A DNA stretch of 64,000 nucleotides, from positions 120,623 to 184,622 of the forward strand of contig MEUZ01000001.1 in the NCBI GenBank assembly GCA_001772615.1, written 5' to 3'. The stretch's first letter is position 1. The number at the start of each line of letters is the position of its first letter. The stretch is from a candidate division WWE3 bacterium RIFCSPHIGHO2_01_FULL_40_23. Its GTDB lineage: Bacteria > Patescibacteriota > WWE3 > UBA101185 > 2-01-FULL-41-18. The position numbers and the translations under genes were made by a program. Positions 1-64,000 of this stretch are shown here, piece by piece. Under the pieces are notes generated by a model that saw nothing but the letters and a program-made list of their open reading frames with translations, had not been told where the DNA came from and did not search any database.

Positions 1-148
1 CCTGGGTGATGAGCTCAAAGAACCCCAGGGTTAAAACTAATCCATACAAACCGAGGAGTTTTGCACAACCCCCTCGGTTTATTTTTTCATACACCGCATA
101 AAACTGACTACGTTGCCCGCAGAGCCCATTTCGGGTAATATTTTCTTA

Positions 149-1258
149 ATGCTCAAACCCGCTTTCTTCCGCAAATTCGCTTGTTTCTTAATAACCCTTA
201 CAATAATTCTCTCATTAAACAAGTTTTACGCTTACGCTCATGTAGACGTAGCAGGGGAAGAGCCGGAGGATATCAAAGTCACTATAGTTGAGCCGGATCT
301 TTTTCCTGCCAAAACTCCTCTTACCATCTGGCTGGAAGTAAAAGACAAAGAAACTAATAAAACCGAGGAAAGTTTAGACATCTTAGTAAATGTAAAAGAT
401 TCCAAAGGAAATGACATCCTAAATACAAGGGCAGAACCTAAAAAGATAGAGGGGGAAGAAATTAACTACATATTTGAAATCACATTTCCCTCCTCCGGAG
501 AGTACAAGATACTATACGAATTCCTGCATGATGATGAAAAGGAGAGCTTTACTTTCCCAATTATCGTTTCAGAACCCTTAAATCAGCCAGGATTTACTCT
601 TAGCCCAACTTTAAAAACAGGGGTAATTATAGTAGGTGCTCTCCTTCTGGCAGCAGCAGTATTTTTCCTTTTTACAAAACGATTTAAAGAGTTAATGATT
701 CTTTTTGCCGTATCGGCAGTCGCTGGAATTGTCGGGTACTCGCTTATTGTTACTATCAGCTCCGGAGCATTAAAGTCTGGGGTTGTTACCTGTCTTGAAG
801 ACGGTAGATGCTTCTGGACAGCACACATCCACGCATACCTTGCTATTGAGGCCTGCGGAGAGAAAAAACTTTTGCCTTCGGAAGTCGGGCCGCTTGCAAA
901 GGTACATACTCATGAAGAACAAAATGTTTTCCACTGGCATGATCGCCTGCCTTATGACACCCAAAAGAAAGAGATTTTAGACACCAAACCTTTAACTCTT
1001 GGTTCTTCTTTTGATGATATTGGAATACCGTTTGACAAAGGTAATGCTTTTGACCTCAAAGACGGGGACAAATGTCCAAACAAAGAGGTGGGCACATGGA
1101 GAATGTTTGTTAACGGAAAGCAAAATGACGAGTTTAGAGATTATATCTGGCAGGACAGAGATGTAATTCTACTTATTTTTGGCAATAAATCTCCTTCAGA
1201 AGTAGAAGAAAACTTAAAAATAAACCCAATCAAATTTCCGGCTTTAGGAAGAGGATAA
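149..1258 (+). CDS. membrane protein: signal peptide, two central TM helices, Cys/His-rich C-terminal domain (HTHEE, HWHD). Function unknown; possible periplasmic redox partner of the downstream CcdA-like protein.
   Basis: Track ORF 113..1258 starts at TTG. The first ATG at 149 gives a signal-peptide-like N-terminus (MLKPAFFRKFACFLITLTIILSL). The stop overlaps the next gene's start (TAATG), suggesting translational coupling. Confidence 0.45.
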   Translation: MLKPAFFRKFACFLITLTIILSLNKFYAYAHVDVAGEEPEDIKVTIVEPDLFPAKTPLTIWLEVKDKETNKTEESLDILVNVKDSKGNDILNTRAEPKKIEGEEINYIFEITFPSSGEYKILYEFLHDDEKESFTFPIIVSEPLNQPGFTLSPTLKTGVIIVGALLLAAAVFFLFTKRFKELMILFAVSAVAGIVGYSLIVTISSGALKSGVVTCLEDGRCFWTAHIHAYLAIEACGEKKLLPSEVGPLAKVHTHEEQNVFHWHDRLPYDTQKKEILDTKPLTLGSSFDDIGIPFDKGNAFDLKDGDKCPNKEVGTWRMFVNGKQNDEFRDYIWQDRDVILLIFGNKSPSEVEENLKINPIKFPALGRG

Positions 1259-2151
1259 TGCTCTTTAAAAGAATTCTTTACCTCACAACATTTTTAATAT
1301 CCCTCAACCTCTTAATGCCTACGCTTGCATTAGCCCAGGAGTATAAATGGGCGGGAGCCGCACAGCTTTCTATACCAATAATTATCGGGCTTGGGTCAAT
1401 TGATGCCATAAATCCATGCGTAATTGGAGTCCTGCTCCTCCTGCTCTCAACACTCTTAAAAGTAGGGGACAAAAAGCTGGTTTTAAAAAACGGCTTTTCC
1501 TATACGGCAGGAGTTTATATAACTTATCTTTTGGGAGGCTTAACTTTACTTGGTGCCTTTAACGCCGTGAGAAGCATTACGTTTATCAGCCAGATTTTTT
1601 ACTTTGTAATAGGGGCTTTTGTCATTGTAGCGGGAACCCTTGAGATCAAGGATTTTTTCTGGTACGGCAGATGGTTTTCTTTAGCAATACCAAAGAGATT
1701 TGTCACTACAATAGAAGAGAGAGTGCAGACAAGCCATCTAAACCTCTTGTCCGCTGCTTTTTTCGGATTTATTGTTACATTGATTGAACTCCCATGTACA
1801 GGAGCCCCATACCTTGCCATTCTTACACTTATGTCCCAGCAAGGTTTTGGCTACATTAAAGCCTTGCCGCTTCTTCTTCTTTATAATCTTGTCTTTGTTC
1901 TTCCCCTTATAGTCATTATTATGCTAGCTTATTTTGGAGTTGGGCTAAAAAGTTTTCAAACCTGGAAGCAGGAAAGGCGGGGCTTAATGAGGCTTGGAAT
2001 TGGATTAACTCTTTGGTTAGTGGGAATCTGGATAATCACAACTTTAAAATCCGACTGGCTAATCCCAATGTTTCTGGGACTTCTTGGAATAGTATTAATC
2101 ATGGCGCTGGCCAAATACATTTTTAAAGTCGGGCAGGAGCTTGAGGTTTAA
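1258..2151 (+). CDS. ccdA: CcdA/DsbD-family transmembrane thiol-disulfide electron transporter
   Basis: Polytopic membrane protein with two conserved Pro/Cys motifs inside TM helices (INPCVIGVLLLL and ELPCTGAPYLAIL), as in the DsbD/CcdA TM core. Confidence 0.55.
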   Translation: MLFKRILYLTTFLISLNLLMPTLALAQEYKWAGAAQLSIPIIIGLGSIDAINPCVIGVLLLLLSTLLKVGDKKLVLKNGFSYTAGVYITYLLGGLTLLGAFNAVRSITFISQIFYFVIGAFVIVAGTLEIKDFFWYGRWFSLAIPKRFVTTIEERVQTSHLNLLSAAFFGFIVTLIELPCTGAPYLAILTLMSQQGFGYIKALPLLLLYNLVFVLPLIVIIMLAYFGVGLKSFQTWKQERRGLMRLGIGLTLWLVGIWIITTLKSDWLIPMFLGLLGIVLIMALAKYIFKVGQELEV

Positions 2152-2698
2152 TATGAAATTAAAATGGGTGGAAAAAAACAATGGCCGCAGGGAAAAGTTT
2201 GATAAATCAAAACTTGCAAGATCTATATATTATTCAATGCGTCATATAGGAAAGGGTACAAAAGAGCAGGCGAGTGAAATAGCTTTGGAGGTTTGGAAAA
2301 ATCTTAGTGAGAATGAGATTGTTTTCTCAAATAAGATTAAAGAAACGGTACTGCATACCTTAAACGACAGGGGCCTAACGGAGGAAGCTTCCACGTATGA
2401 ACTTACTTCACTTCATATAACGGGTGCCGATATAACAGAGGTAAGGAAAAGGGACGGGAGCTTACAAAAGTTTCACCCCTATAAAATCTTCAAATCAGTA
2501 CGCAAAGCCTGTCTTAACGCAGGTATAATCGGTGGAAAACTCTCCGAAGATATTACTAAAGAAGCAGTCCGTAAGCTTTCAATGGAATATCAAGATGAAG
2601 TTTCAACTCATGCGGTCAAAAAGGCGGTTTCAGAAGCCCTAAAGGATGCGGGTTTTGAAGCCGTGGAGAGGAAATATCTGACCCACCGTTACACTTAA
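2141..2698 (+). CDS. standalone protein with two tandem ATP-cone domains
   Basis: Two repeats with the ATP-cone signature (KWVEKNNGRREKFDKSKLARSI and EVRKRDGSLQKFHPYKIFKSV). No zinc ribbon and no catalytic domain. Confidence 0.5.
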   Translation: MRFNMKLKWVEKNNGRREKFDKSKLARSIYYSMRHIGKGTKEQASEIALEVWKNLSENEIVFSNKIKETVLHTLNDRGLTEEASTYELTSLHITGADITEVRKRDGSLQKFHPYKIFKSVRKACLNAGIIGGKLSEDITKEAVRKLSMEYQDEVSTHAVKKAVSEALKDAGFEAVERKYLTHRYT

Positions 2699-2760
2699 AA
2701 GACTTTGGTGGGTTGAAAATTTAAATTAGTGGCTTGCCATGAGCGAGCGAACGAGTCGAA

Positions 2761-2781
2761 TGGTGGGCGCGGATGGGATCG
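2761..2781. repeat. 21-nt direct repeat of the 3' end of the adjacent tRNA (TGGTGGGCGCGGATGGGATCG), att-like
   Basis: Exact copy of 2946..2966, which corresponds to the T-loop/T-stem/acceptor-3'/ACCA of the minus-strand tRNA. Confidence 0.7.
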
Positions 2782-2945
2782 GTCACGCGTCCTAGAAAAT
2801 CTACGTCGCTTACGTTCCTAGATTTTCTACGGCTCGCGACCCCGCCTCCCCTGAAGTATGCGCTTCGCTTAACTTCAGGGTGCGGCATTCGATCTTCAGT
2901 TCCCAATCTAAAGTTCACTTTATTTGCCAATTCACTCCGAGTGTT

Positions 2946-3020
2946 TGGTGGGCGCGGATGGGATCGAACCATCGACATCCACTTTATAAGAGTGGCGCTC
3001 TTCCACTGAGCTACGCGCCC
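2946..3020 (-). tRNA. tRNA with anticodon UAU (probably tRNA-Ile reading AUA), 75 nt, CCA encoded
   Basis: Manual fold of the minus strand: acceptor GGGCGCG/CGCGCCC, D-arm GCTC-AGTGGAA-GAGC, anticodon stem CCACT/AGTGG with loop CTTATAA (U33, A37), variable loop ATGTC, T-arm GATGG-TTCGATC-CCATC, discriminator A, CCA. Confidence 0.65.
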
Positions 3021-3096
3021 CAAACCATCTCGTAAGGATTATAAGATTGCTTCACTTCGTTCGCAATGACAAATAAATATGGCAGACTACGTTATA

Positions 3097-3471
3097 TCAA
3101 TTGGCTTTAATGAGGTAATTATCAGACTCTTTAACTCCTCCTTTTTCATCTTTTATAACAACCTTAAAATTATGATCTTTCCCAGGAAGAAGGCCGTTTA
3201 ACAATATTGAGTGCTCTTTTGAAACAGCGCTTTCGGAAGTTTCAACGCCGTAAAGCTCGGTCGTCCCATAAATAAGCTTGGCAGATACAGGAGCGCTTGT
3301 CTTAAATGAAACTCTTACCGAAGAAGGTGAAAGCTTTTGATAAGTAACATCCGTTATCCTTACACCGACAAATCTTCTCTTAAGGCTTTCTTGATTGCGG
3401 TAAACATACCCTACTAAAAGCCCTAGTGACATCATTAATAAAAACGCAACAATATACTTCTTATACTTCAT
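3097..3471 (-). CDS. small N-terminally anchored protein with an FN3/purple-acid-phosphatase-N-like beta domain
   Basis: N-terminal TM helix, then a beta-rich pattern (SVRVSFKTSAPVSAKLIYGTT...NFKVVIKDEKG). Confidence 0.4.
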   Translation of the reverse strand: MKYKKYIVAFLLMMSLGLLVGYVYRNQESLKRRFVGVRITDVTYQKLSPSSVRVSFKTSAPVSAKLIYGTTELYGVETSESAVSKEHSILLNGLLPGKDHNFKVVIKDEKGGVKESDNYLIKAN

Positions 3472-3473
3472 GA

Positions 3474-3833
3474 TTACTCCCCTTCACCAAAGAAAAAAAC
3501 GAAACGCTTTAACTTTCTTAGCATTTCTTTATTTTTGCCGTAAGCCTTGCCTTTATGCTTGGTTATCTGCCTAATAATCTCTTCCACGGCATCATCAATT
3601 GTACCTTCAAAACTAATACCCGCGCCTGTTGCAACAAAAGACCTTCCCCCTGCCCACACTTCAACCTTGGCCCTAAATCCAAATCTTGGCCCTTTTTCCA
3701 AAACAGCTCTGATATCCACCAACTCCTCTCCAACATCCCTAACAAACTTCTCAATTTTAGAAAGCTTTTCTAAAACCAGCTCACGGCTTGCCTCCGGAAG
3801 GTCAAGATTTGATGTTGCGATCTGGTAAGGCAT
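3474..3833 (-). CDS. hpf: ribosome hibernation promoting factor (RaiA/HPF/YfiA family)
   Basis: Length and motifs of the S30EA/sigma-54 modulation family (LSKIEKF...AGGRSFVATGAGISFEGTIDDAVEEIIRQITKHKGK). Confidence 0.65.
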   Translation of the reverse strand: MPYQIATSNLDLPEASRELVLEKLSKIEKFVRDVGEELVDIRAVLEKGPRFGFRAKVEVWAGGRSFVATGAGISFEGTIDDAVEEIIRQITKHKGKAYGKNKEMLRKLKRFVFFFGEGE

Positions 3834-3885
3834 CCGAGGTAATTATAAAACCCACACCTAAAAGTGGCAACCAACTCCTTCTTTA

Positions 3886-5004
3886 TTAAAGAGCAAACTC
3901 CTCCCTGCTCTCTATGACGTTTTGAAGGTTTTGTCTATCCTGCGGGCGGTTAACAAGAATGCACCCATCAAGCTTCCCCCTGCGAATAAAGTATTGAATA
4001 CACTCCCGATCCGAAATAACTTTAGTCTTTACCTCCGTACTGCCATCAAGACCGGCAAATCCCAGGAAAACTATACTTAACTTATCATGCGTAATTGAAT
4101 ACGCGGAAAGATTATCAAAAACCTCGTTTTTAGAAAGCATATTAAACCCAGCGTACTTTCCTGAAACTGCGGCATTAGTCCAGTTGCCATATCTCACATA
4201 CCTATCAAGTTTCTTACTGAAAAATTTAGCAAGATCTCCCGATGCGTAAACATTATCAAAATCGGTTTTTAAAGTCTGATCAACAACCAGACCCGCGTCA
4301 AAGTTCAAACCGGCACCTTCAAAAAAACTCTTTGAAAGATCAAGTCCTATACCTGTTCCGACTATTGTATCCTCATCAGTTACAAAAGGTGAATCCTCAC
4401 CGTAATAAATCTTAACTCCTCTTTCCTTTAACAGTTTACAGATGAGATCCGAAACTTCTTTTTGTAAAAAGTTCGCCCAGAAGCCCTCCTTTGATACGCA
4501 AAGATGCGTTTCAAGACCATAATGAGAAAATATGTCCACAAATTCAAGTGCAATAAACCCGCTTCCGATTATTACGCCCTTTTTAGCCTTTTTAACATCT
4601 TCCACAACTTTATCGGCATCTTCAATAGTTTGCAAAGAATGTTCATTTTTATACTTATTGAGTTTTTTTGGGACTCCTCCGGTAGTGAGAAGCAGTTTCC
4701 CGTAGTGGAAACCGGTTCCGTCTTCCGTTTTTACAAACTGATTTTTGGGGTCCAGAGATACAACCTTCTTCCCACAAAGATATTCTATATTTTTATCGGA
4801 GTAATGTTTGAAATCCCTTAAGAAAATATCTTCCCGCGCTCTTTCGCCTTTTACATAAAAAGGGATTTTAACTCTTGAATACAGCGGATAATTTTCATCT
4901 TCAATTATTAAAATTCTTGAAGCTGGGTCTTGCACTCTTATGGTTTCCGCAGCCGTGGTTCCCGAAATTCCTCCGCCGACAATAAGAAAATCAACATTTT
5001 CCAT
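3886..5004 (-). CDS. FAD-dependent pyridine nucleotide-disulfide oxidoreductase family (NAD(P)H:ferredoxin/rubredoxin reductase or NADH oxidase-like)
   Basis: N-terminal FAD Rossmann motif (DFLIVGGGISGTTAAE) and a second dinucleotide motif (KGVIIGSGFIALE). Lies immediately downstream of a ferredoxin gene. Confidence 0.7.
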   Translation of the reverse strand: MENVDFLIVGGGISGTTAAETIRVQDPASRILIIEDENYPLYSRVKIPFYVKGERAREDIFLRDFKHYSDKNIEYLCGKKVVSLDPKNQFVKTEDGTGFHYGKLLLTTGGVPKKLNKYKNEHSLQTIEDADKVVEDVKKAKKGVIIGSGFIALEFVDIFSHYGLETHLCVSKEGFWANFLQKEVSDLICKLLKERGVKIYYGEDSPFVTDEDTIVGTGIGLDLSKSFFEGAGLNFDAGLVVDQTLKTDFDNVYASGDLAKFFSKKLDRYVRYGNWTNAAVSGKYAGFNMLSKNEVFDNLSAYSITHDKLSIVFLGFAGLDGSTEVKTKVISDRECIQYFIRRGKLDGCILVNRPQDRQNLQNVIESREEFAL

Positions 5005-5009
5005 TGAAA

Positions 5010-5240
5010 TTATTTTACACTTGGAAATATCGGATTTCCATCCTCATCATATAAAGAAATGGCGGCCGTGGGGCATGACTGCGCCGCAATTAAAAGATCG
5101 GAAATATCTGCTCCCTTTATATTTACAACAACAGCTTTGTTTTCCTCATCAAGCTTAAAGACTTCCCCTGCCGTGGTCACACAGGTCCCTGCTCCTATAC
5201 ATAAATTCCTATCCACAATTACTTTCGTGATCTTCTTCAT
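5010..5240 (-). CDS. Pyrococcus-type single-cluster ferredoxin (C-x2-A-x2-C ... CP)
   Basis: CIGAGTC followed by a remote SCP motif, in a 76-aa protein. Confidence 0.6.
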   Translation of the reverse strand: MKKITKVIVDRNLCIGAGTCVTTAGEVFKLDEENKAVVVNIKGADISDLLIAAQSCPTAAISLYDEDGNPIFPSVK

Positions 5241-5248
5241 GCTTTAAC

Positions 5249-5482
5249 CTACTCACCCACCTCCAAAACTTCATTAAGCCTTGCAATCATTTCATCAATT
5301 TCCCCATCAGTCATACCATGAACTTTTGCACCCATTTCAATAGTGTCAAATGAATTTGCGAAGCACCCAACGCAATGAAGCCCATAATCAAGGAGGGTCT
5401 CCGAAAGTTGCGGGTGCTGGAAAACAACCTCTCCAAGATTCATTTCTTTTGTAATTTTAGAGTCAACTTTTTTCTTTTCCAT
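5249..5482 (-). CDS. DUF1858-like redox-disulfide domain protein (as found at the N-terminus of hybrid-cluster/ScdA-like proteins)
   Basis: 77 aa containing the CVGC motif (DYGLHCVGCFANSFDTIEMGA). Confidence 0.45.
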   Translation of the reverse strand: MEKKKVDSKITKEMNLGEVVFQHPQLSETLLDYGLHCVGCFANSFDTIEMGAKVHGMTDGEIDEMIARLNEVLEVGE

Positions 5483-5506
5483 ATCCTTTATTTTAACAAA
5501 AACGGC

Positions 5507-5863
5507 TTAAACTAGCGCTTTGTGCAGGGCTGAAAGAGAAAGGGTGGCACATTTAACTCTGCTTATGGTTAGATCAGGGTTAACACTCTGGGCTACTTCC
5601 ATTTTGGTTATTTTTTTTGCGTCCTTCACCCGCATACCTTTTACCTTTTCGGTAAGAATTGAAGCCGAAGCAATACTTATCGCACACCCCGCTCCGCTAA
5701 AGCCTATATCTTTAATGACCCCATTCTCAACAAGCACTTCAAGATCAATCATATCCCCACATAACGGATTGCTTTCATGAACGCTTTTTGTCGGAGTAGG
5801 AAGCTTCTTGTAATTTCGCGGGTTTTTAAAATGATCCATTAGTTCTTCTCTATAAATATCCAT
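5507..5863 (-). CDS. sufU: SufU/IscU-type Fe-S cluster scaffold (NifU N-terminal domain)
   Basis: Conserved Cys-containing motifs (LCGDMIDLEV, GAGCAISIASASIL). Immediately downstream of the cysteine desulfurase. Confidence 0.7.
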   Translation of the reverse strand: MDIYREELMDHFKNPRNYKKLPTPTKSVHESNPLCGDMIDLEVLVENGVIKDIGFSGAGCAISIASASILTEKVKGMRVKDAKKITKMEVAQSVNPDLTISRVKCATLSLSALHKALV

Positions 5864-5865
5864 AA

Positions 5866-7080
5866 TTACCTTTTTAAAATCCTTTCCGCCTTTTCTATTC
5901 CGTATAAAAGTGCGTCCACATCTTCCTTTGTATTATAAAGATAAAAACTGGCTCTTGCCGTAGCGGGAATCTTTAATTTGTTGTGCAAAGGCATCGTGCA
6001 GTGATGGCCGCTTCTTATAGCAACCCCTTCCGTATCTAAAACTGACGCGAGATCGTGAGGATGGATACCCTCAAGAGTGAACGCTATTAAACCCGTCCTT
6101 CTTTTAACATCAGTGGGACCATAAGTTTTAAGCCCCGGCACCAGATTTAATTTAGCCAAAGAATAATTTAAAAGTCCTACTTCATGCTCACTAATATTTT
6201 CCATCCCAATCCTATTAAGGTAATCTATACCAGCCCCCAAACCAACAGCACCTGAAACATTAGGAGTGCCCGCTTCAAATCTCCCAGGGATATCGGCGTA
6301 AGTGGCCCGGTCAAAAAACACCTCCTTGATCATTCCGCCCCCGACCTGATAAGGTTCCATATTTTCCAAAATTTCCTTCTTTACATACAAAACCCCAATT
6401 CCCATAGGGGAGAGCATCTTATGACCTGAAAAAGCGTAAAAATCACAATCAAGGCTTAAAACATCAACCTTCATATGAGGCACAGCCTGCGCTCCATCAA
6501 CAAAAACCAAAGCACCTTCCAAGTGAGCTTCTCTTGAAATATCTTTAATTTCCTGGATAGTCCCCAGCACATTTGATGCATGGGAAACTGCAACAATCTT
6601 AGGCTTTAAACCTTGCAAAGACCCCGTAACAAAACCCTCCTCGTCAATGCTTAAGACCTTAAGATTTGCGTTTTTCTCTTTTGCCAGAATCTGCCAAGGG
6701 ATGATATTGCTATGATGCTCAATTTCCGTTACGGCAATCGTATCCCCTTTCTTAATATTTTTTCTTCCCCAAGAATAGGCGACTAGGTTAACGGCTTCAG
6801 TAGTACCCTTTGTGAAAATAATTTCCTCGGGATGCCTTGCATTTATAAATCTTGCAACTTTTTCTCTAGCCTCTTCATACATAGCTGTTGCCTCTTCAGA
6901 TAAAGTGTGGACACCGCGGTGGACATTGGCATTATGGTTTTTATAAAAATTATTTATCGCGTCAATAACCACTTGGGGCTTTTGGCTCGTCGCCGCATTA
7001 TCAAGATATGAAAGTTTTTTACCGTTTATCTCTCGGCTTAATATTGGGAAATCACTTTTTACTTTAGCTACGTCAAACAT
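5866..7080 (-). CDS. sufS: cysteine desulfurase (class V aminotransferase, SufS-like)
   Basis: PLP-lysine motif SGHKM and the catalytic Cys region HHCTMPLH, ~400 aa. Confidence 0.85.
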   Translation of the reverse strand: MFDVAKVKSDFPILSREINGKKLSYLDNAATSQKPQVVIDAINNFYKNHNANVHRGVHTLSEEATAMYEEAREKVARFINARHPEEIIFTKGTTEAVNLVAYSWGRKNIKKGDTIAVTEIEHHSNIIPWQILAKEKNANLKVLSIDEEGFVTGSLQGLKPKIVAVSHASNVLGTIQEIKDISREAHLEGALVFVDGAQAVPHMKVDVLSLDCDFYAFSGHKMLSPMGIGVLYVKKEILENMEPYQVGGGMIKEVFFDRATYADIPGRFEAGTPNVSGAVGLGAGIDYLNRIGMENISEHEVGLLNYSLAKLNLVPGLKTYGPTDVKRRTGLIAFTLEGIHPHDLASVLDTEGVAIRSGHHCTMPLHNKLKIPATARASFYLYNTKEDVDALLYGIEKAERILKR

Positions 7081-7101
7081 AACAGTAAGGGGATATTTTT
7101 C

Positions 7102-7422
7102 TTACCACTCCTCAAGAAAGACGTAAATGTCATCTCCTTCAAGCTTAACTTCATAAGTCTTTATTTTTACGGTTGGGGGAGGCCCCGTCACATCACCCGT
7201 CTTAAGATCAAACTTACCACCATGCCTTGGGCACTCAACACAGCATCCGTCAACAACTTCACCATCTCCCAAATCCCCCCCATCGTGAGTGCATACATCG
7301 GAGATCGCAAGAAACTCCCCGTTTAAGTTTGCAATGGCAACGGGAACTCCGTTTATCCTGAAAGGTTTAATTGAATTAACCGGTATATCCTTTGTGTTTG
7401 CTACTTTTACAAAATCAGCCAT
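7102..7422 (-). CDS. Rieske [2Fe-2S] ferredoxin
   Basis: CTHDGG...CPRHGG (CxH...CxxH) in a 106-aa protein. Confidence 0.7.
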   Translation of the reverse strand: MADFVKVANTKDIPVNSIKPFRINGVPVAIANLNGEFLAISDVCTHDGGDLGDGEVVDGCCVECPRHGGKFDLKTGDVTGPPPTVKIKTYEVKLEGDDIYVFLEEW

Positions 7423-8038
7423 ATTTTGATAACCTTTCTAAAATAATACTTTTTATTTCTTCCCTAATTTTACCATCTGTAATTTTTCCGAAAACCGCTT
7501 CAAAAAAACCTTCAAGAATAATCTTCACCGCTTCTTCTCTTGATAAGCCCCTGCTCATAAGATAAAAAATTTCCTCCTCGCTTATTCTCCCTGTTGTTGC
7601 TCCGTGAGTGGCTTTAACATCATCCGCTTCAATCTCAAGCATAGGTTGTGATTCATTTCTTGCCTTATCCCCCAGAATTAAAACGTCGTGGTCAAGATAA
7701 GAATCCGTTTTCTGCGCCTTCTTTTCAATTTTAATCACACCTTTAAACAAGGAGCTTGACGAATCTTTTAAAACACCTCTTATCTGTGTAAGAGATTTAG
7801 TATTAAAAGCTTTGTGAATTACATTTACCGTCAAATCAATCTTTTCTGATGAAAGGCCCGCGTAAACTCCAAGAATCTCAACTGAAGACCCCTCCTTATC
7901 CAAAATCACATCAAGTGACTTTGATACGCTTCCCCTTGGAACTTCCAGAATAACCTGTTTTAGGACGGGTGAAACATTCACTACCTGATATTTCCCATCA
8001 AGCCTAATTAGCTCAAAAGTCTTACCGGAAACTTTCAT
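7415..8038 (-). CDS. sufD: short SufD-like protein (SufBD-family C-terminal domain)
   Basis: C-terminal motif shared with SufB ([28 protein letters not shown]). Only 207 aa. Confidence 0.6.
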
Positions 8039-9456
8039 CCAACGCTTCCCTCCATCTCAAGCTCAATAAGTTTATTTAGCTCCACCGCATATTCCAGCGG
8101 CAATTCTTTGACGATTGGCTCCATGAAACCTGACACAACAAGATTTATGGCCTCCGCTTTTGACAAACCTCTGCTCATTAAGTAAAACAACTGCTCCTCG
8201 CCTATACGGCTGACGGTTGCTTCATGCTCAATATTTACATCCGATTCGTTAATTCTCATAACGGGATAAGTGTCGGATCTTGAATCGGCGTCTAAAATAA
8301 GCGCATCACATTCAACTCTGGATTTAACACCTTTGCATCCCTCATTTACCTCCACAAGCCCGCGGTAGGACGTCCTTCCGCCGTTTGCGCTTATAGACTT
8401 TGAGGTTATTCTTGAGGTTGTGGAAGGGGCAGCATGCATCACCTTCCCCCCGGCATGCTGATGCTGCCCTTCTCCTGCGTAAGCTATTGATAATATCTCG
8501 CCTCTAGCTCCTTTTCCAAGAAGATAAACGGATGGAAACTTTACCGTAAGTCTTGAGCCGATATTCCCATCAACCCATTCCATTACCGCGTCTTCATAAG
8601 CAACCGCGCGCTTTGTCACTAGGTTATAAACATTTTTGTACCAGTTTTGGATTGTTGTGTACCTGACCCTTGCACCTTTTTTAACGATAATTTCAACCAC
8701 CGCCGCATGAAGCGAACCACTACTATAGGCTGGGGCTGAACATCCTTCTACATAGGCAACATAGCTTCCTTCTTCAGCGATTATTAAGGTTCTTTCAAAC
8801 TGCCCCGCGTTTCTTGCGTTAATTCTAAAATAAGCCTGGAGCGGCCTTTTAACTTGAACTCCTTTTGGAACATAAACAAAAGAGCCCCCGCTCCATACGG
8901 CGCTGTTTAGTGCGGCAAACTTATTGTCTTTTGGGGGAACAACCGTTCCAAAATACTCTTTAAATATTTCGGGATATTTTTTTAAAGCTTCGTCAGTGCC
9001 TAAAAAGATAACACCTTGATCCGAAAGCTCTTTTAACAAAGAGCCGTAAACAACTTCCGAGTCATACTGCGACTTTACACCGCCAAGAAACTCTCTTTCG
9101 GCCTGCGGGACGCCTATCTTATCAAAAGTTCTTTTAATCTCATCGGGAACCTCGTCCCAGCTTTTTTCTGTCTTTTCAGTTGGCTTTAAGTAGTAATAAA
9201 TTTCATCAAATTTAATATCGTCAATGTCTTTTTTGTCTGCAATCCATGAGGGCATTTCTTTATTTTTAAAAGCCTCATATGACTTAAGCCTGAAGTCAGT
9301 CATCCAGGAAGGCTCCCCTTTGATGTATGAGATTTCTTTAACGGTTTCCTGGCTCAAACCTTTTTTTGAGATAAAAGAGTATTTAAACTCGTCATGGAAG
9401 CCAAGCTTATATGTGTTGTCTATTATGCTTTTAGGTCTACTCTGTTTAGATTGCAT
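8035..9456 (-). CDS. sufB: Fe-S cluster assembly protein SufB
   Basis: 473 aa, SufB-like throughout, C-terminus [25 protein letters not shown]. Confidence 0.85.
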
Positions 9457-9491
9457 AAGGTCTTCCTGTGGAAAGTTAAGGATATTTAGCT

Positions 9492-10244
9492 TTAACTTTC
9501 TAAAAGAGCGTAGCCTTTAACCTCAAGCTCTTCTGCAAGATCGTGCCCACCTTCTTTCACAATAACCCCATCCTTCATCACATGCACAAAATCGGGCTTT
9601 ATATACTTCAAAACTCTTGTGTAGTGAGTAATCACCAAAACAGAAAGCCCGGTCTCTTTACGAAGCCTGTTAACACCTTCCGAAACAACCCTCAAAGCGT
9701 CAATGTCCAAACCGCTGTCTGTTTCATCAAGGATTGCAAGCTTGGGTGAGACAACGGCCATCTGCAAAATTTCGCATCTTTTTTTCTCCCCTCCTGAAAA
9801 ACCTTCGTTTAAATATCTTTCGGCAAAGCTTTCGTCAATCTTCAAAAATGCCATTTTTTCTTTTAATACCTTCCGAAAAGCTACGGGGCTTAATCCCTTT
9901 TCATCTCTTGCAGCGGCGAAATTGTTGTAAACAAGCCTTAAAAAGTTGGCTACAGTAATCCCCGAGACCTCGCTCGGATATTGAAACGCAAGAAAAACAC
10001 CTTCCTTTGCTCTTTCAGAAACATCAAGCTTTAACAGGTCTTTCCCGTTAAAAAGAACTTTTCCGCTAAAAACGTCGTATTTCGGGTGCCCCATGATGCT
10101 TTGCGCAAGAGTGCTTTTACCGGAACCGTTTGGCCCCATTAGGGCATGCACCTCACCCTTGCCAATTTTCATACTTAGCCCTTTTAATATTTCTTTATCT
10201 TCAACTTTTACTTTCAGATTTTTTATTTCAAGCATATTGTTCAT
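9492..10244 (-). CDS. sufC: Fe-S cluster assembly ATPase SufC
   Basis: Walker [13 protein letters not shown] signature FSGGEKKR, 250 aa with the SufC-typical [16 protein letters not shown] motif. Confidence 0.85.
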
Positions 10245-10270
10245 AATTTCCCATCCTGAACTGACACTAT

Positions 10271-10377
10271 GTCATCCCGGGCCTGCCGGTAGGCAGGCTT
10301 GACCCGGGATCCCATCGGATCTTCTGTAGAGATCCCGCATCGAGCCTGCCCCTGCGAAGGCAGGGGTGCGGGATGAC
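10271..10377. repeat. composite palindromic repeat (MITE/REP-like), copy A: two hairpins with terminal GTCAT...ATGAC
   Basis: gtcatcccgggcctgccggtaggcaggcttgacccgggat - central GGATCTTCTGTAGAGATCC - cccgcatcgagcctgcccctgcgaaggcaggggtgcgggatgac. Homologous copies occur elsewhere in the window. Confidence 0.75.
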
Positions 10378-10387
10378 ACATCAAAGG

Positions 10388-10654
10388 TCAATCAAGCACG
10401 CACTTCTCTTTATCAAAAGGGCAAACATGAGAAATTCGGTAGTACACCTCCTTGCCTGATTTTTCCGATGCAAGGATTCCCGATTTTTCCATTTCCTTAA
10501 GATGATAAGAGATAGTCGGTTGCTTTAGCTTTACAAAACCTACTAGCTGTGAAACGTTCGCTTTGCCGCTTTTAGCAAGAAAAGAGTAAATAAGCATCCT
10601 AGACTGAACGCTTAAAGCTTTAAAACATGTTGTACAATAGCTCTTAACTGACAC
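10388..10654 (-). CDS. ArsR/SmtB-family metal-sensing HTH regulator (likely regulator of the suf operon)
   Basis: 88 aa with an HTH (VSQLVGFVKLKQPTISYHLKEMEKSG) and Cys pairs at both termini. Sits at the head of the minus-strand suf operon. Confidence 0.6.
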   Translation of the reverse strand: MSVKSYCTTCFKALSVQSRMLIYSFLAKSGKANVSQLVGFVKLKQPTISYHLKEMEKSGILASEKSGKEVYYRISHVCPFDKEKCVLD

Positions 10655-10752
10655 GCATAGATAGTAGTCTATACATTAACTTAAGTCAAACAATCACAAG
10701 GTAGTGGCCGGTAACTTGCTGTGAAAAATGGAAATAAAAAACCGGATACGTG

Positions 10753-10998
10753 TTAGATATCCGGATCCCATACTAAAGCCAGATAAACCTCCGTGGCTTT
10801 AGAGTCTTCAATAAAAATCAGAGCCCCTTCAAGTTCTCCTCCCCCTTTCAAAAGCTCAAACCTCTTGTACCCAAGTTTTGAGGTTGATTGCCCATTATAT
10901 TGAACCTCACAACCTTCCTCAAGGGTTATTTTATTACCTGTCCATTCTACCTCAATGGGAGAGATAACCCTGTAAGTCGCGAGGATTTTAAGCTCCAT
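10753..10998 (-). CDS. hypothetical small beta-rich protein
   Basis: ORF only. Confidence 0.3.
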   Translation of the reverse strand: MELKILATYRVISPIEVEWTGNKITLEEGCEVQYNGQSTSKLGYKRFELLKGGGELEGALIFIEDSKATEVYLALVWDPDI

Positions 10999-11080
10999 AT
11001 CTTTCTCCCTTCCGGCATAAGAGTACCAGTATAACGGTTATTTTTCAAAAGCATGACGGGCGTATATACTAGCTAACGTT

Positions 11081-12238
11081 ATGTTTAGCTTTTTTAAGTC
11101 GCACAAGAAAATTTCCATCGCAATCATTGCAGGTATTGGCTTAACGCTTCTTTTTATTTATAGACAAAGCTCAAATGGAGTAAAAATTACGTCAGCCAAA
11201 GCCGAGATTAAAAACATCACAAAGTATGTTAACGCTCCTGGAGAAACAGATGTTTCAGACAAGTACATAAAGTTTTCACAAGTCAAAGCAAACATTGAAA
11301 AAATCAATGTTAGAAACGGAAGCTCTGTAAAGGAGGGTGACATAATAATTACCCTCAACCCCGCGTCATTAAAGGCTTCTTTGGACACAGCGTCATCGGA
11401 TCTTACTTTGGCAAACACAAACCTTGATTCCAATTATTTTGACATCCTTGCGGCAGAGGCCGATGTTAAAGCGAAAAAACTTCTAAGGGATCACGCCCAG
11501 GAAAGATACAACGGAGACAATTCAAGGGACAATAAAGAGGATCTAAGAACTGCCGAAACAAATTACCAGACAGCCGTTGCCGAGTTAAGTGAACTGAAAA
11601 ACACTAAAGAATCATTAAAACAAAAAGCTAATTCGGCTTACTCCTCTTATCTATCAGCAAAACAAAACTTAAATAACACAAACATCACCGCCCCCTCAAG
11701 CGGAGTTTTGGCCCTGGAAGATATCAGAGAGGGGTCCGAAGTTCTTTCGGGAGGTAGGTTATTCTCAATTGTAAACACACAGGCTTTAAACTTTACCGCT
11801 GAAGTTGACGAAACCGAAATCGCCGAAATAAAAATCGGGCAAAGGGCCACGATTCTTCTTGATGGAAGGCCAAATGAAAAGTTTAAAGGGCAGATTTCTG
11901 AAATCGGCGCCAAGACCAAAACAACGGACAGCGGATCAACGGCCGTAAATGTAAAAGTGACTTTTGAAGATACAAACGTTACACCTATAATCGGGCTAAA
12001 TGGCGAAACAGATATAGAAGTCTCTTCAAAAGAGGCGGTGGTTGTGATTCCTTTTGAGTACGTAGAAGAGGATGACGAAGGAAGCTTTGTGTGGGTAAAA
12101 GAGCGAGGAAGGGCTATAAAAAGAAGGGTGGAAACCGGCATTGACTCCGTTGAACTGGTGGAAATACTAAACGGTCTTACCGAGGGCGAGGAGGTAATAA
12201 AAGGTGAGGGCCTGAAGGAAGGAGTGAAAGTAAAGTAG
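11081..12238 (+). CDS. HlyD/MacA-family periplasmic adaptor (membrane fusion protein)
   Basis: N-terminal TM, biotin-lipoyl-like hairpin motifs (KEGDIIITLNP, ITAPSSGVL), a long coiled-coil and a C-terminal beta-barrel. Lies upstream of MacB-like ABC genes. Confidence 0.65.
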   Translation: MFSFFKSHKKISIAIIAGIGLTLLFIYRQSSNGVKITSAKAEIKNITKYVNAPGETDVSDKYIKFSQVKANIEKINVRNGSSVKEGDIIITLNPASLKASLDTASSDLTLANTNLDSNYFDILAAEADVKAKKLLRDHAQERYNGDNSRDNKEDLRTAETNYQTAVAELSELKNTKESLKQKANSAYSSYLSAKQNLNNTNITAPSSGVLALEDIREGSEVLSGGRLFSIVNTQALNFTAEVDETEIAEIKIGQRATILLDGRPNEKFKGQISEIGAKTKTTDSGSTAVNVKVTFEDTNVTPIIGLNGETDIEVSSKEAVVVIPFEYVEEDDEGSFVWVKERGRAIKRRVETGIDSVELVEILNGLTEGEEVIKGEGLKEGVKVK

Positions 12239-12253
12239 ATCTAATACACACGT

Positions 12254-12352
12254 GTCACTCTGGCACGCGAATTGTCACTCTGGCACGCGAATTGTCATTC
12301 TGGTGAAAGCCAGAATCTAGGATTACAGATCCCGCATCAAGTGCGGGATGAC
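12254..12352. repeat. composite palindromic repeat, copy B (includes a 20-nt tandem duplication, gtcactctggcacgcgaatt x2)
   Basis: gtcattctggtgaaagccagaatcta...gatcccgcatcaagtgcgggatgac. Same architecture as copies C and E. Confidence 0.75.
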
Positions 12353-12354
12353 AT

Positions 12355-13051
12355 GGAGATTCATATTCACATGCTAATCAAGTTAAGGGATATCTCAAAA
12401 ATCTACAAAATGGACGGGGTTGAAATTAAGGCCTTAGACAAAGTCTCGCTTGAGATTAAAGACGGGGAATTTGCGGCAATAATCGGGCCTTCGGGGTCGG
12501 GCAAGTCAACATTAATGCATGTAATTGGTTTTTTGGATGCACTCTCATCCGGAAGTTATTTTTTTGAAGATGTTGACGTCAGCGGTTTTTCCGATTCAGA
12601 GCTTGCAAAAATAAGAAACAGAAAAGTTGGTTTTATTTTCCAGTCTTTTAATCTTCTGCCAAAAACCTCTTCACTTGATAATGTGAAACTCCCCGCTCTT
12701 TACAGTAAAAATAAAAACGACACAGAGGAAAGAGCAAAAAAATTACTTGAAAGAGTCGGGCTTAAAGACAGAATGCAGAATAAGCCTTCGCAGTTATCGG
12801 GAGGTCAGCAGCAAAGAGTCGCGATAGCAAGATCTCTTATGAATGATCCTCAAATAATTCTTGCCGACGAACCAACGGGAAACCTTGATTCAAAATCGGG
12901 AGACGAAGTTTTAAAAATTTTAACGCAGTTAAATAAGGAAGGAAAAACGGTAGTCATTGTAACGCACGATCAAAATGTGGCAAACACCGCAAAAAGAAAT
13001 ATTTTTATAAGTGACGGAAAAATCGTAAAAGATACTCTTACTAAAAATTAA
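12355..13051 (+). CDS. ABC transporter ATP-binding protein (MacB/LolD type)
   Basis: Walker A GPSGSGKST, signature LSGGQQQR, Walker B ILADEPT. The track start at 12272 reads through the repeat element, so the ATG at 12355 (MEIHIHMLIKLRD...) is more plausible. Confidence 0.8.
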
Positions 13052-13204
13052 ATCTTTACCTCCATTTTACTTCGTCCCCCGATTTGACCTTCTTAAAAAG
13101 CCTATGTATTCTAAGGAGAGTTAAAGATTTAACCCCGAAGCAAAAGCTTGGCAAGAGCGGGTGGCAAACTTCCATAAATCTATAGGATATAAATTTACTA
13201 CAGG

Positions 13205-14059
13205 GTGTCAGAAATGATTATGATTCAGCTTGACTTTAAACATAAGGTTAAACCTGCAATTAAGCTTAAAAGATCTCTTCCCCAAACGCCTGAACTCTGT
13301 AAATTAAGCGTTTATGCCAACGCCTTAAATTTTCTTGGTTTTAAAGCTAAATTTGGTACCGAGCTTACACCCGAAAGTCTCCTCATAAAAGTCAACAAAG
13401 AAAGAAAATCCAACGGGAGAAAGCCTATAAATCCCTTTAAAAACATTATCCCGACCAGTGACCTGGAGCAATTCTTCAAGCAGTGTAATCTTGGCCTGCA
13501 CAAAGACTTTTCAGGCGCAAAATACATGAACTTTGATCTTTGGAAAAAGCTTGTCAATAATAAATTTTTAATCGCCCCCGACCATCAGGAGCTCTATCTT
13601 GAGCCTCAAATAGAAAAACTTTATAAGCTCCTTCCGCCTAATGTTCTGAAAACCGTCATAAGCGGACAAAACTTCTCATACAAATCTTTTATTGAATTCT
13701 ACGATTTTACTATAAGGTACTACGGGCCTATAGACGAAGGACACGTGGATATTGTCGTTGATCTTTTTAAGGAAAACGGAATAAAATACGTGGTTTTTGC
13801 CAATTTAAACTCTGTAAACAACAAGGAGCATGTAAAAGTGCCCTGGAACCTTTTTTCAAAGTACCTCTCCCTTGACTGGGGAGGTCTTAAAAAGATAAAA
13901 GATACCTCGGTTCTTCCAAGTAAAAAAGAGATGATTAAACTAAGAAAAGAAGGGGAATTAAGCAAAGACGGTTTTGAGTTTTCCTATGGCCTTTTTGAAG
14001 TTTTTTACAAAAAAGAGCAGGAGGAAACTCTTCATAAGATCATAAATGAATTTGTCTGA
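13205..14059 (+). CDS. hypothetical protein inserted between the MacB-type ATPase and permease genes. Possible papain-like/C39-like fold (LCKLSVYANALNFLG ... GHVDIVV), very tentative.
   Basis: ORF with a 14-nt overlap onto the permease gene. No confident motif. Confidence 0.4.
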   Translation: MSEMIMIQLDFKHKVKPAIKLKRSLPQTPELCKLSVYANALNFLGFKAKFGTELTPESLLIKVNKERKSNGRKPINPFKNIIPTSDLEQFFKQCNLGLHKDFSGAKYMNFDLWKKLVNNKFLIAPDHQELYLEPQIEKLYKLLPPNVLKTVISGQNFSYKSFIEFYDFTIRYYGPIDEGHVDIVVDLFKENGIKYVVFANLNSVNNKEHVKVPWNLFSKYLSLDWGGLKKIKDTSVLPSKKEMIKLRKEGELSKDGFEFSYGLFEVFYKKEQEETLHKIINEFV

Positions 14060-15227
14060 AATTTTAAAGATTTCTCTTAAGGCGATCAGGGTAAATAAAG
14101 GAAGATCGGCCCTTACGGTTCTTGGGGTAGTAATCGGCGTGGCGTCGGTGATCCTTCTGGTTTCTCTTGTTTCAGGCCTTGGAAAGACAATAAGAGATCA
14201 GCTGGAAAGCTTCGGCGCCAATCTTTTGGTAATAATTCCGGGAGAGCCGGGCGGCGGAAGAGGCCCCGGCGGAGTAGTTACCAATAAACTTGAATTTAGG
14301 TTTACCTCACTTTTAGAAAACGGGGTGAATGAAATCAGCGAAGTTGTTCCCTCAATCCAGGGGGTAGGTGTAACAAAATATAAAAATAAAGAAACCTCCG
14401 ACACATCTATTTACGGCGTTACGGGAAATTACTTTGATGCTTTAAACATAGAAATAGTTGAGGGGAAAGCTTTTGCCAAAAACGAGCCTGGTAATTTTGT
14501 AGTCATAGGTTTTAAGGTAAAGGAAAAACTCTTTGGGGCCTCAAATCCTCTTGGCAAAGACATAACCATACAAAAAAGAAGGTTTAAAGTACTAGGAGTG
14601 CAGAAAGAAAGGGGAAATATTTTCGGAAGAGATCTTGATAACGTAATTTTAATTCCTCTTGGGCCCGCAAGGTCGCTTTTAGGAGTTGACAGGCCAAACT
14701 GGTTTTTTATAAAAGTTGAAAACGACAAAGATATAAACATTGCAAAAGAAAAGATTGAAAAACTATTGCTTAAGGATTTAGAGAAAGAAGATTTTACCGT
14801 GTCAACACAGGAAGATACCCTAGCTCTTATCGGAAGGATACTTGGAGTTTTATCGGCGGGATTGGGAGGGGTTGCGGCGATTTCTTTAATTGTCGGCGGG
14901 GTTGGAATTATGAATATAATGCTTGTTTCCGTAACGGAAAGGACTCGTGAAATTGGCTTAAGAAAGGCTCTTGGCGCTAGAAGAAGGGACATTCTGCTTC
15001 AATTTCTAACTGAAGCCGTTGTAATTAGTGTTCTTGGCGGACTCGCGGGGGTTATCGCAGGGATTTTACTTTCTCTTGTTGTGGGGAATTTTATAACCAC
15101 GGAAATTAACTTCTTTTATGTTCTCCTTGCTTTTTTCTTTTCAGCTGTGATAGGGATTATATTTGGAATCACCCCTGCAATAAAAGCCTCAAAACTCTCC
15201 CCCATTGAGGCGTTAAGGTATGAGTAA
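14046..15227 (+). CDS. ABC transporter permease, FtsX/MacB-like
   Basis: N-terminal TM, large periplasmic domain, C-terminal 3-TM FtsX fold (GGVGIMNIMLVSVTERTREIGLRKALGA). Confidence 0.8.
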   Translation: MNLSEILKISLKAIRVNKGRSALTVLGVVIGVASVILLVSLVSGLGKTIRDQLESFGANLLVIIPGEPGGGRGPGGVVTNKLEFRFTSLLENGVNEISEVVPSIQGVGVTKYKNKETSDTSIYGVTGNYFDALNIEIVEGKAFAKNEPGNFVVIGFKVKEKLFGASNPLGKDITIQKRRFKVLGVQKERGNIFGRDLDNVILIPLGPARSLLGVDRPNWFFIKVENDKDINIAKEKIEKLLLKDLEKEDFTVSTQEDTLALIGRILGVLSAGLGGVAAISLIVGGVGIMNIMLVSVTERTREIGLRKALGARRRDILLQFLTEAVVISVLGGLAGVIAGILLSLVVGNFITTEINFFYVLLAFFFSAVIGIIFGITPAIKASKLSPIEALRYE

Positions 15228-15316
15228 GTAAGATTGCTTCATAATCCTGATCACCCGTTTTCATAGGGGTGAACTCCAACCAGAATCTACAATATCATTC
15301 AAACAACTGCGCAATT

Positions 15317-15397
15317 GTCATTCTGGCGCAAGCCAGAATCTAAAATTATAGATCCTGAATCAAGCCTGCCCCTGCGAAGGCAGGGGTTCAGGATGAC
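15317..15397. repeat. composite palindromic repeat, copy C
   Basis: gtcattctggcgcaagccagaatcta...gatcctgaatcaagcctgcccctgcgaaggcaggggttcaggatgac. Confidence 0.75.
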
Positions 15398-15530
15398 GAG
15401 GATCAAGCCTGCCCTGAATATCTCAAGTTATTGCGAACCCGAGCCAGTGCCGAGGGTGAAGCAATCTAGAAATAAATAAACCCAAGGAGTTTGGAAACAA
15501 CGCCTTGGGTTTTTGGGTCGGAAAAGGGTC

Positions 15531-15785
15531 TTATACTAGAGGCTGGCCGCGATAGGTGTACTTGCCGGGGCCGGTTTTCACCGCGCCGAGAAGATTCATA
15601 GCCTCATCAAAACCGGAAAGAACCCTCGCCCCCTCATTATACTGAAGGTATCTGGAAGCACCTGAAATGATGAGATCCAAAAGTTCCTGCGGGTCTGAAA
15701 CATCTCCCAGATACTCAGCTGCGGTCAGGTCCCCTCTCGCCCTTTCCATCTCAGAAGCAAAAGATCTTACAACAATGGTTGCCAT
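15531..15785 (-). CDS. hypothetical protein, strongly GC-enriched relative to surroundings
   Basis: ORF in a ~55% GC stretch bounded by repeat copies C and D. Confidence 0.35.
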   Translation of the reverse strand: MATIVVRSFASEMERARGDLTAAEYLGDVSDPQELLDLIISGASRYLQYNEGARVLSGFDEAMNLLGAVKTGPGKYTYRGQPLV

Positions 15786-15888
15786 GTGTCTTTATCCCTT
15801 CTTTTTTAGAGTTATCTTATAGTATAACAAGATGCGTGGAAGTTTTCAAAAGGTGTATACTATAGGAAACGGGAGAAAGGAGGTAAGG

Positions 15889-16077
15889 ATGAACGGGTAT
15901 GTATTGATTTTCTGGGAGGGGAGATGGAGGATAGTGGATGCTGACACCAAGCGTGAACACCCGTCTTCCATAATGCGAAACGGCTTCGCTTCCAAAGATG
16001 AGGCGAAGAGCTTCGCAAATACGTTTGGCATACCGATCGTTGATTTCGAAAAGAACTTAGTCCAATCACATCAATAA
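15889..16077 (+). CDS. hypothetical small protein (start chosen at MNGYVL with a GGAGG Shine-Dalgarno)
   Basis: aggaggtaaggATG, followed by a terminator hairpin. Confidence 0.35.
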   Translation: MNGYVLIFWEGRWRIVDADTKREHPSSIMRNGFASKDEAKSFANTFGIPIVDFEKNLVQSHQ

Positions 16078-16089
16078 CGCCCCCATCGC

Positions 16090-16125
16090 AAGGCCTGGCG
16101 TACACTAACCCAGGCCTTTTCCTCT
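16090..16125 (+). terminator. rho-independent terminator (aggcctgg...ccaggcct + TTTCCTCTT)
   Basis: 8-bp GC-rich stem followed by a T-rich tract directly after the 15889..16077 ORF. Confidence 0.45.
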
Positions 16126-16132
16126 TGGTCTT

Positions 16133-16178
16133 GTCATGCCAGAATCTAGAAGAGATCCCGGGTCAAGCCCGGGATGAC
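16133..16178. repeat. composite palindromic repeat, copy D (first hairpin truncated)
   Basis: gtcatgccagaatctagaagagatcccgggtcaagcccgggatgac. Confidence 0.7.
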
Positions 16179-16251
16179 ATGAAGTCAGTTCAGGATGGCT
16201 GTATGAGACCTCGCATTCGCACACCTCACGGCCTTGTTATAAAATATCTCA

Positions 16252-17190
16252 ATGGCAGCGCAAATTATTAACGGGAAAGAAATAGCAGCTCAAATACTTT
16301 CAGAAGTTAAATCCGAAATCCTAAAGAATAAATTGAATTTAAAACTTGCGATAATTCAAATCGGTGAGGACGAGGCAACAAACATCTACATTAAAAATAA
16401 AATAAAGAGAGCTGACGAAGTTGGAATTAAAACCGAACTTCATAAATACCAGAATGACATAACTGAAGAAGAGGTGGGAAATCTCATCCAAAAGCTAAAC
16501 GTAGATTCCTCCGTCACGGGATTTTTCATTCAAACTCCCATTCCCTCCCATCTGGATTTATTAAAGCTCGTTTCAAAAATAGATTCTAAAAAAGACATTG
16601 ATGGCATGAATCCTTATAACCTAGGTGCATTACTGCAAGGCAGAAGCAGTGTTTTAGTATCTGCTACAGCAGAGGCTGTACTTAAAACACTAGAATATGC
16701 CTACGTGTGCCATACCGGACTTGATCCATGTCATTCTGGACCTGATCCAGAATCTATAAGCCTAGATCCCGGCCTTCGCCGGGATGACAAAGTAAAAGAC
16801 ACTGCACAACCCGATATCAGTAACCCATTAATGGGAAAACACGCCGTTATAATCGGAAGGTCTTTAATTCTTGGAAAACCTCTTTCAGCCCTTTTACTAA
16901 ATAAGGACTGTACTGTAACTTTATGTCACAGCAAAACAAAAAATCTAAAAGAAATTTGTAAACAAGCTGACATTCTCGTAACGGGAACTGGGCTTAGTGA
17001 CTTTATGAAGAAAGACTTTGTTAAAGAAGGGGTTTTTGTTATTGACTGTGGCTCGCCAAAAGCCGAAGTTGATTTTAATAATGTTATAATGAGGGCAGGA
17101 TATATAACACCTGTCCCCGGAGGCATTGGCCCAATAACCATAGCCTCTCTATTAAAAAACTGCCTCAAAGCACACAATCTTCAACAATAG
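16252..17190 (+). CDS. folD: bifunctional methylene-THF dehydrogenase/methenyl-THF cyclohydrolase FolD, carrying an in-frame ~38-aa insertion derived from a palindromic repeat
   Basis: FolD motifs (GKHAVIIGRSLILGKPLSALL, TVTLCHSKT, ADILVTGTG, VIDCG, TPVPGGIGPIT). The segment CHTGLDPCHSGPDPESISLDPGLRRDDKVKDT is encoded by repeat copy E. Confidence 0.8.
   Translation: MAAQIINGKEIAAQILSEVKSEILKNKLNLKLAIIQIGEDEATNIYIKNKIKRADEVGIKTELHKYQNDITEEEVGNLIQKLNVDSSVTGFFIQTPIPSHLDLLKLVSKIDSKKDIDGMNPYNLGALLQGRSSVLVSATAEAVLKTLEYAYVCHTGLDPCHSGPDPESISLDPGLRRDDKVKDTAQPDISNPLMGKHAVIIGRSLILGKPLSALLLNKDCTVTLCHSKTKNLKEICKQADILVTGTGLSDFMKKDFVKEGVFVIDCGSPKAEVDFNNVIMRAGYITPVPGGIGPITIASLLKNCLKAHNLQQ
16729..16787. repeat. 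composite palindromic repeat, copy E, located inside the folD reading frame
   Basis: gtcattctggacctgatccagaatctataagcctagatcccggccttcgccgggatgac. Same two-hairpin architecture as the intergenic copies. Confidence 0.75.
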
Positions 17191-17253
17191 AGAATAAGGA
17201 GAGTAAAAGATGTTAGCAGAAGAGAAGGTAACAAAGTAGCTCTCACAGGTGAT

Positions 17254-17472
17254 TTGGACACGGATGTTAAAAAGATCATAGAAGCCCTTGAGAAGGCGGG
17301 TTTTACGGTACACGCCAGAAACACAGCGATGGCTTACCGATTTGAGCTGTATGAAGACGTGGACCACGCAGGAGTTTTCTATTACGACAGAGGGGCAATT
17401 CGATTCTTGGAGGCAGACCAAAGGGAGAAACCCGACTTTAAAGAGAAGGTTCGGGCCGCCCTTTGCGGGTAA
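17254..17472 (+). CDS. hypothetical small protein, GC-enriched
   Basis: ORF followed by a terminator. Confidence 0.35.
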   Translation: MDTDVKKIIEALEKAGFTVHARNTAMAYRFELYEDVDHAGVFYYDRGAIRFLEADQREKPDFKEKVRAALCG

Positions 17473-17480
17473 AGTATTCG

Positions 17481-17519
17481 GGGCAGGTTAGAAACACAAC
17501 CTGCCCGTTTTACCTTTTA
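17481..17519 (+). terminator. rho-independent terminator (gggcagg...cctgccc + GTTTTACCTTTT)
   Basis: Hairpin plus T-tract between the convergent genes 17254..17472 and glyA. Confidence 0.5.
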
Positions 17520-18857
17520 ATCTATCCCGGGGACGGGGAAGCGTTTGCAGAGCTTTTTTATTTCTTCTCTAATCTTAAGAAGGTTTTTATTCTTCGCAAT
17601 ATCTCTTCTGAATTTCTTTAAATACGCGGCTCTTTCATCTTTACCCTCGGGAAGTTTATATTTTTCAGCTTCCCTTATAACCGAAGCCACCCACTTTCCT
17701 ATCTTTTCCATTTCCTTTTCTTTCATTCCCCTTGAAGTTATGGCGGGGGACCCAAGCCTAATCCCAGAAGGATAAAACGGAGAGGAGGGTTCCATGGGAA
17801 TCATATTTTTATTCACAGTAATACCGGAAATACTTAAAGCATCCTGCACAAAAATGCCGCTTCCCACCCCGTTTGTTTGCGTTAAATCAACAAGGAGCAA
17901 GTGGTTATCGGTGCCGCCCCCAACTAACTTCAAACCCTCCTTTTTTAAAGACCTTGCAAGGGCCTTGGCGTTTCTAACAACCTGCTTAGCATATTTTTTA
18001 AATTTCTCGGAAGACGTCTCTTTAAGGCAAACCGCAATGCCCGCGATTACGTGGTTATGAGGACCCCCTTGCAATCCCGGAAATACAGCTTTATCTATTT
18101 TGTCCCCTAGCTCCGGGTCTTTCTTTAATCCTTTTTTGGTTACCATTATCATTGCACCCCTTGGTCCCCTTAAAGTTATATGTGTTGTGGATGTAATAAT
18201 ATGCACAAAGGGAGCCGGGCTTTTATGCGCACCGCCCGCAACAAGACCAGCAACGTGGGCGATGTCAGCGGCAAGATAAGCCCCCACGTCATCCGCTATT
18301 TTTGAAAAAACTTCAAATTCATACTCTTTGGTGTACGCTGAACCTCCAACCCATATGAGCTTTGGCTTGTGTTCGGATACAAGCCTGATAACCTCCGAAA
18401 AATCCACAACACCTTCGGAATTCACATGATACGGAACGCTATGGTAATAAAGGCCGGAAAAGCTTGTTTTCCATCCGTGAGTTAAGTGCCCACCATCATA
18501 AAGGTTCATACCTAAAACTGTATCCCCAGGTTTTAAAACAGCAAGATAAACCGCATGATTTGCAGGGCTTCCTGAATAAGGCTGTACATTAACATAAGGC
18601 ACATTAAACAGCTTTTTGGCTCTTTCCTGCGCCAGCTCTTCTATTTCATCAATAAATTCATTACCGGCGTGATACCTTTTATACGGATAACCCTCCGAAT
18701 ACTTATTAGTTAAAATTGACCCCACCGCATCCAAAACCGCCGCACTCGTATAGTTTTCAGAAGGAATCATCTCAAGCCCCTCTTTCTGTCTTCCAACTTC
18801 TCTCTCCAATGATTTAAACAAAGACAAATCCGCTTTTTTCAGGATTTTATAATTCAT
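17517..18857 (-). CDS. glyA: serine hydroxymethyltransferase
   Basis: SHMT motifs along the whole length, including PLP-lysine TTHKTLRGPRG, YSGSPAN, GGHLTHG. Confidence 0.9.
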   Translation of the reverse strand: MNYKILKKADLSLFKSLEREVGRQKEGLEMIPSENYTSAAVLDAVGSILTNKYSEGYPYKRYHAGNEFIDEIEELAQERAKKLFNVPYVNVQPYSGSPANHAVYLAVLKPGDTVLGMNLYDGGHLTHGWKTSFSGLYYHSVPYHVNSEGVVDFSEVIRLVSEHKPKLIWVGGSAYTKEYEFEVFSKIADDVGAYLAADIAHVAGLVAGGAHKSPAPFVHIITSTTHITLRGPRGAMIMVTKKGLKKDPELGDKIDKAVFPGLQGGPHNHVIAGIAVCLKETSSEKFKKYAKQVVRNAKALARSLKKEGLKLVGGGTDNHLLLVDLTQTNGVGSGIFVQDALSISGITVNKNMIPMEPSSPFYPSGIRLGSPAITSRGMKEKEMEKIGKWVASVIREAEKYKLPEGKDERAAYLKKFRRDIAKNKNLLKIREEIKKLCKRFPVPGID

Positions 18858-19021
18858 AAAGCCCTTTCAGCCATATTTTTATAATCAATCAGATGGGACA
18901 AAATGGGCAGTTAGCCAAAATCATAGTAGATCATATTCAGATGGACTTCAATACATAATCCCATAAAACTATTGCAAAGATACCAGAATGTTGTAAATAA
19001 TACTTACACTCTGCCCAATAT

Positions 19022-19633
19022 ATGCCGGGACTAAATTCAAACAATTCAATAAGAAGAGGAATCTTAAGCTACGATTCAAATTTTAAAGACCGCTGTTTTG
19101 CTAATTATACGGATCTGGAACCGATTATAGGCCATTGCAAAGGCCTTGGTTTAAGGATAGTTCTGACTTCGGGAACATTTGATATGGTTCATATAGGGCA
19201 TGCAAGATACCTTGAGACTGCAAAAAAATTCGGGGACTTTCTGATAGTCGGCGTTGACAGCGATGAAAAAGTGAGAAAAAGAAAAGGGCCTGACAGGCCG
19301 ATAGTTCCCCACACGGAAAGAATGGAAATTTTATCCCACATGAGATATGTAGATGCTGTTGTGCTCAAAGCCATCAACGCTCCAAGATGGGCGCTCATAA
19401 AAATGGCAAAACCTGATGTTTTAATTGCCACTCAAGAAACATACACAAAAGAAGAGCTTATTGAACTTAAAAAATATTGCGGCAAGGTTGTGGTTTTAGA
19501 CCCGATGGCAACCACGTCAACAAGCGCAAAAATAAGAAGGCTTCAAATAAGTATGGCGGGAAGACTTGAGAAAATACTAACCCCTAAACTTTTACAAGCG
19601 ATTGAAGAGTCCCTTGAAGAAGTAAAAAAATGA
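19022..19633 (+). CDS. cytidylyltransferase-like nucleotidyltransferase (TagD/RfaE-domain-II-like)
   Basis: GTFDMVHIGHARYL (HxGH) plus the downstream DSDEKVRKRKGPDRPIVPHTERMEIL pattern. Stop overlaps the next start (ATGA). Confidence 0.55.
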   Translation: MPGLNSNNSIRRGILSYDSNFKDRCFANYTDLEPIIGHCKGLGLRIVLTSGTFDMVHIGHARYLETAKKFGDFLIVGVDSDEKVRKRKGPDRPIVPHTERMEILSHMRYVDAVVLKAINAPRWALIKMAKPDVLIATQETYTKEELIELKKYCGKVVVLDPMATTSTSAKIRRLQISMAGRLEKILTPKLLQAIEESLEEVKK

Positions 19634-20478
19634 AAAAAGTTATAGTAGCTTACATTCCGGTTTTACATGAAGGGTATAGAAGGTTCATTGAAAAACATAA
19701 AGATGCCAAAGTCATTTATATTTTCGGAAAAGATATTATTCTGGAATTTGATCACCTCTCAAAAGAGATTAGGGCACTTGATCCAAAGCTTGTTTTAAAA
19801 TCCCTTGAATCATGGGGCTTAATCTCTAAAGCAAAAATCTTAAAACATAATGATCTTCAAAAACTCAACAACTACAAATACAACATTGTAGTTCCTGACG
19901 AAGATGTGACAAAAGAACTTTCTGAAAAGTACTTAAAGAAAGCTAGTGTTTTCTATGACCCGATATTCCTCCGCTGGGACAAACATAAATCTATGGAGCA
20001 AAAGCCTATTGAAGCCGATCAGAAGATATCCTCGGAAGAATTTGATAAAAACGCAATTAGAGAAACCCTTAAAGCTTCAGAAAGAGCTTCCGACTGGTGG
20101 AGAAGAGTGGGGGCGGCAATAGTTAAAAACAAGAAAATCATTATTATTGCGCACAACAGGCACCTTCCATCACCTCATTCTCCCTATGCAAACGGTGACC
20201 CTAGAAACAATTTCCATAAAGGGGTAAACATAGAATTGTCAACAGCAATTCACGCGGAAGCAGATTTAATCTCCCAAGCCGCCAAGAAGGGAATTCCCTT
20301 AAAGGGAAGCTCTATGTATGTTAGTGTGTTTCCCTGCCCTCCATGTGCAAAACTCGTTGCGCGTTCGGGAATATCAAAATTGTATTATGGAGGAGGGTAT
20401 GGGGTTTTGGATGGCGAGGACATTCTAAAAGCATCCGGGGTAGAAATTATTTATGTGGACTTAATGGCAGAAAAATAA
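19630..20478 (+). CDS. dCMP/cytidine deaminase zinc-binding family with a ~150-aa N-terminal extension of unknown function
   Basis: HAEADLISQA...VFPCPPCAKLV (H-A-E ... PCxxC) in the C-terminal half. Confidence 0.65.
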   Translation: MKKVIVAYIPVLHEGYRRFIEKHKDAKVIYIFGKDIILEFDHLSKEIRALDPKLVLKSLESWGLISKAKILKHNDLQKLNNYKYNIVVPDEDVTKELSEKYLKKASVFYDPIFLRWDKHKSMEQKPIEADQKISSEEFDKNAIRETLKASERASDWWRRVGAAIVKNKKIIIIAHNRHLPSPHSPYANGDPRNNFHKGVNIELSTAIHAEADLISQAAKKGIPLKGSSMYVSVFPCPPCAKLVARSGISKLYYGGGYGVLDGEDILKASGVEIIYVDLMAEK

Positions 20479-20487
20479 GCCGGTTGG

Positions 20488-21444
20488 TTAATTACCTTCC
20501 GGCTTACGAACTGTTCCAACCTTGAACCTCACGGGCTCAAAATCGGGCTTACCCATATCAGGAACCACAAACTGAACGTGTAAGTGCTTCACACTGGCTC
20601 CGGAATATGAGCTCTCTCCAAACCTCAAAAAGAACATCCCTCCGATCACTTTGAAGAAAGCTTCCGCCCAAGTGAGCAGTTCAAACAACTCCACTCCGGC
20701 TTGGGGGTTCATCTCCGAAAGAGTTTCCGCATGGAACTTGTAAATGGCCAGAAGGTGAATACGGGTGTTTGACTTTGGCCATTGGGTTAAGGTGAGAACC
20801 CAGAATTTTCCTTCCCTGATAATCTCCTTGTGATGATACTTGGCAAGGTTTTCAGGGCAGAAAGGGCACACACCTTCAGCCGTAATCCGGCTCATTACAG
20901 CCAGTTGATCGGGTGTCCGCGCGTGGGCAAGATCCACATAGACCTTTTTCCTTTTGTACACTTCAAAGGTGTAATCAAAAGGGTTTTTGGCGTCTTTGGT
21001 ACGCGGATCGGAGCTCACAAGCTCCCATTCAAACTCACTGTATCTAGGGAAGGAGGCATCCCCACCAACTTCAACGTCCACCCTAGTGATATAAAGAAAG
21101 TCCGCTAGAGGGAGAAACATTCTGTACACAAGCTCTCCCCCGATAATAAACACCTCCTTATCCTTCATGTAGCCCGCTTTCAGGAGAGCTTCGTCAATGG
21201 TTAAAGCAGTCTCACACCCATCACATACAGCGGGCCTGCTTACCAGGACCACGTTCTTTCTCCCCGGAAGCGGCCCACCCAGATTGTCTCTTATGGACCT
21301 AAAGGTCTTATGGCCCATGATTACAGGGTGGCCTCCGGTTTTATCGGCGAAGTACTTAAGATCCGCCGGCAAGTTCCAAGGCACCTTTCCATCTTTCCCG
21401 ATCACGCCATTTTTGGAAACGGCCGCAATCAAAGATATGGTCAT
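20488..21444 (-). CDS. folA: dihydrofolate reductase fused to a C-terminal HIT-superfamily (HxHxQ branch, Ap4A phosphorylase/GalT-like) domain
   Basis: N-terminal ~165 aa is DHFR (ISLIAAVSKNGVIGKDGKVPW, GRKNVVLVSR, FIIGGELVY). C-terminal ~150 aa carries CPFC and VKHLHVQFVV. Confidence 0.7.
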   Translation of the reverse strand: MTISLIAAVSKNGVIGKDGKVPWNLPADLKYFADKTGGHPVIMGHKTFRSIRDNLGGPLPGRKNVVLVSRPAVCDGCETALTIDEALLKAGYMKDKEVFIIGGELVYRMFLPLADFLYITRVDVEVGGDASFPRYSEFEWELVSSDPRTKDAKNPFDYTFEVYKRKKVYVDLAHARTPDQLAVMSRITAEGVCPFCPENLAKYHHKEIIREGKFWVLTLTQWPKSNTRIHLLAIYKFHAETLSEMNPQAGVELFELLTWAEAFFKVIGGMFFLRFGESSYSGASVKHLHVQFVVPDMGKPDFEPVRFKVGTVRKPEGN

Positions 21445-21471
21445 ACTCCTTTGCTCCTTTCTTTGCTCTCT

Positions 21472-22392
21472 TCAGATTGCTACCGGAATGCCTTTAATTC
21501 CGGGGTGCGGGTTGTAATCCGACAGAGTGAAGTGCCCCCTTCTGAAAGCAAAGAGATCCGTGATACTTTGATCAAGAACCATCGTAGGAAACGGCCTTGA
21601 CTCCCGCTCAAGCATAGTCTTGACGGCAGGAAGCTGGTCCACAAAAATATGCGCGTCGGAAATGGTGTGAATAAACTCATAAGCTTCCACACCTAAAACC
21701 TGCGCAATCGCCATTAACAACGCGAAGTACTGCACCATGTTAGATGGCACCCCCACCCCCGCGTCACCAGATCTCTGGAACATGTGAAGGGTCAGCTTGC
21801 CATTTAGGATCCTTAGATGAACCCAGCCATGGCACGGAACCACAACCACTTTCTGCTGCCTCCCCGTAACACGGATTGCGTATTGAGGAATCCACGGCGA
21901 GACAAAGTGGGTCCTCAATTGAGGCTGTTCCCTCATCTGCCGCAGAATGTATTCAAACTGATTGAACGATCCACCTTCCGCAGTAGGAAAATTGTGAAAC
22001 GCCGCGCCGTAAGAACCGGGACCAAGATCGCCGGGTTCAAGCCCGCGCTTGGCACACTTTTCAGGAGTGGCCCACTTATCCCACCAGTAGCATCCGTGAG
22101 CTTCAAGTTCCCCTAAAGTTCTGGCTCCGTTAATGAAGGCAAATATCTCCCCGATAGCCTGCTGCCAGATTGTTACGGGCAAGCGTTCCGAAGTTTTCGG
22201 ATCCATGTTTCTCTCTGTGATAACAGGAAATCCGTTGTTCAAACGGAATCTCATTATCCCCGGGGCCATGTAGGTAATGGCATCAATCCCTTGTTGTGAC
22301 TGAACCCGCTCTCCATAGCGAAGAATTCTCCACAGGAGCCTTTTGTACTGACCATCAGGCGTGCGATCTGCTAGAGGTTTCATTCTGCTCAT
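21472..22392 (-). CDS. thyA: thymidylate synthase ThyA
   Basis: VVVVPCHGWVHL...LHMFQRSGDAGVGVPSN...YNPHPGIKGIPVAI aligns with the canonical ThyA active-site and C-terminal motifs. Confidence 0.85.
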   Translation of the reverse strand: MSRMKPLADRTPDGQYKRLLWRILRYGERVQSQQGIDAITYMAPGIMRFRLNNGFPVITERNMDPKTSERLPVTIWQQAIGEIFAFINGARTLGELEAHGCYWWDKWATPEKCAKRGLEPGDLGPGSYGAAFHNFPTAEGGSFNQFEYILRQMREQPQLRTHFVSPWIPQYAIRVTGRQQKVVVVPCHGWVHLRILNGKLTLHMFQRSGDAGVGVPSNMVQYFALLMAIAQVLGVEAYEFIHTISDAHIFVDQLPAVKTMLERESRPFPTMVLDQSITDLFAFRRGHFTLSDYNPHPGIKGIPVAI

Positions 22393-22467
22393 CTCCTTTT
22401 TTCAGTTTTCAAGCGATATTAACATGAACAAACAAGCAAACCAAACCTAAGATAAGAAGTGTGTGAA

Positions 22468-23346
22468 CTACTTTAACAACAAAACTCCAACAAATGCCAG
22501 TATTCCGGCTAAAATTTTAAGCCGCCAATGGCTCTTTTCATGAAGGATAACAATTCCCGCTAGAATTGTCAGACTTGATGAGGTGGAAACCACTACGGTA
22601 ACCTTTGAGGCTTCGCCCAAAGATAAGGCTTTTATATACAAATAATATCCGTAAACATTAAAAAAGGCCGTCAGCGGGCTCTTCCAGGAGCCAAGTTTAA
22701 ACTCCCTCTTGATGTCTTTAAGACTAATAAAAGGAAGAAAAATAAAGATGATAGGCAAAAACCATATTAAAGCGGTGTAAAACTCGGAAGTGGTAAAAGA
22801 AGAAGCTCTTTTGTCAAGAAGCCACCCCAATCCCAGAAATAAACTGCAGGCAAAAGCTAACACAAAGTTTTTATCAAAAGACACACTGCCTTTTTTATAA
22901 ACTACAAGAATGTTAGCTCCAACAATAAGAAGCGCGCCCAGTACTTTAAGCAGAGTCAATTGTTCACTATACAAATAGATCGCTCCGAAAAAAGCTATCA
23001 CAGGGGCCAGCCTAAAAAGAATGGTTGCAGTTGAAGCGTCAACTTCTTTTCTAACGTAAAAATGGCTTCTTTCATACAGGCCATAGAATAAAACCACTAG
23101 GAGAATATAGAACCACCCCGTAAGCGATATAGCCGGAAAAGAGAACGAAAAGTTTGTGTCAATAAGAAACAGCAAAAAACCAAACAAGGCTCCCCACAAG
23201 TTAAATACCATGGATGAAGTTCTGGGATTTTCACTTTTTACGGCAAGCAGCCTAAGGAAAAGGTTGTTGGCCGTGAAAAACAAAACGGAAATAAGAGAGT
23301 AAACAAACCAGCTCACAGTATTAATATACCAGATGCTGGGTGACAA
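22468..23346 (-). CDS. DMT-superfamily (EamA-like) 10-TM transporter
   Basis: Two repeated 5-TM halves. Hydropathy only. Confidence 0.45.
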   Translation of the reverse strand: MSPSIWYINTVSWFVYSLISVLFFTANNLFLRLLAVKSENPRTSSMVFNLWGALFGFLLFLIDTNFSFSFPAISLTGWFYILLVVLFYGLYERSHFYVRKEVDASTATILFRLAPVIAFFGAIYLYSEQLTLLKVLGALLIVGANILVVYKKGSVSFDKNFVLAFACSLFLGLGWLLDKRASSFTTSEFYTALIWFLPIIFIFLPFISLKDIKREFKLGSWKSPLTAFFNVYGYYLYIKALSLGEASKVTVVVSTSSSLTILAGIVILHEKSHWRLKILAGILAFVGVLLLK

Positions 23347-23425
23347 CCGTTGCCATCGTGTCCACAGTCAGCGAAGGTTGAAGAAAGTCCCTTTCATCAT
23401 TGCAATAATGGGAGTTTTAACAAAG

Positions 23426-23513
23426 TCATTGCGAAGGCAAAGCCCGAAGCAATCTACAACAGATCCCGCACCTACCACCTCACCTGCTGTCATTCCCGCG
23501 AAAGCGGGAATCT
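23426..23513. repeat. degenerate composite palindromic repeat, copy F
   Basis: gtcattgcgaaggcaaagcccgaagcaatctacaacagatcccgcacc...gtcattcccgcgaaagcgggaatc. Track ORFs 23333..23527 and 23350..23544 overlap it and are probably spurious. Confidence 0.55.
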
Positions 23514-23562
23514 TAACGGAACATTGAACATAGAGCTCATATAAGCTAAAATGCCTCCATAT

Positions 23563-23637
23563 TCCGGCGTGGCGAAACGGTATCGCGGCTCCCTGTTAAG
23601 GAGATGATTGTAGGTTCGAATCCTATCGCCGGAGCCA
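23563..23637 (+). tRNA. tRNA-Asn (anticodon GUU), 75 nt, CCA encoded
   Basis: Manual fold: acceptor TCCGGCG/CGCCGGA, D-arm GCGA-AACGGTA-TCGC, anticodon stem GCTCC/GGAGA (one G-A mismatch) with loop CTGTTAA, T-arm GTAGG-TTCGAAT-CCTAT, discriminator G, CCA. Confidence 0.75.
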
Positions 23638-23658
23638 GAAATATAGTAAAATCAGCCC

Positions 23659-24045
23659 ATGAGTCAGGAAGAAATAATAAAATCGTGGAGAGAAAGTGCC
23701 AAAAGAAATTTGGATACAGCCAGAGATTTAATTAAATCAAAGCATTATGATTGGGCACTGTTCCTTGGTGAGCTTGCGCTAGAAAAATCACTGAAAGGAG
23801 CCATCACCAAACTACAGAATGACTCCCCACCTTATACCCACAACCTTGTCAAGCTAGCAGAACTTTCAAGCATAGCATTTACACAACAGGATTTAGAAGA
23901 TCTTGCCCAAATTACTAAATATAATGTCCAGGCAAGATATGATGATATCAAGTATCAGTTATATAAAATGGCAACAAAGGAATATACAGAAGAATGGTTT
24001 ACAAAAATAGAAAGGCTATATTCATGGATAGGAAAACATTATTAA
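23659..24045 (+). CDS. HEPN-domain protein (partner of the downstream MNT; putative toxin-antitoxin pair)
   Basis: All-alpha, with the ALFLGELALEKSLKGAI pattern. Overlaps the next gene by 22 nt. Confidence 0.5.
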   Translation: MSQEEIIKSWRESAKRNLDTARDLIKSKHYDWALFLGELALEKSLKGAITKLQNDSPPYTHNLVKLAELSSIAFTQQDLEDLAQITKYNVQARYDDIKYQLYKMATKEYTEEWFTKIERLYSWIGKHY

Positions 24046-24353
24046 GGGACGAGCCCAAAAATTTAATAAAAACATTGAGAAAGGCGTTTCAAGCTAACGG
24101 TGTGCCCGTTGATAAAATTATAATTTTTGGATCTTATGCAAAAAAAACTAACAGACCTGACAGTGACTTAGACTTATGTGTAGTTTCAAAATCCTTTGGA
24201 AAAGACTCTTTAAAGGAAATGATGGAGCTTACTAAGATATCATCTAGAATTGACCCAATGATTGAAATTCACCCATATAACCCACAGGATCTTAATAATA
24301 AATTTGATCCGTTGGCGAAGGAAATTAGAGAGCATGGGATTTTGGGGTATTAA
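24024..24353 (+). CDS. minimal nucleotidyltransferase (MNT, Pol-beta superfamily)
   Basis: IIIFGSYAKKTNRPDSDLDLCVV (GS-x9-DxD). Start chosen at MDRKTLL. Confidence 0.65.
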   Translation: MDRKTLLRDEPKNLIKTLRKAFQANGVPVDKIIIFGSYAKKTNRPDSDLDLCVVSKSFGKDSLKEMMELTKISSRIDPMIEIHPYNPQDLNNKFDPLAKEIREHGILGY

Positions 24354-24368
24354 ACAGATTGCTGGCAT

Positions 24369-24408
24369 AAGGAGATGGTTGTAGGTTCGAATCCTATCGC
24401 CGGAGCCA
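24369..24408. repeat. 40-nt direct repeat of the 3' end of tRNA-Asn (1 mismatch), att-like
   Basis: aaggagatgGttgtaggttcgaatcctatcgccggagcca versus tRNA positions 23598..23637 (gatgAttg). Overlaps the 3' end of the recombinase gene. Confidence 0.75.
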
Positions 24409-25911
24409 ATTAGACCGTATCCGAACCAAGTTTCGTGATACCAACGCCTCAAACTCTGGTACAAACTCGAAACTGGTTATTGTTCGTTCTTTTTCCAGAA
24501 ACGCCTTTGAAATGAAGAAGCGGAGAAACTGCTTTTGTTGAACCTTGGTCATTGCGTCGTAAAGCTCACCTATATTTTTCATACCCTGGATCACTTTCTC
24601 AATTTCTGAATCTTTGAGGTTAGTTGAGGGCTTATCCATTTCTATTATCTGTGCATCTACTTGTTTTAGTTCTTCCTTCAACGGCTGGTAGCGTGCCTTG
24701 ATTCTTTCCGATTCAACAAGTTCATCTCCACCAAACATTTTATCTTCAAGCACCTTCATCTTTTTATCAAGTATGTCTCTCCTTTGTCTAAGCGTTTTAA
24801 GTTGTTCAGGAACGCTTGTACCTTGCTCCTGTTTTACTTCCAACAGCACATTTCGTAAATTATTTAATGCCTTTTCGGTAAATACCGTGCCATGAAAAAA
24901 TGCGGATACTCTTTTATCTGCTTTCTCCAATGAAACATAGGTTTTCTCACAAGTCTTACATCTAAAATAGTTACCTTTTGGGTGGTACTCGGCAGCCATT
25001 AAACTGCCGCACTTGAGACAATGGGCATACCCAGCTAACAGGGTGGTATATTTTCTTGTGCGGTTTGCACCTTTGTTTCTTTTTTCAAACATAAGTAGAG
25101 ATTTCTTATACCAATCAACTGGCACAATTGGTTCGTGAGCCGCCTTTTCATATATTACCCCGTCATAAGACAGCCCGCCACAATAGAGTATGTTTTTAAG
25201 GATGTTGGTCATTGTATTTTTATTGACCTTACCACCAGAAGTATTTCTCAGACCCTGCTCGTATAAAATGTTTGTTATTGAGTAGACGGTGTGGTTTCCA
25301 GAAATCCACATTTCATAAGCCTTGTAAATAAAATGTTTCCTTTCTGGGTCAGGGTAAATCGGTTTGTCCTTTTGAAATGAGTTACAAAATCCGAGTGGAC
25401 TTTTTCCTGGTTTCATCCCTTTTTCTGCAAGTGCCTTCATGATCCTTTTCGTTTTTTTACCAGTACGCCTCGATTCCAATTGGTTGACCGCCGCAACAAT
25501 TACATCAAGGAAGTCGCCCTCGTCTGTGTCGCCATAATAAGAACCATCTAATGGAATTAGTTTTATGTTTCTTTTTTTCAGGAACGCCTTAACTGTCAGA
25601 TGATCCGCAACATTTCTTGCCAGTCTGCTTGAGTCTTGAACCAGTACGAGATCAACCGTGGCAGCATTGTCATCACAGTAATCCAGCAGTTCTTCCATAT
25701 CAGGTCTGTCCAGGTCTCTCGCACTTCGCCCCGAATCTTCAAATACTTTCAAAATGGTTATGTTGTTTTGACTCACAAAGTTTTGAAAAAGTTGGTCTTG
25801 CACTTCCAAGCTATGTCCTGTAAGAGCCTGGTTTGGTGTTGAAACTCGTTTGTAGCACACAGATTTTAACATTGTGCCTGTCTTTGGTTTTATATCTTCT
25901 AATCCGTACAT
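24394..25911 (-). CDS. large serine recombinase (resolvase/invertase N-domain + recombinase domain + zinc ribbon)
   Basis: Catalytic motif YKRVSTPNQ near the N-terminus, a C-terminal CLKCGS...CKTC zinc ribbon and a coiled-coil tail. True start may be the internal MLKSV. Confidence 0.8.
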   Translation of the reverse strand: MYGLEDIKPKTGTMLKSVCYKRVSTPNQALTGHSLEVQDQLFQNFVSQNNITILKVFEDSGRSARDLDRPDMEELLDYCDDNAATVDLVLVQDSSRLARNVADHLTVKAFLKKRNIKLIPLDGSYYGDTDEGDFLDVIVAAVNQLESRRTGKKTKRIMKALAEKGMKPGKSPLGFCNSFQKDKPIYPDPERKHFIYKAYEMWISGNHTVYSITNILYEQGLRNTSGGKVNKNTMTNILKNILYCGGLSYDGVIYEKAAHEPIVPVDWYKKSLLMFEKRNKGANRTRKYTTLLAGYAHCLKCGSLMAAEYHPKGNYFRCKTCEKTYVSLEKADKRVSAFFHGTVFTEKALNNLRNVLLEVKQEQGTSVPEQLKTLRQRRDILDKKMKVLEDKMFGGDELVESERIKARYQPLKEELKQVDAQIIEMDKPSTNLKDSEIEKVIQGMKNIGELYDAMTKVQQKQFLRFFISKAFLEKERTITSFEFVPEFEALVSRNLVRIRSNWLRR

Positions 25912-25934
25912 ATTTCAAAATAAGGCAGAAATAA

Positions 25935-26819
25935 TTACTTTCCTATTCGTTCTTTTAACATCCTCCTAACAATACCAGTTAGATAAGCAGCGTGGTTACC
26001 GACATACTTCCCGTTTGCTACATCTTCCTTGTACTCACCATACGCCTTCTCCAAAGCCCAAAACTGCTCATTTCTTATAAGGCTAAGGTAGTTATCCATA
26101 CATTGTTCGTGAACTGCTTCGGCAATCTCCTTCGCTTTAAGTTCGCTGTATAAGCTTGGGCGGAATAGTCTTGTTGGGTTCTTACAAACATATTCGGCAT
26201 CGGACTTTTCTTCGCTCTCGTTTCCTACTTTATTAGAAACCGATAAGGTGTTTTCAATCTTCTTTTCAATATCGGTATGGTTATTATAACCTCTGAACTC
26301 CTTTGAATCATTAACACCCTGTTTAATTGCTACACCAGCACTATCCAACATCTCCAACTTCTGATTTTTAACTTCAACCTCTGTACTATCCTCTGACTTT
26401 TTGTCGCCTACAGTACCAACTTCCTGCTGACTTGCCTCCTTGATAAACAAGTGCTCGATGCTGGTTATTTTCTTGTTAGGATCAATAAAATCTGGAAAAT
26501 GAACCTCAAACGAACCTGACCTCCCAGTTCTATCCATATAAAACAATAACCTCTTACTTTTTAAGGACAAAAGTATTTTATTAACATAGTTTTTTGAAAC
26601 TGATTTCTTACCGCCTTCTTTTCCGAAAACATCATCTCTTATAGCCTCCATGTGAGTTGTGCAAATACCATAAGGATTGCATTGTATACGCAGGTAACAA
26701 TATACGAAAAACTCTGCTCGGTTTATTTCACCGTTTTTGTATAAACTGGCAATGTTTCTTGGAAACACTATCCAGTTTGATAATGGGTTTTCAGTTTGAT
26801 TTTCTTGTTCTTTTTTCAT
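25935..26819 (-). CDS. hypothetical island protein (N-terminal winged-helix-like region; possible replication/regulatory role)
   Basis: ORF only. Co-oriented with the recombinase. Confidence 0.35.
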   Translation of the reverse strand: MKKEQENQTENPLSNWIVFPRNIASLYKNGEINRAEFFVYCYLRIQCNPYGICTTHMEAIRDDVFGKEGGKKSVSKNYVNKILLSLKSKRLLFYMDRTGRSGSFEVHFPDFIDPNKKITSIEHLFIKEASQQEVGTVGDKKSEDSTEVEVKNQKLEMLDSAGVAIKQGVNDSKEFRGYNNHTDIEKKIENTLSVSNKVGNESEEKSDAEYVCKNPTRLFRPSLYSELKAKEIAEAVHEQCMDNYLSLIRNEQFWALEKAYGEYKEDVANGKYVGNHAAYLTGIVRRMLKERIGK

Positions 26820-26954
26820 CTTTTCTCCTTACATCTTTCTTGTCTTCATGCAGCGACATCAGAAAACAAGCCAATTGCCGCAGATATTCCAACATTGCTT
26901 TTTCATCAACCTCAACTTCGTGAACTTTTTTTAGTTGTGCAGTTAAATCCGCTT

Positions 26955-27218
26955 TCATACCTGCTCAGCGTTTATTCGCCCTTTCAAAAACTTGATGTTT
27001 GAAAAGTATTCCGAAGCCTCGACAAATAGGTCTTTCCTCCAAAACTTATCGGCAAGCTCCCGCACCTGGTCAGAATCCTCGAACAGGAAAACTGCCTTTT
27101 GTGGATTGACTGGGGATTTTTCTATACCTATTAACGGATGAAAGCACACAACTGCTGCTGCAAGTGCGATGTCATTTATTGTGAAGGGTTTTTGCTCATA
27201 AATCTTTTCTGGTCTCAT
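26955..27218 (-). CDS. hypothetical small protein
   Basis: ORF only. Confidence 0.3.
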   Translation of the reverse strand: MRPEKIYEQKPFTINDIALAAAVVCFHPLIGIEKSPVNPQKAVFLFEDSDQVRELADKFWRKDLFVEASEYFSNIKFLKGRINAEQV

Positions 27219-27365
27219 GGATTTATTGTAGAGAGACCTTGTTGTACAAAATGTGCGGAGTGTTTGAGAGTGTTCTTGATGAAAATGAGTTAGTGTTTAT
27301 AAAGGGGGAATAACAAAATTATGGTTGCAGTCAAACAGATCAAAAATGGTCAAGGAAAAGGCACT

Positions 27366-28439
27366 CTAAACAAAGGTAGCTTTTACTGTATTTCTTTTTT
27401 CATCGACAACAATGGCTAATCTACCTTTGAGTTTATTTCCTTTTTGCAGTTCCTTGTTGGCGTATTCGATTACCGACAGCATTGTTGTTGGGTTGCTTGC
27501 GGATTTTGATTTTTGTAGGTCTTTTTTATTTGCGATTACCTCAAAGACAGATGGGGTTGTTCTTTCTGCACCTAAAGCGTCAAAAGTAAAAGCAAGTAAC
27601 TTCCAATGTTTTGATGAAGCCTTTCCTATTTTGACTGGTTTGCTGCTTCCGTACTGCAAATAGCCGCATCCTTGTTTTTCAAATAACTTAGGTTTTCCCA
27701 GATAGGTGGACTTGGTTGTACCAAATACCCTTTTGAGTGTTGCAACATCGGTTACTTTTACATTTACAAAACAATGATCTGCGGGAAAGAACTCTATCTC
27801 CTCACCAATCGGTATGTTTCTTTCAAAATCCATTTCTTTTGCAGGTAACGGAAGTTTTCTAAAATCAAAAGCTATTTCCAGCAACTGTATCTTTTTCTCC
27901 TGTTCTAAGGCTCGTAGAACGGTCAGGAACGGGGCTTTCGTATCTGGGCTATCTTCTCTCCTCAGCTTTTGTGCCAACCCTGGATTGTCAAAATAAGTAC
28001 CTAAAATCTTTTCCGTTACCACAAACTCGTTACTGTGTTCTTTTTTTGTAATCTCGAATATAGTCTGAAACATACTTTTTTTGAGTCTTTCAAGTGCGTA
28101 AGAATCTACAGCTTCAAGGTCGTGAAGTTTTTCTGCGTATTTTTGCAGATTTTTCCAATCAATTTTTGCTGAGTACGAAGGCAATACTGCTTTGTTGATC
28201 TTCCTGAAACTTTTGAAAACCTTATTATTTCTCAGTTCGGTCAATGTTTCTTCGTTCTTAAATCCACATAATGAAACATCTTTTTTAACGAACTCGTCGT
28301 CGTTTGTGTTCCTCACATATACAAGTTTTCTTGTAGAATCTTTTGTGCCTTTGGAAAATAAATCCAGCAACTGCATTACAAGACTTACCTGATCATATAT
28401 TTTAATTTCTTCCCACAAAGGGGACACATCTAATCTCAT
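27366..28439 (-). CDS. hypothetical 357-aa island protein, no recognisable motif
   Basis: ORF only. Confidence 0.4.
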   Translation of the reverse strand: MRLDVSPLWEEIKIYDQVSLVMQLLDLFSKGTKDSTRKLVYVRNTNDDEFVKKDVSLCGFKNEETLTELRNNKVFKSFRKINKAVLPSYSAKIDWKNLQKYAEKLHDLEAVDSYALERLKKSMFQTIFEITKKEHSNEFVVTEKILGTYFDNPGLAQKLRREDSPDTKAPFLTVLRALEQEKKIQLLEIAFDFRKLPLPAKEMDFERNIPIGEEIEFFPADHCFVNVKVTDVATLKRVFGTTKSTYLGKPKLFEKQGCGYLQYGSSKPVKIGKASSKHWKLLAFTFDALGAERTTPSVFEVIANKKDLQKSKSASNPTTMLSVIEYANKELQKGNKLKGRLAIVVDEKRNTVKATFV

Positions 28440-28560
28440 ATAATCTAATATGCTGATTTTATCACCTACAGCCTGATCGTTCCTGGAAAATCCTTTTCAC
28501 AAGCGAGAACACCCCAGCTCGATTGCTGGGACTCCCAATGTCCAGAAGGCTACCGCAAAT

Positions 28561-28980
28561 TTACTTTATCTTGTTGTATCGAAACTTGACTTCAATACCT
28601 GACCTCGATGGTTCTGGTTTATCCGCCTCAGTAAAATAGTTTTTCAGCTTAAAAATAAACTCTAATGCTTTTAACTGGCTGTTGTGATCTGGTACTGCAA
28701 CCTGCTCTTTTGTTACTGGGTTGCGAATATACTTAACAGCGTCTAATGCTTCTTTGAGTTTCTCAAATAGCACATAATCAGGTAAATCCAACCTTTCATC
28801 ATAATTGTGCAGATGCAGAAGTATTGAGGGTTTTCTTATGTTTTGGCTTCCTATAACCGATGCTATGTGCCTGTCCTTAACATCCTTATATGCGATCAAT
28901 GCTGCTTCCGTTAAAGAACCAGTCTCAATATATTTTTCAACAAAGATACGCTGAGAAACCGTTAAACGCCTATTCATCAT
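28561..28980 (-). CDS. terminase small subunit-like HTH protein
   Basis: N-terminus LTVSQRIFVEKYIETGSLTEAALIAYKDVKDRHIASVIGSQNIRKPSI matches the characteristic TerS N-terminal HTH pattern (LTxKQxxFxxEY...TxAAxxAGYS). Confidence 0.5.
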   Translation of the reverse strand: MMNRRLTVSQRIFVEKYIETGSLTEAALIAYKDVKDRHIASVIGSQNIRKPSILLHLHNYDERLDLPDYVLFEKLKEALDAVKYIRNPVTKEQVAVPDHNSQLKALEFIFKLKNYFTEADKPEPSRSGIEVKFRYNKIK

Positions 28981-29211
28981 AAGAACAGCCTACAAAATCC
29001 AAGTAAGTTTGTAAAATAGTAAAGCAAAGTAAAGTAAACCTAATAAGCCATATCGAAATGACAACTGTTGGTTGCTGATGTATTATGCACCTATCCAAAA
29101 AACAAAAGATACAAACATTATCAGTCTTTGACACTATAGGGTATGTAATGATATAATGTTGTTATAATCGTTTGAAATCTATCCCACAATCCCAGATAAG
29201 GAGAACAAAAA

Positions 29212-29826
29212 ATGAGCAACAACTGTGGTCGTTGCGGTGCTGACCTTAGTCGTGGCGAGGTCACCATCTACGAAATCAAGGACAACGAATATGTCCCCAA
29301 GGAAGTTATCTGCCACAAATGTGCTGAAAACGACAGGCTGCTGTACTTCCAGAAGACTGGAACGCTGAATATCCGACTCATTACCTCGGCATTGCTTCAA
29401 CGGATGGACGAAGTTCGTGGACACACTGTTCCCAATCATGTGTTCGCCGTCCCCACCACCGAGAAACGGAAGATACTGCGTGCCAGGAAGGACATTGACA
29501 AGGCGGTCAAGGACTTTGAGCGGACTGTCTGGTTCGGTGGTCTTCAAGAGTACATCCAGAAAGCTGAATGGAAAGGTCATAGTGCAAACGCCTACGGCGT
29601 CAAGGTCATGGCGTATGCGATGGCTGGGCGTGTCATGATTACGATGGAAAAAGGAAATGCTACCGTCACCGTGATCACCGCCGAAGATGAAAAGCGTTCC
29701 GTGATGGGTCTTCAAAGCGTTGACGCCACTCTGTTCCAGGCTGTTCAATTGCTCAAGGAAGCTGCCCGCAACTACCAACACAAACGCTTGAAGTTCCAGC
29801 CCGATCAGCAAGTAAGCATCCTCTAA
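29212..29826 (+). CDS. zinc-ribbon (CxxC...CxxC) protein of unknown function; ~50% GC, a compositional outlier
   Basis: Strong SD (aaggagaacaaaaaATG). N-terminal CGRCGA...CHKC. The long antisense ORF 29179..29859 is attributed to the high GC content. Confidence 0.5.
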   Translation: MSNNCGRCGADLSRGEVTIYEIKDNEYVPKEVICHKCAENDRLLYFQKTGTLNIRLITSALLQRMDEVRGHTVPNHVFAVPTTEKRKILRARKDIDKAVKDFERTVWFGGLQEYIQKAEWKGHSANAYGVKVMAYAMAGRVMITMEKGNATVTVITAEDEKRSVMGLQSVDATLFQAVQLLKEAARNYQHKRLKFQPDQQVSIL

Positions 29827-29924
29827 CTGGTTAGCCGACATAGAATCGTTGGAAACCAAAGAACCGCCGTAAGGAAGTGTGAAAAAGATTTACTCACACA
29901 TCCCCAAGGCGGTTTTTGTTTGCC

Positions 29925-30242
29925 CTATTTACCTACATAATTTATAAAAAGATGGATACTCCACAAAGCCCAGGTTGCTATAACAACCACATCTATAAGA
30001 TTGCTTGCTGCTTTCAACTGTTGTTTATCGAATCCGTAATCCTTTATTTGAGAATCGAGGTAACCTCTTACCAACCATACTGTAATGTAAAAAACAACGG
30101 AAATTACCGCCATATTGTTAAACAAGTATGAAACTATTATTAAAGGAAGACCGATTATTTGAATCACATTAGGAACTTCCCTGTAAAAGAAATCCCAAAT
30201 ACCCAGTTCTTTATGAACATTATTCATATTCGGATTATACAA
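29925..30242 (-). CDS. hypothetical small 2-TM membrane protein
   Basis: Hydropathy only. Confidence 0.35.
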   Translation of the reverse strand: MYNPNMNNVHKELGIWDFFYREVPNVIQIIGLPLIIVSYLFNNMAVISVVFYITVWLVRGYLDSQIKDYGFDKQQLKAASNLIDVVVIATWALWSIHLFINYVGK

Positions 30243-30367
30243 TGTTCGGTTTTTAGGCGAATACTGGTATTAAACTTCGTATAAATACAACAATGGGGAG
30301 CCAGTAGAGCTATAGCTTTTTTATCCATTTGTTCAAATTTAATAATTAATATATCTTTGAAGAGGAG

Positions 30368-30769
30368 GTGCCAATGAAGACAATCGCATTAGCAATCGTA
30401 AAGAACCTCAAGGAAGAGGTTTTGATTATCAAGAGGAGAAAGGTAGAGAAAGGCTCTGGGGATGCAAAACTAACATATGCGTTTCCTGGTGGTACCGTCG
30501 AAGATGAAGAGAAAACCACAGCAACTGCTGTAAGGGAAGCTAAGGAAGAAACAGGCTATACAGTAATCGCAAGAAATATAATCTCTGAGCGCAACCACCC
30601 CCAATTCCCTGTTCGAGTTGTTTATGTGGTATGCCAACTGTCCTCAGAAGATCACTCACAGCCCGATGATGAAGAAGTGGTTGAGGTTCTTTGGGTAGCA
30701 GTCCTTAAGCTTTCGGAGTACTTCACTACAGATCTGGATCCCAAAGTCGCTTATTACCTTGGGATATAA
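30368..30769 (+). CDS. Nudix hydrolase
   Basis: Nudix box GGTVEDEEKTTATAVREAKEETGY (Gx5Ex7REUxEExGU). Followed by a 10-bp perfect hairpin at 30777..30803. Confidence 0.75.
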   Translation: MPMKTIALAIVKNLKEEVLIIKRRKVEKGSGDAKLTYAFPGGTVEDEEKTTATAVREAKEETGYTVIARNIISERNHPQFPVRVVYVVCQLSSEDHSQPDDEEVVEVLWVAVLKLSEYFTTDLDPKVAYYLGI

Positions 30770-30973
30770 GTTCGGAATTGATGTAGAGGCGACCTACATC
30801 AATTACTTAATTAAGTTGGTTCCAATTTCATTCAAAAATCCCTTGATATCGAATAAATCCCAGTCAAAGGTTCGAAAAGTGCCTCACTTAGCGAGCCAGT
30901 AAAATTTCCCTTTATATCAACATTTGTAAAATCACCTATAGTAGAGGTTAGAACTTGGTAATATAATGTCCTC

Positions 30974-31558
30974 ATGAAAACTCAAAACAAAATAGCACTA
31001 AAGGAGTTGTCACCAGAACAACGTGAAGAACTACTTAGAGTATTGAAAGCCCGTTTTGAGAAAAACATGAACCGCCACAAAGGTCTTGCATGGGCTAACA
31101 TACAAACAAAACTGGATCCGCCAGCTGGCGGAGAAAAACTGTGGTCACTCAATGAAATGGAGAAAACTTACGGTGAACCGGATGTTGTAGGTCTTAATAA
31201 AAAGACAGGCGAATACATTTTTTACGATTGTTCAGCGGAAAGTCCTAAAGGCCGCAGAAATGTTTGTTACGACCGTGAAGCGCTGGAGGCAAGAAAAGAA
31301 TTTAAACCAAAAGATAACACTATTGATATGGCAGTTGCCATGGGCATTGAGCTTTTAACTGAAGAACAATATAAAGAGTTGCAGAAACTTGGAAATTTCG
31401 ATACGAAAACGTCAAGTTGGATAAAAACACCTTCTGATATTAGAAACTTAGGCGGCGCCCTCTTTGCTGATCGCCGCTACGACAATGTCTTCGTGTATCA
31501 CAACGGTGCGGAATCTTACTATGCCGCTAGAGGGTTCCGTGGCTCGCTAAGGGTCTAA
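30974..31558 (+). CDS. hypothetical protein
   Basis: ORF only. Confidence 0.35.
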   Translation: MKTQNKIALKELSPEQREELLRVLKARFEKNMNRHKGLAWANIQTKLDPPAGGEKLWSLNEMEKTYGEPDVVGLNKKTGEYIFYDCSAESPKGRRNVCYDREALEARKEFKPKDNTIDMAVAMGIELLTEEQYKELQKLGNFDTKTSSWIKTPSDIRNLGGALFADRRYDNVFVYHNGAESYYAARGFRGSLRV

Positions 31559-31694
31559 ATTTTGCACAGACAGCCATTTGAGAAATTGATTGGCTATTTT
31601 GCTTTTTATATCAAACTTTTTCTAACTTCATCCGCTTGAGATTATAATTTTCATGTGAACCTCTACCTATTGCATTAACAACTTCTCTGATAAA

Positions 31695-32771
31695 ATGAAA
31701 GGAATGATAAAGCGAATACTAAGAACAGGATTGGGGATAGTTTTCCTTTTTGTTTTCTTGCTCTTTCTTCTGGTGGGCGCATTTAAGTTTAGGGTTCTTT
31801 CATCAAAGTTATGGAAGACGTCTCTAGAAAAAGGGGGCGTTTATCAACAACTGCAGGATCAGATTACAAAAATGCGAACGGGTCTGGAAGACGCAATAAG
31901 AAAGGAGAGTGGCGGGAAGGACCTACCGCCGGAAGTAGCAAAAGAGCTGGCACCATTTTTGTCTTTAGACAAAGTACTAAGTGCGGATCGTTTCAAAGAA
32001 CTGGCGGAGACAAATATCGACCGCTTATTTGATTACCTCAACGGGAAGGATAAGGATCTCATTTTATACCTGCCGGTAGCCGAGTGGGAATTACCGGTTC
32101 AGACTTTTGGGCAACCCGCACTCGCCAAACTGACAGCCCAAACTCCGGCAAAGGACGCTTTACCGCTGCTTGGAATCAAGCCGGAGCAGACAAAGCTAAC
32201 TATGGATGGGCTTGAGCAGGCGAGGACCATCGTAGGGTATTTGACACCGGCTTGGGTTATCTTGTTACTTCTGATGGTTGTAATGGGCTTGGGACATTAT
32301 TTTCTTGGGGTCGGACCGGCTGGCCGAATCAGCGGAACCGCGTGGTTAATAATGATTTCCGGTTTTACGGCGGCGCTGATCGGATTTAGCGCGGGCGGGA
32401 TTTTTGAGTTCATGGCAGCTAATTCACAACCGCCTATGCCTTCTTGGGGGATAGAGTTGGGAAAAAGCTTGGTTGAACAATTCTTTAACTTTGGGGCAAT
32501 GGTTGGTCTGGGAGCCGGTATTGCAGGGCTTGTAACAATCGTTGCGGTAATGTACTTCATCAAACAAGGAAAAATTAAACAGGAGAAGGAAGCAATAGGT
32601 ACTTTTAAAAAAATTCTTTCTTTTGTTATAGGAATCATATTAGGTTTCATGATACTGGTAGCCGCGCTTGTTGTGACAGGGGTAGCAATTGGCGGAAAAG
32701 TTAGCTTAAAAGCTAATGGAGGCTCCGTAGATACCGGTTCACAACCGGTGGAAGAAGACACCACCAAATAA
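31695..32771 (+). CDS. hypothetical polytopic membrane protein
   Basis: N-terminal TM, soluble middle section, C-terminal cluster of 4-5 TM helices. Confidence 0.45.
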   Translation: MKGMIKRILRTGLGIVFLFVFLLFLLVGAFKFRVLSSKLWKTSLEKGGVYQQLQDQITKMRTGLEDAIRKESGGKDLPPEVAKELAPFLSLDKVLSADRFKELAETNIDRLFDYLNGKDKDLILYLPVAEWELPVQTFGQPALAKLTAQTPAKDALPLLGIKPEQTKLTMDGLEQARTIVGYLTPAWVILLLLMVVMGLGHYFLGVGPAGRISGTAWLIMISGFTAALIGFSAGGIFEFMAANSQPPMPSWGIELGKSLVEQFFNFGAMVGLGAGIAGLVTIVAVMYFIKQGKIKQEKEAIGTFKKILSFVIGIILGFMILVAALVVTGVAIGGKVSLKANGGSVDTGSQPVEEDTTK

Positions 32772-32923
32772 CAATTGATCGTTTAGATTATTTATAAAAA
32801 CCCTATCTTCAAAAAATACTTATCTAAGCGTTTATATTACCAAGAGGAACATGGAGCCGGGAACCATGCGCACTCAATCATAGGAAAGACGCTGATCATA
32901 GAGAGTTTCCCAGCTGTGAGCTG

Positions 32924-32950
32924 TTGACACCCCACCAACTAATGTATACT
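32924..32950 (+). promoter_or_regulatory. sigma70-like promoter candidate: TTGACA-15 nt-TATACT, ending 6 nt before the ATG at 32957 (possible leaderless transcript)
   Basis: Consensus -35 and near-consensus -10. The spacer is short and there is no room for an SD. Confidence 0.3.
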
Positions 32951-32956
32951 TAATTC

Positions 32957-33547
32957 ATGAAGATCCTGCCAAGACGTTCTTATAGAGAACGCGGTTTTAC
33001 CAGTACCTATTTCGTCATCGCCGCAGCAGTTCTTCTAACAATTTTAGGCTTAGCTTATTTCTCATTTAAAAACAGTTCCAGGAAGGCGCAAGAAAATTCC
33101 AAATCTTCAAATTCAAATAAAGGAAGCCAAACGCAGGATCAACAGACAACTCAACCAACAAATACACCTGAACCATCAAAAGGTCCTAGCCCAAGCGGTA
33201 ACAATGACACACCAACTCCAATCGTAGATGTGAGCGGAAAATGGAGCGGAAGCTACACCATAAAATCACCTTCCGAGTGCACAAAATATAGTAGTGGGTG
33301 GAGTGCAACTCTTGCAGTAAAAGATAATAGTGTTAGTGGCAACGTAAGTTTGGATATAGGGCTAAGCGGCAGCGTTACCGGTTCCGTTTCCGGAAACAAC
33401 GTAAGCTGGAGTGGAAGCGTTAAAGGCGGGGCAGTTACATTTAGTGGAACTGTCAACGGTAATAACTTTAGCGGTTCATTTAAGGGTCCAAGCTGCACGG
33501 GCAAAGGTAAAGAGACAAGTGGAACATTTTCAGGAAGCAAACAATAA
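32957..33547 (+). CDS. membrane-anchored protein with Pro/Thr/Ser-rich linker and Gly/Ser/Asn-rich repeats
   Basis: N-terminal TM. Low-complexity repeats (SGSVTGSVSGNNVSWSGSV...). Confidence 0.45.
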   Translation: MKILPRRSYRERGFTSTYFVIAAAVLLTILGLAYFSFKNSSRKAQENSKSSNSNKGSQTQDQQTTQPTNTPEPSKGPSPSGNNDTPTPIVDVSGKWSGSYTIKSPSECTKYSSGWSATLAVKDNSVSGNVSLDIGLSGSVTGSVSGNNVSWSGSVKGGAVTFSGTVNGNNFSGSFKGPSCTGKGKETSGTFSGSKQ

Positions 33548-33550
33548 AGA

Positions 33551-34987
33551 ATGGAGACTCATATGAGTTTTTTTAAAAATACCAAGGTAATAGCAGGATT
33601 TGTTGCGCTTGTGGTTATTGCCGGTGTTGCCATCACTATCTTTTTGAAGTTACCAAAGACCTCAAATTATCAAGATCTTGCAAAAGATATCAACTTTATA
33701 CAAGAAAATACAGCAGAAGTTTTTGCTGCGCAGTCTTCGGGGGACGAATTTTTAGCAACAGGAAAAGCTAATATAGATTCTGAAATATTCATTAATGCTG
33801 TGAATAATAAGGCAGCAAATGTAATTACTAACCTAGCCACTCTTGATGTATCAGAGAAAGATACACTTTATGATTACAACTTGTCGCTAAAAGAATGGGC
33901 GACAGAAATATCCTCTGTACATGATATAAAAAACTGGGAAGCTACTTTTGAAGAACCTCGTCCCTTCACCATGAGTTTGACGAATGCCGAAGCGCAAGAA
34001 GCGCTTAAAGTAAGCATTGAAAAAATAGAAATACTTAAAGAATTTGGAGACGTTGCGATTATACAAAATGATAAAGAAACCCTGCGCTATATATCGGCTA
34101 AACTTATGGCACAGTTATACTGGCTTAAAGGCCTTGAAGCCTCAACTAATCAAAGCTTATTTAAACTTTCATACTCTAAAACAGCGTACGCAGCCTTTCT
34201 TCCTCATCCAAAAAGAACATGGCCCACAGTAAGAAGAAACGTTTGCTATAAAGGAGTTTGTATTACGGATTTTGTTAGATCAATTGAACCGGCTTCCAAA
34301 TTTGCCTGGAGCGCAAAAACTTATTCATACAAATACGGACCTGCAAGCACCAAAGAATGGCAGGATTCCTGGAAAGACGCAAAACCCTTAATAGAAAGTG
34401 CAGGAGGACAGGCATTGCCATGCTTTGGATGCGTTAGCGAGGGACAAAAAGAAGAAGCCAAATACTCGCCAAGCGTTCAATCTTTTTTTGATGAATGCTC
34501 GCAAAAGGGAGGAACCACCGGAGGTGGCGTTAAAGAAAGGCTTCCAACAACAGAAAGCGGATATAGCTGCAACTACCCGTCCGGTAAAAGTGCGTGTTGG
34601 GATCTTCTTACTTATTCAGGGGGAAGGTACATGGGAGGAAATCCAGGGTGCCCCGAGCAAAACCTTGTTCCCAAGGTCATTATCGTTGCACCAACAGAGG
34701 AAAAACCGGCGGTTGCCCCTCCAAAATCTAATACTGAAACCGGATGTAGTGATGACATAAAGGCACAATTAAAAGAAGCAGACGCGCTTGTGAAACAAGC
34801 TGAATCAGTAGTGCAACAATCTGAAAGTGTAGTTAATAGTTGCGTACCGCCTAAAACCGGTCCTAATTATTGCGCGACGCTTAAAGCGCAATGGCAAACA
34901 AGTAGGGCAACTTTAGATACAGCAAAAGCTGATTATGAAAAAGCTAAAGCAGATTACTTAAAAAAATGCGGTCAATTGCCACAATAA
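33551..34987 (+). CDS. membrane-anchored extracellular protein with a Cys-rich C-terminal region and a terminal coiled coil
   Basis: N-terminal TM. At least 12 Cys in the last 200 aa. Confidence 0.45.
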   Translation: METHMSFFKNTKVIAGFVALVVIAGVAITIFLKLPKTSNYQDLAKDINFIQENTAEVFAAQSSGDEFLATGKANIDSEIFINAVNNKAANVITNLATLDVSEKDTLYDYNLSLKEWATEISSVHDIKNWEATFEEPRPFTMSLTNAEAQEALKVSIEKIEILKEFGDVAIIQNDKETLRYISAKLMAQLYWLKGLEASTNQSLFKLSYSKTAYAAFLPHPKRTWPTVRRNVCYKGVCITDFVRSIEPASKFAWSAKTYSYKYGPASTKEWQDSWKDAKPLIESAGGQALPCFGCVSEGQKEEAKYSPSVQSFFDECSQKGGTTGGGVKERLPTTESGYSCNYPSGKSACWDLLTYSGGRYMGGNPGCPEQNLVPKVIIVAPTEEKPAVAPPKSNTETGCSDDIKAQLKEADALVKQAESVVQQSESVVNSCVPPKTGPNYCATLKAQWQTSRATLDTAKADYEKAKADYLKKCGQLPQ

Positions 34988-35108
34988 ACCATTTTGCTCT
35001 AGCTGGAAGGTTCTTTCCAAATCTGTATAACTGCTGTTCCTGGGATTGAAAAGTTTGACTGGGCGCCGGAATTGACAACTATAACTTTCCGGGTTCATAC
35101 TTAATCAA

Positions 35109-35744
35109 ATGTCCAAAGCACTTGCAAAAAAGCTTGGCTTCACTCTCCTTGCCGTTGTCATTATTGCCCTAGTAATATTCCGAGGCAGGATTTATGAAGG
35201 TCTTGGAACAAAATATCTCTGGGTTAAGGATCAGCAAGATGTAAAGGTTGATAAGAGTGACCCGGAGTGGCTTGATAAATACTGCAAGCTTGAAATTAGA
35301 AATCTCCCAAAGGTTCCTTTTGCAAACAAGGGACTTGAGAAAGATGTAAACGGAGAAGACGTACAAGAGTACGGCGTTCCGGACATTTCTCTCAAAAAAT
35401 TTATCCCGGAGGACAAATGGTTTGAAACAGAAGGTTGCGGTTTGTGGTACAAATACAGTGACGAAGAAGCATACCCATCGGTCGGCGTTGACTATGCTTT
35501 TCGCATAGACGTAGCAAACACTTTCACGGAAAATGTTGACACACTTATTACTGAAGCGATGGACAAGAGCTGGAAGAAGATATCTCCAATAAGCGATGAG
35601 GACGCAGGACGACCATTTACAATGTATGATGGCTTTCCCTTAATATTTACGCGCGAAAACAAGAAATTAAACACGGTAGAATACATGACGGCTGATTTTG
35701 GGGGAAGTACGTTTTTCATGAATTTCTACGTGTACGAAAAGTAA
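35109..35744 (+). CDS. membrane-anchored protein of an unknown family (paralog of 45274..45924)
   Basis: ~50% identity to the 216-aa protein at 45274..45924 (shared VDKSDP(E/N)WL..YC..E(I/V)(R/K)NLP, DEKW, W(Y/Y)(K/T), SVGV(D/E)Y, TDTL, SWKKISP, GRP, YDGFPL(I/V)FTREN, TVEY, VYEK). Confidence 0.55.
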   Translation: MSKALAKKLGFTLLAVVIIALVIFRGRIYEGLGTKYLWVKDQQDVKVDKSDPEWLDKYCKLEIRNLPKVPFANKGLEKDVNGEDVQEYGVPDISLKKFIPEDKWFETEGCGLWYKYSDEEAYPSVGVDYAFRIDVANTFTENVDTLITEAMDKSWKKISPISDEDAGRPFTMYDGFPLIFTRENKKLNTVEYMTADFGGSTFFMNFYVYEK

Positions 35745-35785
35745 CCTTTCCTTGAAAGCACCAAATCAGCAAAGGGGTTTAAAGT

Positions 35786-36151
35786 TCATTTCTTCCTAAG
35801 AGGCCGTTTGATAGCAAGGAGCGATTTTACATCATCTATGTCCCTATTCGTCTTTATTTCAAAAAATAGCCATTTACCATCGTGAAACTGTTTTGCCTTC
35901 TTAAATATGTCTTTAGCTTTCAAGCTAATATCAGCTTGTTGAACCTTTTCATTTAAGCTGGCACCAATAACAACCGTGACGGTATATACCCCATTCTTAG
36001 TTTCAATGTAGCATAAGGACTTTCCGCCTTTTCTAAAAAATATCGTCTTTTCTCCTTCTTTTGATTCTTTAGTTTTCTCTTCAGGAGAATAGGCAAACCT
36101 TATAAAATTTATTAAGCCAGTTATTAATTTTGTGGGATCCTCACTCTTCAC
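35786..36151 (-). CDS. hypothetical protein
   Basis: ORF only. Confidence 0.35.
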   Translation of the reverse strand: MKSEDPTKLITGLINFIRFAYSPEEKTKESKEGEKTIFFRKGGKSLCYIETKNGVYTVTVVIGASLNEKVQQADISLKAKDIFKKAKQFHDGKWLFFEIKTNRDIDDVKSLLAIKRPLRKK

Positions 36152-36239
36152 TTTTATATTATACTTTTACGCCACACCTACTATAATTTCATATTTCCTT
36201 AACTTAGTGTGAGATTGGTAACTAATTAGCCCACAAACC

Positions 36240-36563
36240 CGGAGGATACAATGGCTAGAAAGATTCTAATTGTCTGTGTAGTACTGGTGTTGGCTGGTTG
36301 GTAACCAGTTTCGCATCGGCCAAGAGGTTTGCGCTACGGAAAGTTTCCTTCGGGAGACTTTCGCTGACCGCGGGACCATCACCGACATCAGGGGAGAGCT
36401 CATTTACCTAGATGGCAACGGCCCTGTCAATTACGGGCACTTTCAATATTGCCGCAGCTAGCGAGGCCACCATTTAAAGGCCCCTTACGCTGATCGGAAG
36501 GCTCGACGGACACCTTGAGGAAACAGTAATGTTTCCGACTGGTGTCCGTTTTTATGTTATTTT
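36240..36563 (+). ncRNA. candidate structured RNA / small-protein locus: strong SD + 17-codon hydrophobic ORF (MARKILIVCVVLVLAGW) followed by a ~270-nt GC-rich structured region ending in an intrinsic terminator
   Basis: ggaggatacaATG at 36251. Multiple hairpins including a cUUCGg tetraloop. Terminator cggacacc...ggtgtccg + TTTTTATGTTATTTT at 36507..36563. Local GC ~52% versus ~37% in flanks. Confidence 0.3.
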
Positions 36564-36583
36564 GATAAACTGGCTTAAAGCTG

Positions 36584-37741
36584 ATGAAAATACCTCAAGT
36601 ACTTAAAAATATAGTGCTGCCCATGATACTGGGTGTTGTTTCAGCTTATTTTCTCGTTACGGCAGTAATAAATTATTATTCCGGAAGTTCTACTTCGGAA
36701 AAACCTGTTCAAAACACAACGCAACTCACTCCTTCTCCAACAATCTCCACCCACTCCGTTTCTTCCCCAACTCCTAAAATAAACCTAATTTCCCCTCCTC
36801 AAAGAAAAATACTGCCAAACGGCTATCATACCTTTCAAACCTTTAATAACTGCGGGCCCGCTTCGTTATCCATGGCTCTTTCATACTTTGGAATAAACGA
36901 AACCCAGACAAAGTTAGGCCAGGATTTAAGACCTTATCAACATCCTAAAGGGGATAATGACGACAAATCCGTAACTTTAGCCGAAATGGCGGAGAAAGCA
37001 AAAGAATACGGGCTTGCACCGTTCCATAGGCCGGGCGGCGATATGGAAAAGATCAAGCTCCTTATTGCCTACGACATCCCGGTTATTACAAGAACGTGGA
37101 CAAAGGTAAATGAGGATATTGGGCATTTTAGAGTAGTTAAAGGATATGATGATTCTAAAAAACAAATCATCCAGGATGACTCTTTGCAAAATAAAAACTT
37201 ATGGTTCACCTATGACGTATTTAACACAATGTGGGAAAAGTTTAACTTTGAATATTTGGTTTTGGTTCCGAAGGATAAAGTTGAGATAGCGGAGGAAATC
37301 TTAGGGGAAGATAAGGATGAACAAAAAGCCTGGAAAAAAGCGGCGCAAAACGCTCAAAGGAAGCTGGAAGCAAACCCCAATGATATTTATTCGCGCTTTA
37401 ATTTATCGGTTGCTTATTATAACTTAGGGCAATATGAAAGATCGGTTGAGGAGTTTGAGAAAGTTGAGGATAGGCTTCCTTTTAGAACTCTTTGGTATCA
37501 GATAGAACCTATTCAAGCTTACTTTGAATTGGGAGATTACAAAAAAGTTTTCTCCGTAACTGACAGAGTTTTAAGTAATGGCAATAGAGCTTTTTCAGAG
37601 CTTTATCTAATCCGAGGAGAAATATATTTAAAACAAAACGATAAAGAAAATGCTAAGAAAGAATTTGAAAAAGCCGTCTTTTACAATGTAAACCTTAAAA
37701 GCGCGCAGGAGGCATTAAGTTCTGTATCAACAGATTTATAA
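36584..37741 (+). CDS. membrane-anchored peptidase C39-like (double-glycine-peptidase-like papain fold) domain protein with C-terminal TPR repeats
   Basis: NNCGPASLSMALSYFG (Cys motif), GHFRVVKGYDD (His motif), then TPR-like repeats (YYNLGQYERSVEEFEKV, LIRGEIYLKQNDKENAKKEFEKA). Confidence 0.6.
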   Translation: MKIPQVLKNIVLPMILGVVSAYFLVTAVINYYSGSSTSEKPVQNTTQLTPSPTISTHSVSSPTPKINLISPPQRKILPNGYHTFQTFNNCGPASLSMALSYFGINETQTKLGQDLRPYQHPKGDNDDKSVTLAEMAEKAKEYGLAPFHRPGGDMEKIKLLIAYDIPVITRTWTKVNEDIGHFRVVKGYDDSKKQIIQDDSLQNKNLWFTYDVFNTMWEKFNFEYLVLVPKDKVEIAEEILGEDKDEQKAWKKAAQNAQRKLEANPNDIYSRFNLSVAYYNLGQYERSVEEFEKVEDRLPFRTLWYQIEPIQAYFELGDYKKVFSVTDRVLSNGNRAFSELYLIRGEIYLKQNDKENAKKEFEKAVFYNVNLKSAQEALSSVSTDL

Positions 37742-37854
37742 GGTACCCAGTTATTTCAAGAAATGATGATCGTAATACATAAAACCCTATAGTCTTTACT
37801 TTGAGTTTGGCATGGGCTATAATTCCCACATCCTAAAAACCACGGAGGAATCAA

Positions 37855-38141
37855 TGAAAACCGTTTTGCTTACAACCGTAGGCGAAATTACGGACGATGA
37901 AGAGAGGCTTTTCTTCAGTCTGTACAACCTGCTGATGGATGCTTGGCAGAGTGGCTCCGTCATCATTGCAACCCCCAACATTCCGTTGGCGGAGCTGAAT
38001 GCCCTGAAAAAGGAGTTGGCAAACTGCGCCAATGCCGAGAGCCTTGATTTGGATGCGATCGTCTTTGCTTCCACCGAAGGCGGCGACCCCAAAGAGACTG
38101 AGCGATGGGAGTTAGGCTGGGATAAAGAAAGTCCCAATTAA
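37855..38141 (+). CDS. hypothetical small protein, GC-enriched (~50%)
   Basis: ggaggaatcaATG start. The antisense ORF 37817..38137 is rejected. Confidence 0.35.
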
Positions 38142-38194
38142 TACAAACGGTTTAATGTTAATGTTTCAGATTTAAAATATCTGATACTACTTAG

Positions 38195-38893
38195 CTATAA
38201 AACCCGTAGTTGTTTTTTACCATAGATTAACCAGTTGTCACAAATCGCCGCACCATTAACATTAAGTACCTGCACGTCAGTAAAATACTCTGAAACCATC
38301 TTTAAAAAAGCCAATCCTACCTCATTGTTATCTTTTGAAACTACAAAGCTAAAAACTACTAAACCTCCGTTTTCGCATAAGTTAAATATTTGTTTTAAAA
38401 AACCGGCCTGTGTTGGAATCTTTGAAAATATGGGCGGTTCATGAGTGTCAACTACAATTACGTCAAATTTACTTCTGATACCAAAAGCATCCGGTTTTGA
38501 TAGCACCTCAAAAGAATCTGCTTCAATAACCTTGTGATTTAGAATTTTTTCGGTATCAAAATATTTTTTTGCCACTTCAATTATCACCGGATCAATCTCA
38601 ACACTTGTTATCTTTATTCCCGGATAAACTTCGCTCATGAAATGCTGGATAGTTGCTCCCCCAAGTCCTAATATCAGAGCAGATCTAACAATTTCTTTAT
38701 TTTCTTTAATCAAGTAAGAAGTGATTTCCCAATAACTGCCGCGAGCCTCCGGGGAGTCGTATTTTAAAGATTGAACACCTCCGCCAAAGATAAACTTGGT
38801 GTTGCCAAAAACTTTTATAACCTTTATATCCCCATTGAAATCCGAATGTGCGCTGAATATAACTCTGTGAATAAAAAGTTCAAGAAAAGACAT
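38195..38893 (-). CDS. spermidine-synthase-like / class I SAM-dependent methyltransferase fold protein
   Basis: LILGLGGATIQHF...VEIDPVIIEVAKKYF...FDVIVVD. Confidence 0.5.
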   Translation of the reverse strand: MSFLELFIHRVIFSAHSDFNGDIKVIKVFGNTKFIFGGGVQSLKYDSPEARGSYWEITSYLIKENKEIVRSALILGLGGATIQHFMSEVYPGIKITSVEIDPVIIEVAKKYFDTEKILNHKVIEADSFEVLSKPDAFGIRSKFDVIVVDTHEPPIFSKIPTQAGFLKQIFNLCENGGLVVFSFVVSKDNNEVGLAFLKMVSEYFTDVQVLNVNGAAICDNWLIYGKKQLRVL

Positions 38894-38915
38894 CCGTGCA
38901 ATAATAGCATTTGAG

Positions 38916-39806
38916 ATGATCCTGGATATTCGTCAATCTAATAAATGGACAGAATACCTGAAAATGTATGGCTGGCGGGAAGCAAGGCTTAAAAACGGCG
39001 CTGTTGTCAGGTTTAAACCTACGTTTGCCGGCCTTACAGCCAAACTTCAAAGACCAAAGAGCCTCATGAATCCAGACCTGGAAGAGTTGGATGAAATGTG
39101 CAAAGAAATGAGGGTTATTATTTTAAAATTTGAACCGGGGCTGGACCAAGACTTAAAGTTAATCAAAAATCATAATTTTATAAAAGTTGGTACGCCCAAT
39201 CTTGCCACCAAAACCATATTTATTGATTTAAGGAAGGACCAAAGCAGTCTTTGGAGTGATCTATCAAGTAACGCGAGAAACCTGGTGAGAAGGGCAAAGA
39301 TAGAAGGGGTAAAAATTACGGAGGAAAAAAACTTAGTAAGCGGGTTAGGAGGTTTTTATAAAATACTTTCCCGGACCGGACGAAAGAAAAAGTTTTATGT
39401 GCAGAGTTTTGAAGAATTAAAAAGAAAATGTGAGGTCTTTAACGAAGATTCACATTTGATGAGTGCTTACAATAGCGAGGGCGATCTTTGTGCATCACAG
39501 CTTTATTTAGGTTTTAATAATAATATTTGGGGCTTTCATGCGGGAATTTCTGAAAAAGGAGAAAAGAATCGCTCGGGATATAAACTTTTGTGGGAGTCAT
39601 ATTTACTGTTTAAACAAAAAGGGTACGAAATTATTGACTTAGAGGGAATTGAAGATGACAGGTACCCAACATTTACAAGAGAATGGAGAAATTTTAGCAA
39701 TTATAAAAAGAAGTTTGGCGGAGAGATAGTTACATTCCCAGAAACTTATACAAAATTCTTCTCTATCCCTTTTAAACTCCTTGCCAAAGCCGGCTTGTCA
39801 ATTTAA
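38916..39806 (+). CDS. FemAB-family (GNAT-fold peptidyl/aminoacyl transferase)-like protein
   Basis: Size and scattered similarity to FemAB/lipid II aminoacyltransferases (NARNLVRRAKIEGVKI..., GFHAGISEKG...SGYKLLWESYLLFKQKGYEIIDLEG). Confidence 0.45.
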   Translation: MILDIRQSNKWTEYLKMYGWREARLKNGAVVRFKPTFAGLTAKLQRPKSLMNPDLEELDEMCKEMRVIILKFEPGLDQDLKLIKNHNFIKVGTPNLATKTIFIDLRKDQSSLWSDLSSNARNLVRRAKIEGVKITEEKNLVSGLGGFYKILSRTGRKKKFYVQSFEELKRKCEVFNEDSHLMSAYNSEGDLCASQLYLGFNNNIWGFHAGISEKGEKNRSGYKLLWESYLLFKQKGYEIIDLEGIEDDRYPTFTREWRNFSNYKKKFGGEIVTFPETYTKFFSIPFKLLAKAGLSI

Positions 39807-39941
39807 CGAGGGCATGTAGGAGCGTTTTTGCGGTTTGATAGTGAGGCCGAAGAAGCGGTAAAAACATTTACGAAGCGGCGCCTCTTTTAAAACCCCCATT
39901 CGCTAGCCATAAATCGTATAAAACAATGATATAATGTAAGT

Positions 39942-40139
39942 ATGTATAACTGGTCAACTGACCTAGAAAAGTTGAAGAATTATCCGGAGCAGTACAAAAT
40001 CTGGAAGTTAGAGCAGCTTATAAATTTCGGACTGGGCGGGGAGAAGCTTAGCAGAAAAAGTGTAGAAGAAAATCTGCACAAACTGCATATAGATCAAAAG
40101 AAAAGGGACTATTTTAAATTCCTGTTAGATATACAATGA
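39942..40139 (+). CDS. small protein translationally coupled to AbiEii (putative minimal AbiEi-like antitoxin)
   Basis: ATGA overlap with the downstream gene. 65 aa. Confidence 0.3.
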   Translation: MYNWSTDLEKLKNYPEQYKIWKLEQLINFGLGGEKLSRKSVEENLHKLHIDQKKRDYFKFLLDIQ

Positions 40140-40798
40140 GTAATTTTAAGATACTCACAGCGAGGCAGCAAAAGTTCCTAGACGCTTTCAGCAAAACGAG
40201 CGACCTCTCAAAAATATTCTATCTATCAGGAGGCACTACACTGGCAGAATACTACATACCTTATAGGTACTCCGAAGACTTGGATTTTTTCTCCGATAAG
40301 GATATTGAAACCGAGCCTTTGATAGTCTTTACCAAATCATTAAAAAATTCTCTGAACTACAATACTTTTGACTTTAACACCAGCTTTAACCGGAATTTGA
40401 TTTTTTTAAACTTTGGTGATGAAGTACTAAAAACAGAATTTACTTATTTTCCTTTTACTCCTATTGAAAACCCAAAATTAGTTAACGGAGTTTTGGTTGA
40501 CAGCGTGCTTGATATCGCGGTAAATAAGCTTTTTACAATATATCAAAAACCCAGAAGCAGAGACTTCATGGATCTTTACATGATAATTAACAAATACCCT
40601 TATTCCCTGGAAAACATAATTTCAAAAGCAAAATCAAAATTTGATTGGAATATTGACCCAATTAAGTTGGGGACACAGTTTCTTTTGGCAAAGGAGTTGA
40701 AAGATTATCCAAAACTCATGGAGCCTATTGACGAAAATAAATGGCAAGCTTTTTTTGAAGAGGCTGCGAAAAACTTGGGTGAGAGGATCTTTGAGTAA
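40136..40798 (+). CDS. AbiEii/DUF1814-type nucleotidyltransferase toxin (abortive infection / type IV TA)
   Basis: LSGGTTLAEYYIPYRYSEDLDFF matches the AbiEii GGTAL...R.SEDiDf signature. Confidence 0.65.
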   Translation: MSNFKILTARQQKFLDAFSKTSDLSKIFYLSGGTTLAEYYIPYRYSEDLDFFSDKDIETEPLIVFTKSLKNSLNYNTFDFNTSFNRNLIFLNFGDEVLKTEFTYFPFTPIENPKLVNGVLVDSVLDIAVNKLFTIYQKPRSRDFMDLYMIINKYPYSLENIISKAKSKFDWNIDPIKLGTQFLLAKELKDYPKLMEPIDENKWQAFFEEAAKNLGERIFE

Positions 40799-40828
40799 CC
40801 GCACCCCTGGCTGATAATCCTTCAAAAA

Positions 40829-41092
40829 CTATTCTGAAAGCTTAAACGAGGAAATAATCTTTTCAAACGTATCAAACCATTCCTGCGCCGCGCCCTTCCC
40901 TTCCCCTTTTTCAAGAGTTGTCCTAAACTCATCCATTTTATCCAAATCCCATACTTTCTCGTCACCGCAGTTTACTGAATCAACTTTAAAAAACTCCGGC
41001 ATAGCGGAAATTATTGATTCCTTAGGACCTGCCAGACTAACAATAACCCGATACTCCCCGGGGTAAAAAGCCACAGAACGCCCAAATCTCAC
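40829..41092 (-). CDS. hypothetical protein
   Basis: ORF only. Confidence 0.3.
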   Translation of the reverse strand: MRFGRSVAFYPGEYRVIVSLAGPKESIISAMPEFFKVDSVNCGDEKVWDLDKMDEFRTTLEKGEGKGAAQEWFDTFEKIISSFKLSE

Positions 41093-41523
41093 ATCACAAA
41101 CTTCAAATGCTGCCAGTGATATTGTAACCTGCCATTTAGCAAACCGATTTTTACTAAATTTTCACCTTCTCCTTTTGCCAAGCGGGCTTTTTCCGCCAAA
41201 GCGGCGGTACGCCCCATATTCATAGGCAGATCTTCAGGAATGCTTAACAACTTTTCGGCAGATACCGCAAGCACCGGTTGTTTTGCGCCTTTCCCATCTC
41301 CGTTTAGAAGAACTGAAGAAGGATATTTAAAAGAAAAACCCGCTTCTTTGTCTTCGTAAGTTTTCCATTCGGGTACGTCTTGCTCGGTATCTGTAACCTT
41401 TGGTGCTGGAGTTTCAGGAGCTTTTGAGGACTTAAATAGAATAAAAACAGCCCCTCCGGCTATAAGTAGGGCCAGAATCACTAATAGCACATAAACAGGG
41501 CTAAATCCGTTGGGCCGTCGCAT
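41089..41523 (-). CDS. hypothetical N-terminally anchored protein
   Basis: TM followed by a soluble domain. Confidence 0.35.
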   Translation of the reverse strand: MRRPNGFSPVYVLLVILALLIAGGAVFILFKSSKAPETPAPKVTDTEQDVPEWKTYEDKEAGFSFKYPSSVLLNGDGKGAKQPVLAVSAEKLLSIPEDLPMNMGRTAALAEKARLAKGEGENLVKIGLLNGRLQYHWQHLKFVM

Positions 41524-41656
41524 AAATTTATTATGGTAGAAAGCGGAGGCAAAGTAAACGCCTTAGGGATCTATACACTATAGGTTAATTAATTGGTTTC
41601 TTCATTTTTTAATTTAAAAAGACTCTCAAAAATGCTAGTACTGTTATAATTGCTTT

Positions 41657-42214
41657 GTGAGTAAAGTAAAAGTTATCGTAACTCTACTTATAACAGGATT
41701 AGGTTTTGCCCTCATACTTTTCTATCTCAACTCTTCAAGAAAGCCGGAAGAACCGCAAGCCGAAGGAACTTATCCAGAAAAAGAAATTGCAAAAGAACCC
41801 ACTCAACAACCTACACAATCCGCTGATTACAAAGCAAGCTTTGCCATCTACACAAACAATACATTCAGAATTTTTACCGCATCCATGTACCACAATCTTT
41901 CGCCGGATGTTTATATTAAAAAAGACAACCCAAACATTGTTCACGTAAAAGAAGCGGGCATTACTTGGGGTGATTTCTTTGACACCCTGCCATTAAAACT
42001 AACTAAAGACTGCTTAACTACAGGTACAGGACAAACTTTCTGCACCGGAGCAAGTGGAGCTTTGGAATTTTACTTAAACGGAATTAAAAATGAAGAGCTT
42101 CTAAATCAGGAAATCAAAACCAACGACAAAGCCTTAATAACTTTCAGGGGTAGTGGCGATGCTGACTTGCAAAAACAGCTTCAAAGTATCCCTGACCCCG
42201 AAACCGCACTCTAA
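41657..42214 (+). CDS. hypothetical N-terminally anchored protein
   Basis: TM followed by a soluble domain. Confidence 0.4.
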   Translation: MSKVKVIVTLLITGLGFALILFYLNSSRKPEEPQAEGTYPEKEIAKEPTQQPTQSADYKASFAIYTNNTFRIFTASMYHNLSPDVYIKKDNPNIVHVKEAGITWGDFFDTLPLKLTKDCLTTGTGQTFCTGASGALEFYLNGIKNEELLNQEIKTNDKALITFRGSGDADLQKQLQSIPDPETAL

Positions 42215-42229
42215 CAAACGTTGAACAGG

Positions 42230-42949
42230 CTACAATCCAAGAAACAGCATGACGCTTGCAAACAAAAGTCCAAACCCTACCACATGCCTAAACTTTCTTT
42301 GCGGAACTTTATCTACGAATCTTTTAGCAAGGTAAGCTCCCATAAACGAAACCAGAATCGCTAAAATTAAATCTCTAATTGAAAAATCCGTAAGCTTAAC
42401 ACCTCCCTGAAAATACCTAATGAGTCTTGAGCTATCTATAAAGAGGGCTATAACTCCTGACGTAAAAATGTAAACCTCTTTAGGAAGTTTAAACGCTTCA
42501 AGAAACGCTCCCCTCACCGCACCTCCAACTCCGAATAATCCCGCAAAAAAGCCCGAGAGGACGCCACCAATAAGGGCGTTAGAATTACTCTCTGCTAATT
42601 TCCACCTTGGTCTAAAAACTATAAACAATGTGTAAACAAACAAAAACACCGCTAAAAGTCTTTTTAAAATATCCGAACTTACGGAAAGAGGTATAAAAGC
42701 TCCTAAGTAACTTGCGAGAACGCCTGGGATACCAAATAAAGCTATCAGCTTCCAGTTGATGCCTTTCTTGAAAAAATACATTTTCCAGACATCACCAAAC
42801 CAATGGATAATACCCACAAATAACAAAACCTCGGGCAAAGGAAACCAGATTGCTAAAACAGGAACCATAATTGTTGAGGTCCCAAAGCCCGTGACAGTCC
42901 CAAAAAATGCTGACAGGAGAGTAAGAAGTAAAATCGGAAGAAGTTCCAT
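42230..42949 (-). CDS. TauE/SafE-family membrane exporter (sulfite exporter-like)
   Basis: ~240 aa, 7-8 TM, Gly-rich motifs (GFGTSTIMVP, FAGLFGVGGAVRGAFL). Confidence 0.65.
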   Translation of the reverse strand: MELLPILLLTLLSAFFGTVTGFGTSTIMVPVLAIWFPLPEVLLFVGIIHWFGDVWKMYFFKKGINWKLIALFGIPGVLASYLGAFIPLSVSSDILKRLLAVFLFVYTLFIVFRPRWKLAESNSNALIGGVLSGFFAGLFGVGGAVRGAFLEAFKLPKEVYIFTSGVIALFIDSSRLIRYFQGGVKLTDFSIRDLILAILVSFMGAYLAKRFVDKVPQRKFRHVVGFGLLFASVMLFLGL

Positions 42950-43213
42950 ACTATTTATACTCTCATAAAACTATTTCTAATATCAAAAGTTGAAAGTGGG
43001 TGGGGAATTGGCGTTTCAGACAGCGCTTGTTGCAATTGAAATCTAGCCCAAACCGAGTCAGCACAAAAACCTCCGAGATCATATCAAGGGGGTTTTCTTT
43101 TCAAACAACCATCGTTTAAAAGGCGTCAAGAACGTATAATTAGTTAAGCGAAACAAATTTTATATTTTCCTCTTTTCTGCTACTATCCTTTCTAATAAAC
43201 AAAGGAGACGGAC

Positions 43214-43618
43214 ATGAACATTCTGAACTGGTCCTTTTGGCACTGGGCCCTCATCTTTTTTGGAGGCCCAACCCTTTTCTTTACTTTTGCGGGGCGGCTC
43301 TTCCCAAAAGTCAAGAATGAGAGCATAAAGACAGCCCTCATAGGAACGGATGTGTTGACTTTGTTTGCTGTATGCCTCACATCTCTGGTGAGCCTTGTGA
43401 TGGCACTGCAGTCACTGGCGGGTTGGGGGTACGGGACGTTCCTTTTGTGCCTAACCGTTCCTGCGGCACTTGCCATCGCCTATGCACTGTGGGATGCCGG
43501 TATGATGTTCCTCCTTACCAAGTCGGGGACCACTATCTACCACCTAAACGCGGATTACACACTGATTAGTGTGGCAAGACCGCCCAAGCACGGGACTCAC
43601 AACAAGCCCATACCTTAA
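43214..43618 (+). CDS. hypothetical 4-TM membrane protein, GC-enriched (~52%)
   Basis: aaggagacggacATG start. Confidence 0.4.
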   Translation: MNILNWSFWHWALIFFGGPTLFFTFAGRLFPKVKNESIKTALIGTDVLTLFAVCLTSLVSLVMALQSLAGWGYGTFLLCLTVPAALAIAYALWDAGMMFLLTKSGTTIYHLNADYTLISVARPPKHGTHNKPIP

Positions 43619-43778
43619 GGAGAAAGAAAGCTCCAAGTAAGATTACCCGCAAGGAGTAACAGCTTCCTAAGCCGTTGGTTAGTCAGCCCGGGATATACTC
43701 TGTGCATTCCCGGGCTTTTTCACTCGCTTTTCATAGACAAGATGATGAGTTGATTGCTGGAATGGAAAGTTTTCCCAC

Positions 43779-44207
43779 TTACGGGAGATTGTGGGGGCTT
43801 AAACAGTCAATGTACTCCCGATCTTTTCTTAAGATGTGGTGTGAAAGCCAGTTCTGCGTAAACTCCGCAACCTCTTGAGCCAATGCATAAATGTCAACAC
43901 TTTCTTCTTTAAGCTGACCCAGATACTGTTTGACTTTATCTCTATAAACGGCGTGGGCAATGGGATGGTCCTCACAACCGGAGCACCTATACTTCTCCAT
44001 ACAATCCTCTTCATAATCAAGGTGGAGTAAAGCGTAATTTCCCAAATCAACAAGGAGGAAAATTAGCGACTCTCTTAATTCGCTGTTACGACGTTTTTCA
44101 ATCATTGTAAGGATTCTGTTTGTTAGGGTGAAAAAATGTTTGTGTTGTTCATCAAGAGAAGGGACTTTTACGCTGTATTTATCATCCCACTTAAAAAGTT
44201 TCGCCAT
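43779..44207 (-). CDS. hemerythrin-like (bacteriohemerythrin) protein
   Basis: KWDDKYSVKVPSLDEQHKHFF...HLDYEEDCMEKY...HPIAH...NWLSHHILRKDREY (HHE cation-binding pattern). Confidence 0.65.
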   Translation of the reverse strand: MAKLFKWDDKYSVKVPSLDEQHKHFFTLTNRILTMIEKRRNSELRESLIFLLVDLGNYALLHLDYEEDCMEKYRCSGCEDHPIAHAVYRDKVKQYLGQLKEESVDIYALAQEVAEFTQNWLSHHILRKDREYIDCLSPHNLP

Positions 44208-44263
44208 TGAAAAATAATATTATCCTATGCGACATGTGTCAACGGGCAGTAAAGTAACAAAGT

Positions 44264-44962
44264 TCAGTTAGAAACCGGTTTTACAGATTCCACAGACTTT
44301 TTGATTACGTCTTCATAACTTGTCCATGAATTAAGCGGCGTTGTTCCGGTCATTACCAGAGCATAATCATCATTTACAAAAAACACGTACTGTATTTGGC
44401 GAAGTAGAAAGCCATCGGCGCGCGCGTTGCTGACTTCAAACACGTACACATCCATATCGTTTATCTTTGTAGAGTAGTCTGTAATAAATTCCATACTTGG
44501 ATATTGCTCCAAAGTTGCATCTTTCCACTTTGCCTGATAATCCGAGAAGGTCTTTACACCGGATGGGTGCTTTCCGGAAACTGCATTAACGTTAGCATAA
44601 AATGTTTGGCCATTATCAAACTTCTCTCCCGTTACGGAAGCCGCTACAAAGTCAACTCTGTTGTCTTCAGCAGTCGCCCAGCCAACAGGTAGATTTATAG
44701 AAAACTCCAGATTTCCACCGGCATCTTTAAATGTTGTAGGACGAGTCGCCAGCTTTACCTCTTGAGTAGGCATTTTAGTCAACGGTTTATCTTCCGCGGG
44801 AGCCTGCGTACTCGGCTGATCCGTTGTAACCGAGGGTTTTGTGCTTGAGACTGTGAAATTAAATTTAAGAGCTCCTGTTGATATTAAAACTAAAGTTAAC
44901 AAAACAACGGCTACTACAACACCTACAAAGATGACAAGTTTTTTATTTTGGAATATTTTCAT
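44264..44962 (-). CDS. hypothetical N-terminally anchored extracellular protein
   Basis: ORF only. Confidence 0.4.
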   Translation of the reverse strand: MKIFQNKKLVIFVGVVVAVVLLTLVLISTGALKFNFTVSSTKPSVTTDQPSTQAPAEDKPLTKMPTQEVKLATRPTTFKDAGGNLEFSINLPVGWATAEDNRVDFVAASVTGEKFDNGQTFYANVNAVSGKHPSGVKTFSDYQAKWKDATLEQYPSMEFITDYSTKINDMDVYVFEVSNARADGFLLRQIQYVFFVNDDYALVMTGTTPLNSWTSYEDVIKKSVESVKPVSN

Positions 44963-45233
44963 TTATGACTTCTGCTTTCTTGCCCCATAAAAAATACGCA
45001 GTTATAGCCAGGGCAGTTAGTACAACTATAACGTATGCGATTAAAGTAAAATTCAGAGTTTGAACTACTGAAACTCCCGCAACCTGCGAGACTTCAGGCG
45101 GAGTCAACCCCATCACAAAAACGCTTGGAATAGCATAGTCCATAGGATTCGCACCTGATGCCAACCCATTAACTACTGCCGCATTTTGAATGCCTGCTTG
45201 CAAACCTGAATTTAACAAAGTGCTTATACCCAT
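44943..45233 (-). CDS. hypothetical small protein with a C-terminal TM helix
   Basis: ORF only. Confidence 0.3.
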   Translation of the reverse strand: MGISTLLNSGLQAGIQNAAVVNGLASGANPMDYAIPSVFVMGLTPPEVSQVAGVSVVQTLNFTLIAYVIVVLTALAITAYFLWGKKAEVINENIPK

Positions 45234-45273
45234 AACAATAATAATACACTAAAACTTTAGCAGTTCATAAACT

Positions 45274-45924
45274 TCACTTCTCATAAACCAAGAAGTGTAT
45301 GTAAAGGCTCCTGCTTCCAAAACTCACTGTTGCGTATTCCACCGTCCCCAGTTCTTGATTTTCCCTGGTAAATACTAAAGGAAAACCGTCGTAACTATAA
45401 TGCGGCCTGCCGCCCTCGGAATCGCTTAAGGGCGAGATTTTCTTCCAACTGCCGTCTATTGCTTTTGTATACAGGGTGTCTGTATTTTCTTCAAATGCAT
45501 TGACATAGTCTATGTGAAAAATGTACTCCACCCCAACAGAGGCGTACGCGTCCTCCGGTTTAAATGTATACCAGATAGCACAAGTCTGACCTTTATACCA
45601 TTTTTCATCAGGAATATATTTATGAAGGTACACATCGGATATTGAGTTACGGGAGCGGGGATGCACGTCCTTAACGGTGAAGGCAAATGGAGCCTCGGGC
45701 AGATTTTTCACTTCTTTAAGACAATAGTTCTCAAGCCAATTAGGATCACTCTTGTCAACTTCTGTCTTGTTAACCTCTTTGACAGGTAGGAGCTTGATCC
45801 CAAAACCTTTAATAAGTTTTTGCCTATAGAGAAAAAGAGTTACAATTATTATTACCGGTATGAGGACAATAAGAATCCTACGCACATAAATAGTATGTGC
45901 ATCCGAACAAAAGCTTGTCAACAT
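45274..45924 (-). CDS. membrane-anchored protein, paralog of 35109..35744
   Basis: See 35109..35744. Confidence 0.55.
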   Translation of the reverse strand: MLTSFCSDAHTIYVRRILIVLIPVIIIVTLFLYRQKLIKGFGIKLLPVKEVNKTEVDKSDPNWLENYCLKEVKNLPEAPFAFTVKDVHPRSRNSISDVYLHKYIPDEKWYKGQTCAIWYTFKPEDAYASVGVEYIFHIDYVNAFEENTDTLYTKAIDGSWKKISPLSDSEGGRPHYSYDGFPLVFTRENQELGTVEYATVSFGSRSLYIHFLVYEK

Positions 45925-46073
45925 TTAAGAGGTTTTGCACCAACGAAGCGCTTTAAATTAAGAAAGTTGACATCTAAACTTTAAAGAATACTGTTTTGCC
46001 AATTATATTAAACTGATATACCATCCAACCAGAATCACCCACAAAACGGTTTTTGAATAGTATACTTTTATAA

Positions 46074-46247
46074 GTGAAAAGAACCATAATCTGGGTGGTC
46101 GTCTTATCTTTACTTGCAGTGGACTTTGCAGCGCTTGATGATATTACAACGGGAAATGAGCCAAGCTACTTCCTTGAGTATGCTATTTTAATTATCAGTC
46201 TTCTGATTTTCGGTGTTCTTGGATTTATTACTATACGAAAAAGATGA
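46074..46247 (+). CDS. candidate unannotated 57-aa 2-TM membrane protein with a GTG start (VKRTIIWVVVLSLLAVDFAALDDITTGNEPSYFLEYAILIISLLIFGVLGFITIRKR)
   Basis: Open frame with two clean hydrophobic helices. TAGTATACT -10-like element 8 nt upstream. Below the track's length cutoff. Confidence 0.25.
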   Translation: MKRTIIWVVVLSLLAVDFAALDDITTGNEPSYFLEYAILIISLLIFGVLGFITIRKR

Positions 46248-46295
46248 CACCTTGAAGTATTGCATGGAAGATGGGGAGTGGTATATTTAATATAA

Positions 46296-47627
46296 ATGAA
46301 CCCTGCCTTACTTAAACGAAGCATATTAACGGTGCTTATTATCACGGCTCTATTTTTACTCACATCAGGGTGGCAAAACGCCAACGCATCTACAAAAACC
46401 CTCAAATCAGTTAAAGACGCATCCGTAAGATCAAAATCCTCATCAACCAATGTTAATACCGAAAGTTTGGAAGTTGCCTATGATGAAGAAATTTTCTTAT
46501 CGGATGATAAAAGAGCTTCCTATGTCCAGTTTGATATAAGTTCACTTCCAAGCAACGCGATCATCAATTCCGCGAAACTAAGACTTTACCAAACTTCCCA
46601 TTCATTAACCGACAACACTGTAACAATAGACGCGATCAGAGTTATATCGGAATGGAGCGAAACAGGGGTTAAATGGTCAAACAAACCCTCAACTTACAAC
46701 CCGACAGCAAGCAAGTCCGTAACGGAAACCGCAACGTGGGTTGAATGGACTGTTACAAACACAGTTAAAGGCTGGAAAGACGGGACATACTCAAACTACG
46801 GTTTTGAGATATCCGGGAAAGATCAATCAAGCGATTACTTTTTAAAATTCTCGTCAAGGGAATCGGACAAAGACCCCGAACTTGTAATTGACTATGATGT
46901 TCCAATAGATTTTAACATCGGAATCATTAACCCAAACCTTTTTGATTTAACAGCTCCTGAAATATCAGACATAAAAGTTAAAGATACTACAGACACATCT
47001 GCAAAAATAACCTGGAAAACAAACGAGGATACGGACGGATTTGTGGATTATGACACCGACACCAGCTACGACAAAACGGCTAACGGCGAGCTGGATACAA
47101 AAGACCATGAACTATCCCTTTATGATCTTGAACCTGAAACAAAGTACCACTACAGAGTAAGAGCTAAAGACGCCGCGGGAAACGAAACCAAAGCATCAGA
47201 TAAAACTTTCACAACACTGGAGCAGGAAGAGCTTTCTCCAGCCGCCCCGCAACAGACGCCAACCCCGACTCCAACACCAACAAGTGTGACCCAAGAGGTA
47301 GAAGATGAAGCAGTCGTGAGAGAGGAAACAGGATCTTCTGAAGAACCGCAGGAATCTGCAACCTCAACACCAGAAAGCGCAAAAGGAGATGAAACGGGCA
47401 GCTCCAAATACGTTAGGGTTGAGGACCTGATGAAATATCTAAAAATAGGTGGCATAGGTTTGGGAATAATCTTAATATTTATAATTGGAATTCTTCTTGG
47501 AAAGAAACTTGCAGGGAAGGGAGCGCCACACAAAACCGCAGCGGAGGATGAACACGCAAAACACCATCATACGGAAGAGGAGGAAGCGCACCATGAACAC
47601 AAGGACATGGAGGAACCCCCATCTTAG
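46296..47627 (+). CDS. secreted DNRLRE-domain + fibronectin-III-domain protein with Pro/Thr linker, acidic stretch, C-terminal TM anchor and His/Glu-rich tail
   Basis: AKLRLYQTSHS...IRVISEWSETGVKWSNKPS (DNRLRE-like). FN3 motif ITWKT...YHYRVRAKDAAGNE. PTPTPTPT linker. TM IGGIGLGIILIFIIGILLG. Tail HAKHHHTEEEEAHHEHKD. Confidence 0.55.
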   Translation: MNPALLKRSILTVLIITALFLLTSGWQNANASTKTLKSVKDASVRSKSSSTNVNTESLEVAYDEEIFLSDDKRASYVQFDISSLPSNAIINSAKLRLYQTSHSLTDNTVTIDAIRVISEWSETGVKWSNKPSTYNPTASKSVTETATWVEWTVTNTVKGWKDGTYSNYGFEISGKDQSSDYFLKFSSRESDKDPELVIDYDVPIDFNIGIINPNLFDLTAPEISDIKVKDTTDTSAKITWKTNEDTDGFVDYDTDTSYDKTANGELDTKDHELSLYDLEPETKYHYRVRAKDAAGNETKASDKTFTTLEQEELSPAAPQQTPTPTPTPTSVTQEVEDEAVVREETGSSEEPQESATSTPESAKGDETGSSKYVRVEDLMKYLKIGGIGLGIILIFIIGILLGKKLAGKGAPHKTAAEDEHAKHHHTEEEEAHHEHKDMEEPPS

Positions 47628-47639
47628 TAAGAAGGGAAG

Positions 47640-48023
47640 CTAAATAGCTTCAAGTCTTATATTAACGTTAGTTTTTCCCTGAATGTTAACACCCTGCACA
47701 ACAACAGCCTTTCCGCTCTCATGACCATCAAAAACCATGCTAAAGGTATCTTCCGTAACGGATGTATTTATCGTCCTTTCAGTAAGCCCCATCTTTGTAA
47801 GTTCCGTTCTGTAAAACTCTTCGGTTTGCTTAAGGTTTAATGAGGTCTGAAAGTTGACTTGGCTTCCATCAGTCCCTTTTGTAAAATTAGAAACCGACGA
47901 AGGCATAGGGAAGATTGTATCGTAACCCCCGCCGACTTTCCCACCTTTTAGAACAAAAGATACGACAAGTAAAATAACTACAACGGCACCAACTATCAAA
48001 ACAAGTAAATATTTTTTATTCAT
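47640..48023 (-). CDS. hypothetical N-terminally anchored small protein
   Basis: ORF only. Confidence 0.4.
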   Translation of the reverse strand: MNKKYLLVLIVGAVVVILLVVSFVLKGGKVGGGYDTIFPMPSSVSNFTKGTDGSQVNFQTSLNLKQTEEFYRTELTKMGLTERTINTSVTEDTFSMVFDGHESGKAVVVQGVNIQGKTNVNIRLEAI

Positions 48024-48075
48024 AAATTAAATCTAACATACCAATGACATTGTAAAAAGGGGTACAATAAACCTG

Positions 48076-48879
48076 ATGACTCCTATTTATGAACTTCTTA
48101 ATTTATCGGGGAAAACCGCTATTGTAACCGGCGGGGCTTTAGGGATCGGTTACGGAATAGCAAGCAGGCTTGCGGAAGCTGGTGCTAACGTTGTAATCGC
48201 GGATTATAAAGAACAAGAAGCAAAGGATGCGGAACAGGAGCTTTTGTCGCGCGGCTTACATACTAAGGCAGTCAAAACCGATGTTTCCGATGAAACCTCG
48301 GTAATGAAAATGGTGGGAGAGACCGTTTCCTCTTTTGGCTCAATTGATATTTTGGTAAATAACGCAGGAATTTATCCTTCAATACCTGTTTCCAAGATGA
48401 CACTAGCCGATTTTGAAAAAGTAATTGCCATTAATCTTAAAGGCGTTTTTCTATGCACAAAATATGCATCAAACCTGATGATTCGGGAGGGTAACGGAGG
48501 AAAGATAATAAACATTACATCTATTGACGCACTGCATCCTTCGTCAATTGGGCTTGCTCATTATGACGCCTCCAAACACGGTGTGTGGGGCTTCACAAAA
48601 AACATTGCTCTGGAGCTTGCACCTCATAAGATTTGGGTAAACGCAATTGCGCCAGGAGGAATTGCCACCCCGGGAGTAAAAGAGCTTCAGCAGAAAATTC
48701 CTTCGGAAAGCACTGTGGACATGAGTAAAATGCTGGAAGTATTTCTTAAAAAAATCCCGATGAGAAGAATGGGAGAACCTGATGATATTGCTAAAGTTGC
48801 ATTATTTTTAGCTTCTGATATGTCCTCTTATATGACGGGAAGTCAGATTGTGGTTGACGGCGGCGTCCTCCTATCTTAA
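48076..48879 (+). CDS. SDR-family oxidoreductase (FabG-like)
   Basis: TGGALGIGYGIA, NNAG, YDASKHGV (YxxxK). Confidence 0.8.
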   Translation: MTPIYELLNLSGKTAIVTGGALGIGYGIASRLAEAGANVVIADYKEQEAKDAEQELLSRGLHTKAVKTDVSDETSVMKMVGETVSSFGSIDILVNNAGIYPSIPVSKMTLADFEKVIAINLKGVFLCTKYASNLMIREGNGGKIINITSIDALHPSSIGLAHYDASKHGVWGFTKNIALELAPHKIWVNAIAPGGIATPGVKELQQKIPSESTVDMSKMLEVFLKKIPMRRMGEPDDIAKVALFLASDMSSYMTGSQIVVDGGVLLS

Positions 48880-48887
48880 ACCCCCAT

Positions 48888-48955
48888 GTCATCCCGCACT
48901 TGATGCGGGATCTCTACAGAAGATCCAACGGGATCCCCGCTTTCGCGGGGATGAC
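48888..48955. repeat. composite palindromic repeat, copy G (inverted orientation relative to copy A)
   Basis: gtcatcccgcacttgatgcgggatc-tctacagaagatcc-aacgggatccccgctttcgcggggatgac. The central ggatctctacagaagatcc is the reverse complement of the copy A centre. Confidence 0.75.
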
Positions 48956-49049
48956 AAGTCCTGTTCAGCATAGCATCGACCAGACCCATCCATGTTCTTA
49001 GATAGCGTTGATTTGGCTTAACCCCCAACCTGAAATATAATAATACCGC

Positions 49050-50795
49050 ATGGAAATACTCAATAAGATAAAAGAACTTTTAACCCAAGGGTTTATTAAC
49101 GAAGAAAACGGCGTTCTAAAAGAATCGGTTATCGGAAATATTTTTTTGAGTTTGGGCACTTCAGTATTATGTTTTGCAGCTTCTCTGCTTTTACTAAACT
49201 CATTAGGATTTTTTCTGGGGTTTGAAGTTTCATCTCTTTCCGTAATGATCTCATTAGTCGTAAGTGCTTTATTCCTCATCATTTCCGCTGGCAAACTATC
49301 AGGTTTTAAATGGGTGCCTTTTGGTTTGTTAGCATTTGCACTAATTGTACTTGCAGGTTTCTATGTAATGAAATTCCAGTCAAAAGTTTTTGACATTTCA
49401 TATGACGGGCAGGCTTATCATCAGGAGGCTATTTTTCAGTTAGTCAAAGGCTGGAATCCCGTTTATAAACAACTGACTTCCGAAGAAGCCAACAACATGC
49501 ACAGACTCCTTAACCACTATTCAAAAGGCCCCTGGATTATGTCGGCGTCCATATTTAAGTTAACCGGGCAGATAGAAACCGCAAAAATCTTCACTCCCCT
49601 ATTTATTATTGCTTCATTTCTTATAGTAGCCTCTTTTCTGACATCAGTAAGGAGCATTAATCCGGTTTTTAGTATTTCCATTGCTTTGCTTGCCGCCTTA
49701 AACCCCGTATCCATATATCAATCCTTAAGCTTTTACGTTGACGGACAGCTTATGTCACTACTTATTTGCCTTATCAGCGCTTCCGCCATAGTTTACCTCT
49801 CAAAAAACAGCTACTCCCTGTGGACTCTTTTTTCCACTCTGGTAATTCTTCTTAACATTAAGCTTACGGCGGTCGCTTACGCCACCATTCTTCTTGCCGG
49901 TCCTTTTTTAGCTTTATTTTTAAAGGAAAAAATTGATAAGCTAATTGCCTTTTCATCAGTTACAGTAGTCTCTTATTTCATAGGTATCGTAGTCATAGGA
50001 TTTAATCCTTATGTAACTAACACGCTTTACAAAGGAAATCCGCTATATCCTGTGGTAGGAAGCGGAGCGGAAGCTTACATTGAGGGCAACATGCCGGAAA
50101 ATTACTTTAACAAAAACCCCGTCTCAAGGCTCTTTTCGTCAGCATTTTCAAAATCCGAAAACGTAAGAGGAAAAGGTAAATTCGCGTCCCTTAAAAATCC
50201 ATTTTCGGTTTCACCGGAGGAGACAAAGGCTTTTGGGGCAATGGGAGCAAAAGTCGGCGGGTGGGGCCCACTCTTCGGGGCCGCTTTAATAATTTCACTT
50301 TTAGGATTTGCTACACTAATAGCTTTAGGAAAAGAAACAAAGCTTGGAAAAAGCGCCCTTTTAATAATAGGGCTAATACTTATCTCATGCTTTATTAACC
50401 CCATTTCTTCTTTAGCGAGATTCGTCCCTCAATTTTATTTAATTCCTTTAATAATTAGTGTGTTTATCTTTATGGGAAGGGGTGTGTTCACAAAAACATT
50501 TGGCATTGCCGTTATGGCAATCCTTATTGCCAACAATTATTTGATCGCACAAAGTTATTTCAATTACAACTTTGAGATGACAAAAAGATGGGAGGAGAAG
50601 CTTGTTGAGCTCTCCGACAGGTCGGGAGAAAAGGCTCTTGTTATTGATTTTGATCAATTCAGATTAAGCGGGATGGAAAGATTTAAAAACTACGGAATTG
50701 ACTATATAGAAGCCAAATCGGAAGAGTGCAAGAACAGTGCCAGATTGTTCCCCGAAAGCGTGATTATAGAATGTAAAGAGCAAAGTTCAAACTGA
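49050..50795 (+). CDS. large polytopic membrane protein (>=12 TM), possibly a GT-C-fold glycosyltransferase or polymerase
   Basis: Hydropathy and gene context only. Confidence 0.4.
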   Translation: MEILNKIKELLTQGFINEENGVLKESVIGNIFLSLGTSVLCFAASLLLLNSLGFFLGFEVSSLSVMISLVVSALFLIISAGKLSGFKWVPFGLLAFALIVLAGFYVMKFQSKVFDISYDGQAYHQEAIFQLVKGWNPVYKQLTSEEANNMHRLLNHYSKGPWIMSASIFKLTGQIETAKIFTPLFIIASFLIVASFLTSVRSINPVFSISIALLAALNPVSIYQSLSFYVDGQLMSLLICLISASAIVYLSKNSYSLWTLFSTLVILLNIKLTAVAYATILLAGPFLALFLKEKIDKLIAFSSVTVVSYFIGIVVIGFNPYVTNTLYKGNPLYPVVGSGAEAYIEGNMPENYFNKNPVSRLFSSAFSKSENVRGKGKFASLKNPFSVSPEETKAFGAMGAKVGGWGPLFGAALIISLLGFATLIALGKETKLGKSALLIIGLILISCFINPISSLARFVPQFYLIPLIISVFIFMGRGVFTKTFGIAVMAILIANNYLIAQSYFNYNFEMTKRWEEKLVELSDRSGEKALVIDFDQFRLSGMERFKNYGIDYIEAKSEECKNSARLFPESVIIECKEQSSN

Positions 50796-50940
50796 CCTTC
50801 TTACAGGATTGCTCTTTTGAAATTCTTTGTGGTAAATAACCATATCGGTAAGAAGGTTCATATTGTATTTCTTAACGAGATCTCTAACCAAAACCTCAAG
50901 CTCTTCCCGATAATCCTTGTATTGCGAGTCATAAAACTCT

Positions 50941-52533
50941 TTAAAAATTGGCGCTCTCATTACCCTTATTGATATCGCCAACAGAATAAACCCAGATAGT
51001 GGGGTTGTGGTAATACTTCACGGTTGATGAAGCTTCCAGGTAATTGGGGGCAATAAAGTCGGATTCAAACGCGTCAACTTTAAACTTTGCGACCAATCGG
51101 CTTCTTTTTAGAAATTTCTGAAACTCCTCCCAGCCTTCCCTATATTTATCAGCGTTCCTATAATTTTCAAATACCCTTATGTCCTGGCTGGTTAGAACAA
51201 CCAAACTGTTGTCAATATTCCAATTTTCTTTAGTTCTTGGTGCACCCGCCAGCAACTTAGAATTGTACCCGGCTACATAGGTATGATATCCAATGTCATG
51301 AGCTCCACCCAAAAAATGGACCTCCATATCCCTTGTCACATTCACAAGAAGCCACTCCAAAGCCACTTCCCTGGTGTCTTTCTTAGTTAAGTAGTAATCA
51401 AAAATAACAATTCTTGCCAAAGAAACACAAAATATCAAGATTACCACTATAGATCCGGCCAGAGCCCGCCTGGTAAATAATTTATAGATAAAAAAAGCGG
51501 CAAAAAACGCCAGGAAAGGGGTGATGGCAGTAAGAAGCCGATCAAAGCGGACAGACCTCGTCCCAATAACCACAAAATACAAAGCAGGAAATAACATTAC
51601 ATACAACTTATGACCATAATCTGATTTTAAATAGAAAAACGCTCCGGCAATGCTCGCAAAAAACAACGGGTAATACAGCCCAACCTTAAGAGCGTACTGG
51701 AAAAAAAAGTTAAAAGAGGACATTCCATTAGCGGCGGAGGCATATATAGCGTTATTTTGAATTTCCATCGCCTCCGTTATCAATCGCGGCCAAATGTTAA
51801 CCGGCGCAGTTATGAAAAACTCAAATTGTGAAAGAACAAATCCCACAATGCTAAAGAATCCGATGATTACAAATTTTATAAACAGTCCTTTGATGTCAAT
51901 ATTCTTTTTCGCCCACTGCCGAATTAAAAAAACTAGTAGCGGAACTAAAAACAGCGTCCCATTTAGCCTAATAGACATTGCCAATCCCGCGGAAAAAGCA
52001 GCACTCATAAGATGGGCCGGTCTGTTTGAGGTGATGTATAAAATACTTAAATAAATTGATAAAAGACCAAGAAAGTGGGTATAAACATCCTGCCTTAAGT
52101 AATGGGAAGTCTGCACGTCTACGAAAGTTATACTCAAAAATAGCGCCGACAGAAGAGCGAGCTTTTCATCAAATAATTCCCTGACAATCAAAAATATAAA
52201 TAAGACATTAATAGTTGAGAGTACCGCACTTAATACACGCCCAATATAAAGAGTGCTGGCTCTATACATTCGGTCAGCGCTGGGACTTTTGATGAGGCTT
52301 ATCTTGTTTTCAACCACCGCCGCGTCTATCGTCTGCACCACATAATGCATAATATTTAGAGCCTCTCCTTTTTTGTAGTCCACTTTATACTCCCCCCTGG
52401 CTTTGGCGATAGTTAAAGTCTCATCGGTATGAGTAAAAAAGACAGGCAGGCCAAAATCCGCTCCCCAAAACCTTAGAATAAATGCAAAAAATAATACCGA
52501 AATCAAGAGCTTATTCTCGGTCAATTCAAGCAT
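50941..52533 (-). CDS. GT-C-fold membrane glycosyltransferase (PMT/ArnT GT39/GT83-like)
   Basis: Multi-TM N-terminal domain with an acidic DE motif in the first loop (FFTHTDETL), plus a C-terminal soluble domain. Confidence 0.45.
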   Translation of the reverse strand: MLELTENKLLISVLFFAFILRFWGADFGLPVFFTHTDETLTIAKARGEYKVDYKKGEALNIMHYVVQTIDAAVVENKISLIKSPSADRMYRASTLYIGRVLSAVLSTINVLFIFLIVRELFDEKLALLSALFLSITFVDVQTSHYLRQDVYTHFLGLLSIYLSILYITSNRPAHLMSAAFSAGLAMSIRLNGTLFLVPLLVFLIRQWAKKNIDIKGLFIKFVIIGFFSIVGFVLSQFEFFITAPVNIWPRLITEAMEIQNNAIYASAANGMSSFNFFFQYALKVGLYYPLFFASIAGAFFYLKSDYGHKLYVMLFPALYFVVIGTRSVRFDRLLTAITPFLAFFAAFFIYKLFTRRALAGSIVVILIFCVSLARIVIFDYYLTKKDTREVALEWLLVNVTRDMEVHFLGGAHDIGYHTYVAGYNSKLLAGAPRTKENWNIDNSLVVLTSQDIRVFENYRNADKYREGWEEFQKFLKRSRLVAKFKVDAFESDFIAPNYLEASSTVKYYHNPTIWVYSVGDINKGNESANF

Positions 52534-52547
52534 GGTAGTATAGTACC

Positions 52548-53468
52548 ATGAAATTCTCAGTTGGAATTTGTGTCTATAACGAGGAAAAAAACATAAAGCA
52601 GATACTGCATAGTGTTTTTTCCCAAAAACTTGGAGGTCATGTCCTATCCGAAGTTTTGGTTGTGGCTTCAGGTTGTACTGACAAAACCGTGCCCGCAGTC
52701 AAAAAACTGCAAAAAAAAGAAACTAAAATAAAACTAATTGAGCAAGTAAAGAGAGAAGGTAAAGCTTCTGCTCTCAATTTATTCGTAAAAAAAGCCAAAA
52801 ACAGAAATCTTATTTTATTAAGCGCGGACACAATGCTTGAAAAAAACACGTTCATGCATCTTCTTGATTCTCTGTCACAGGAGCAAGTGGGCATGTCGGG
52901 GGCCCGAGTTATACCTATAAACAACAAGGACACTTTTATCGGATACGCCGTTCATTTACAATGGAGGCTCCATCATTTATTGAACCTGGATGAAAAAAAG
53001 CAGCCAAAAATTGGAGAGATTGTCGCTTTTAAGAAGATTTTTGAACGGATCCCGCCCTCCTCCGCCGTGGACGAGGCAAGCATTGAACCTCTCATCCACA
53101 ACCAGTCCTACGCCGTTGTTTACAACCCAAGCGCGATTATTTACAATAAGGGTCCCGAAACAATATTAGACTTCATCAAACAGCGTAGAAGGATTTACTC
53201 TGGGCATACAGCGTTAAAATATAGGCAAAACTATAGGGTTAGCACGTACAGCGGCCTTAAAATTATGAAAGTGCTTATAAAAAACCTGGAATTGCGCCCA
53301 ATTTATATTGTTTATACAATCGGCGCTATAGCACTGGAGGGTTTTTCAAGGTTGCTTGGGACAATTGACTATTTTTTAAAGACCAAAGATCACACGGTCT
53401 GGGAAGTGTCAAAAACAACTAAAACATCTTTTAGTAATCTAAAAGTGGTAAAAAATTATGATAATTGA
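52548..53468 (+). CDS. family 2 glycosyltransferase
   Basis: N-terminal FSVGICVYNEEKNI ... SADTM pattern typical of GT2. Confidence 0.7.
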   Translation: MKFSVGICVYNEEKNIKQILHSVFSQKLGGHVLSEVLVVASGCTDKTVPAVKKLQKKETKIKLIEQVKREGKASALNLFVKKAKNRNLILLSADTMLEKNTFMHLLDSLSQEQVGMSGARVIPINNKDTFIGYAVHLQWRLHHLLNLDEKKQPKIGEIVAFKKIFERIPPSSAVDEASIEPLIHNQSYAVVYNPSAIIYNKGPETILDFIKQRRRIYSGHTALKYRQNYRVSTYSGLKIMKVLIKNLELRPIYIVYTIGAIALEGFSRLLGTIDYFLKTKDHTVWEVSKTTKTSFSNLKVVKNYDN

Positions 53469-53700
53469 AGTGGACAGGGAAAAATGCGTGGGCGCTCTGC
53501 CCTGCATAGCCGTTGCGCCTAAAACATTTAAACTTGACAAAGACAAAAAAGCATACGTTATTGACCCGAAAGGAAATAACTATAAAACGGTGCTGCTAGC
53601 GGCGAGATCATGCCCGGTAAAAGCTATCAAAATTTTTGATGACCAGGGTAAAGAAGTTTATCCGGGTAGTGAATTTAACAAGGAAGACAACACCTTTTAA
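53458..53700 (+). CDS. Pyrococcus-type single-cluster ferredoxin (C-x2-A-x2-C ... CP)
   Basis: CVGALPC ... SCPVKAI. Same ligand pattern as the ferredoxin at 5010..5240. Confidence 0.6.
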   Translation: MIIEVDREKCVGALPCIAVAPKTFKLDKDKKAYVIDPKGNNYKTVLLAARSCPVKAIKIFDDQGKEVYPGSEFNKEDNTF

Positions 53701-53706
53701 GGACCT

Positions 53707-54786
53707 ATGTTACAACTATTATCAAAGATCCCTCAATATAAATTAGCCTATCATCTGGGATGGCCCAAGATATTACCAGCTAACTACACCTTCATTATCT
53801 CCACATTTTGCAATTCCAGATGCAAAACCTGCTATGTCTGGAAGCAGCAGCACGAAGAATTAGTCCTGGATGAATGGAAAAAAATATTAAAAAGCATAGG
53901 CAAGGCCCCTTTCTGGGTCACGGTATCGGGAGGTGAACCATTTATACAGCCGCATATCGCCGAGCTTTGCAAAATGATATGTGAAATATGTGAACCCGCT
54001 ATTCTGAATATTCCAACCAACTCTACAATGTACAAAATTATCCCCGGGAGGCTAAAAGAGATTTTGGAAGGGGCAAAGAAAACACAAATTATCATAAACC
54101 TTTCCTTGGATGGGGTTGGAGAAAAACACGACCAAATAAGACGCACTCATAACAATTTTGAGTATTTTAAAGAGAACTACAAGAACATTAAAAAAATGAA
54201 GGCAAGCTATGACAACTTAACCGTCGGTATTCATTCAGTAATATCAAAGTTTAATTTTAACGACGCAAGAGAACTCTTTGACTATGCCTTAGGCTTGGAA
54301 CCCGACCAGTACATCACCGAGATTGCGGAAGAACGCAAGGAGCTGGATACTCACGGCAAAGCCATAACGCCATCATATGAAGAATACTCTCAAGCTATTG
54401 ATAATTTAATTGAACGGATCAAAAAAAGAAGGTTTACAGGAATGGCTAAAATAACGGAGAGCTTTAGACTGGAGTATTATGACATGGTAAAAAAATGGTT
54501 GAAAAGAAGAGAGCAGATTTTCCCATGTTTTGCGGGAGTTGCCAGCTGTCAGGTTTCAAGCTGGGGAGAGGTATGGCCGTGCTGCATTAGAGGAGACAAA
54601 ATGGGAGACTTGCGGGCTGTAGATTACGATTTTAAGAAAGCATGGTTCAACCAGGAGGCGGACAGAATAAGAAGAAGCATAAAAAATAGAGAATGTGAGT
54701 GCCCTCTTGCTAATGCAAGTTACACCAATATGCTTATGCATGTTGCAACCTTAACCAAAGTAGGGCTTAGAGTATTAATCCCTTAA
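53707..54786 (+). CDS. radical SAM enzyme with a C-terminal SPASM/twitch-like Cys-rich domain
   Basis: CNSRCKTC (Cx3Cx2C), GGEP SAM-binding motif, and a C-terminal CFAGVASCQ...WPCC...CEC cluster. Confidence 0.75.
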   Translation: MLQLLSKIPQYKLAYHLGWPKILPANYTFIISTFCNSRCKTCYVWKQQHEELVLDEWKKILKSIGKAPFWVTVSGGEPFIQPHIAELCKMICEICEPAILNIPTNSTMYKIIPGRLKEILEGAKKTQIIINLSLDGVGEKHDQIRRTHNNFEYFKENYKNIKKMKASYDNLTVGIHSVISKFNFNDARELFDYALGLEPDQYITEIAEERKELDTHGKAITPSYEEYSQAIDNLIERIKKRRFTGMAKITESFRLEYYDMVKKWLKRREQIFPCFAGVASCQVSSWGEVWPCCIRGDKMGDLRAVDYDFKKAWFNQEADRIRRSIKNRECECPLANASYTNMLMHVATLTKVGLRVLIP

Positions 54787-55737
54787 CCGATCTTTTTCCC
54801 ACAACCACAAATAAACCGCACCTGCCAGCGCCGGAGCCGTGCGGGCAATAATAAAGGAAACAATAGACATCCCAAGTATTTTTTCCGGTGATGCTGTGTA
54901 TTCACCAAGTACCAGTAAAAGCGCGGCCTCTCTTGTTCCTATTCCGCTAACGGTAATGGGTATCAACCCAATCACTGATGAAAAACTCAATGCTGATACC
55001 AACACAGGAAAGGAAACTCCTAAATTAACTGACAGAGAAATAAGATATATACAAGTATAAACAGTCACCCAAGCGAAAAGTGAAATTATCAAAGGATAAA
55101 AAGACTCTCCCAGTGTGGGTATATTTCTATACAGATTCTTAATCTTAGTACCGTATCTAGACTTAATATCGGAAGGAATGACGAAATTGTAAATAGCAAC
55201 AGCCAGTCTTCCGAATAAACTTTTGTCAAGCAGGCCTGTAGAAAGACCCACCAAAATAAAGATAATGGAAAATCCGTAAATGTAGTTGTTCCATCTGGAA
55301 TGCACAAACATTAATGTCCCTATTGATGCAATAATCAGTAAGGAGACGGCCTCCAAAAACTTATCCGTTAAAGTGGTTAAAACCAAAACCTCTTTTTTTA
55401 TGCTTTTGTCCCTCAAATAAAGCATTTTCGCCAGAGTGCCTACCTGCGTCGGTGTAATTATTGAGTAAAAATATCCGATACATGTGGCTCTAAAGAGGTC
55501 GCTTAACGGGACATGAACATTTTTTTTCGCCAAAAGACATTGCCAGCGATAACTTGTTAAGATTATGTATAAAATCAATGGAAATACAGACAACAACAGT
55601 AAAATTACATTCATTTCCTTCACTGTATTAAGGAGATTGGATATTCCAACTTTGTAAATCAACAAAAAAATTAAGAATAAACCAAAAGTTAATGCTATTT
55701 TTATATAGTGGTTTTTGATCAGCTTAAAAAATCTCAT
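54775..55737 (-). CDS. UPF0104/lysyl-PG-synthase-TM-type flippase-like membrane protein
   Basis: SYRWQCLL ... ITPTQVGTLAKMLYL signature, 8 TM. Confidence 0.55.
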   Translation of the reverse strand: MRFFKLIKNHYIKIALTFGLFLIFLLIYKVGISNLLNTVKEMNVILLLLSVFPLILYIILTSYRWQCLLAKKNVHVPLSDLFRATCIGYFYSIITPTQVGTLAKMLYLRDKSIKKEVLVLTTLTDKFLEAVSLLIIASIGTLMFVHSRWNNYIYGFSIIFILVGLSTGLLDKSLFGRLAVAIYNFVIPSDIKSRYGTKIKNLYRNIPTLGESFYPLIISLFAWVTVYTCIYLISLSVNLGVSFPVLVSALSFSSVIGLIPITVSGIGTREAALLLVLGEYTASPEKILGMSIVSFIIARTAPALAGAVYLWLWEKDRLRD

Positions 55738-55738
55738 A

Positions 55739-56896
55739 TTAGAGGAAATTAAGTCCCATTCTGTCTAAAATAAATGGTGTGAAATCTATTAACCTACCGG
55801 CTCCTATTTTCCCGGCGTTTGAAATATACACCGACTTTTCGCCATCCAGGTTCTGTCCATACCCATGCATTGCCTTAACTTCGTTGAATCCCTGAAAATG
55901 GTTGGGATAGATTAAACTGCCCTCATGAACTGCGTAAATTAAATCCCCAAATCTGTTATCCTTAAAGTTGAGGTGATACTTTTCCTTGATATCATCACTT
56001 ACAAAATAACCAAAACTTTTATCTTTTAGCGCGCCCATTATTTCCTGCTCTATTCCCCTATCTTCCAGGTAAAATCTGGCCATGGTGCTATCCAAAAACA
56101 CTTTGTACTTTTCGGACTTTGGGAGAAATTCCAACAGGTTAACTTTGTTTTTAACTTCTATCAAACCATGGTCGGACCAGATGATTATCAAGTCCTCCTC
56201 CCAGGAAAAATCACTAACAATTGACCGGATATGTTTATCCTGTTCAATTAATTTTTCCTTCAATAAAGTCACATCCGGACCGTACAAGTGGCCAAAGTAA
56301 TCTAAATCCCATAAATGCATAAAATACAAATCAGCTTCAGAGCGTTTTAAAAGGCTTTTAAAGTAGCTGGCTCGGGAAAGATCGCGATTTCTTACAAATG
56401 GTGTAAGGCGCGACTTCTCGCGGCTTGAAAAAACCAAAGGCCAGTTATACCCGATGTATATTTTGGAATTATCGTCTAAATAGTTGAATAAAGTTTTAAC
56501 TGCCAGAGCGCTTCGTTTATGATAAAACTTTTCGGGCGACTGTTTGAACTCTTTCAAAACTTTAAGGTCAACGGCCGGAGTAAAAAAATCTTTTCCAAGC
56601 GCAAAATTCAAAAGATTTATCAAATAAAAAGAATAGGGATTAGGAACTACTCTTACAATCTGATAAAAAACCTTATCCAAAAATGATCTTTGTTGATTTA
56701 AGATAAAACTGGAAAACTGGTTTGTCTCTTCGGGGTACTTTCCCGTGATAAAAGTGGAGAAAATACTGCCGTAGCCTAGCATCCCCTCACAAAAATTTAA
56801 TCCATACCGTGCCTTTAAGGAATGAAGAAACGGCATAGTTTCCGGTTTTATGTAATCGTGTCTTAGGGCGTCAACCCAGAGGATAAGAACTTTCAT
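55739..56896 (-). CDS. alkaline-phosphatase-superfamily metalloenzyme (type I phosphodiesterase/nucleotide pyrophosphatase-like)
   Basis: ILWVDALRHDYI metal-site motif near the N-terminus, later WSDHG. No CxPxR sulfatase motif. Confidence 0.55.
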   Translation of the reverse strand: MKVLILWVDALRHDYIKPETMPFLHSLKARYGLNFCEGMLGYGSIFSTFITGKYPEETNQFSSFILNQQRSFLDKVFYQIVRVVPNPYSFYLINLLNFALGKDFFTPAVDLKVLKEFKQSPEKFYHKRSALAVKTLFNYLDDNSKIYIGYNWPLVFSSREKSRLTPFVRNRDLSRASYFKSLLKRSEADLYFMHLWDLDYFGHLYGPDVTLLKEKLIEQDKHIRSIVSDFSWEEDLIIIWSDHGLIEVKNKVNLLEFLPKSEKYKVFLDSTMARFYLEDRGIEQEIMGALKDKSFGYFVSDDIKEKYHLNFKDNRFGDLIYAVHEGSLIYPNHFQGFNEVKAMHGYGQNLDGEKSVYISNAGKIGAGRLIDFTPFILDRMGLNFL

Positions 56897-58197
56897 ACAA
56901 TTTTAAGAAAAAAATAAAGTACATAGGCATTTGATAATACCCGGCTTATGATGTTCCACTCTTCTTCCGGGTTGTGAGAAGCTTCTTTTACCGGATACGT
57001 TTTTTCTAAGTAATACCGAGCTTTGCCAAGCATCTTAGGATCTATACTTTTGTCGTCTTGAATTGAGTATATTAAATAAATTAAGCTGGTAAAAATTGTT
57101 AAATCAGGCCCCCGCGGGTTTAGCAAACACTTTGGATAGAAAACCTTCCTCAAGATCCACATTCTATAAAAGTATAAAATATTCAAAAAACTCATTGCGG
57201 CATAAACTGCTGCTGTCAGCCAAAACCCTTTCAATCTGAATCTAAATCCAACATAAGGACCGTAGTACAACTCCCATAGGTCATGGTAAATGATTTCGGC
57301 CAGCCGGGGATAGTCATCAATTTTCTTCCTTACCAAACGGGAAACATAGTACTTGGTGCTTTCTCCCACAGGGATTCTATATTCCTGAAAAATCTCAAAT
57401 GGAGAAATTTTTATGGAAAAATCAGGATTTAATTTGAAATCTAAGGCTTTTTGCGCTAGGTTGGGCAAATCCGGGATTTTGGAATGCAACTCTTTAAAGT
57501 CGTCCTTGTAACATTTGTGAAAAACCCGAGCTCTTTCTCTGTATGAAGGTTTAAATTTGTCATTCAACAGAAGCAGAGCCGTAGGGATGTCTACCAGAGC
57601 TTTCCCTCCCAAATACAAAAGCCCATGTTTCTCGCTACGGGAAATAGTTCGGCGCAGAAAGTCGGTAGAGAAATAGTGCGATAGCATTGCAATCCTATTG
57701 AGCAGAACTCTTAAACCTTCTGCAAGCGGCAGGTCCTTGATCTTAAATTCAGGTATTCTGGCTAAATAATCTTTACCCCAAATTACTGCACCGGCGTTAC
57801 GCAGCTCGTAGTATCTAATCATAGGCAGGATCTTCCCCAAGTCCTCCGTCTTGAAAGCCTTAAGATCAATGTAAAAAGTGTCAGCATAATCTTCTTTTGA
57901 AAAAGAATGAAAAGGTACCCCTGTTTTCTTCAGACCAAGCTTTCCCGAAGCTTTGTTTGCAGCTTCATTCAGCCGCTTCTCGGAAACTTTGGATTCAACG
58001 ACTAAATAAATTTCAAAATCGTTCACCGGGACAAGTTTATCTCCCCTCCTTTCAAGACTTCCCTCTCCTCGCCCGAAGCCTCCTGCGAGAATAATACTTT
58101 TTATCTCGGGGAGTTCTTTCCGCAGTACTCCCACCACAATGTCCAGATATTCCCGGACACATTTGTCAGACTTAGGGCCTTGAGCTGTATATCTCAT
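56893..58197 (-). CDS. hypothetical protein with an N-terminal Pol-beta-type nucleotidyltransferase motif
   Basis: LAGGFGRGEGS...VNDFEIYLV. Confidence 0.4.
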   Translation of the reverse strand: MRYTAQGPKSDKCVREYLDIVVGVLRKELPEIKSIILAGGFGRGEGSLERRGDKLVPVNDFEIYLVVESKVSEKRLNEAANKASGKLGLKKTGVPFHSFSKEDYADTFYIDLKAFKTEDLGKILPMIRYYELRNAGAVIWGKDYLARIPEFKIKDLPLAEGLRVLLNRIAMLSHYFSTDFLRRTISRSEKHGLLYLGGKALVDIPTALLLLNDKFKPSYRERARVFHKCYKDDFKELHSKIPDLPNLAQKALDFKLNPDFSIKISPFEIFQEYRIPVGESTKYYVSRLVRKKIDDYPRLAEIIYHDLWELYYGPYVGFRFRLKGFWLTAAVYAAMSFLNILYFYRMWILRKVFYPKCLLNPRGPDLTIFTSLIYLIYSIQDDKSIDPKMLGKARYYLEKTYPVKEASHNPEEEWNIISRVLSNAYVLYFFLKIV

Positions 58198-59195
58198 AGG
58201 TAGCCATTCTTTTTATACCAGCTGACTGCCTCATTAATCCCTGCCTTTAAATCAATAGGGTTGTAATTCAGATCGGTCATTGCTTTAGTTACGTTAAACA
58301 CCCTGTTTGCGGTAATGTAATCAATGCTTTTTCTGGTTATGCCAAAATCAATCCCTGTAATGTTTTTGATTTTTTCAAAAAAGAAGGCTCCTGTGTAAGC
58401 AACAGGCAACGGTACGTGAAACCCGGAATATTTGACATTTAATTCTTTAGCTATTGTCTCAACAAGCTCATTTAATTCATAAGACCTTTTATCTGAAATG
58501 ATGTATGTTTGATTAGTGGAAGTTGTGTTCTCAATAACTCTCATAACCGCCTGGACAACGTTTGATACGTGAACAAGGGGCAGTTTGTTTTTCCCACTTC
58601 CAAAAATGGGGAATACGTGTTTCCGTATAAGTTTCATAAATTTTAAAATCGCCCGATCTACCTTCAGTATTTCGGGGTTGCTCACACCGCCTCCGTACAC
58701 CATAGAAGGGCGCAAGATGGTGAATGTAAAACCGTACTTTGACGCGTATCCTTTAACGAGAAGCTCACCTTCGTATTTGCTGCGATCGTAAGGTTGAACC
58801 GGGCGGCACTTATCTTCTTCGCTTAACACCTTGTGAGTGTTTATTCCCATCGCGTCTACACTGCTTAAATAAATAAACTTCTTTATTCCTTTGCTCTGCT
58901 TGAGAAGGTTTTCCGTGCCCGTTACATTGATTTCTTTAAACCGGTGGCCTTCGGTTTTAAGGTCTTTTACGTTTGTCAAAGCGGCGCCGTGGATCACAAC
59001 ATCTATGCCAGTACATATTCCGTTGAGGGATGCCAAGTAAGTTAAATCCGCAGTAAATTTCTCAACGTTACCAGGCAAAAAACCGGTTTGCGAACCCTTT
59101 CTTACCAGGCACCTAAGCCGATAATTCTTGGCTAAAAGAGCTTTTACCAAGTGCCTGCCGATAAAACCTCCTGCCCCTGTCAGTAGTATTTTCAT
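58194..59195 (-). CDS. NAD-dependent epimerase/dehydratase (extended SDR)
   Basis: MKILLTGAGGFIGRHL, YxxxK (YDRSKYEGE). Confidence 0.8.
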   Translation of the reverse strand: MKILLTGAGGFIGRHLVKALLAKNYRLRCLVRKGSQTGFLPGNVEKFTADLTYLASLNGICTGIDVVIHGAALTNVKDLKTEGHRFKEINVTGTENLLKQSKGIKKFIYLSSVDAMGINTHKVLSEEDKCRPVQPYDRSKYEGELLVKGYASKYGFTFTILRPSMVYGGGVSNPEILKVDRAILKFMKLIRKHVFPIFGSGKNKLPLVHVSNVVQAVMRVIENTTSTNQTYIISDKRSYELNELVETIAKELNVKYSGFHVPLPVAYTGAFFFEKIKNITGIDFGITRKSIDYITANRVFNVTKAMTDLNYNPIDLKAGINEAVSWYKKNGYL

Positions 59196-59962
59196 TCCAC
59201 TTCTCCAAAAACGAACTGATGGTGGGCAAAAACAAAACTTACTGGCCTAAATATGGGTTTTCTTTCAAGAAAGGACCATTTATCAACAAGTTCAAGACAC
59301 CTTTCAGCTTTCCTTAAATCAGTAGATCTCTTCGAGTTATAATCAACCGCAGGACTTTGCTTAAAAACGTTCCTTTTGACCTCGGCAAAAGACGCGGCGG
59401 TATCAGGCCACCACGGAATGTCAATATAACCGCTTTTTAGCGGCTTGATTCGTTCTTTTCTCATGGCGTTTTTAAGCCCTAAGATTGTCCTTAAGGCTCT
59501 GGAACCTCTTTCCGCGTGAGTACACACTTTATTTGCAAACAGGTGATATCCAAAGTGAAACACTGCCCCATAATTAAACAGGTTTGGCGTAAACACCAGT
59601 ACATATTTATTGGAGTATTTCCTCATTTGGTTAATAACTTCAGGCGTTATTTGGGCTGCAGCAAAATTCCATACCAGGTTATATTTCTTGCTACCTAAAT
59701 CGGGGACAAACTTCGGCTTCTCTTTAAACTTCCAAAGATTTTTCAGATCTAAGCTTCTGTCATAAACCGACACGTCTTTTCCTTTTTTAAGAAAAACCAA
59801 GTTGTCATACCCTTTGGTGAACGGGCACTCATACTCTAATATTGAGCTGACGATAATTTCACCTATCAAATTTTCCAGAAATTCTCCCAGCATTACCCGC
59901 TCGTAAACAGACCCCAAACCCTCATCCAACGTGTTCTCTATAATCAATTTCTTAACATTCAT
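59192..59962 (-). CDS. hypothetical protein (glycan cluster)
   Basis: ORF only. Confidence 0.35.
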   Translation of the reverse strand: MNVKKLIIENTLDEGLGSVYERVMLGEFLENLIGEIIVSSILEYECPFTKGYDNLVFLKKGKDVSVYDRSLDLKNLWKFKEKPKFVPDLGSKKYNLVWNFAAAQITPEVINQMRKYSNKYVLVFTPNLFNYGAVFHFGYHLFANKVCTHAERGSRALRTILGLKNAMRKERIKPLKSGYIDIPWWPDTAASFAEVKRNVFKQSPAVDYNSKRSTDLRKAERCLELVDKWSFLERKPIFRPVSFVFAHHQFVFGEVE

Positions 59963-59966
59963 GTTT

Positions 59967-60710
59967 TTACTTTCTAACTTTCAAAACGCAAATTTCTTTT
60001 TTAAAAGGTATTTTTGATATTACAATACCTAGCATTTTTTTGACCGGTGTTATTTTTGTGCCTTTAACCCCTAGATCTCCAAACCAGGCCTCTACCGCGC
60101 TTGCTTCCGTATAGGCTTCAATTTTGAAATTATGGTATTTAAACATTTCAATTAGAGCTTTTTTAGTGAAATGCGCCATGTGCCCGGAAATGCGATTTTC
60201 CGAAAACGCTCCATAGTTTTTTTCAAGAGAAGTGCTCCCGCTCATCATTTGAAAACCAAGAGCTAATAATACGATGTTCACCAAACTATCAGTCCTTGGA
60301 ACAGTTATTACTGCTACTCCCCCTTTCTTCAATAACCGGTATATCTCATCCACCACAAAATCCGTGTTGTAAACATGCTCCAGGGTATCCAAACATGTGA
60401 TTAAATCAAAGTATCCGCTCGCAAAAGGGGTTTCTTTGTCTTCATTTAAATCAATCTCAAAAGCATTAACACCCCTCTTTCTCGCCTCTTTTACATTCGC
60501 GACATCAACCCCATAAGCTTCTTTGGCATTCACTTTTTCGGCAATATACTTTGTCACTAAACCGTTGCTGCACCCGATATCCAAATACCTGTTAACTTCT
60601 TTGTTTCCGATAATTTTTACCGCCTTTCTGATCCTATCGTCAATATAATCATGCGGAAACTGCTCGGATATTTTTTTGTTCACGAGTGATACTTTAGATG
60701 TTGATTTCAT
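59967..60710 (-). CDS. class I SAM-dependent methyltransferase
   Basis: YLDIGCSNGLVT motif I, DLITCLDTLEHV. Confidence 0.7.
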   Translation of the reverse strand: MKSTSKVSLVNKKISEQFPHDYIDDRIRKAVKIIGNKEVNRYLDIGCSNGLVTKYIAEKVNAKEAYGVDVANVKEARKRGVNAFEIDLNEDKETPFASGYFDLITCLDTLEHVYNTDFVVDEIYRLLKKGGVAVITVPRTDSLVNIVLLALGFQMMSGSTSLEKNYGAFSENRISGHMAHFTKKALIEMFKYHNFKIEAYTEASAVEAWFGDLGVKGTKITPVKKMLGIVISKIPFKKEICVLKVRK

Positions 60711-60713
60711 TCA

Positions 60714-61628
60714 CTATTTACTGCATTTAACAACTAAGCTATATCCTTTAGAACTCAAGATATCATCTGCCAGATAAAAAGGGTAAAAGAAGGGAAAGGT
60801 GGTTACAATCGCCAACTCACTGGCAAATGAATACTTGTTTTTATTGTCTTTATTCCACTCGAAAAACTTGAGCGAATGAATAATGGAATGAGGCAGAATA
60901 GAAAAAAACTTGATATTGTAGTTAATCTTATTTATCTTAAAACCTCTTTTTTCCAGCTTTGAGACCAATTGATCCTCCGTGTAAGTCTGATAATGGGTGT
61001 ACTTTTTATCCGCCAGCTGCCGGTATTGCTTAGGGGTGCTGGCATGAGAAAGGACGGAGTTAAATAATAATTTCTTAATCTTTGGAGGGAGTTTAATCAA
61101 AACTTTTATAATCGGCATGATTTTTGGCGTGGGCACCGAGAGCACAAATATACCTTCCGGCTTTAATACTCTAAAACATTCATTAAAGGCGTTTTCTTCA
61201 TCCTTAATGTGTTCAAAGGTGGAAATGGAAAATATTTTATCAAAAGTGTTCTCTTCAAAGGGCATTTTCCCCGCGCTTGCCTCTGCATACTTTGCCCTTA
61301 ACCCCATTTTGGCAGCTCTTTCTTTCGCCTTTTTTATTGCCCCTTCCATCACATCCAACCCCGTCACATCATAACCCTGTTTAATTAAGTCATTGGTAAA
61401 AACCCCATCACCGCAGCCCACATCCAGAATTTTATCCTCATTTGCCGGTTTGAGTTCTTTAAACACTAAACGGGCCTCGTTCCTTCTTGGTGGGTAGGGG
61501 TAGCCCAGTATAGATAGAAGCAGATCCGCAGGTTTGTTTTTACCTTTAAAATCAGGAAAGTAACCAAAAGACATCGCTATATTATATACATTTTCGTAGA
61601 TTCCTATGGCTAAAGCCGTTACATCCAT
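60714..61628 (-). CDS. class I SAM-dependent methyltransferase
   Basis: ILDVGCGDGVFT motif I, FDKIFSISTFEHI. Confidence 0.7.
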   Translation of the reverse strand: MDVTALAIGIYENVYNIAMSFGYFPDFKGKNKPADLLLSILGYPYPPRRNEARLVFKELKPANEDKILDVGCGDGVFTNDLIKQGYDVTGLDVMEGAIKKAKERAAKMGLRAKYAEASAGKMPFEENTFDKIFSISTFEHIKDEENAFNECFRVLKPEGIFVLSVPTPKIMPIIKVLIKLPPKIKKLLFNSVLSHASTPKQYRQLADKKYTHYQTYTEDQLVSKLEKRGFKINKINYNIKFFSILPHSIIHSLKFFEWNKDNKNKYSFASELAIVTTFPFFYPFYLADDILSSKGYSLVVKCSK

Positions 61629-61670
61629 AATACGATTGCCCCGGAAAATGAATTATGATAGAAAAAAGTA

Positions 61671-62516
61671 ATGAAAAAGAAATTGCCCATCCTAATAGGA
61701 TTGATATTTATTGCTGGTTTAGGGTTTTTCCTGTTTAAAAAATACTCTAAGCGTCCTCCATCCCAAGATCAAACCGTCACTACGCCATCGCCCACACCAA
61801 CTAACTTATTAACTTTAGAAAGCACGCCTAAATACGAAGTGTCATCACAAAATGTAAATTACTACGGAAATGTAAATGGGTACCTTGCTAAACCTGCGCA
61901 AGATGGCACTTACCCGGGAATTGTTATGATCCATGAATGGTGGGGATTAAACGACAACATAAGAGAGATGGCAAAACTACTTGCATCGCAAGGTTACATA
62001 GTTTTAGCGGTAGATTTACACAACGGAAAAGTTGCTCAAACTGCAGATGAAGCAAGGGAGCTTACATCATCTCTAAATCAGGACGAGGCATTAAATAACA
62101 TGAAAGCGGCAAGAGAGTATTTAATAAAAGGGAACGCTGATAAAATCGCAGGACTTGGGTGGTGCTTTGGTGGCAAACAGTCACTTCAATTAGCTTTAAG
62201 CGGGGTTCCACTTGACGCAACGGTTATTTATTACGGAAGTCTTGAAACGGATCAAAATAAACTATCAAGTATAAAATGGCCTGTGCTTGGGGTCTTTGGG
62301 GGTGAAGATCAATCCATACCGGTTGATTCCGTTAAAGAGTTTGAAACGGGGTTAAAAAATCTTAAAGTTGAGAATGAAATTTACATTTATCCCAAGGTCG
62401 GTCACGCTTTTGCAAATCCTTCAAATCAAAACTACGCTCCTGAAGAAACAAAAGACGCCTGGGCTAAAACCCTTTCATTCTTGGAAAAACACCTACAGAA
62501 AACCTCCAATAAGTAG
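61671..62516 (+). CDS. dienelactone hydrolase family alpha/beta hydrolase
   Basis: GIVMIHEWWGL, GWCFGG nucleophile elbow, C-terminal GHAF. Confidence 0.7.
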   Translation: MKKKLPILIGLIFIAGLGFFLFKKYSKRPPSQDQTVTTPSPTPTNLLTLESTPKYEVSSQNVNYYGNVNGYLAKPAQDGTYPGIVMIHEWWGLNDNIREMAKLLASQGYIVLAVDLHNGKVAQTADEARELTSSLNQDEALNNMKAAREYLIKGNADKIAGLGWCFGGKQSLQLALSGVPLDATVIYYGSLETDQNKLSSIKWPVLGVFGGEDQSIPVDSVKEFETGLKNLKVENEIYIYPKVGHAFANPSNQNYAPEETKDAWAKTLSFLEKHLQKTSNK

Positions 62517-62581
62517 CATAATTTACTTCTTGTAGTGAAAAGCCGAAACTGGAATAATTGCAAAATAAACTTTGAAAGGGG

Positions 62582-63061
62582 GTGGAAAAAATGGGAAGCG
62601 GCAAAGACCTTTTGGACAAAGGCGGGAAGCTTATGGCTCTGGCGGGAGTTGCTTTCGTAGGATATGCCATAGTATTCCTCGCGCTTAACTTCTGGGGCGA
62701 AGGATTTGAACTGGGTGTGAACGAAATTAACGGAGCATCGCGACAGGATTTAATGGCCTTTAACCCGGCCGTACTCTATTACATTGGCCATCTTCACGTT
62801 GCCACGGCAGGATTTATTGCGGCAACTGGGATCACAGTAGTCATGTTATCTTGGTATGGGGTCAGACAAGGACTTAAGTGGGCATGGACGGCGGCAGTTG
62901 TTTCACCGGTTGTAGGACTGGGAGTTGCTCTGCCAATGCATTACCTTGGTCTGTTTGAGCATAACTGGATACTGCACTTAGGACCAATTTACGTTGCTAC
63001 GGCGCTATTTGTATATGGAGTTATCCTTTCGTGGAAAGGCTTAGGGAGAGAAGCGGTATAA
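62582..63061 (+). CDS. hypothetical 4-TM membrane protein
   Basis: Hydropathy only. Confidence 0.4.
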   Translation: MEKMGSGKDLLDKGGKLMALAGVAFVGYAIVFLALNFWGEGFELGVNEINGASRQDLMAFNPAVLYYIGHLHVATAGFIAATGITVVMLSWYGVRQGLKWAWTAAVVSPVVGLGVALPMHYLGLFEHNWILHLGPIYVATALFVYGVILSWKGLGREAV

Positions 63062-63226
63062 AAAATATCACACGAAAGGGTCAACACAAACATTATCAGG
63101 AAAAACCATAAAGAACGAAAGCTTCAACTTTTGATAAGTGTTCTTTTAAGTCTTTAGCTTTGTACAAAACTTTCTTATATAATCCAGCAACAAATCAACT
63201 AACCAACAAAAGAAGGAGAGACAATC

Positions 63227-63961
63227 GTGGCAACGAGAAAGTACGGAGTGAACGTTGTATCCCTCTACCCATGGTGCCTTGGCCCAAATGCCCGCGAAAG
63301 AACTATAAAGCTGGCATACAGGGCGGGCTTTAACGGAATCCAGGCTCTGCCCTTACGCGGCTGGGACCTTGCCAATGTTAAGAAATGGGAAAGGTGGGTA
63401 ATTTCGTACGAAGATGCCTGGAACTTTGGCCCGTTGTGGAAGATGCCGCTTAGGCATCTTGGCATTTTACCAACGGCGCCCACGTGGTGGGACGCACTTT
63501 TCTTTCAAAGGGCAAATTCGCCTGTAATGAAAGCTCTACCTAGCATGCACCATTGGGGAGAAGGCATTCTCACGGAAATCCATCCAGAGCTTGGGACGGA
63601 CCATCGCCTTTACATTGAGAAGGCGACTCAAGGGCACATGATGGTCTGGGACACGTATCACGTACAAAGACCATTAAGAAGCGGTGGTCCCGGCATTCAA
63701 GACTGGCCAAGGCTTTTGGGGGCGGTATGTGATGCAATCAAACTTATCCATGTACACCCTGTTGGTGATGAGGAAGGGAGTCTTCTTGCTGGAACGGGGG
63801 AAATTGCCTCAATGCTGAAAATGCTCAAGAAGTACGTGAATCCCGAAGTTCCTGTAATCCTGGAGATCACCCCAAGGATTACAACACCGACTAAGACCCG
63901 TATGAGGCTCACGAAACTTCTAAGGGCAACTCAACAATTTTTTGAGATAATCTTAAGCTGA
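63227..63961 (+). CDS. hypothetical protein (possibly a xylose-isomerase-like TIM barrel), GC-enriched (~52%), GTG start with an AAGGAGAG SD
   Basis: LAYRAGFNGIQALP, VWDTYHV, IHVHP, ILEITP patterns. Weak. Confidence 0.35.
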   Translation: MATRKYGVNVVSLYPWCLGPNARERTIKLAYRAGFNGIQALPLRGWDLANVKKWERWVISYEDAWNFGPLWKMPLRHLGILPTAPTWWDALFFQRANSPVMKALPSMHHWGEGILTEIHPELGTDHRLYIEKATQGHMMVWDTYHVQRPLRSGGPGIQDWPRLLGAVCDAIKLIHVHPVGDEEGSLLAGTGEIASMLKMLKKYVNPEVPVILEITPRITTPTKTRMRLTKLLRATQQFFEIILS

Positions 63962-64000
63962 AAGGAGAAAAACCGTGTCACTTTTGGAGATTGCCCTACT

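What the first reader, a model, noticed from the sequence alone, without database searches (positions are those of the whole stretch)
20488..21444. Dihydrofolate reductase fused to a HIT-superfamily (HxHxQ) domain
The N-terminal 165 aa are a canonical DHFR. The C-terminal ~150 aa carry CPFC and HLHVQ motifs typical of the GalT/Ap4A-phosphorylase branch of the HIT superfamily. I am not aware of such a fusion being a described architecture. It couples folate reduction with a nucleotide-hydrolysing or nucleotidyl-transferring domain, in an operon with thyA and next to a dCMP-deaminase-like gene.
Basis: partly seen in the sequence, partly recalled or inferred. Interest (0 to 1): 0.6.

Follow-up and report, generated by a model that had tools for sequence, protein, structure and literature searches.

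The report
DHFR–HIT fusion in thymidylate operon
A groundwater candidate-phylum (WWE3) bacterium really does encode one protein joining dihydrofolate reductase to a histidine-triad nucleotide enzyme, and that uncharacterised HIT gene is a constant member of the thymine-making gene cluster across Patescibacteria, which points to an unrecognised step in their DNA-precursor metabolism.

Summary
Window 20488-21444 (minus strand) is one uninterrupted 318-aa ORF. Residues 1-166 are a complete DHFR (Pfam E=1.4e-49, 46% identical to E. coli FolA). Residues 167-318 are a single-domain HIT protein with CPFC and HLHVQ motifs. The fusion is not an artefact: the identical protein lies on at least 24 contigs from several samples and assemblers. 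DHFR-HIT is also 41 of the best 150 cluster representatives of this HIT family.

In relatives the two parts are usually adjacent genes with overlapping stop and start codons.

The HIT family is specific to Patescibacteria and sits in a near-invariant module: thyA, (folA), hit, facing a cytidylyltransferase-like gene and a dCMP-deaminase-like gene. This holds in about 48 of 50 species genomes and in 40 of 40 informative metagenome loci found by the reciprocal search. A HIT-ThyA fusion also exists.

Assignment to the GalT branch is not supported. The family is a single domain resembling Hint, Fhit or Rv2613c, and the third triad position is H in about 68% of members.

The substrate is unknown. 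My best inference is a pyrimidine deoxynucleotide α-phosphate hydrolase or transferase that feeds dCMP or dUMP to the thymidylate cycle. I found no literature on it.

The parts
20488..21444 (-). Whole folA::hit ORF, 318 aa plus stop codon. It is identical to GenBank OGC50835.1 (candidate division WWE3).
20947..21444 (-). DHFR domain, residues 1-166. The catalytic and binding residues are conserved: D28 (E. coli D27), F32, R62 (R57), G102-G103 (G95-G96), Y107 (Y100) and T120 (T113).
   Evidence: Pfam DHFR_1 E=1.4e-49. 46% identity to E. coli FolA end to end. These columns are invariant in 39 fused homologues.
20491..20946 (-). HIT domain, residues 167-318. It starts directly after the natural DHFR C-terminus, with no linker. 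A family-specific N-terminal helix (residues 178-190, consensus NARxxDQ) precedes the CxxC motif.
   Evidence: AF2 model pLDDT above 90 across the domain.
20857..20868 (-). CPFC motif (C193-C196). It aligns with the CxFC motif of Hint-type HIT proteins. I infer that it forms a structural Zn site together with H238 and H287.
   Evidence: Sequence. Invariant or nearly invariant columns. Alignment to 3oj7 and 5uvm. The Zn role is an inference from knowledge of GalT and bacterial Hit.
20572..20586 (-). Histidine-triad motif H287-L-H289-V-Q291. H289 is the predicted nucleotidyl-accepting nucleophile.
   Evidence: Sequence. H287 and H289 are invariant. The third position is H or Q across the family.
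21445..21471 (-). 27-nt thyA-folA::hit intergenic spacer with an AAAGGAG Shine-Dalgarno-like sequence. The layout looks like a co-transcribed operon.
   Evidence: Sequence. No convincing promoter or terminator lies between the genes.
21472..22392 (-). thyA, thymidylate synthase, immediately upstream.
   Evidence: Pfam Thymidylat_synt E=3.5e-58. TIGR03284 scores 154.7 bits, above its cut-off.
19630..20478 (+). dCMP-deaminase-like gene, convergent with the fusion. It has a conserved N-terminal domain of about 135 aa with unknown function.
19022..19633 (+). Cytidylyltransferase-like gene of the ECT/CCT/TagD/RfaE-II family. It overlaps the deaminase start codon by 4 nt.
17517..18857 (-). SHMT (glyA), the methylene-THF supplier of the thymidylate cycle.
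16252..17190 (+). FolD, with an odd insert of about 40 aa.

Best explanation
This is a genuine bifunctional protein of a WWE3 (Patescibacteria) bacterium. A fully equipped DHFR is joined, without a linker, to a catalytically intact single-domain HIT enzyme.

Origin of the fusion: in Patescibacteria, folA and hit are commonly adjacent genes with overlapping stop and start codons. The fusion arose when that overlap was lost. This has happened many times in the family.

Setting: the HIT gene is a core member of a conserved module. It reads thyA, (folA), hit, (degenerate hit2), facing a cytidylyltransferase-like gene and a dCMP-deaminase-like gene. SHMT and FolD lie nearby.

Inferred mechanism of the HIT domain: His289 attacks the α-phosphate of a pyrimidine (deoxy)nucleotide conjugate, which could be dCTP, dUTP or a (d)CDP-alcohol made by the neighbouring cytidylyltransferase. 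This forms a covalent nucleotidyl-histidine. Water, or possibly phosphate, resolves it and releases the dCMP or dUMP that the deaminase and ThyA convert to dTMP. The DHFR half then recycles the dihydrofolate produced by ThyA. HIT enzymes are dimers, so the fusion would give a dimeric DHFR, as in protozoan DHFR-TS.

What is shown: the ORF, both domain identities, the conservation of catalytic residues, the synteny and the recurrence of the fusion.

What is inferred: the substrate, the choice between hydrolase and phosphorylase, the Zn site and the oligomeric state.
For: ORF and domains.

Independent assemblies of the identical protein.

Recurrence of fusions: in the exhaustive profile search, 41 DHFR-HIT, 1 DHFR-HIT-HIT and 1 HIT-ThyA fall among the best 150 representatives. 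Five of 50 GTDB species loci are fused in frame. Twelve of the 17 loci with thyA-folA-hit order keep separate genes whose reading frames overlap.

Both halves are under constraint. In 39 fused homologues that are only 34-48% identical to the window protein, the DHFR residues (D28, F32, T36, G44, T47, L59, G102, G103) and the HIT residues (C193, P194, C196, H238, R274, G276, H287, H289) are invariant.

HIT superfamily membership: the family profile hits PDB HIT proteins at 5.6e-8, aligned from CxFC through HxHxH. Pfam HIT or DcpS_C matches about 80% of members.

Structure: the AF2 model has pLDDT 94.2 and pTM 0.80, and the order of secondary-structure elements fits a HIT fold.

Synteny: the order thyA, (folA), hit facing DEAM and CTPT holds in essentially all 50 Patescibacteria loci. 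In the reciprocal search with the deaminase N-domain, 40 of 40 informative metagenome loci have it.

Precedent for a dCTP-to-dCMP step feeding dCMP deaminase and thymidylate synthesis: human DCTPP1 (PMC7162842).
Against: No substrate evidence exists. The window's HIT domain alone does not reach any Pfam threshold. A fold search restricted to the HIT domain could not be run, so the fold rests on profiles and on AF2 secondary structure.

Nucleoside-triphosphate pyrophosphatase activity is not a typical HIT reaction (my knowledge). A two-enzyme route from dCTP to dCMP seems needlessly complex.

The H/Q variability at the third triad position, and the NCBIfam hits to Ap4A phosphorylase, leave phosphorolysis or transfer open.

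Conserved adjacency could partly reflect an operon inherited by descent within one superphylum.

I could not test whether these genomes lack Dut, Dcd or MazG.
Confidence: 0.6

Rival explanations
1. Artefact: two adjacent genes (folA and hit) were merged by a sequencing or assembly indel, so no fusion protein exists in the cell.
For: In 12 of 17 related loci with the same gene order, the two genes are separate and their frames overlap, so a single-base error could fuse them. Fitch parsimony on a neighbour-joining tree needs about 30 changes of state. Some of those could be errors in metagenome data.
Against: The identical 318-aa ORF occurs on at least 24 contigs from different samples, read sets and assemblers, and in two GenBank records. 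The junction has no Met start or stop remnant in frame. Forty-one diverse fused representatives keep both domains intact.
Confidence: 0.03
2. The HIT domain is a GalT- or Apa-type nucleotidyl transferase or phosphorylase. It would transfer an NMP to phosphate or to a sugar phosphate, for example NDP-X + Pi giving NDP + X-P, possibly acting on the product of the neighbouring cytidylyltransferase-like enzyme.
For: The window protein, and about 29% of motifs in the family, carry HxHxQ. Weak hits exist to DUF4931_N (11 of 113), to GalT (E=2.8; NCBIfam GalT families match 4 and 2 of 113) and to actinobacterial ATP adenylyltransferase (26 of 113, best 1.2e-9). A nucleotidyltransferase paired with a HIT phosphorylase is a known chemical combination (my knowledge).
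Against: It is a single domain of about 150 aa, not the double HIT-like architecture of GalT. The best profile matches are Hint and Fhit types. Most family members have HxHxH, and the H or Q state does not track the fusion state. The net reaction, NTP + Pi giving NDP + PPi, has no obvious role in a thymidylate module.
Confidence: 0.2
3. The HIT domain is a generic housekeeping Hint-type phosphoramidase or an aprataxin-like repair enzyme. Its position next to folA and thyA would then be historical hitch-hiking with no pathway meaning.
For: The closest solved relatives are uncharacterised Hint-like proteins, Fhit and aprataxin. No substrate data exist.
Against: Adjacency is kept in about 90 independent loci across divergent Patescibacteria classes, despite local rearrangements (folA moves while hit stays next to thyA). 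Fusion has occurred independently to both DHFR and ThyA. The family has its own N-terminal helix and the RFG motif in place of the Hint NxG. Weak homologues outside the CPR lack this context (loci L060-L072).
Confidence: 0.15
4. The HIT domain is mainly a structural dimerisation or regulatory module for DHFR and ThyA, a scaffold for a thymidylate metabolon, with little catalytic role.
For: HIT proteins are obligate dimers (my knowledge). Degenerate second HIT copies that lack CxxC and the triad exist in many loci and in HIT-HIT fusions. pTM of 0.80 suggests a defined two-domain arrangement.
Against: The nucleophile histidine and its neighbours (H287, H289, the Ser/Thr of the GASV motif, R274, G276) are invariant across fused and free forms. 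That pattern indicates retained catalysis.
Confidence: 0.05

Closest known systems
Bifunctional DHFR-TS of protozoa and plants
   Same: DHFR sits at the N-terminus and is fused to a dimeric enzyme of the same thymidylate pathway. The fusion partners are also found as adjacent genes in other organisms.
   Different: The partner here is a HIT domain, not thymidylate synthase. ThyA is a separate upstream gene. There is no linker or crossover helix. This is a bacterial (CPR) lineage.
Hint/Fhit-type single-domain HIT hydrolases (e.g. PDB 3oj7, 5uvm, 4zgl, 1fhi)
   Same: A single α+β domain of about 150 aa. It has an N-terminal CxFC, the conserved His before the long helix, the G-x-S/T-V-x-H-φ-H-φ-[H/Q] catalytic strand, and the predicted covalent nucleotidyl-His chemistry.
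   Different: It has an extra conserved N-terminal helix (NARxxDQ) and R-F-G instead of the Hint N-x-G motif. The third triad residue is often Gln. It is restricted to Patescibacteria and locked into the thyA module.
Rv2613c-type ATP adenylyltransferase / Ap4A phosphorylase (PDB 3ano; NCBIfam NF052622)
   Same: A single HIT domain with CPFC-like and HxHxH motifs. It is the best-matching curated NCBIfam family, hitting 26 of 113 members with best E=1.2e-9. The PDB profile hit is E=6.6e-3.
   Different: The matches are weak and partial. The window protein itself does not match. Nothing indicates an Ap4A substrate, and the genomic context is different.
GalT (galactose-1-phosphate uridylyltransferase), HxHxQ branch
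   Same: The CPFCP and HxHxQ motifs of the window protein. A Zn site built from CxxC and His is plausible.
   Different: GalT has two HIT-like halves in about 350 aa, whereas this is one domain. The Q is not conserved in the family. Pfam GalT domains match 1 of 113 members.
NitFhit Rosetta-stone fusion (PDB 1ems)
   Same: A HIT enzyme fused to a metabolically linked enzyme that is encoded separately in other species. 1ems appears among the profile hits.
   Different: The partner is a nitrilase, the lineage is animals, and the HIT is a true Fhit.
DCTPP1 / dUTPase (functional analogues only)
   Same: The proposed role is to make the pyrimidine dNMP that feeds dCMP deaminase and thymidylate synthase (PMC7162842).
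   Different: The folds are unrelated (all-α MazG-like, or β-trimer). No activity has been shown for the HIT protein.

Membership tests
Dihydrofolate reductase (FolA, Pfam PF00186) | Full-length match to the family profile above the curated threshold | tested here: met
   168.3 bits against a cut-off of 25, covering model positions 1-159 of 159. 46% identity to E. coli FolA end to end.
Dihydrofolate reductase (FolA, Pfam PF00186) | Catalytic Asp27, the folate-binding Arg57, the GG (95-96) NADPH-binding motif, Tyr100 and Thr113 (E. coli numbering) | tested here: met
   D28, R62, G102-G103, Y107 and T120 align with these residues. D28, G102 and G103 are invariant, and R62 and T120 are at least 90% conserved, in 39 fused homologues.
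Dihydrofolate reductase (FolA, Pfam PF00186) | NADPH-dependent reduction of dihydrofolate | not testable with these tools
   Requires an enzyme assay or complementation of an E. coli folA mutant.
HIT superfamily (Pfam clan; PF01230 / PF11969) | Histidine-triad motif H-φ-H-φ-[H/Q]-φ-φ on the last core strand | tested here: met
   H287-L-H289-V-Q291-F-V-V. H287 and H289 are invariant.
HIT superfamily (Pfam clan; PF01230 / PF11969) | Significant profile similarity to HIT families | tested here: met
   The window domain alone is sub-threshold (DcpS_C E=0.035). The family profile hits PDB HIT proteins at 5.6e-8. Of 113 family members, 91 match DcpS_C and 90 match HIT at E<=0.01.
HIT superfamily (Pfam clan; PF01230 / PF11969) | α+β HIT fold shown by structure comparison | tested here: inconclusive
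HIT superfamily (Pfam clan; PF01230 / PF11969) | Covalent nucleotidyl-histidine intermediate and nucleotide α-phosphate cleavage | not testable with these tools
   Needs biochemistry (H289A mutant, a radiolabelled NMP-enzyme adduct).
   There is one HIT domain of about 150 aa. Free-standing homologues are 139-162 aa.
   Q is present in the window protein. Across the family the counts are H 110, Q 47, N 3 and E 1.
   GalP_UDP_tr_C matches 1 of 113, Ap4A_phos_N 1 of 113 and DUF4931_N 11 of 113. The PDB GalT hit has E=2.8.
Rv2613c-type ATP adenylyltransferase (NF052622) | Match to the curated family model | tested here: inconclusive
   26 of 113 family members match at E<=0.01 (best 1.2e-9), but the window domain does not. 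PDB 3ano has E=6.6e-3.
Bifunctional DHFR-TS | Thymidylate synthase domain in the same polypeptide as DHFR | tested here: not met
   ThyA is a separate ORF at 21472-22392, 27 nt upstream.

The most novel reading that the evidence does not exclude
The HIT enzyme, the cytidylyltransferase-like enzyme and the unknown N-terminal domain of the dCMP deaminase may together form an undescribed, Patescibacteria-wide route to the dUMP precursor of thymidylate. Two versions are possible. In one, dCTP is converted to a dCDP-alcohol, then to dCMP, then to dUMP. In the other, the HIT acts as a non-homologous dCTP or dUTP pyrophosphatase. In some lineages the route would be physically coupled to DHFR or ThyA as a metabolon. 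That would be a new HIT-catalysed step in DNA-precursor synthesis.
Probability: 0.3. Interest if true: 0.75.

Novelty: new variant of a known kind. Interest (0 to 1): 0.55.

Why it matters
Patescibacteria (CPR) have minimal genomes and depend on salvaged nucleotides. A gene that is kept beside thyA in essentially every sampled lineage, and that has fused repeatedly to DHFR and once to ThyA, is very likely needed for making dTMP. Yet no HIT enzyme has a place in textbook thymidylate metabolism.

Identifying its substrate would fill a gap in CPR metabolic reconstructions. It would give a function to a large HIT subfamily currently annotated as hypothetical or merely as dihydrofolate reductase. 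It could also reveal a non-canonical source of dCMP or dUMP.

The fusion is a ready-made Rosetta-stone argument and a convenient construct for biochemistry. It also shows that automated annotation misses the second domain: only DHFR_1 is recorded for this protein.

Tried and rejected
Fold searches:
- Foldseek against PDB with the first AF2 model (poor DHFR half, good HIT half) still returned only DHFR entries in the rows shown, so it gave no information on the HIT fold.

Searches with single sequences:
- Pfam, NCBIfam and PDB searches with the HIT domain alone gave only sub-threshold hints. Family profiles were needed.

Neighbouring genes:
- The deaminase N-terminal domain has no Pfam hit and no credible PDB-profile hit; the best were thermosome matches at E of about 0.007 and implausible.
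- hhalign against the neighbouring cytidylyltransferase family aligned only the HxG[HY] motif, with probability 6%. I do not accept this as homology.

Phage and defence links:
- The viral contig scan for the HIT family found nothing.
- PHROGs gave only a marginal hit to a family of unknown function.
- PADLOC gave no defence-system hit for the fusion, ThyA or the cytidylyltransferase-like protein. Only the deaminase core resembles the dCTPase model. I therefore dropped a phage or defence origin.

Other:
- Literature searches for a DHFR-HIT fusion or a CPR thymidylate cluster with a HIT gene found nothing relevant.
It worked with a narrower alignment.
- The promoter and terminator scan around the operon was uninformative.
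- The rest of the window contains no dut, tmk or RNR gene that could constrain the pathway.
Full report

The feature lies on the minus strand. Window 20488..21444 is a single ATG-initiated ORF of 318 codons with no internal stop.

Pfam DHFR_1 matches residues 2-165 over the entire model, with E=1.4e-49. That alignment runs to the last FolA residue, so K166 corresponds to R159. The DHFR is therefore complete, and the second domain starts immediately after it with no linker.

The DHFR functional residues are all present: D28 (E. coli D27), F32, R62 (R57), G102-G103, Y107 and T120.

CPFC is residues 193-196 (nt 20857-20868). HLHVQ is residues 287-291 (nt 20572-20586).

**2. Is the fusion an artefact?**

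No. An exact-sequence look-up finds the same 318-aa product on at least 24 contigs. They come from ENA, JGI and Logan assemblies of different runs and assemblers. The protein is also deposited as OGC50835.1 and OGC55810.1 from candidate division WWE3. It is named 'hypothetical protein' in GenBank and 'dihydrofolate reductase' in UniRef.

The architecture is also recurrent. A profile of the HIT domain was searched exhaustively against 1.84 billion cluster representatives and gave 1161 hits at E<=1e-3. The best 150 break down as follows:
- 41 DHFR-HIT fusions (247-340 aa)
- 1 DHFR-HIT-HIT
- 4 HIT-HIT
- 1 HIT-ThyA (HRH31222.1)
- the rest free-standing, mostly about 145-165 aa

Thirty-eight fused homologues, aligned with the window protein, are only 34-48% identical to it. 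They keep the DHFR residues and the HIT residues C193, P194, C196, H238, R274, G276, H287 and H289 invariant. Both halves are therefore under purifying selection.

**3. How did it arise?**

A scan of GTDB species genomes returned 63 loci. The 50 good ones (L010-L059) are Patescibacteria by the record titles of most; eight titles give another taxon and eight give none.

tblastn with the window's neighbouring proteins shows a near-invariant arrangement. It reads thyA, (folA), hit on one strand, facing the deaminase-like gene and the cytidylyltransferase-like gene on the other. SHMT and FolD are often nearby.

Seventeen loci have the order thyA-folA-hit. In 12 of them the two genes are separate, and the hit reading frame is already open, in a different frame, across the end of folA. 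In 5 they are fused in frame: L024, L034, L040, L044 and L057, whose record titles name different lineages.

Fitch parsimony on a neighbour-joining tree of 175 HIT domains needs about 30 fused/unfused changes. This is a rough figure, but it indicates many independent events.

The window's fusion is thus a 'stop-codon-loss' product of a translationally coupled gene pair.

**4. What is the C-terminal domain?**

On its own it fails every curated threshold. Its best hits are Pfam DcpS_C at E=0.035, DUF4931_N at 0.22 and PDB GalT at E=2.8.

Family profiles settle the question. A 113-sequence profile hits solved HIT proteins at 5.6e-8 (3oj7). Further hits include 5uvm, 4zgl, Fhit (1.7e-5), aprataxin (2e-3) and Rv2613c Ap4A phosphorylase (6.6e-3). 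The alignments run from CxFC through the HxHxH strand.

Member-by-member scans gave these counts out of 113:

| Library | Family | Members matching |
|---|---|---|
| Pfam | DcpS_C | 91 |
| Pfam | HIT (PF01230) | 90 |
| Pfam | CwfJ_C_1 | 23 |
| Pfam | DUF4931_N | 11 |
| Pfam | GalP_UDP_tr_C | 1 |
| Pfam | Ap4A_phos_N | 1 |
| NCBIfam | Actinobacterial ATP adenylyltransferase | 26 |
| NCBIfam | Mycoplasma HinT | 13 |

An AF2 model built on the fused alignment is confident (pLDDT 94.2, pTM 0.80). Its order of secondary-structure elements fits a HIT fold preceded by a family-specific helix. A structure search restricted to the HIT domain could not be done.

The third triad position is H in 110 motifs, Q in 47, N in 3 and E in 1. 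It does not correlate with the fusion state.

Conclusion: this is a single-domain HIT enzyme related to Hint, Fhit and Rv2613c, with intact catalytic residues. It is not a member of the two-domain GalT branch. By analogy with GalT and bacterial Hit proteins (my knowledge), C193, C196, H238 and H287 probably form a structural zinc site, and H289 is the nucleophile.

**5. What does it do?**

No substrate can be read from sequence, but the context is unusually strong. A reciprocal search started from the deaminase N-terminal domain and returned 80 metagenome loci. In all 40 loci with at least 3 kb of sequence downstream of the deaminase gene, both hit and thyA are present. The cytidylyltransferase-like gene directly precedes the deaminase gene in nearly all 80 loci.

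When folA relocates, hit still stays next to thyA.

The family was not found in viral contigs. The fusion protein matches no model in the defence-system catalogue. Its weak homologues outside the CPR lack this context.

The other genes of the module have clear roles in the thymidylate cycle:
- The deaminase core is dCMP-deaminase-like. Its best PDB hits are the cyanophage and T4 dCMP deaminases.
- ThyA passes the TIGR03284 cut-off.
- SHMT, FolD and DHFR complete the cycle.

The two unexplained catalysts are the HIT enzyme and the ECT/CCT/TagD-like nucleotidyltransferase.

The reading that fits all of this best is that the HIT enzyme generates the pyrimidine deoxynucleoside monophosphate that enters the cycle. 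It would do so either directly from dCTP or dUTP, or from a (d)CDP-alcohol made by the cytidylyltransferase. The reaction would go through a covalent His289-NMP intermediate.

There is a precedent for the need for such a step. Human DCTPP1 provides dCMP for thymidylate biosynthesis (PMC7162842).

My probabilities are as follows:
- About 0.9 that the protein is a real bifunctional DHFR-HIT.
- About 0.6 that the HIT half works in pyrimidine deoxynucleotide or thymidylate metabolism.
- About 0.3 for the specific role of supplying dCMP or dUMP.

Phosphorolysis or transfer instead of hydrolysis remains open.

**6. Comparison with what is known, and novelty**

In logic this resembles the DHFR-TS and NitFhit Rosetta-stone fusions. 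In chemistry it resembles Hint and Fhit hydrolases.

It is not DHFR-TS, because ThyA is a separate gene. It is not GalT, for the reasons given in section 4.

Six full-text searches found no description of a DHFR-HIT architecture or of a HIT gene in a thymidylate cluster. Public annotation recognises only the DHFR half.

I rate it a new variant of a known kind. It combines a previously undescribed but widespread domain architecture with a Patescibacteria-specific HIT subfamily tied to thymidylate synthesis. Interest is moderate to good (0.55). The fusion itself is ordinary in evolutionary terms, but it flags a conserved enzyme of unknown function in an otherwise fully understood core pathway.

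**7. Caveats**

- Functional inference rests on synteny and fusions within one superphylum.
- The tree-based count of fusion events is crude.
- Some metagenomic 'fusions' among the 41 could be indel errors. The window's own is not.
- The E. coli FolA sequence and the GalT and Hit zinc-site analogy come from memory.

Noticed in passing
window 19630-20040 (+), the N-terminal ~135 aa of the deaminase-like gene; also all loci L010-L155: The dCMP-deaminase-like protein carries a strongly conserved N-terminal domain with motifs YxPVLHxGY, RALxP, PDEDV and FLRWD. It has no Pfam hit and no credible PDB-profile hit. Only the HxG[HY] motif aligns weakly with the adjacent cytidylyltransferase family (hhalign probability 6%). 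It is an uncharacterised domain that always travels with the module.
   Followed up: partly
e.g. L078 7060-7431, L080 3846-4235, L099 7029-7409; proteins P0067, P0119, P0136, P0162, P0143: Many loci (16 of 40 metagenome loci) have a second, divergent HIT paralogue between hit and the deaminase gene. In HIT-HIT fusion proteins the second half lacks both CxxC and the histidine triad. This looks like a degenerate partner subunit, reminiscent of the pseudo-dimeric GalT architecture.
   Followed up: partly
protein P0047/P0174 (GenBank HRH31222.1, Candidatus Paceibacterota): A 464-aa HIT-ThyA fusion exists, with HIT at the N-terminus. It is annotated only as thymidylate synthase. It is a second, independent Rosetta-stone link between this HIT family and the thymidylate cycle.
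   Followed up: partly
window ~16720-16800 (+), inside FolD (16252-17190): FolD has an insert of about 40 aa (CHTGLDPCHSGPDPESISLDPGLRRDDKV) between its two Pfam domains. The insert is encoded by DNA with two GC-rich hairpin-like palindromes. The FolD in relative L008 is 272 aa. No second copy was found in the window by blastn-short. It may be an in-frame insertion of a palindromic element.
   Followed up: partly
window 23333-23544 (+): Two overlapping spurious-looking ORFs contain 'VIPAKAGI' and 'CHSRESGNL' peptides. Such peptides are typical translations of a GC-rich palindromic repeat. They lie in the intergenic region upstream of the EamA-thyA operon.
   Followed up: no
window 23659-25911 and ~25935-29900: A HEPN / minimal-nucleotidyltransferase pair (23659-24353, +) and a large serine recombinase (24394-25911, -) sit just beyond the EamA gene. 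Further along are several ORFs with no family match and a weak Terminase_2 hit. This may be an integrated mobile element or prophage remnant.
   Followed up: no
locus L003 5899-6760 (assembly ERZ28564264): In one independent assembly of the same organism, the deaminase-like gene is split into 190-aa and 102-aa ORFs, while the DHFR-HIT ORF is intact. This is either an assembly indel or strain-level pseudogenisation of the deaminase.
   Followed up: no
locus L018 7033-9998: In one Paceibacterota genome the module is collinear on one strand (thyA, hit, cytidylyltransferase-like, deaminase-like) instead of convergent. This fits all four genes acting as one functional unit.
   Followed up: no

What the first reader, a model, noticed from the sequence alone, without database searches (positions are those of the whole stretch)
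23563..30300. Putative integrated phage-satellite-like island at tRNA-Asn: tRNA, HEPN/MNT, 40-nt tRNA 3'-end direct repeat, large serine recombinase, ORFans and a TerS-like gene
A complete tRNA-Asn(GUU) at 23563-23637 is followed 730 bp downstream by a 40-nt copy of its 3' end (one mismatch). That is the classic signature of site-specific integration into a tRNA gene. Immediately beyond the repeat lie a large serine recombinase gene, three co-oriented ORFans (294, 87 and 357 aa) and a protein whose N-terminus matches the terminase small-subunit HTH. The content resembles phage-inducible chromosomal islands (integrase, replication/regulatory genes and a terS used to hijack helper-phage packaging) more than a full prophage, since no capsid, portal or large-terminase genes are present. 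If the host is a reduced-genome bacterium, a PICI-like satellite would be a noteworthy find. The far boundary is unresolved, as no third repeat was seen.
Basis: partly seen in the sequence, partly recalled or inferred. Interest (0 to 1): 0.8.

Follow-up and report, generated by a model that had tools for sequence, protein, structure and literature searches.

The report
Serine-recombinase island at tRNA-Asn end
A 5.9-kb mobile island in a tiny-genome groundwater bacterium (candidate division WWE3) inserts at the last seven bases of the tRNA-Asn gene using a large serine recombinase. It carries a phage DNA-packaging gene but no other phage parts, so it may be a phage hitch-hiker of a kind not yet described in these bacteria.

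Summary
tRNA-Asn(GTT) lies at 23563-23637. A 41-nt copy of its 3' end, with one mismatch, lies at 24368-24408. The listed genes are present.

The repeat pair brackets only the 731-bp HEPN/MNT toxin-antitoxin cassette, not the recombinase island.

Comparison with nine related loci resolves the island's ends.
- The island spans about 24409-30296.
- It is bounded by a 7-nt core, GGAGCCA, the last 7 nt of the tRNA. The copies are at 24402-24408 and 30297-30303.
- A conserved arm sits inside each end. One arm lies within the recombinase's own 3' coding end.

The host is candidate division WWE3. Relatives carry 4-11 kb elements at the same tRNA-Asn site, often in tandem. They share the backbone TerS, variable gene, DUF5659, small protein, winged-helix protein and recombinase. 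Their cargo differs: an aminoacyl-tRNA synthetase, a restriction-modification system, a toxin-antitoxin pair or an arsenic-related set.

The 139-aa protein is a genuine small-terminase homologue. Its closest viral relatives sit directly upstream of large terminases.

A phage-satellite lifestyle is plausible but only inferred. I found no replication gene, empty site or circular form. I rate this a new variant of a known kind.

The parts
23563..23637 (+). Intact tRNA-Asn(GTT). Its 3' terminal GGAGCCA (23631-23637) is the family's recombination core, and 23597-23637 is repeat copy 1.
   Evidence: ARAGORN; Rfam RF00005 63.2 bits; repeat D1
23659..24045 (+). HEPN-domain protein (128 aa), the putative toxin of a HEPN/MNT pair. 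It lies between the two 41-nt repeats.
   Evidence: Pfam PF05168 E 1.7e-22
23994..24353 (+). MNT nucleotidyltransferase (119 aa; an internal ATG at 24024 is also possible), MntA-like antitoxin.
   Evidence: Pfam NTP_transf_2 and Polbeta. NCBIfam MntA_antitoxin E 2.6e-10, 40.1 bits, below the 60-bit cut-off
24368..24408 (+). Repeat copy 2: a 41-nt tRNA-Asn 3' fragment with one mismatch, starting at anticodon-loop position T36. It serves as the B arm of attL.
24402..24408 (+). attL core GGAGCCA, the left boundary of the recombinase element. Homology to the L021 and L028 copies of the element stops here.
   Evidence: blastn; junction table
24394..25911 (-). Large serine recombinase (505 aa). The catalytic Ser24 motif YKRVST and four zinc-ribbon cysteines are invariant across 16 family members. 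The last 4 codons and the stop lie in the tRNA-derived repeat, and invariant W502 is encoded by TGG, the complement of the tRNA CCA. The P' arm of attP lies in its 3' coding end (about 24409-24455).
   Evidence: Pfam; PHROG 95 integrase E 8e-76; alignment A1
25935..26819 (-). 294-aa protein: an N-terminal winged-helix DNA-binding domain, a disordered linker (about 140-200) and a C-terminal helical domain. It sits immediately upstream of the recombinase, and relatives detectable by sequence (48-80% identity) occupy that position in the closer elements. More divergent elements carry a 204-248-aa protein there with no detectable similarity to it. Proposed regulator or directionality factor (inferred).
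26791..26958 (-). 55-aa protein overlapping the start of the 294-aa gene. An EYLRQLA-FL motif recurs in other elements. Function unknown.
   Evidence: tblastn; phmmer
26955..27218 (-). DUF5659 protein (87 aa), a backbone gene of the family, under purifying selection (dN/dS 0.05).
   Evidence: Pfam PF18903 E 7e-9; also in L021b, L028-E2, L031 and L053
27366..28439 (-). 357-aa near-ORFan in the variable 'X' slot of the backbone, under purifying selection (dN/dS 0.13). Function unknown.
   Evidence: only 4 homologues in 5.8 billion proteins; no Pfam, PHROG, NCBIfam or PADLOC match
28561..28980 (-). Small terminase subunit homologue (139 aa): a four-helix DNA-binding domain plus two long helices.
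24402..29035 (-). Conserved backbone shared at about 77% nucleotide identity with elements in two other loci (L021 and L028). L028 lies inside a tandem array in WWE3 UBA1397.
   Evidence: blastn
29128..29157 (+). Consensus sigma-70-type promoter (12 of 12, TG-extended) in front of the cargo gene.
29212..29826 (+). Cargo gene, 204 aa, with a CxxC...CxxC motif and an AAGGAG ribosome-binding site. An antisense 226-aa ORF (29179-29859) is probably spurious. This region is replaced by a class-I aminoacyl-tRNA synthetase in L028 and L021.
29925..30242 (-). Cargo gene, a small membrane protein of 100-105 aa.
30243..30296 (+). P arm of the element's attachment site. It is conserved at 81-94% identity with the distal ends of elements in L024, L025, L028 and L033.
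   Evidence: blastn E 2e-13
30297..30303 (+). attR core GGAGCCA, the right boundary of the element. Host flank follows (NUDIX 30374-30769, DUF4256 30974-31558).
   Evidence: the DUF4256 flank is syntenic with L033

Best explanation
Two separate insertions sit at the 3' end of tRNA-Asn(GTT) in a candidate division WWE3 (CPR) bacterium.

**(1) The recombinase element.**
- It is a 5.9-kb integrative element, about 24409-30296.
- It is moved by its own large serine recombinase.
- The recombinase joins an attP site to an attB site. attP is P arm, GGAGCCA, P' arm, with the P' arm inside the recombinase's 3' coding end. attB is the last bases of tRNA-Asn plus downstream DNA.
- The crossover lies within GGAGCCA, so the tRNA stays intact and only 7 nt are duplicated.
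- The recombinase reading frame then runs into the tRNA gene, which supplies its last codons and stop.
- The element has a fixed backbone: TerS, variable gene, DUF5659, small protein, winged-helix protein, recombinase.
- It also has an exchangeable cargo bay next to the P arm.
- New elements insert on the tRNA side of resident ones, which builds tandem arrays.
- The backbone carries a small terminase but no large terminase, capsid, portal or lysis genes. The most likely means of spread is therefore packaging by a helper phage, in the manner of a satellite or PICI.

**(2) The HEPN/MNT cassette.** This 731-bp cassette with its 41-nt repeat is an independent event with its crossover in the anticodon loop. 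It pushed attL 771 bp away from the working tRNA.

**Shown:** the boundaries, the att architecture, the family, the tRNA-Asn targeting, the cargo turnover and the TerS homology.

**Inferred:** the crossover position, current activity, helper-phage packaging and the roles of the 294-, 55-, 87- and 357-aa proteins.
For: **Boundaries.**
- Window 24402-29035 aligns at 77% identity with L021 and L028, and the alignment stops at TGGCTCC.
- Window 30243-30303 matches the distal ends of elements in L024, L025, L028 and L033 at 81-94% identity. Each of those ends abuts the same core.
- A degenerate attL/attR pattern hits only these two places in the window.

**tRNA-Asn targeting.**
- The recombinase 3' end overlaps a complete tRNA-Asn(GTT) in L024, L025/L029, L026, L030, L031 and L034.
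- It runs into a tRNA cut off by the contig end in L027 and L032.
- Eleven of 15 homologues end in WL[PR]..DSN, which is the reverse-strand translation of a tRNA acceptor and T arm. W502, encoded opposite the CCA, is invariant.

**attP shape.** The reconstructed attP has dyad symmetry around the core: TTCGTATAA / TTATACGAA and GGTAT..AAACTT / AAGTTT..ATACC.

**Mobility and cargo.**
- Cargo differs between elements. It is a class-I aminoacyl-tRNA synthetase in L028 and L021 and Eco47II restriction-modification plus SocA in L024. It is HxlR, DUF2703 and ArsP in L025, and a Ser/Thr kinase in the decayed L033.
- Tandem arrays occur in DBQJ01000021, L021 and L052.

**Backbone.**
- It recurs in diverged versions: L021b, L030, L031 and L053.
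- It is under purifying selection, dN/dS 0.05-0.14.

**TerS.** In six of seven viral contigs tested, the TerS relative is followed by a protein with a large-terminase Pfam domain.

**No structural genes.** No capsid, portal, TerL or lysis match was found in the element.
Against: - No empty attB site and no circular attP junction was found.
  - All 19-23 contigs carrying these genes show the same integrated arrangement.
  - The predicted excised-form recombinase (517 aa) is absent from a 15-billion-protein collection.
  - The junction scans of metagenome contigs are uninformative, because that collection lacks even the integrated junctions.
- No replication gene (primase, Rep or helicase) and no AlpA or Stl-type regulator was detected.
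- Some family members (L024, L025) lack both TerS and DUF5659, so TerS is not universal.
- No helper phage has been identified, and no relative of the recombinase or the 357-aa protein occurs in IMG/VR.
- Foldseek against PDB gave no TerS hit for the whole model.
- The origin of the 41-nt repeat around HEPN/MNT remains unexplained in mechanistic detail.
Confidence: 0.5

Rival explanations
1. The element, boundaries and serine-recombinase mechanism are the same, but it is not a phage satellite. It would be a cargo-carrying integrative island, like the cargo-type tycheposons. It would spread by transformation, vesicles or generalised transduction. The TerS-like protein would be co-opted as a DNA-binding regulator or directionality factor.
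For: - Cargo is diverse and adaptive or defensive: an aminoacyl-tRNA synthetase, restriction-modification, a toxin-antitoxin pair and arsenic-related genes.
- Some members lack TerS altogether yet are integrated at the same site.
- No replication or capsid-redirection genes were found.
- All contigs show the integrated state.
- Pfam and PHROG profile matches cover only the N-terminal helix-turn-helix.
Against: - The homology to SF6 TerS runs through the oligomerisation helices: KALEFIFKLKNYF against KALELLGKAHAVF.
- The model has the domain order of a small terminase, a DNA-binding domain followed by two long helices.
- The closest viral relatives are positional small terminases.
- The gene is first in the backbone operon in at least five diverged elements and is under purifying selection.
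- Elements that lack it still integrate, so it is not needed for integration.
Confidence: 0.33
2. The region is the decayed remnant of a temperate phage that used a serine integrase. Only the integrase end and a stray terS gene survive.
For: - The recombinase matches the phage integrase family PHROG 95.
- terS is a phage gene.
- At least one family member (L033) is clearly decayed.
Against: - The same compact six-gene order recurs in lineages whose proteins share only 25-50% identity. Both att ends are intact and dN/dS is 0.05-0.14.
- None of about ten elements (4-11 kb) carries TerL, portal, capsid, tail or lysis genes.
- In real phages the relatives of this TerS sit directly before TerL, which is never the case here.
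Confidence: 0.07
3. One reading: the 40-nt tRNA repeat is the attachment repeat of the recombinase island, and HEPN/MNT belongs to that island.
For: The repeat is real and highly significant. The recombinase gene starts right after it.
Against: - Only HEPN/MNT lies between the repeat copies.
- Homology to other copies of the element begins at the last 7 nt of repeat copy 2 and excludes HEPN/MNT.
- In six other loci the recombinase abuts a complete tRNA-Asn, with no long repeat within 10 kb.
- From general knowledge, serine recombinases need only a short shared core.
Confidence: 0.03

Closest known systems
Tycheposons of Prochlorococcus (Hackl et al., bioRxiv 10.1101/2020.12.28.424599)
   Same: - Small site-specific integrative elements in a streamlined genome, targeting tRNA genes.
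- A modular backbone plus exchangeable cargo.
- Both cargo-carrying and PICI-like (terS or MCP) types.
- A minority (27 of 937) use a large serine recombinase.
   Different: - The host phylum differs (CPR/WWE3).
- Here a serine recombinase is the rule, with a 7-nt core at the extreme 3' end of tRNA-Asn and attP inside the recombinase gene.
- No primase, helicase or polymerase replication module was detected.
- The backbone genes (DUF5659, the 294-aa winged-helix family) are unrelated.
Phage-inducible chromosomal islands (PICIs / SaPIs)
   Same: - Integrated at a specific site.
- No structural or lysis genes.
- Carries its own small terminase, which in SaPIs redirects helper packaging.
- Accessory or defence cargo near one end.
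   Different: - A serine, not a tyrosine, integrase.
- 5.9 kb, against a usual 10-15 kb.
- No pri-rep, Stl/Str, AlpA, Ppi or Cpm homologues found.
- Induction by a helper is untested.
PLEs of Vibrio cholerae
   Same: A phage satellite that integrates with a large serine recombinase (general knowledge; preprint title and abstract listed).
   Different: - PLEs are about 18 kb and integrate in superintegron repeats, not a tRNA.
- The gene content is unrelated.
PICMIs of Vibrionaceae (PMC10803314)
   Same: - A minimalist satellite of about 6 kb.
- A small gene adjacent to or overlapping int is needed for excision (iolg). This is analogous in position to the 55-aa and 294-aa genes here.
   Different: - PICMIs are defined by int, alpA, a primase and integration next to fis.
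- They lack terS.
- None of those markers is present here.
Classical large serine integrases (phiC31, Bxb1, A118, TP901-1)
   Same: - The same domain set: resolvase, recombinase, zinc ribbon and coiled coil.
- att sites with dyad symmetry that share only a short core.
- attP adjacent to int.
   Different: - To my knowledge those enzymes target protein-coding genes or intergenic sites.
- Here the target is the 3' end of a tRNA gene, which is kept intact.
- Here the int reading frame crosses the crossover point.

Membership tests
Large serine recombinase (serine integrase) | N-terminal resolvase catalytic domain with a nucleophilic serine | tested here: met
   PF00239 E 6.5e-27; the YKRVST motif with S24 is invariant in 16 sequences
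Large serine recombinase (serine integrase) | Recombinase domain, zinc ribbon and coiled-coil C-terminal region | tested here: met
   PF07508 E 6.7e-8; weak Zn_ribbon_recom match with four invariant cysteines (C298, C301, C318, C321); PHROG 95 integrase E 8e-76 over residues 9-481
Large serine recombinase (serine integrase) | att sites with dyad symmetry sharing only a short central core | tested here: met
   attL and attR share GGAGCCA (7-11 nt in relatives); the reconstructed attP has inverted arms. The crossover dinucleotide was not determined.
Terminase small subunit, Pfam Terminase_2 | Scores above the family's curated cut-off | tested here: met
   39.2 bits against 26.1, but only profile positions 1-45 of 141
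Terminase small subunit, Pfam Terminase_2 | DNA-binding domain followed by a helical oligomerisation core, homologous to a solved TerS | tested here: met
Terminase small subunit, Pfam Terminase_2 | Encoded next to a large terminase and acts in packaging | tested here: not met
   There is no TerL in the element or the window region. Viral relatives do precede TerL. Function is not testable here.
PICI | Site-specific integrase (tyrosine type in described PICIs) | tested here: not met
   An integrase is present but is a serine recombinase
PICI | Replication module (primase/Rep plus ori) | tested here: not met
   No match in Pfam, PHROGs or NCBIfam for any element protein. The 357-aa protein remains unassigned.
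PICI | Regulator pair (Stl/Str) or AlpA | tested here: not met
   No AlpA or Stl match. The 294-aa winged-helix protein could be a regulator, but this is inference only.
PICI | Packaging-redirection gene (terS, ppi or rpp) with no structural or lysis genes | tested here: met
   A TerS homologue is present; no capsid, portal, TerL, tail or lysis hits
PICI | Induced, replicated and packaged by a helper phage | not testable with these tools
   No read data or experiments. No excised form was found in assemblies.
PICMI | int, alpA, a DUF3987/DUF5906 primase and integration next to fis | tested here: not met
   Definition from PMC10803314. None of alpA, the primase or fis is present.
Tycheposon | tRNA-targeted site-specific integrase, cargo at the distal end, tandem islands | tested here: met
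   description
Tycheposon | Homologous integration and replication modules (one gene-sharing cluster; mostly tyrosine recombinase plus primase or helicase) | tested here: not met
   A serine recombinase is used and no replication genes were detected. Direct sequence comparison with tycheposon genes was not done.
HEPN/MNT (HepT-MntA type VII) toxin-antitoxin | Adjacent HEPN and minimal nucleotidyltransferase genes | tested here: met
   PF05168 and PF01909/PF18765 in overlapping genes. NCBIfam MntA_antitoxin scores 40.1 bits, below the 60-bit cut-off.
HEPN/MNT (HepT-MntA type VII) toxin-antitoxin | RNase motif Rx4-6H in HEPN and toxin or antitoxin activity | not tested

The most novel reading that the evidence does not exclude
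These elements would be the first phage satellites recognised in Candidate Phyla Radiation bacteria. They would form a WWE3-wide family with these properties.
- They use a serine recombinase whose attP lies inside its own gene.
- Integration at the tRNA-Asn CCA end therefore swaps the enzyme's C-terminal tail. The free form would end in PIVVFIRSLIPVFA. The integrated form ends in tRNA-encoded residues.
- This swap could act as a built-in switch of recombinase state, comparable to integration-dependent immunity in mycobacteriophages.
- They stack in tandem at one tRNA.
- They serve as a main vehicle for moving cargo (aminoacyl-tRNA synthetases, restriction-modification, toxin-antitoxin pairs) between reduced genomes that have no known conjugation machinery.
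Probability: 0.25. Interest if true: 0.8.

Novelty: new variant of a known kind. Interest (0 to 1): 0.62.

Why it matters
How the tiny genomes of CPR (Patescibacteria) bacteria exchange genes is poorly understood. They have few recognised plasmids, conjugative systems or satellites. In the searchable literature, 'phage satellite' and 'Patescibacteria' co-occur in only two papers, neither of them on this subject.

This locus and its relatives define a compact element family with exact ends. That gives three testable leads.
- A serine integrase with a natural, gene-sparing target at the 3' end of tRNA-Asn. This could be useful as a CPR genetic tool and as an unusual integrase specificity.
- A route by which cargo such as aminoacyl-tRNA synthetases, restriction systems and toxin-antitoxin pairs turns over at a single hotspot.
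- A candidate satellite-helper system in an uncultured phylum.

It also offers a caution for annotation. A long tRNA repeat next to an integrase need not be that integrase's attachment site.

Tried and rejected
- **Third copy of the long repeat.** None exists in the window.
- **Empty site or alternative contexts in the same population.** Exact look-ups of the recombinase, NUDIX, EamA and HEPN proteins returned only the integrated arrangement.
- **EamA flank in genome contigs.** No relatives found.
- **Predicted empty attB junction, and a degenerate attB/attP/attL/attR pattern, in metagenome contigs.**
  - Both gave 0 hits.
  - The pattern does match the window.
  - That collection therefore lacks this organism, and the negatives carry no weight.
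- **Recombinase, recombinase-family alignment and 357-aa protein in IMG/VR.** No relatives.
- **Predicted excised-form recombinase.**
  - It is absent from the 15-billion-protein collection.
- **Foldseek of the TerS model against PDB.** Nothing meaningful.
- **The 357-aa 'X' proteins of different elements.** No detectable mutual homology.
- **PADLOC and NCBIfam on all element proteins.** Nothing beyond the recombinase and MNT.
- **DUF5659 in viral contigs.** The alignment was too divergent to search.
- **Far flanks of L024 against L028.** They are not syntenic, so no occupied-versus-empty comparison was possible.
- **P0007 and P0014 contigs as possible free circles.** Both are integrated or tandem contexts.
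- **HEPN/MNT as part of the recombinase element.** Considered and rejected.
- **The 226-aa antisense ORF.** Considered and judged unlikely. The 204-aa + strand gene has a consensus promoter and a ribosome-binding site.

Full report
**1. Observation**

ARAGORN and Rfam both find a complete tRNA-Asn(GTT) at 23563-23637 on the + strand. Its last 41 nt (23597-23637) recur at 24368-24408 with one mismatch. A 28-nt core of the repeat occurs exactly twice in the window, against zero in 100 shuffles.

- HEPN, 23659-24045.
- MNT, 23994-24353.
- A 505-aa large serine recombinase, 24394-25911 (-).
- 294-aa, 87-aa and 357-aa ORFs on the minus strand.
- A 139-aa protein, 28561-28980 (-), that passes the Pfam Terminase_2 cut-off.

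Some corrections are needed.
- The 87-aa protein is DUF5659.
- The 294-aa protein belongs to a family with 224 representatives at 50% identity.
- A 55-aa gene at 26791-26958 is also called.
- The recombinase stop codon (24394-24396) lies inside the second repeat copy, so its last four codons are tRNA-derived sequence read on the opposite strand.

**2. The long repeat does not bound the recombinase island**

Only HEPN/MNT lies between the two copies. No third long copy exists anywhere in the window.

Exact-protein look-ups show that this organism was assembled many times from Rifle groundwater samples, always with the same arrangement. NCBI names the recombinase as a protein of a candidate division WWE3 bacterium.

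**3. Relatives resolve the element**

Homologues of the recombinase at 36-76% identity occur in WWE3 and other CPR-labelled genomes.
- In L024/L034, L025/L029, L026, L030 and L031 the recombinase 3' end overlaps a complete tRNA-Asn(GTT) on the opposite strand.
- In L027 and L032 the contig ends inside that tRNA.
- In an alignment of 16 family members the C-terminus ..VRIxSNWL is conserved.
- W502 is invariant and is encoded by TGG, the complement of the tRNA's CCA.
- Eleven of 15 homologues continue with WL[PR]..DSN.., the reverse-strand reading of a tRNA acceptor stem and T arm.

Nucleotide comparison gives precise ends.
- Window 24402-29035 aligns at 77% identity with L021 6313-1673 and with L028 11506-6911. 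L028 is from WWE3 UBA1397.
- The alignment stops at TGGCTCC, the complement of GGAGCCA, which is the last 7 nt of repeat copy 2.
- Window 30243-30303 matches a 47-61-nt sequence at the far end of the elements in L024, L025, L028 and L033, at 81-94% identity (best E 2e-13).
- That sequence again ends in the same core, at window 30297-30303.

Every complete locus therefore reads the same way.
- On the recombinase side: recombinase end (P' arm), then TGGCTCC, then tRNA-Asn.
- On the far side: host flank, then TGGCTCC, then CCATTGTTGTATTTATMCGAAGTTTRATACC (P arm).

Element sizes run from 4.0 to 11.1 kb. The window's element is about 24409-30296, or 5.9 kb. Beyond it, DUF4256 is syntenic with the flank in WWE3 RIFOXYD1_FULL_39_9.

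The reconstructed attP (P arm, core, P' arm) has the dyad symmetry expected of a serine-integrase site. The symmetry centre falls inside GGAGCCA, at about G71-A72 of the tRNA. This crossover position is an inference.

**4. Evidence of mobility and architecture**

- The same backbone occurs in three loci: the window, L021 and L028.
- Between backbone and P arm the window has a 204-aa zinc-ribbon-like protein and a small membrane protein. L028 and L021 have a 618-aa class-I aminoacyl-tRNA synthetase there instead.
- Other elements at the same tRNA carry Eco47II restriction-modification plus SocA/Panacea (L024) or HxlR, DUF2703 and ArsP (L025). One carries a Ser/Thr kinase inside a decayed copy whose recombinase is reduced to 139 aa (L033).
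- Contig DBQJ01000021 holds three recombinase elements in tandem. L021 and L052 are also arrays. In these, a P' arm of one element abuts the core and the P arm of the next.
- The order TerS-like, variable X, DUF5659, small protein, winged-helix protein, recombinase recurs in versions with only 25-50% protein identity: L021b, L030, L031 and L053.
- TerS, the 357-aa protein and DUF5659 are under purifying selection, dN/dS 0.05-0.14.

These results contradict both an ancestral, immobile region and a random prophage remnant.

**5. The individual proteins**

*The 139-aa protein.*
- Its best solved relative is the small terminase G1P of phage SF6 (3zqp, E 0.0023). The alignment covers residues 4-124 and includes the oligomerisation helix motif.
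- The AlphaFold model (pLDDT 76) has a four-helix DNA-binding domain followed by two long helices.
- Foldseek on the whole model was uninformative.
- Seventeen relatives were found in IMG/VR.
- In six of seven viral contigs tested, the gene immediately downstream has a large-terminase Pfam domain. Those viral proteins show the same partial Pfam match.
- I conclude that it is a genuine small-terminase homologue, encoded here without a large terminase.

*The 294-aa protein.* It has a confident winged-helix N-domain, a disordered linker and a helical C-domain. It has no Pfam or PDB sequence match.

*The 357-aa protein.* It is nearly an ORFan, with 4 homologues. The proteins in its slot in other elements are not detectably related to it.

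*Replication, regulation and structure.* No replication, AlpA, Stl, capsid, portal or lysis function was detected in any library.

**6. HEPN/MNT**

- The 41-nt repeat starts at T36 of the anticodon loop. From general knowledge of tRNA-targeting tyrosine integrases (Williams 2002, not readable here), that is the classical crossover position.
- No such integrase is present.
- L033 has an analogous 18-nt tRNA 3' repeat separated by 113 nt.
- L052 has a recombinase-less insert between the tRNA and a recombinase element.

I interpret HEPN/MNT as a separate, later or earlier, tRNA-proximal insertion. Repeat copy 2 still provides an intact B arm for attL. The mechanism of that insertion is unresolved.

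**7. Comparison with known systems**

- The closest concept is the tycheposon family of Prochlorococcus. These are tRNA-targeted elements in a streamlined genome, with cargo-carrying and PICI-like (terS) types and a minority using serine recombinases.
- PICIs share the small terminase without structural genes. They differ in integrase type, size and the presence of replication and regulatory modules.
- PLEs share the serine recombinase only.
- PICMIs share the small size but are defined by int, alpA, a primase and fis, and they lack terS.
- I found no paper describing satellites in Patescibacteria or serine integrases aimed at tRNA-Asn.

**8. Limits**

- No empty site, circular junction or helper phage was found.
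- The two metagenome junction scans are void, because the collection lacks this organism.
- The satellite lifestyle is therefore an inference from gene content.

**9. Verdict**

- The element belongs to a previously unannotated family of serine-recombinase elements at the 3' end of tRNA-Asn in CPR bacteria. I class it as a new variant of a known kind.

Noticed in passing
window 2946-3020 (-); L024 19359-19434; L025 17955-18030: A tRNA-Ile with anticodon TAT (UAU) lies next to the suf operon. This anticodon is unusual for bacteria. The order tRNA-Ile(TAT), suf, ... tRNA-Asn is shared between the window's host and WWE3 genomes.
   Followed up: partly
window 16252-22392: A thymidylate/folate cluster (FolD, SHMT, dCMP deaminase, a 318-aa DHFR, ThyA) has GC of 0.49-0.50 over the DHFR/ThyA part (about 20.5-22.5 kb), against about 0.40 around it. 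The rest of the cluster is near background. The high-GC part may have been acquired horizontally. The DHFR is about twice the usual length.
   Followed up: no
window 29128-29157 and 29179-29859: A perfect TTGACA-18-TATAAT promoter with a TG extension precedes the 204-aa + strand gene. Public gene calls often annotate the overlapping antisense 226-aa ORF instead. Two assemblies break inside this GC-richer stretch.
   Followed up: partly
L028 5053-6909; L021 10-1671: A 618-aa class-I aminoacyl-tRNA synthetase (tRNA-synt_1 plus Anticodon_1) is carried as cargo on elements with the same backbone as the window's.
   Followed up: partly
L033 10406-10554: An 18-nt duplicate of the tRNA-Asn 3' end sits 113 nt from the intact tRNA, next to a decayed element whose recombinase is reduced to its last 139 aa and which contains a Ser/Thr kinase.
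   Followed up: partly
L052 2709-12066: A 9.3-kb insert without a serine recombinase (SDR, Mrr, DUF3800, HTH_17, N6_N4 methyltransferase) lies between tRNA-Asn and a recombinase element. It shares only the TGGCTCC core, so other element types may use the same hotspot.
   Followed up: no
window 24347-24356 and 30263-30272: The 10-mer GGTATTAAAC occurs both at the MNT stop codon and in the P arm. The spacing to the core differs (45 nt against 24 nt), so this may be coincidence.
   Followed up: no
window 25935-26819 (about residues 140-200): Several independent assemblies break inside the disordered-linker region of the 294-aa gene (L003, L005, L006, L007). This suggests strain-level length or sequence variation there.
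   Followed up: no
window 40136-40798; 36584-37741: An AbiEii toxin-like gene and a Peptidase_C39/TPR protein lie downstream of the island, in host DNA.
   Followed up: no
L024 242-2895: A second core plus P-arm-like sequence lies 2.65 kb beyond the element end. It encloses a radical-SAM gene and two small ORFs, and may be a recombinase-less remnant in tandem.
   Followed up: no

What the first reader, a model, noticed from the sequence alone, without database searches (positions are those of the whole stretch)
53458..54786. Ferredoxin plus radical SAM/SPASM enzyme embedded in a glycan-biosynthesis cluster
A single-cluster ferredoxin (overlapping the end of the GT2 gene) immediately precedes a radical SAM enzyme with a C-terminal seven-Cys SPASM/twitch-like domain. 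SPASM enzymes usually mature peptides (RiPPs) or protein cofactors. Here the neighbours are glycosyltransferases, a flippase-like protein, an alkaline-phosphatase-family enzyme, an epimerase and methyltransferases. That points to a radical-mediated modification of a sugar, lipid carrier or glycoprotein, or else to an unrecognised small precursor peptide nearby.
Basis: partly seen in the sequence, partly recalled or inferred. Interest (0 to 1): 0.6.

Follow-up and report, generated by a model that had tools for sequence, protein, structure and literature searches.

The report
Sugar-pathway radical SAM enzyme with ferredoxin
A small ferredoxin and an uncharacterised radical SAM enzyme sit in a cell-surface sugar gene cluster of a candidate-phylum (WWE3) bacterium; the enzyme family is almost always paired with one particular glycosyltransferase across many bacterial and archaeal phyla, so it probably modifies a sugar and not a peptide.

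Summary
Both genes are real. The ferredoxin is 53458-53700 (80 aa, three Cys, CxxAxxC...CP). The radical SAM (rSAM) enzyme is 53707-54786 (359 aa, CX3CX2C at C35/C39/C42). The C-terminal domain is not a seven-Cys SPASM domain. It has six Cys. Four of them (C274, C292, C330, C332) are kept or lost together across relatives, which fits a twitch-type domain with one auxiliary cluster.

No curated family model claims the enzyme. The closest solved structures share only 14-18% identity.

In 84 non-redundant related loci, the ortholog of the window's GT2 glycosyltransferase lies next to the rSAM gene in 72, usually directly upstream. The taxa include Chloroflexota, Cloacimonadota, Actinomycetota, Saccharibacteria and archaea. 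An HpnA-like SDR, methyltransferases, GT-C (PMT_2-like) transferases and flippase-like proteins recur nearby.

The ferredoxin occurs only in the window's own clade (four loci, rSAM at least 74% identical).

There is no peptide-recognition domain and no room for a precursor gene, so a peptide-maturase role is very unlikely.

Best reading: an orphan, GT2-coupled twitch rSAM modifies a sugar of a membrane-associated glycoconjugate intermediate, and the ferredoxin is a lineage-specific electron donor. The exact reaction is unknown. It is a new variant of a known kind, of moderate interest.

The parts
52548..53468 (+). GT2 glycosyltransferase (306 aa), the conserved partner of the rSAM. It has a D...D / ED (D175-E176) / Q212-RRR motif set and a conserved amphipathic C-terminal segment.
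   Evidence: Pfam Glycos_transf_2 77.8 bits, Glyco_tranf_2_3 40.3 bits. Orthologs scoring 190-376 bits lie next to the rSAM gene in 72 of 84 loci. Alignment A2 gives the invariant residues. Best PDB profile hit is 6yv7, a family 2 glycosyltransferase, at 78 bits.
53458..53700 (+). Single-cluster ferredoxin (80 aa) with three Cys (C10-x2-A-x2-C16 ... C52-P). Its start overlaps the GT2 stop by 11 nt and it ends 6 nt before the rSAM start.
   Evidence: Pfam Fer4_13 46.5 bits and Fer4_15 44 bits. The motif is invariant in the four clade members. It is present only in the window, L009, L092 and L093.
53707..54786 (+). Radical SAM enzyme (359 aa). CX3CX2C at C35/C39/C42. Twitch-type C-terminal domain with C274-x12-G287-x4-C292 plus C330-x-C332. 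C293 is conserved only within the subfamily.
   Evidence: Pfam Radical_SAM 62.5 bits; SPASM 20.4 bits against a 21.5 cutoff. No NCBIfam model above cutoff. Cys co-variation. AF2 model pLDDT 93.9. Foldseek top hits SkfB, SuiB, CteB, DesII, viperin, MoaA, BlsE, anSME and BtrN at 14-18% identity.
50941..52533 (-). GT-C fold membrane glycosyltransferase (PMT_2, 530 aa), divergent from the GT2 gene with 14 nt between the start codons.
   Evidence: Pfam PMT_2 55.6 bits. At least 7 hydrophobic segments. PMT_2-like proteins lie within 10 kb of the rSAM in 21 of 84 loci.
54775..55737 (-). Flippase-like polytopic membrane protein (LPG_synthase_TM, 320 aa), convergent with the rSAM gene and overlapping it by 12 nt.
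   Evidence: Pfam LPG_synthase_TM 125 bits; NCBIfam TIGR00374 flippase-like domain 62 bits, above its cutoff. Relatives lie near the rSAM in 10 loci, including 6 of 6 Actinomycetota. A similar domain is fused to a family rSAM in P0227.
55739..56896 (-). Alkaline-phosphatase-superfamily phosphodiesterase/phosphotransferase (385 aa); accessory gene.
   Evidence: Pfam Phosphodiest 71 bits. Co-occurs with the NTase-like gene in L001, L008, L009 and L060. No C/S-x-P-x-R formylglycine motif.
56893..58197 (-). Nucleotidyltransferase-fold protein (434 aa) that resembles aminoglycoside O-nucleotidyltransferases, with an extra helical domain; accessory gene.
   Evidence: No Pfam, NCBIfam or PDB sequence hit. 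AF2 model pLDDT 94.4. Foldseek best hits AAD(9), AadA and ANT(4'). 100% identical to a WWE3 hypothetical protein.
58194..59195 (-). Extended SDR ('epimerase/dehydratase', 333 aa) of the HpnA / 3-beta-HSD / OleD-like type.
   Evidence: Pfam Epimerase 142 bits. Best NCBIfam hit is HpnA at 132 bits, below its 367 cutoff. Homologs lie next to the rSAM in 27 of 84 loci.
59192..59962 (-). 256-aa protein, weakly class I methyltransferase-like. A recurrent neighbour of the rSAM in Chloroflexota.
   Evidence: No Pfam hit. Profile against PDB gives weak glycine N-methyltransferase and MW1564 hits. A member of its ortholog cluster has weak Methyltransf_11 hits. Present in 16 of 84 loci.
59967..61628 (-). 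Two class I SAM-dependent methyltransferases (247 aa at 59967-60710; 304 aa at 60714-61628) at the head of the minus-strand operon.
   Evidence: Pfam Methyltransf_23/11/25. MT304 orthologs are in L001 and L008.

Best explanation
The window comes from a candidate division WWE3 (CPR) bacterium. GT2, ferredoxin and rSAM form a tightly packed plus-strand unit inside a cell-envelope glycoconjugate cluster.

The rSAM belongs to an uncharacterised, strongly conserved family of twitch-type radical SAM enzymes: one SAM cluster plus one four-Cys auxiliary cluster. Its constant partner is one particular GT2.

Most likely mechanism (inferred):
1. The GT2 puts a sugar on a membrane-associated acceptor, either a polyprenyl phosphate or another lipid.
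2. The rSAM abstracts a hydrogen atom from that sugar with the 5'-deoxyadenosyl radical.
3. The fully Cys-ligated auxiliary cluster takes up the electron, giving an oxidised (keto) or rearranged sugar, by analogy with BtrN.
4. The HpnA-like SDR then reduces it, giving net epimerisation or deoxygenation-type tailoring.
5. Methyltransferases and the NTase/phosphodiesterase pair decorate the sugar further.
6. The LPG_synthase_TM protein flips the lipid-linked product across the membrane.
7. The PMT_2 GT-C enzyme transfers it to a surface acceptor.

The three-Cys ferredoxin is a lineage-specific dedicated electron carrier that reduces the SAM cluster, and possibly re-oxidises the auxiliary cluster.

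Shown: the gene content, the motifs, the GT2-rSAM coupling, and the absence of peptide-maturase features.
Inferred: the substrate, the site of H abstraction, the order of steps and the role of the ferredoxin.
For: GT2 coupling:
- The orthologous GT2 is adjacent in 72 of 84 non-redundant loci, from Chloroflexota, Cloacimonadota, Actinomycetota, Armatimonadota, Saccharibacteria, PVC/Omnitrophota and archaea.
- 56 of 72 pairs are within 30 nt of each other or overlap.
- In Cloacimonadota the pair sits alone among ribH, nusB and valS, so the two proteins form a self-sufficient unit.

Conservation: 50-57% identity across phyla and domains, and 1262 50%-identity cluster representatives at E<=1e-30.

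Recurrent neighbours: SDR 27, methyltransferase-like 16, GT-C 21 and flippase-like 10 of 84 loci. Other contexts include B12-rSAM methylases, Wzx and Wzz/GNVR proteins.

Fusions in the wider family:
- GT2+rSAM (P0307).
- GT1/4+rSAM (P0257).
- LPG_synthase_TM-like+rSAM (P0227), which places the enzyme at the membrane.
- rSAM plus an FNR-like reductase domain (P0295), which parallels the window's separate ferredoxin.

Auxiliary cluster: four Cys are kept or lost as a set, in a CX12GX4C twitch motif.

Structure: neighbours include the sugar-acting twitch/SPASM enzymes DesII, BlsE and BtrN.

SDR: its best hit is the hopanoid-associated HpnA type, alongside OleD and the sterol demethylase protein SdmB.

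Precedents:
- SDR epimerases acting on polyprenyl-P sugars within synthase/flippase/GT-C three-component systems (PMC11127046).
- rSAM enzymes reshaping a sugar head group on a lipid, Cds and HpnJ (PMC13459092).

Ferredoxin: the gene and its Cys motif are conserved in four independent metagenomic loci of the clade.
Against: - No biochemical data exist for any family member.
- The GT2 lacks strong predicted C-terminal TM helices. It carries an ED plus QRRRx motif set, and its best PDB profile hit is 6yv7 (a family 2 glycosyltransferase, 78 bits), ahead of DPMS, GtrB and ArnC. Its acceptor need not be polyprenyl phosphate.
- Cloacimonadota loci lack nearby SDR and GT-C genes; only 2 of 29 have a flippase-like gene nearby.
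- The seven Calditrichota loci have no adjacent GT2.
- The SDR is adjacent in only about a third of loci.
- Nine orthologs have lost all four auxiliary Cys yet stay in the same kind of cluster. The auxiliary cluster is therefore not indispensable for whatever they do.
- The data cannot tell action on the GT2 product from action on its nucleotide-sugar donor.
- The ferredoxin is absent from more than 95% of loci, so it is not intrinsic to the mechanism.
Confidence: 0.6

Rival explanations
1. The rSAM acts before the GT2. It converts a common nucleotide sugar into an unusual donor (dehydration, deamination, decarboxylation or epimerisation, as with DesII, BlsE or viperin), and the dedicated GT2 then transfers that donor.
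For: Structural neighbours include DesII, BlsE and viperin, which act on nucleotide-linked substrates, and the rSAM core gives weak pVip hits. Many invariant polar or charged residues (H141, R145, D135, E205, E208, R210, E212, R254, Y257, Y258) would suit a phospho-sugar. Extended SDRs of the 4,6-dehydratase/epimerase superfamily are frequent neighbours. Tight pairing with a single GT2 is what one expects for a donor-maker and its transferase.
Against: The SDR resembles lipid-acting HpnA, OleD and 3-beta-HSD types more than the dTDP-glucose dehydratase type: 132 against 90 bits. One family member is fused to a polytopic flippase-like membrane domain (P0227). Flippase-like and GT-C genes recur nearby. 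No nucleotidylyltransferase for sugar-1-phosphate activation is conserved next to the pair.
Confidence: 0.25
2. The rSAM modifies the lipid moiety (a polyprenyl or isoprenoid/alkyl chain) of the GT2's glycolipid, not the sugar, as with Tes, Grs, Mss or HpnH.
For: A geranylgeranyl-reductase-like FAD protein lies directly upstream in 4 of 7 Calditrichota loci. There are weak NCBIfam hits to HpnH (32-38 bits). GDGT-MAS appears among the structural hits. The family occurs in Cloacimonadota and Calditrichota.
Against: Scores to HpnH are far below its 225-bit cutoff. The characterised lipid-tail rSAMs listed in the 2026 review are SPASM enzymes with two auxiliary clusters or B12-dependent enzymes (PMC13459092), unlike this enzyme. 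The universal partner is a glycosyltransferase, not a lipid-synthesis gene.
Confidence: 0.08
3. It is a SPASM/twitch peptide or protein maturase: a RiPP enzyme acting on an unannotated precursor, or an anSME-like enzyme maturing the neighbouring alkaline-phosphatase-family protein.
For: The top structural and sequence hits are the RiPP maturases SkfB, SuiB and CteB, plus anSME. An AP-superfamily gene is in the window cluster. Weak NCBIfam hits go to many peptide maturases.
Against: All of those scores are far below the family cutoffs. There is no N-terminal RRE, because CX3CX2C starts at residue 35. There is no second auxiliary cluster motif. The gaps around the genes are -11, +6 and -12 nt, and no small ORF is conserved across loci. 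The AP-family gene accompanies the rSAM in only 6 of 88 loci (4 after removing near-identical loci) and has no C/S-x-P-x-R motif. In Cloacimonadota the pair sits among housekeeping genes.
Confidence: 0.03
4. It is a housekeeping cofactor enzyme (NirJ/AhbD-like tetrapyrrole modification or MoaA-like) that merely happens to lie in a glycan cluster.
For: The best NCBIfam hits by score are NirJ2 (66 bits), NirJ1, AhbC and AhbD. MoaA is among the structural hits.
Against: The scores are 5-10 times below the cutoffs. No tetrapyrrole or molybdopterin genes are nearby. GT2 adjacency in 72 of 84 loci across phyla cannot be chance.
Confidence: 0.02

Closest known systems
BtrN (2-deoxy-scyllo-inosamine dehydrogenase) and other carbohydrate-acting twitch/SPASM rSAM enzymes (DesII, BlsE)
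   Same: A radical SAM core plus a C-terminal twitch-type domain. The single auxiliary cluster is fully ligated by four Cys, as in BtrN (my own knowledge of the BtrN structure). The likely substrate is a sugar or cyclitol. These enzymes are among the Foldseek hits.
   Different: Only 10-16% identity, with TM-scores of about 0.4-0.6. None of these enzymes is coupled to a GT2, and they belong to antibiotic pathways in single genera. This family is 50-57% conserved across many phyla and archaea.
HpnI/HpnJ (with HpnA and HpnL) of hopanoid side-chain biosynthesis, and calditol synthase Cds
   Same: The same logic: a GT puts a hexose on a lipid and an rSAM then reshapes that sugar (PMC13459092). The window's SDR hits HpnA best. 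Its flippase-like protein weakly hits HpnL, and its GT2 weakly hits HpnI.
   Different: All scores are far below the Hpn family cutoffs: HpnA 132 against 367, HpnL 26 against 196, HpnI 15 against 310, HpnH 32 against 225. HpnJ is a B12-domain rSAM (my own knowledge), and there is no B12 domain here. No squalene-hopene cyclase is nearby. The carriers include CPR, Cloacimonadota and archaea, which are not known to make hopanoids.
Three-component extracytoplasmic glycosylation systems (polyprenyl-P-sugar synthase + flippase + GT-C; Gtr, Arn, the DprE1/E2-arabinan pathway, the Citrobacter pentofuranose system)
   Same: The window has a GT2, a flippase-like membrane protein, a GT-C (PMT_2) and an SDR that could tailor the lipid-linked sugar. 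This matches the architecture and the auxiliary epimerase described in PMC11127046.
   Different: No known system of this type contains an rSAM. The GT2 here is not a typical GtrB/ArnC/DPMS-type synthase (34-48 bits; no strong TM helices). The flippase candidate is of LPG_synthase_TM type, not GtrA, SMR or MATE.
SPASM RiPP maturases (SkfB, SuiB, CteB) and anSME
   Same: These are the best sequence and structure matches in the PDB: SkfB 49 bits, Foldseek E about 1e-12. They share the CX9-15GX4C start of the auxiliary domain.
   Different: There is no RRE domain, no second auxiliary cluster motif, no precursor gene and no sulfatase-type target.

Membership tests
Radical SAM superfamily (PF04055) | CX3CX2C motif for the SAM-binding [4Fe-4S] cluster, and a profile match above the curated cutoff | tested here: met
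   C35-x3-C39-x2-C42 is invariant in 199 of 199 orthologs. Pfam scores 62.5 bits against a 29.5 cutoff.
SPASM domain (PF13186 / TIGR04085-type, two auxiliary clusters) | Seven-Cys motif CX9-15GX4C - gap - CX2CX5CX3C - gap - C | tested here: not met
   Only the first element is present (C274-x12-G287-x4-C292). There is no CX2CX5CX3C; C330-x-C332 stands in its place. Pfam SPASM scores 20.4 bits, below the 21.5 cutoff.
Twitch domain (truncated SPASM, one auxiliary cluster) | C-terminal beta-hairpin/helix extension with CX9-15GX4C plus further Cys, ligating a single auxiliary Fe-S cluster | tested here: met
   Four Cys (274, 292, 330, 332) are present together in 190 of 199 orthologs and lost together in 9. 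They are kept in about 91 of 102 wider-family representatives. The AF2 model shows strands at 280-284 and 288-290 followed by helices. Actual cluster binding cannot be tested with these tools.
RiPP-maturing rSAM enzymes | N-terminal RiPP recognition element (PqqD-like) and a co-encoded precursor peptide | tested here: not met
   The rSAM motif starts at residue 35, and there is no PqqD/RRE Pfam hit. Flanking gaps are -11, +6 and -12 nt. No conserved small ORF appears across 84 loci.
anSME (anaerobic sulfatase-maturating enzyme) | A family profile match, and a sulfatase-type target carrying C/S-x-P-x-R | tested here: not met
   No anSME model is among the 25 best of 55 NCBIfam hits shown, and none of those 25 reaches its cutoff. 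The neighbouring AP-family protein lacks the motif and co-occurs in only 6 of 88 loci.
NirJ / AhbC / AhbD tetrapyrrole rSAM enzymes | NCBIfam equivalog score above the cutoff | tested here: not met
   NirJ2 66 against 500, NirJ1 48 against 650, AhbD 41 against 500 bits.
HpnH / HpnJ hopanoid rSAM enzymes | NCBIfam equivalog score above the cutoff, and a hopanoid gene context | tested here: not met
   HpnH scores 32 bits against a 225 cutoff. HpnJ is not among the 25 best NCBIfam hits shown. No squalene-hopene cyclase is in the window.
Single-cluster ferredoxin (Fer4_13/Fer4_15) | A profile match above the cutoff, and a CxxXxxC...CP cluster motif | tested here: met
   Fer4_13 scores 46.5 bits against 24.5. 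C10-x2-A13-x2-C16 ... C52-P53 is invariant in 4 of 4 sequences. Whether the cluster is [3Fe-4S] or [4Fe-4S] cannot be tested here; three Cys suggest [3Fe-4S] (my own knowledge of such ferredoxins).
Polyprenyl-phosphate glycosyltransferase (GtrB/ArnC/DPMS type), tested on the partner GT2 | A GT-A domain followed by interface helices and C-terminal TM helices, and closest similarity to GtrB, ArnC or DPMS | tested here: inconclusive
   Profile against PDB: 6yv7 (family 2 glycosyltransferase) 78 bits, chondroitin synthase 60, DPMS 48, GtrB 46, ArnC 34. No segment passes a hydropathy threshold of 1.6. A conserved amphipathic C-terminal segment is present.

The most novel reading that the evidence does not exclude
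The GT2-rSAM pair makes a so far undescribed, radical-derived sugar or carbocyclic (cyclitol-like, ring-contracted or C-C rearranged) head group on a lipid carrier. This would be an oxygen-independent counterpart of the calditol and bacteriohopanetetrol-cyclitol chemistry. It would be a widespread, unrecognised envelope component shared by CPR bacteria, DPANN and other archaea, Chloroflexota, Cloacimonadota and Actinomycetota.
Probability: 0.2. Interest if true: 0.8.

Novelty: new variant of a known kind. Interest (0 to 1): 0.58.

Why it matters
Radical SAM enzymes that act on sugars are known almost only from antibiotic pathways and two lipid head-group cases, HpnJ and Cds.

This family is large: 3399 hits at E<=1e-5 and 1262 cluster representatives at E<=1e-30. 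It is conserved at 50-57% identity across at least eight bacterial phylum-level groups and in archaea. It is locked to one glycosyltransferase, and it is retained even in the small genomes of CPR bacteria (WWE3, Saccharibacteria) and a DPANN archaeon.

That pattern points to a common but unknown piece of anaerobic envelope glycobiology. The pair is small and self-contained, and in this clade it comes with its own ferredoxin. It is therefore a tractable target for heterologous expression and in vitro reconstitution. Solving it would assign a function to thousands of 'radical SAM protein' and 'family 2 glycosyltransferase' annotations. It could also reveal a new sugar modification useful as a biomarker or glycoengineering tool.

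Tried and rejected
- NCBIfam and Pfam gave no family above cutoff for the rSAM, for the 434-aa protein or for the 256-aa protein.
- PDB sequence and profile searches gave only remote rSAM core matches.
- PADLOC gave only weak pVip core-domain hits, so this is not a defence system.
- Eight literature searches were run. They covered radical SAM with glycosyltransferase, polyprenyl phosphate, twitch, glycolipid, DprE1, Chloroflexi and CPR. None found a description of this pair. The 2026 review of lipid-modifying rSAM enzymes does not list it.
- I suspected a GT2-rSAM fusion in L013. It is an artefact of a long open frame in high-GC DNA. Real fusions exist only in more distant family members.
- I first thought the invariant C293 might be a catalytic H-atom donor, as in rSAM epimerases. 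I rejected this as a family-wide feature. C293 is Ala in L014 and P0227, and it is Cys in only 49 of 102 wider-family representatives.
- The 257-aa protein downstream of the rSAM in Cloacimonadota is unrelated to the window's 256-aa protein (hhalign probability 0.1). It looks like a membrane-anchored neighbour without obvious relevance.
I worked around this with a homolog search.


Full report
**What is in the window**

The two ORFs exist exactly as reported. One is an 80-aa ORF at 53458-53700 (+). The other is a 359-aa ORF at 53707-54786 (+).

The first passes Pfam Fer4_13 and Fer4_15, the single-cluster ferredoxin models. The second passes Pfam Radical_SAM at 62.5 bits. It scores 20.4 bits on SPASM, just under the 21.5 cutoff.

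The ferredoxin start overlaps the last 11 nt of a GT2 gene (52548-53468). The rSAM start follows the ferredoxin stop by 6 nt. The rSAM end overlaps by 12 nt the end of a convergent LPG_synthase_TM (flippase-like) gene.

That flippase-like gene is the last of seven tightly packed minus-strand genes:
- two class I methyltransferases;
- a 256-aa methyltransferase-like protein;
- an extended SDR;
- a 434-aa protein with no family match;
- an alkaline-phosphatase-superfamily Phosphodiest protein;
- the flippase-like protein.

A PMT_2 (GT-C) gene lies divergently upstream of the GT2, with 14 nt between the start codons.

The 434-aa protein is 100% identical to a hypothetical protein of 'candidate division WWE3 bacterium RIFCSPHIGHO2_01_FULL_40_23'. 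The window is therefore from a CPR bacterium. This agrees with its roughly 40% GC and its bacterial housekeeping genes.

**Correction of the description**

The rSAM has CX3CX2C at C35/C39/C42. Its C-terminal domain has six Cys, not seven: 274, 281, 292, 293, 330, 332.

In 199 distinct close orthologs:
- C274, C292, C330 and C332 are all present in 190, and all four are replaced together in the other 9;
- C281 is usually Ala;
- C293 is Cys in 198.

In 102 full-length representatives of the wider family, the four-Cys set persists in about 91, whereas C293 is Cys in only 49.

The spacing C274-x12-G287-x4-C292 is the first element of the SPASM/twitch motif. The CX2CX5CX3C block that ligates the second SPASM cluster is absent. 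The domain is therefore best called twitch-type, with a single auxiliary cluster ligated by four Cys.

The ferredoxin has three Cys, in an invariant C-x2-A-x2-C ... C-P motif. In known small ferredoxins this pattern goes with a [3Fe-4S] cluster or an atypical [4Fe-4S] cluster (my own knowledge).

**Family placement**

No NCBIfam model comes near its cutoff. The best are NirJ2 at 66 bits against 500 and a generic twitch-domain subfamily model at 58 against 170.

The best PDB sequence match is SkfB, at 30-49 bits and over the rSAM core only.

An AlphaFold model built on 26 homologs is confident, with pLDDT 93.9. Its Foldseek neighbours are the SPASM/twitch group: SkfB, SuiB, CteB, DesII, viperin, MoaA, BlsE, anSME, PqqE and BtrN. 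TM-scores are about 0.5-0.6 and identity is 14-18%.

The enzyme is thus a clear member of the SPASM/twitch branch but not of any characterised family.

The family is large:
- 3399 hits at E<=1e-5 in the 90%-clustered database, most top hits at 52-57% identity;
- 1262 50%-cluster representatives at E<=1e-30.

**Comparative genomics**

I collected 93 related loci. They came from a scan of species-representative genomes and from contigs that encode individual homologs. I then searched their ORFs with the window's proteins.

The decisive result concerns the GT2. The ortholog of the window's GT2 (190-376 bits, 38-55% identity) lies next to the rSAM gene in 72 of 84 non-redundant loci, usually directly upstream.
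- The median stop-to-start distance is about 4.5 nt, and 56 of 72 pairs are within 30 nt or overlap.
- The loci come from Chloroflexota (22 of 25), Cloacimonadota (27 of 29), Actinomycetota (6 of 6), Armatimonadota, Saccharibacteria, PVC/Omnitrophota, and the archaea Methanoperedens and Iainarchaeum.
- The only systematic exception is Calditrichota (0 of 7). There a geranylgeranyl-reductase-like gene often precedes the rSAM.

In Cloacimonadota the pair sits alone between ribH-nusB and valS. The two proteins therefore form a self-sufficient unit.

Elsewhere the pair is embedded in glycan loci:
- an HpnA-like SDR in 27 loci;
- relatives of the 256-aa methyltransferase-like protein in 16;
- PMT_2-like GT-C proteins in 21;
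- LPG_synthase_TM-like proteins in 10, including all six Actinomycetota.

Other neighbours are Wzx flippases, a Wzz/GNVR-kinase, GT4s, kinases, and up to three B12-dependent rSAM methylases in Saccharibacteria and in locus L090.

The window's full gene set recurs in a different gene order in L001 and L008 and in the archaeal L060, and with the same local order in L009. That set is GT2, rSAM, SDR, methyltransferase-like protein, 434-aa protein, Phosphodiest and methyltransferases.

**Fusions in the wider family**

Several more distant family members are fusion proteins, and the fusions point the same way:
- P0307 is GT2 + TM segment + rSAM. Its rSAM part is 31% identical to the window's enzyme.
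- P0257 is GT1/4 + rSAM.
- P0227 is a polytopic LPG_synthase_TM-like domain + rSAM. The Pfam match is weak, but the GxGxRE motif is shared.
- P0295 carries a C-terminal FNR-like FAD-binding reductase domain.

The membrane-domain fusion argues that the enzyme works at the cytoplasmic face of the membrane. The reductase fusion is a functional parallel to the window's separate ferredoxin. These are single metagenomic sequences, and I could not inspect their contigs.

**The ferredoxin**

A homologous ferredoxin gene sits between GT2 and rSAM, or directly upstream of rSAM, only in the window and three metagenomic relatives. Their rSAMs are 74-84% identical to the window's enzyme: L009, L092 and L093. 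It is found in none of the other loci.

So Fd-rSAM pairing is real but specific to this lineage. The natural reading is a dedicated low-potential electron carrier for reductive cleavage of SAM. It was added in a clade of reduced-genome bacteria, while other lineages use general reductants or, in a few cases, fused domains. This is inference.

**Against a peptide or protein substrate**

- The rSAM motif begins at residue 35, so there is no room for an N-terminal RRE.
- No PqqD-like domain is detected.
- The second SPASM cluster motif is missing.
- The flanking gaps leave no room for a precursor gene.
- No small ORF is conserved across loci.
- The alkaline-phosphatase-family neighbour accompanies the rSAM in only 6 of 88 loci and has no C/S-x-P-x-R formylglycine motif.
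- PADLOC finds only weak viperin-core similarity.

**Likely mechanism**

What is shown is the coupling to a glycosyltransferase and to glycan, flippase and GT-C genes. The chemistry is inferred.

A four-Cys, fully ligated auxiliary cluster cannot bind substrate directly. In BtrN and anSME such a cluster is thought to accept the electron released when a substrate radical is oxidised to a carbonyl (my own knowledge of those systems).

Combined with the frequently adjacent HpnA/3-beta-HSD/OleD-like SDR, this suggests the following route:
1. H abstraction from a sugar carbon of the GT2-linked intermediate.
2. Oxidation to a keto sugar.
3. Stereo-inverting reduction, or other tailoring, by the SDR.
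4. Methylation.
5. Flipping by the LPG_synthase_TM protein.
6. Transfer by the GT-C enzyme.

This mirrors known three-component glycosylation systems, which include SDR epimerases acting on polyprenyl-P sugars (PMC11127046). It also mirrors the DprE1/DprE2 logic, with an oxygen- and flavin-independent oxidant.

The other precedent is rSAM-catalysed reshaping of a lipid-linked hexose: HpnJ after HpnI, and calditol synthase (PMC13459092). A ring contraction or other rearrangement therefore cannot be excluded.

Weak points:
- The GT2 is not a typical GtrB/ArnC/DPMS-type synthase. It has ED and QRRRx motifs, its best PDB profile match is 6yv7 (a family 2 glycosyltransferase), and it has no strong TM helices.
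- The pair stands alone in Cloacimonadota.
- Nine orthologs lack the auxiliary Cys yet keep the same context.
- The data cannot separate action on the GT2 product from action on its nucleotide-sugar donor. The latter is the main rival.

**Accessory genes**

The 434-aa protein models confidently, with pLDDT 94.4. It resembles the aminoglycoside O-nucleotidyltransferases AAD(9), AadA and ANT(4'). It always sits next to the Phosphodiest gene.

Its family is tiny, with 39 hits, and is shared by CPR bacteria and DPANN archaea.

Together with the three methyltransferase-type genes, this suggests a phospho- or nucleotidyl-type decoration of a sugar hydroxyl in the window's version of the pathway. This is speculative and peripheral to the Fd-rSAM question.

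**Novelty and verdict**

Eight full-text searches found no description of this pair. A 2026 review of lipid-modifying rSAM enzymes does not mention it. No curated model names it.

It is a new variant of a known kind: a twitch-type rSAM acting in carbohydrate metabolism. Three things set it apart. It is obligately coupled to a GT2. It is very widely distributed. It is retained in reduced CPR and DPANN genomes.

The main interpretation is supported. The peptide alternative and the 'seven-Cys SPASM' detail are not.

Interest is moderate to good. The function is unknown, but the system is compact and directly testable.

Noticed in passing
window 56893-58197 (-) and 55739-56896 (-): A 434-aa protein with no sequence-family match folds like the aminoglycoside O-nucleotidyltransferases AAD(9), AadA and ANT(4'). 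It is always paired with an alkaline-phosphatase-family Phosphodiest gene (L001, L008, L009, L060). The family has only 39 detectable members, shared between CPR bacteria and DPANN archaea (Woesearchaeota, Nanoarchaeota).
   Followed up: partly
P0307, P0227, P0257, P0295, P0207, P0174 (wider rSAM family): Natural fusions of family rSAMs with GT2, an LPG_synthase_TM-like membrane domain, GT1/4, an FNR-like FAD-binding reductase domain, an intein, and HEAT/LRV repeats. Homologs of 485-513 aa (P0010, P0017, P0057, P0104) carry a Cys-rich C-terminal extension of unknown nature.
   Followed up: partly
P0009, P0012, P0026, P0040, P0071, P0078, P0079, P0081, P0107; locus L090: A subgroup of close orthologs has lost all four auxiliary-cluster Cys at once. 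It still sits in a GT2 / MT-like / rSAM / SDR cluster with three B12-dependent rSAM genes.
   Followed up: partly
L023, L028, L029, L031 (Calditrichota): These rSAM orthologs have no adjacent GT2. A geranylgeranyl-reductase-like FAD protein lies directly upstream, and type IX secretion-related genes lie downstream.
   Followed up: partly
window 52533/52548: The divergent PMT_2 and GT2 genes have start codons only 14 nt apart, and about 1 nt apart in L009. Their promoters must therefore lie inside each other's coding regions, or the annotated starts are wrong.
   Followed up: no
window 23563-25911 and about 36500-40800: A tRNA-Asn gene (23563-23637) is followed by a large serine recombinase (24394-25911, CcrB/XisF-like). 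Further on are a C39-like peptidase (36584-37741), a FemAB-like protein (38916-39806) and an AbiEii toxin (40136-40798). This may be an integrated mobile element.
   Followed up: no
window 49050-50795 (+) and 46296-47627 (+): A 581-aa protein with about 11 hydrophobic segments and no family match lies next to the PMT_2 gene and could be another GT-C-like or polymerase-like membrane protein. A CBM96 + fibronectin-III protein lies upstream.
   Followed up: no
window 20001-22000: A local GC peak (0.48 against about 0.40 elsewhere) with no rRNA or other Rfam match. It was not examined.
   Followed up: no
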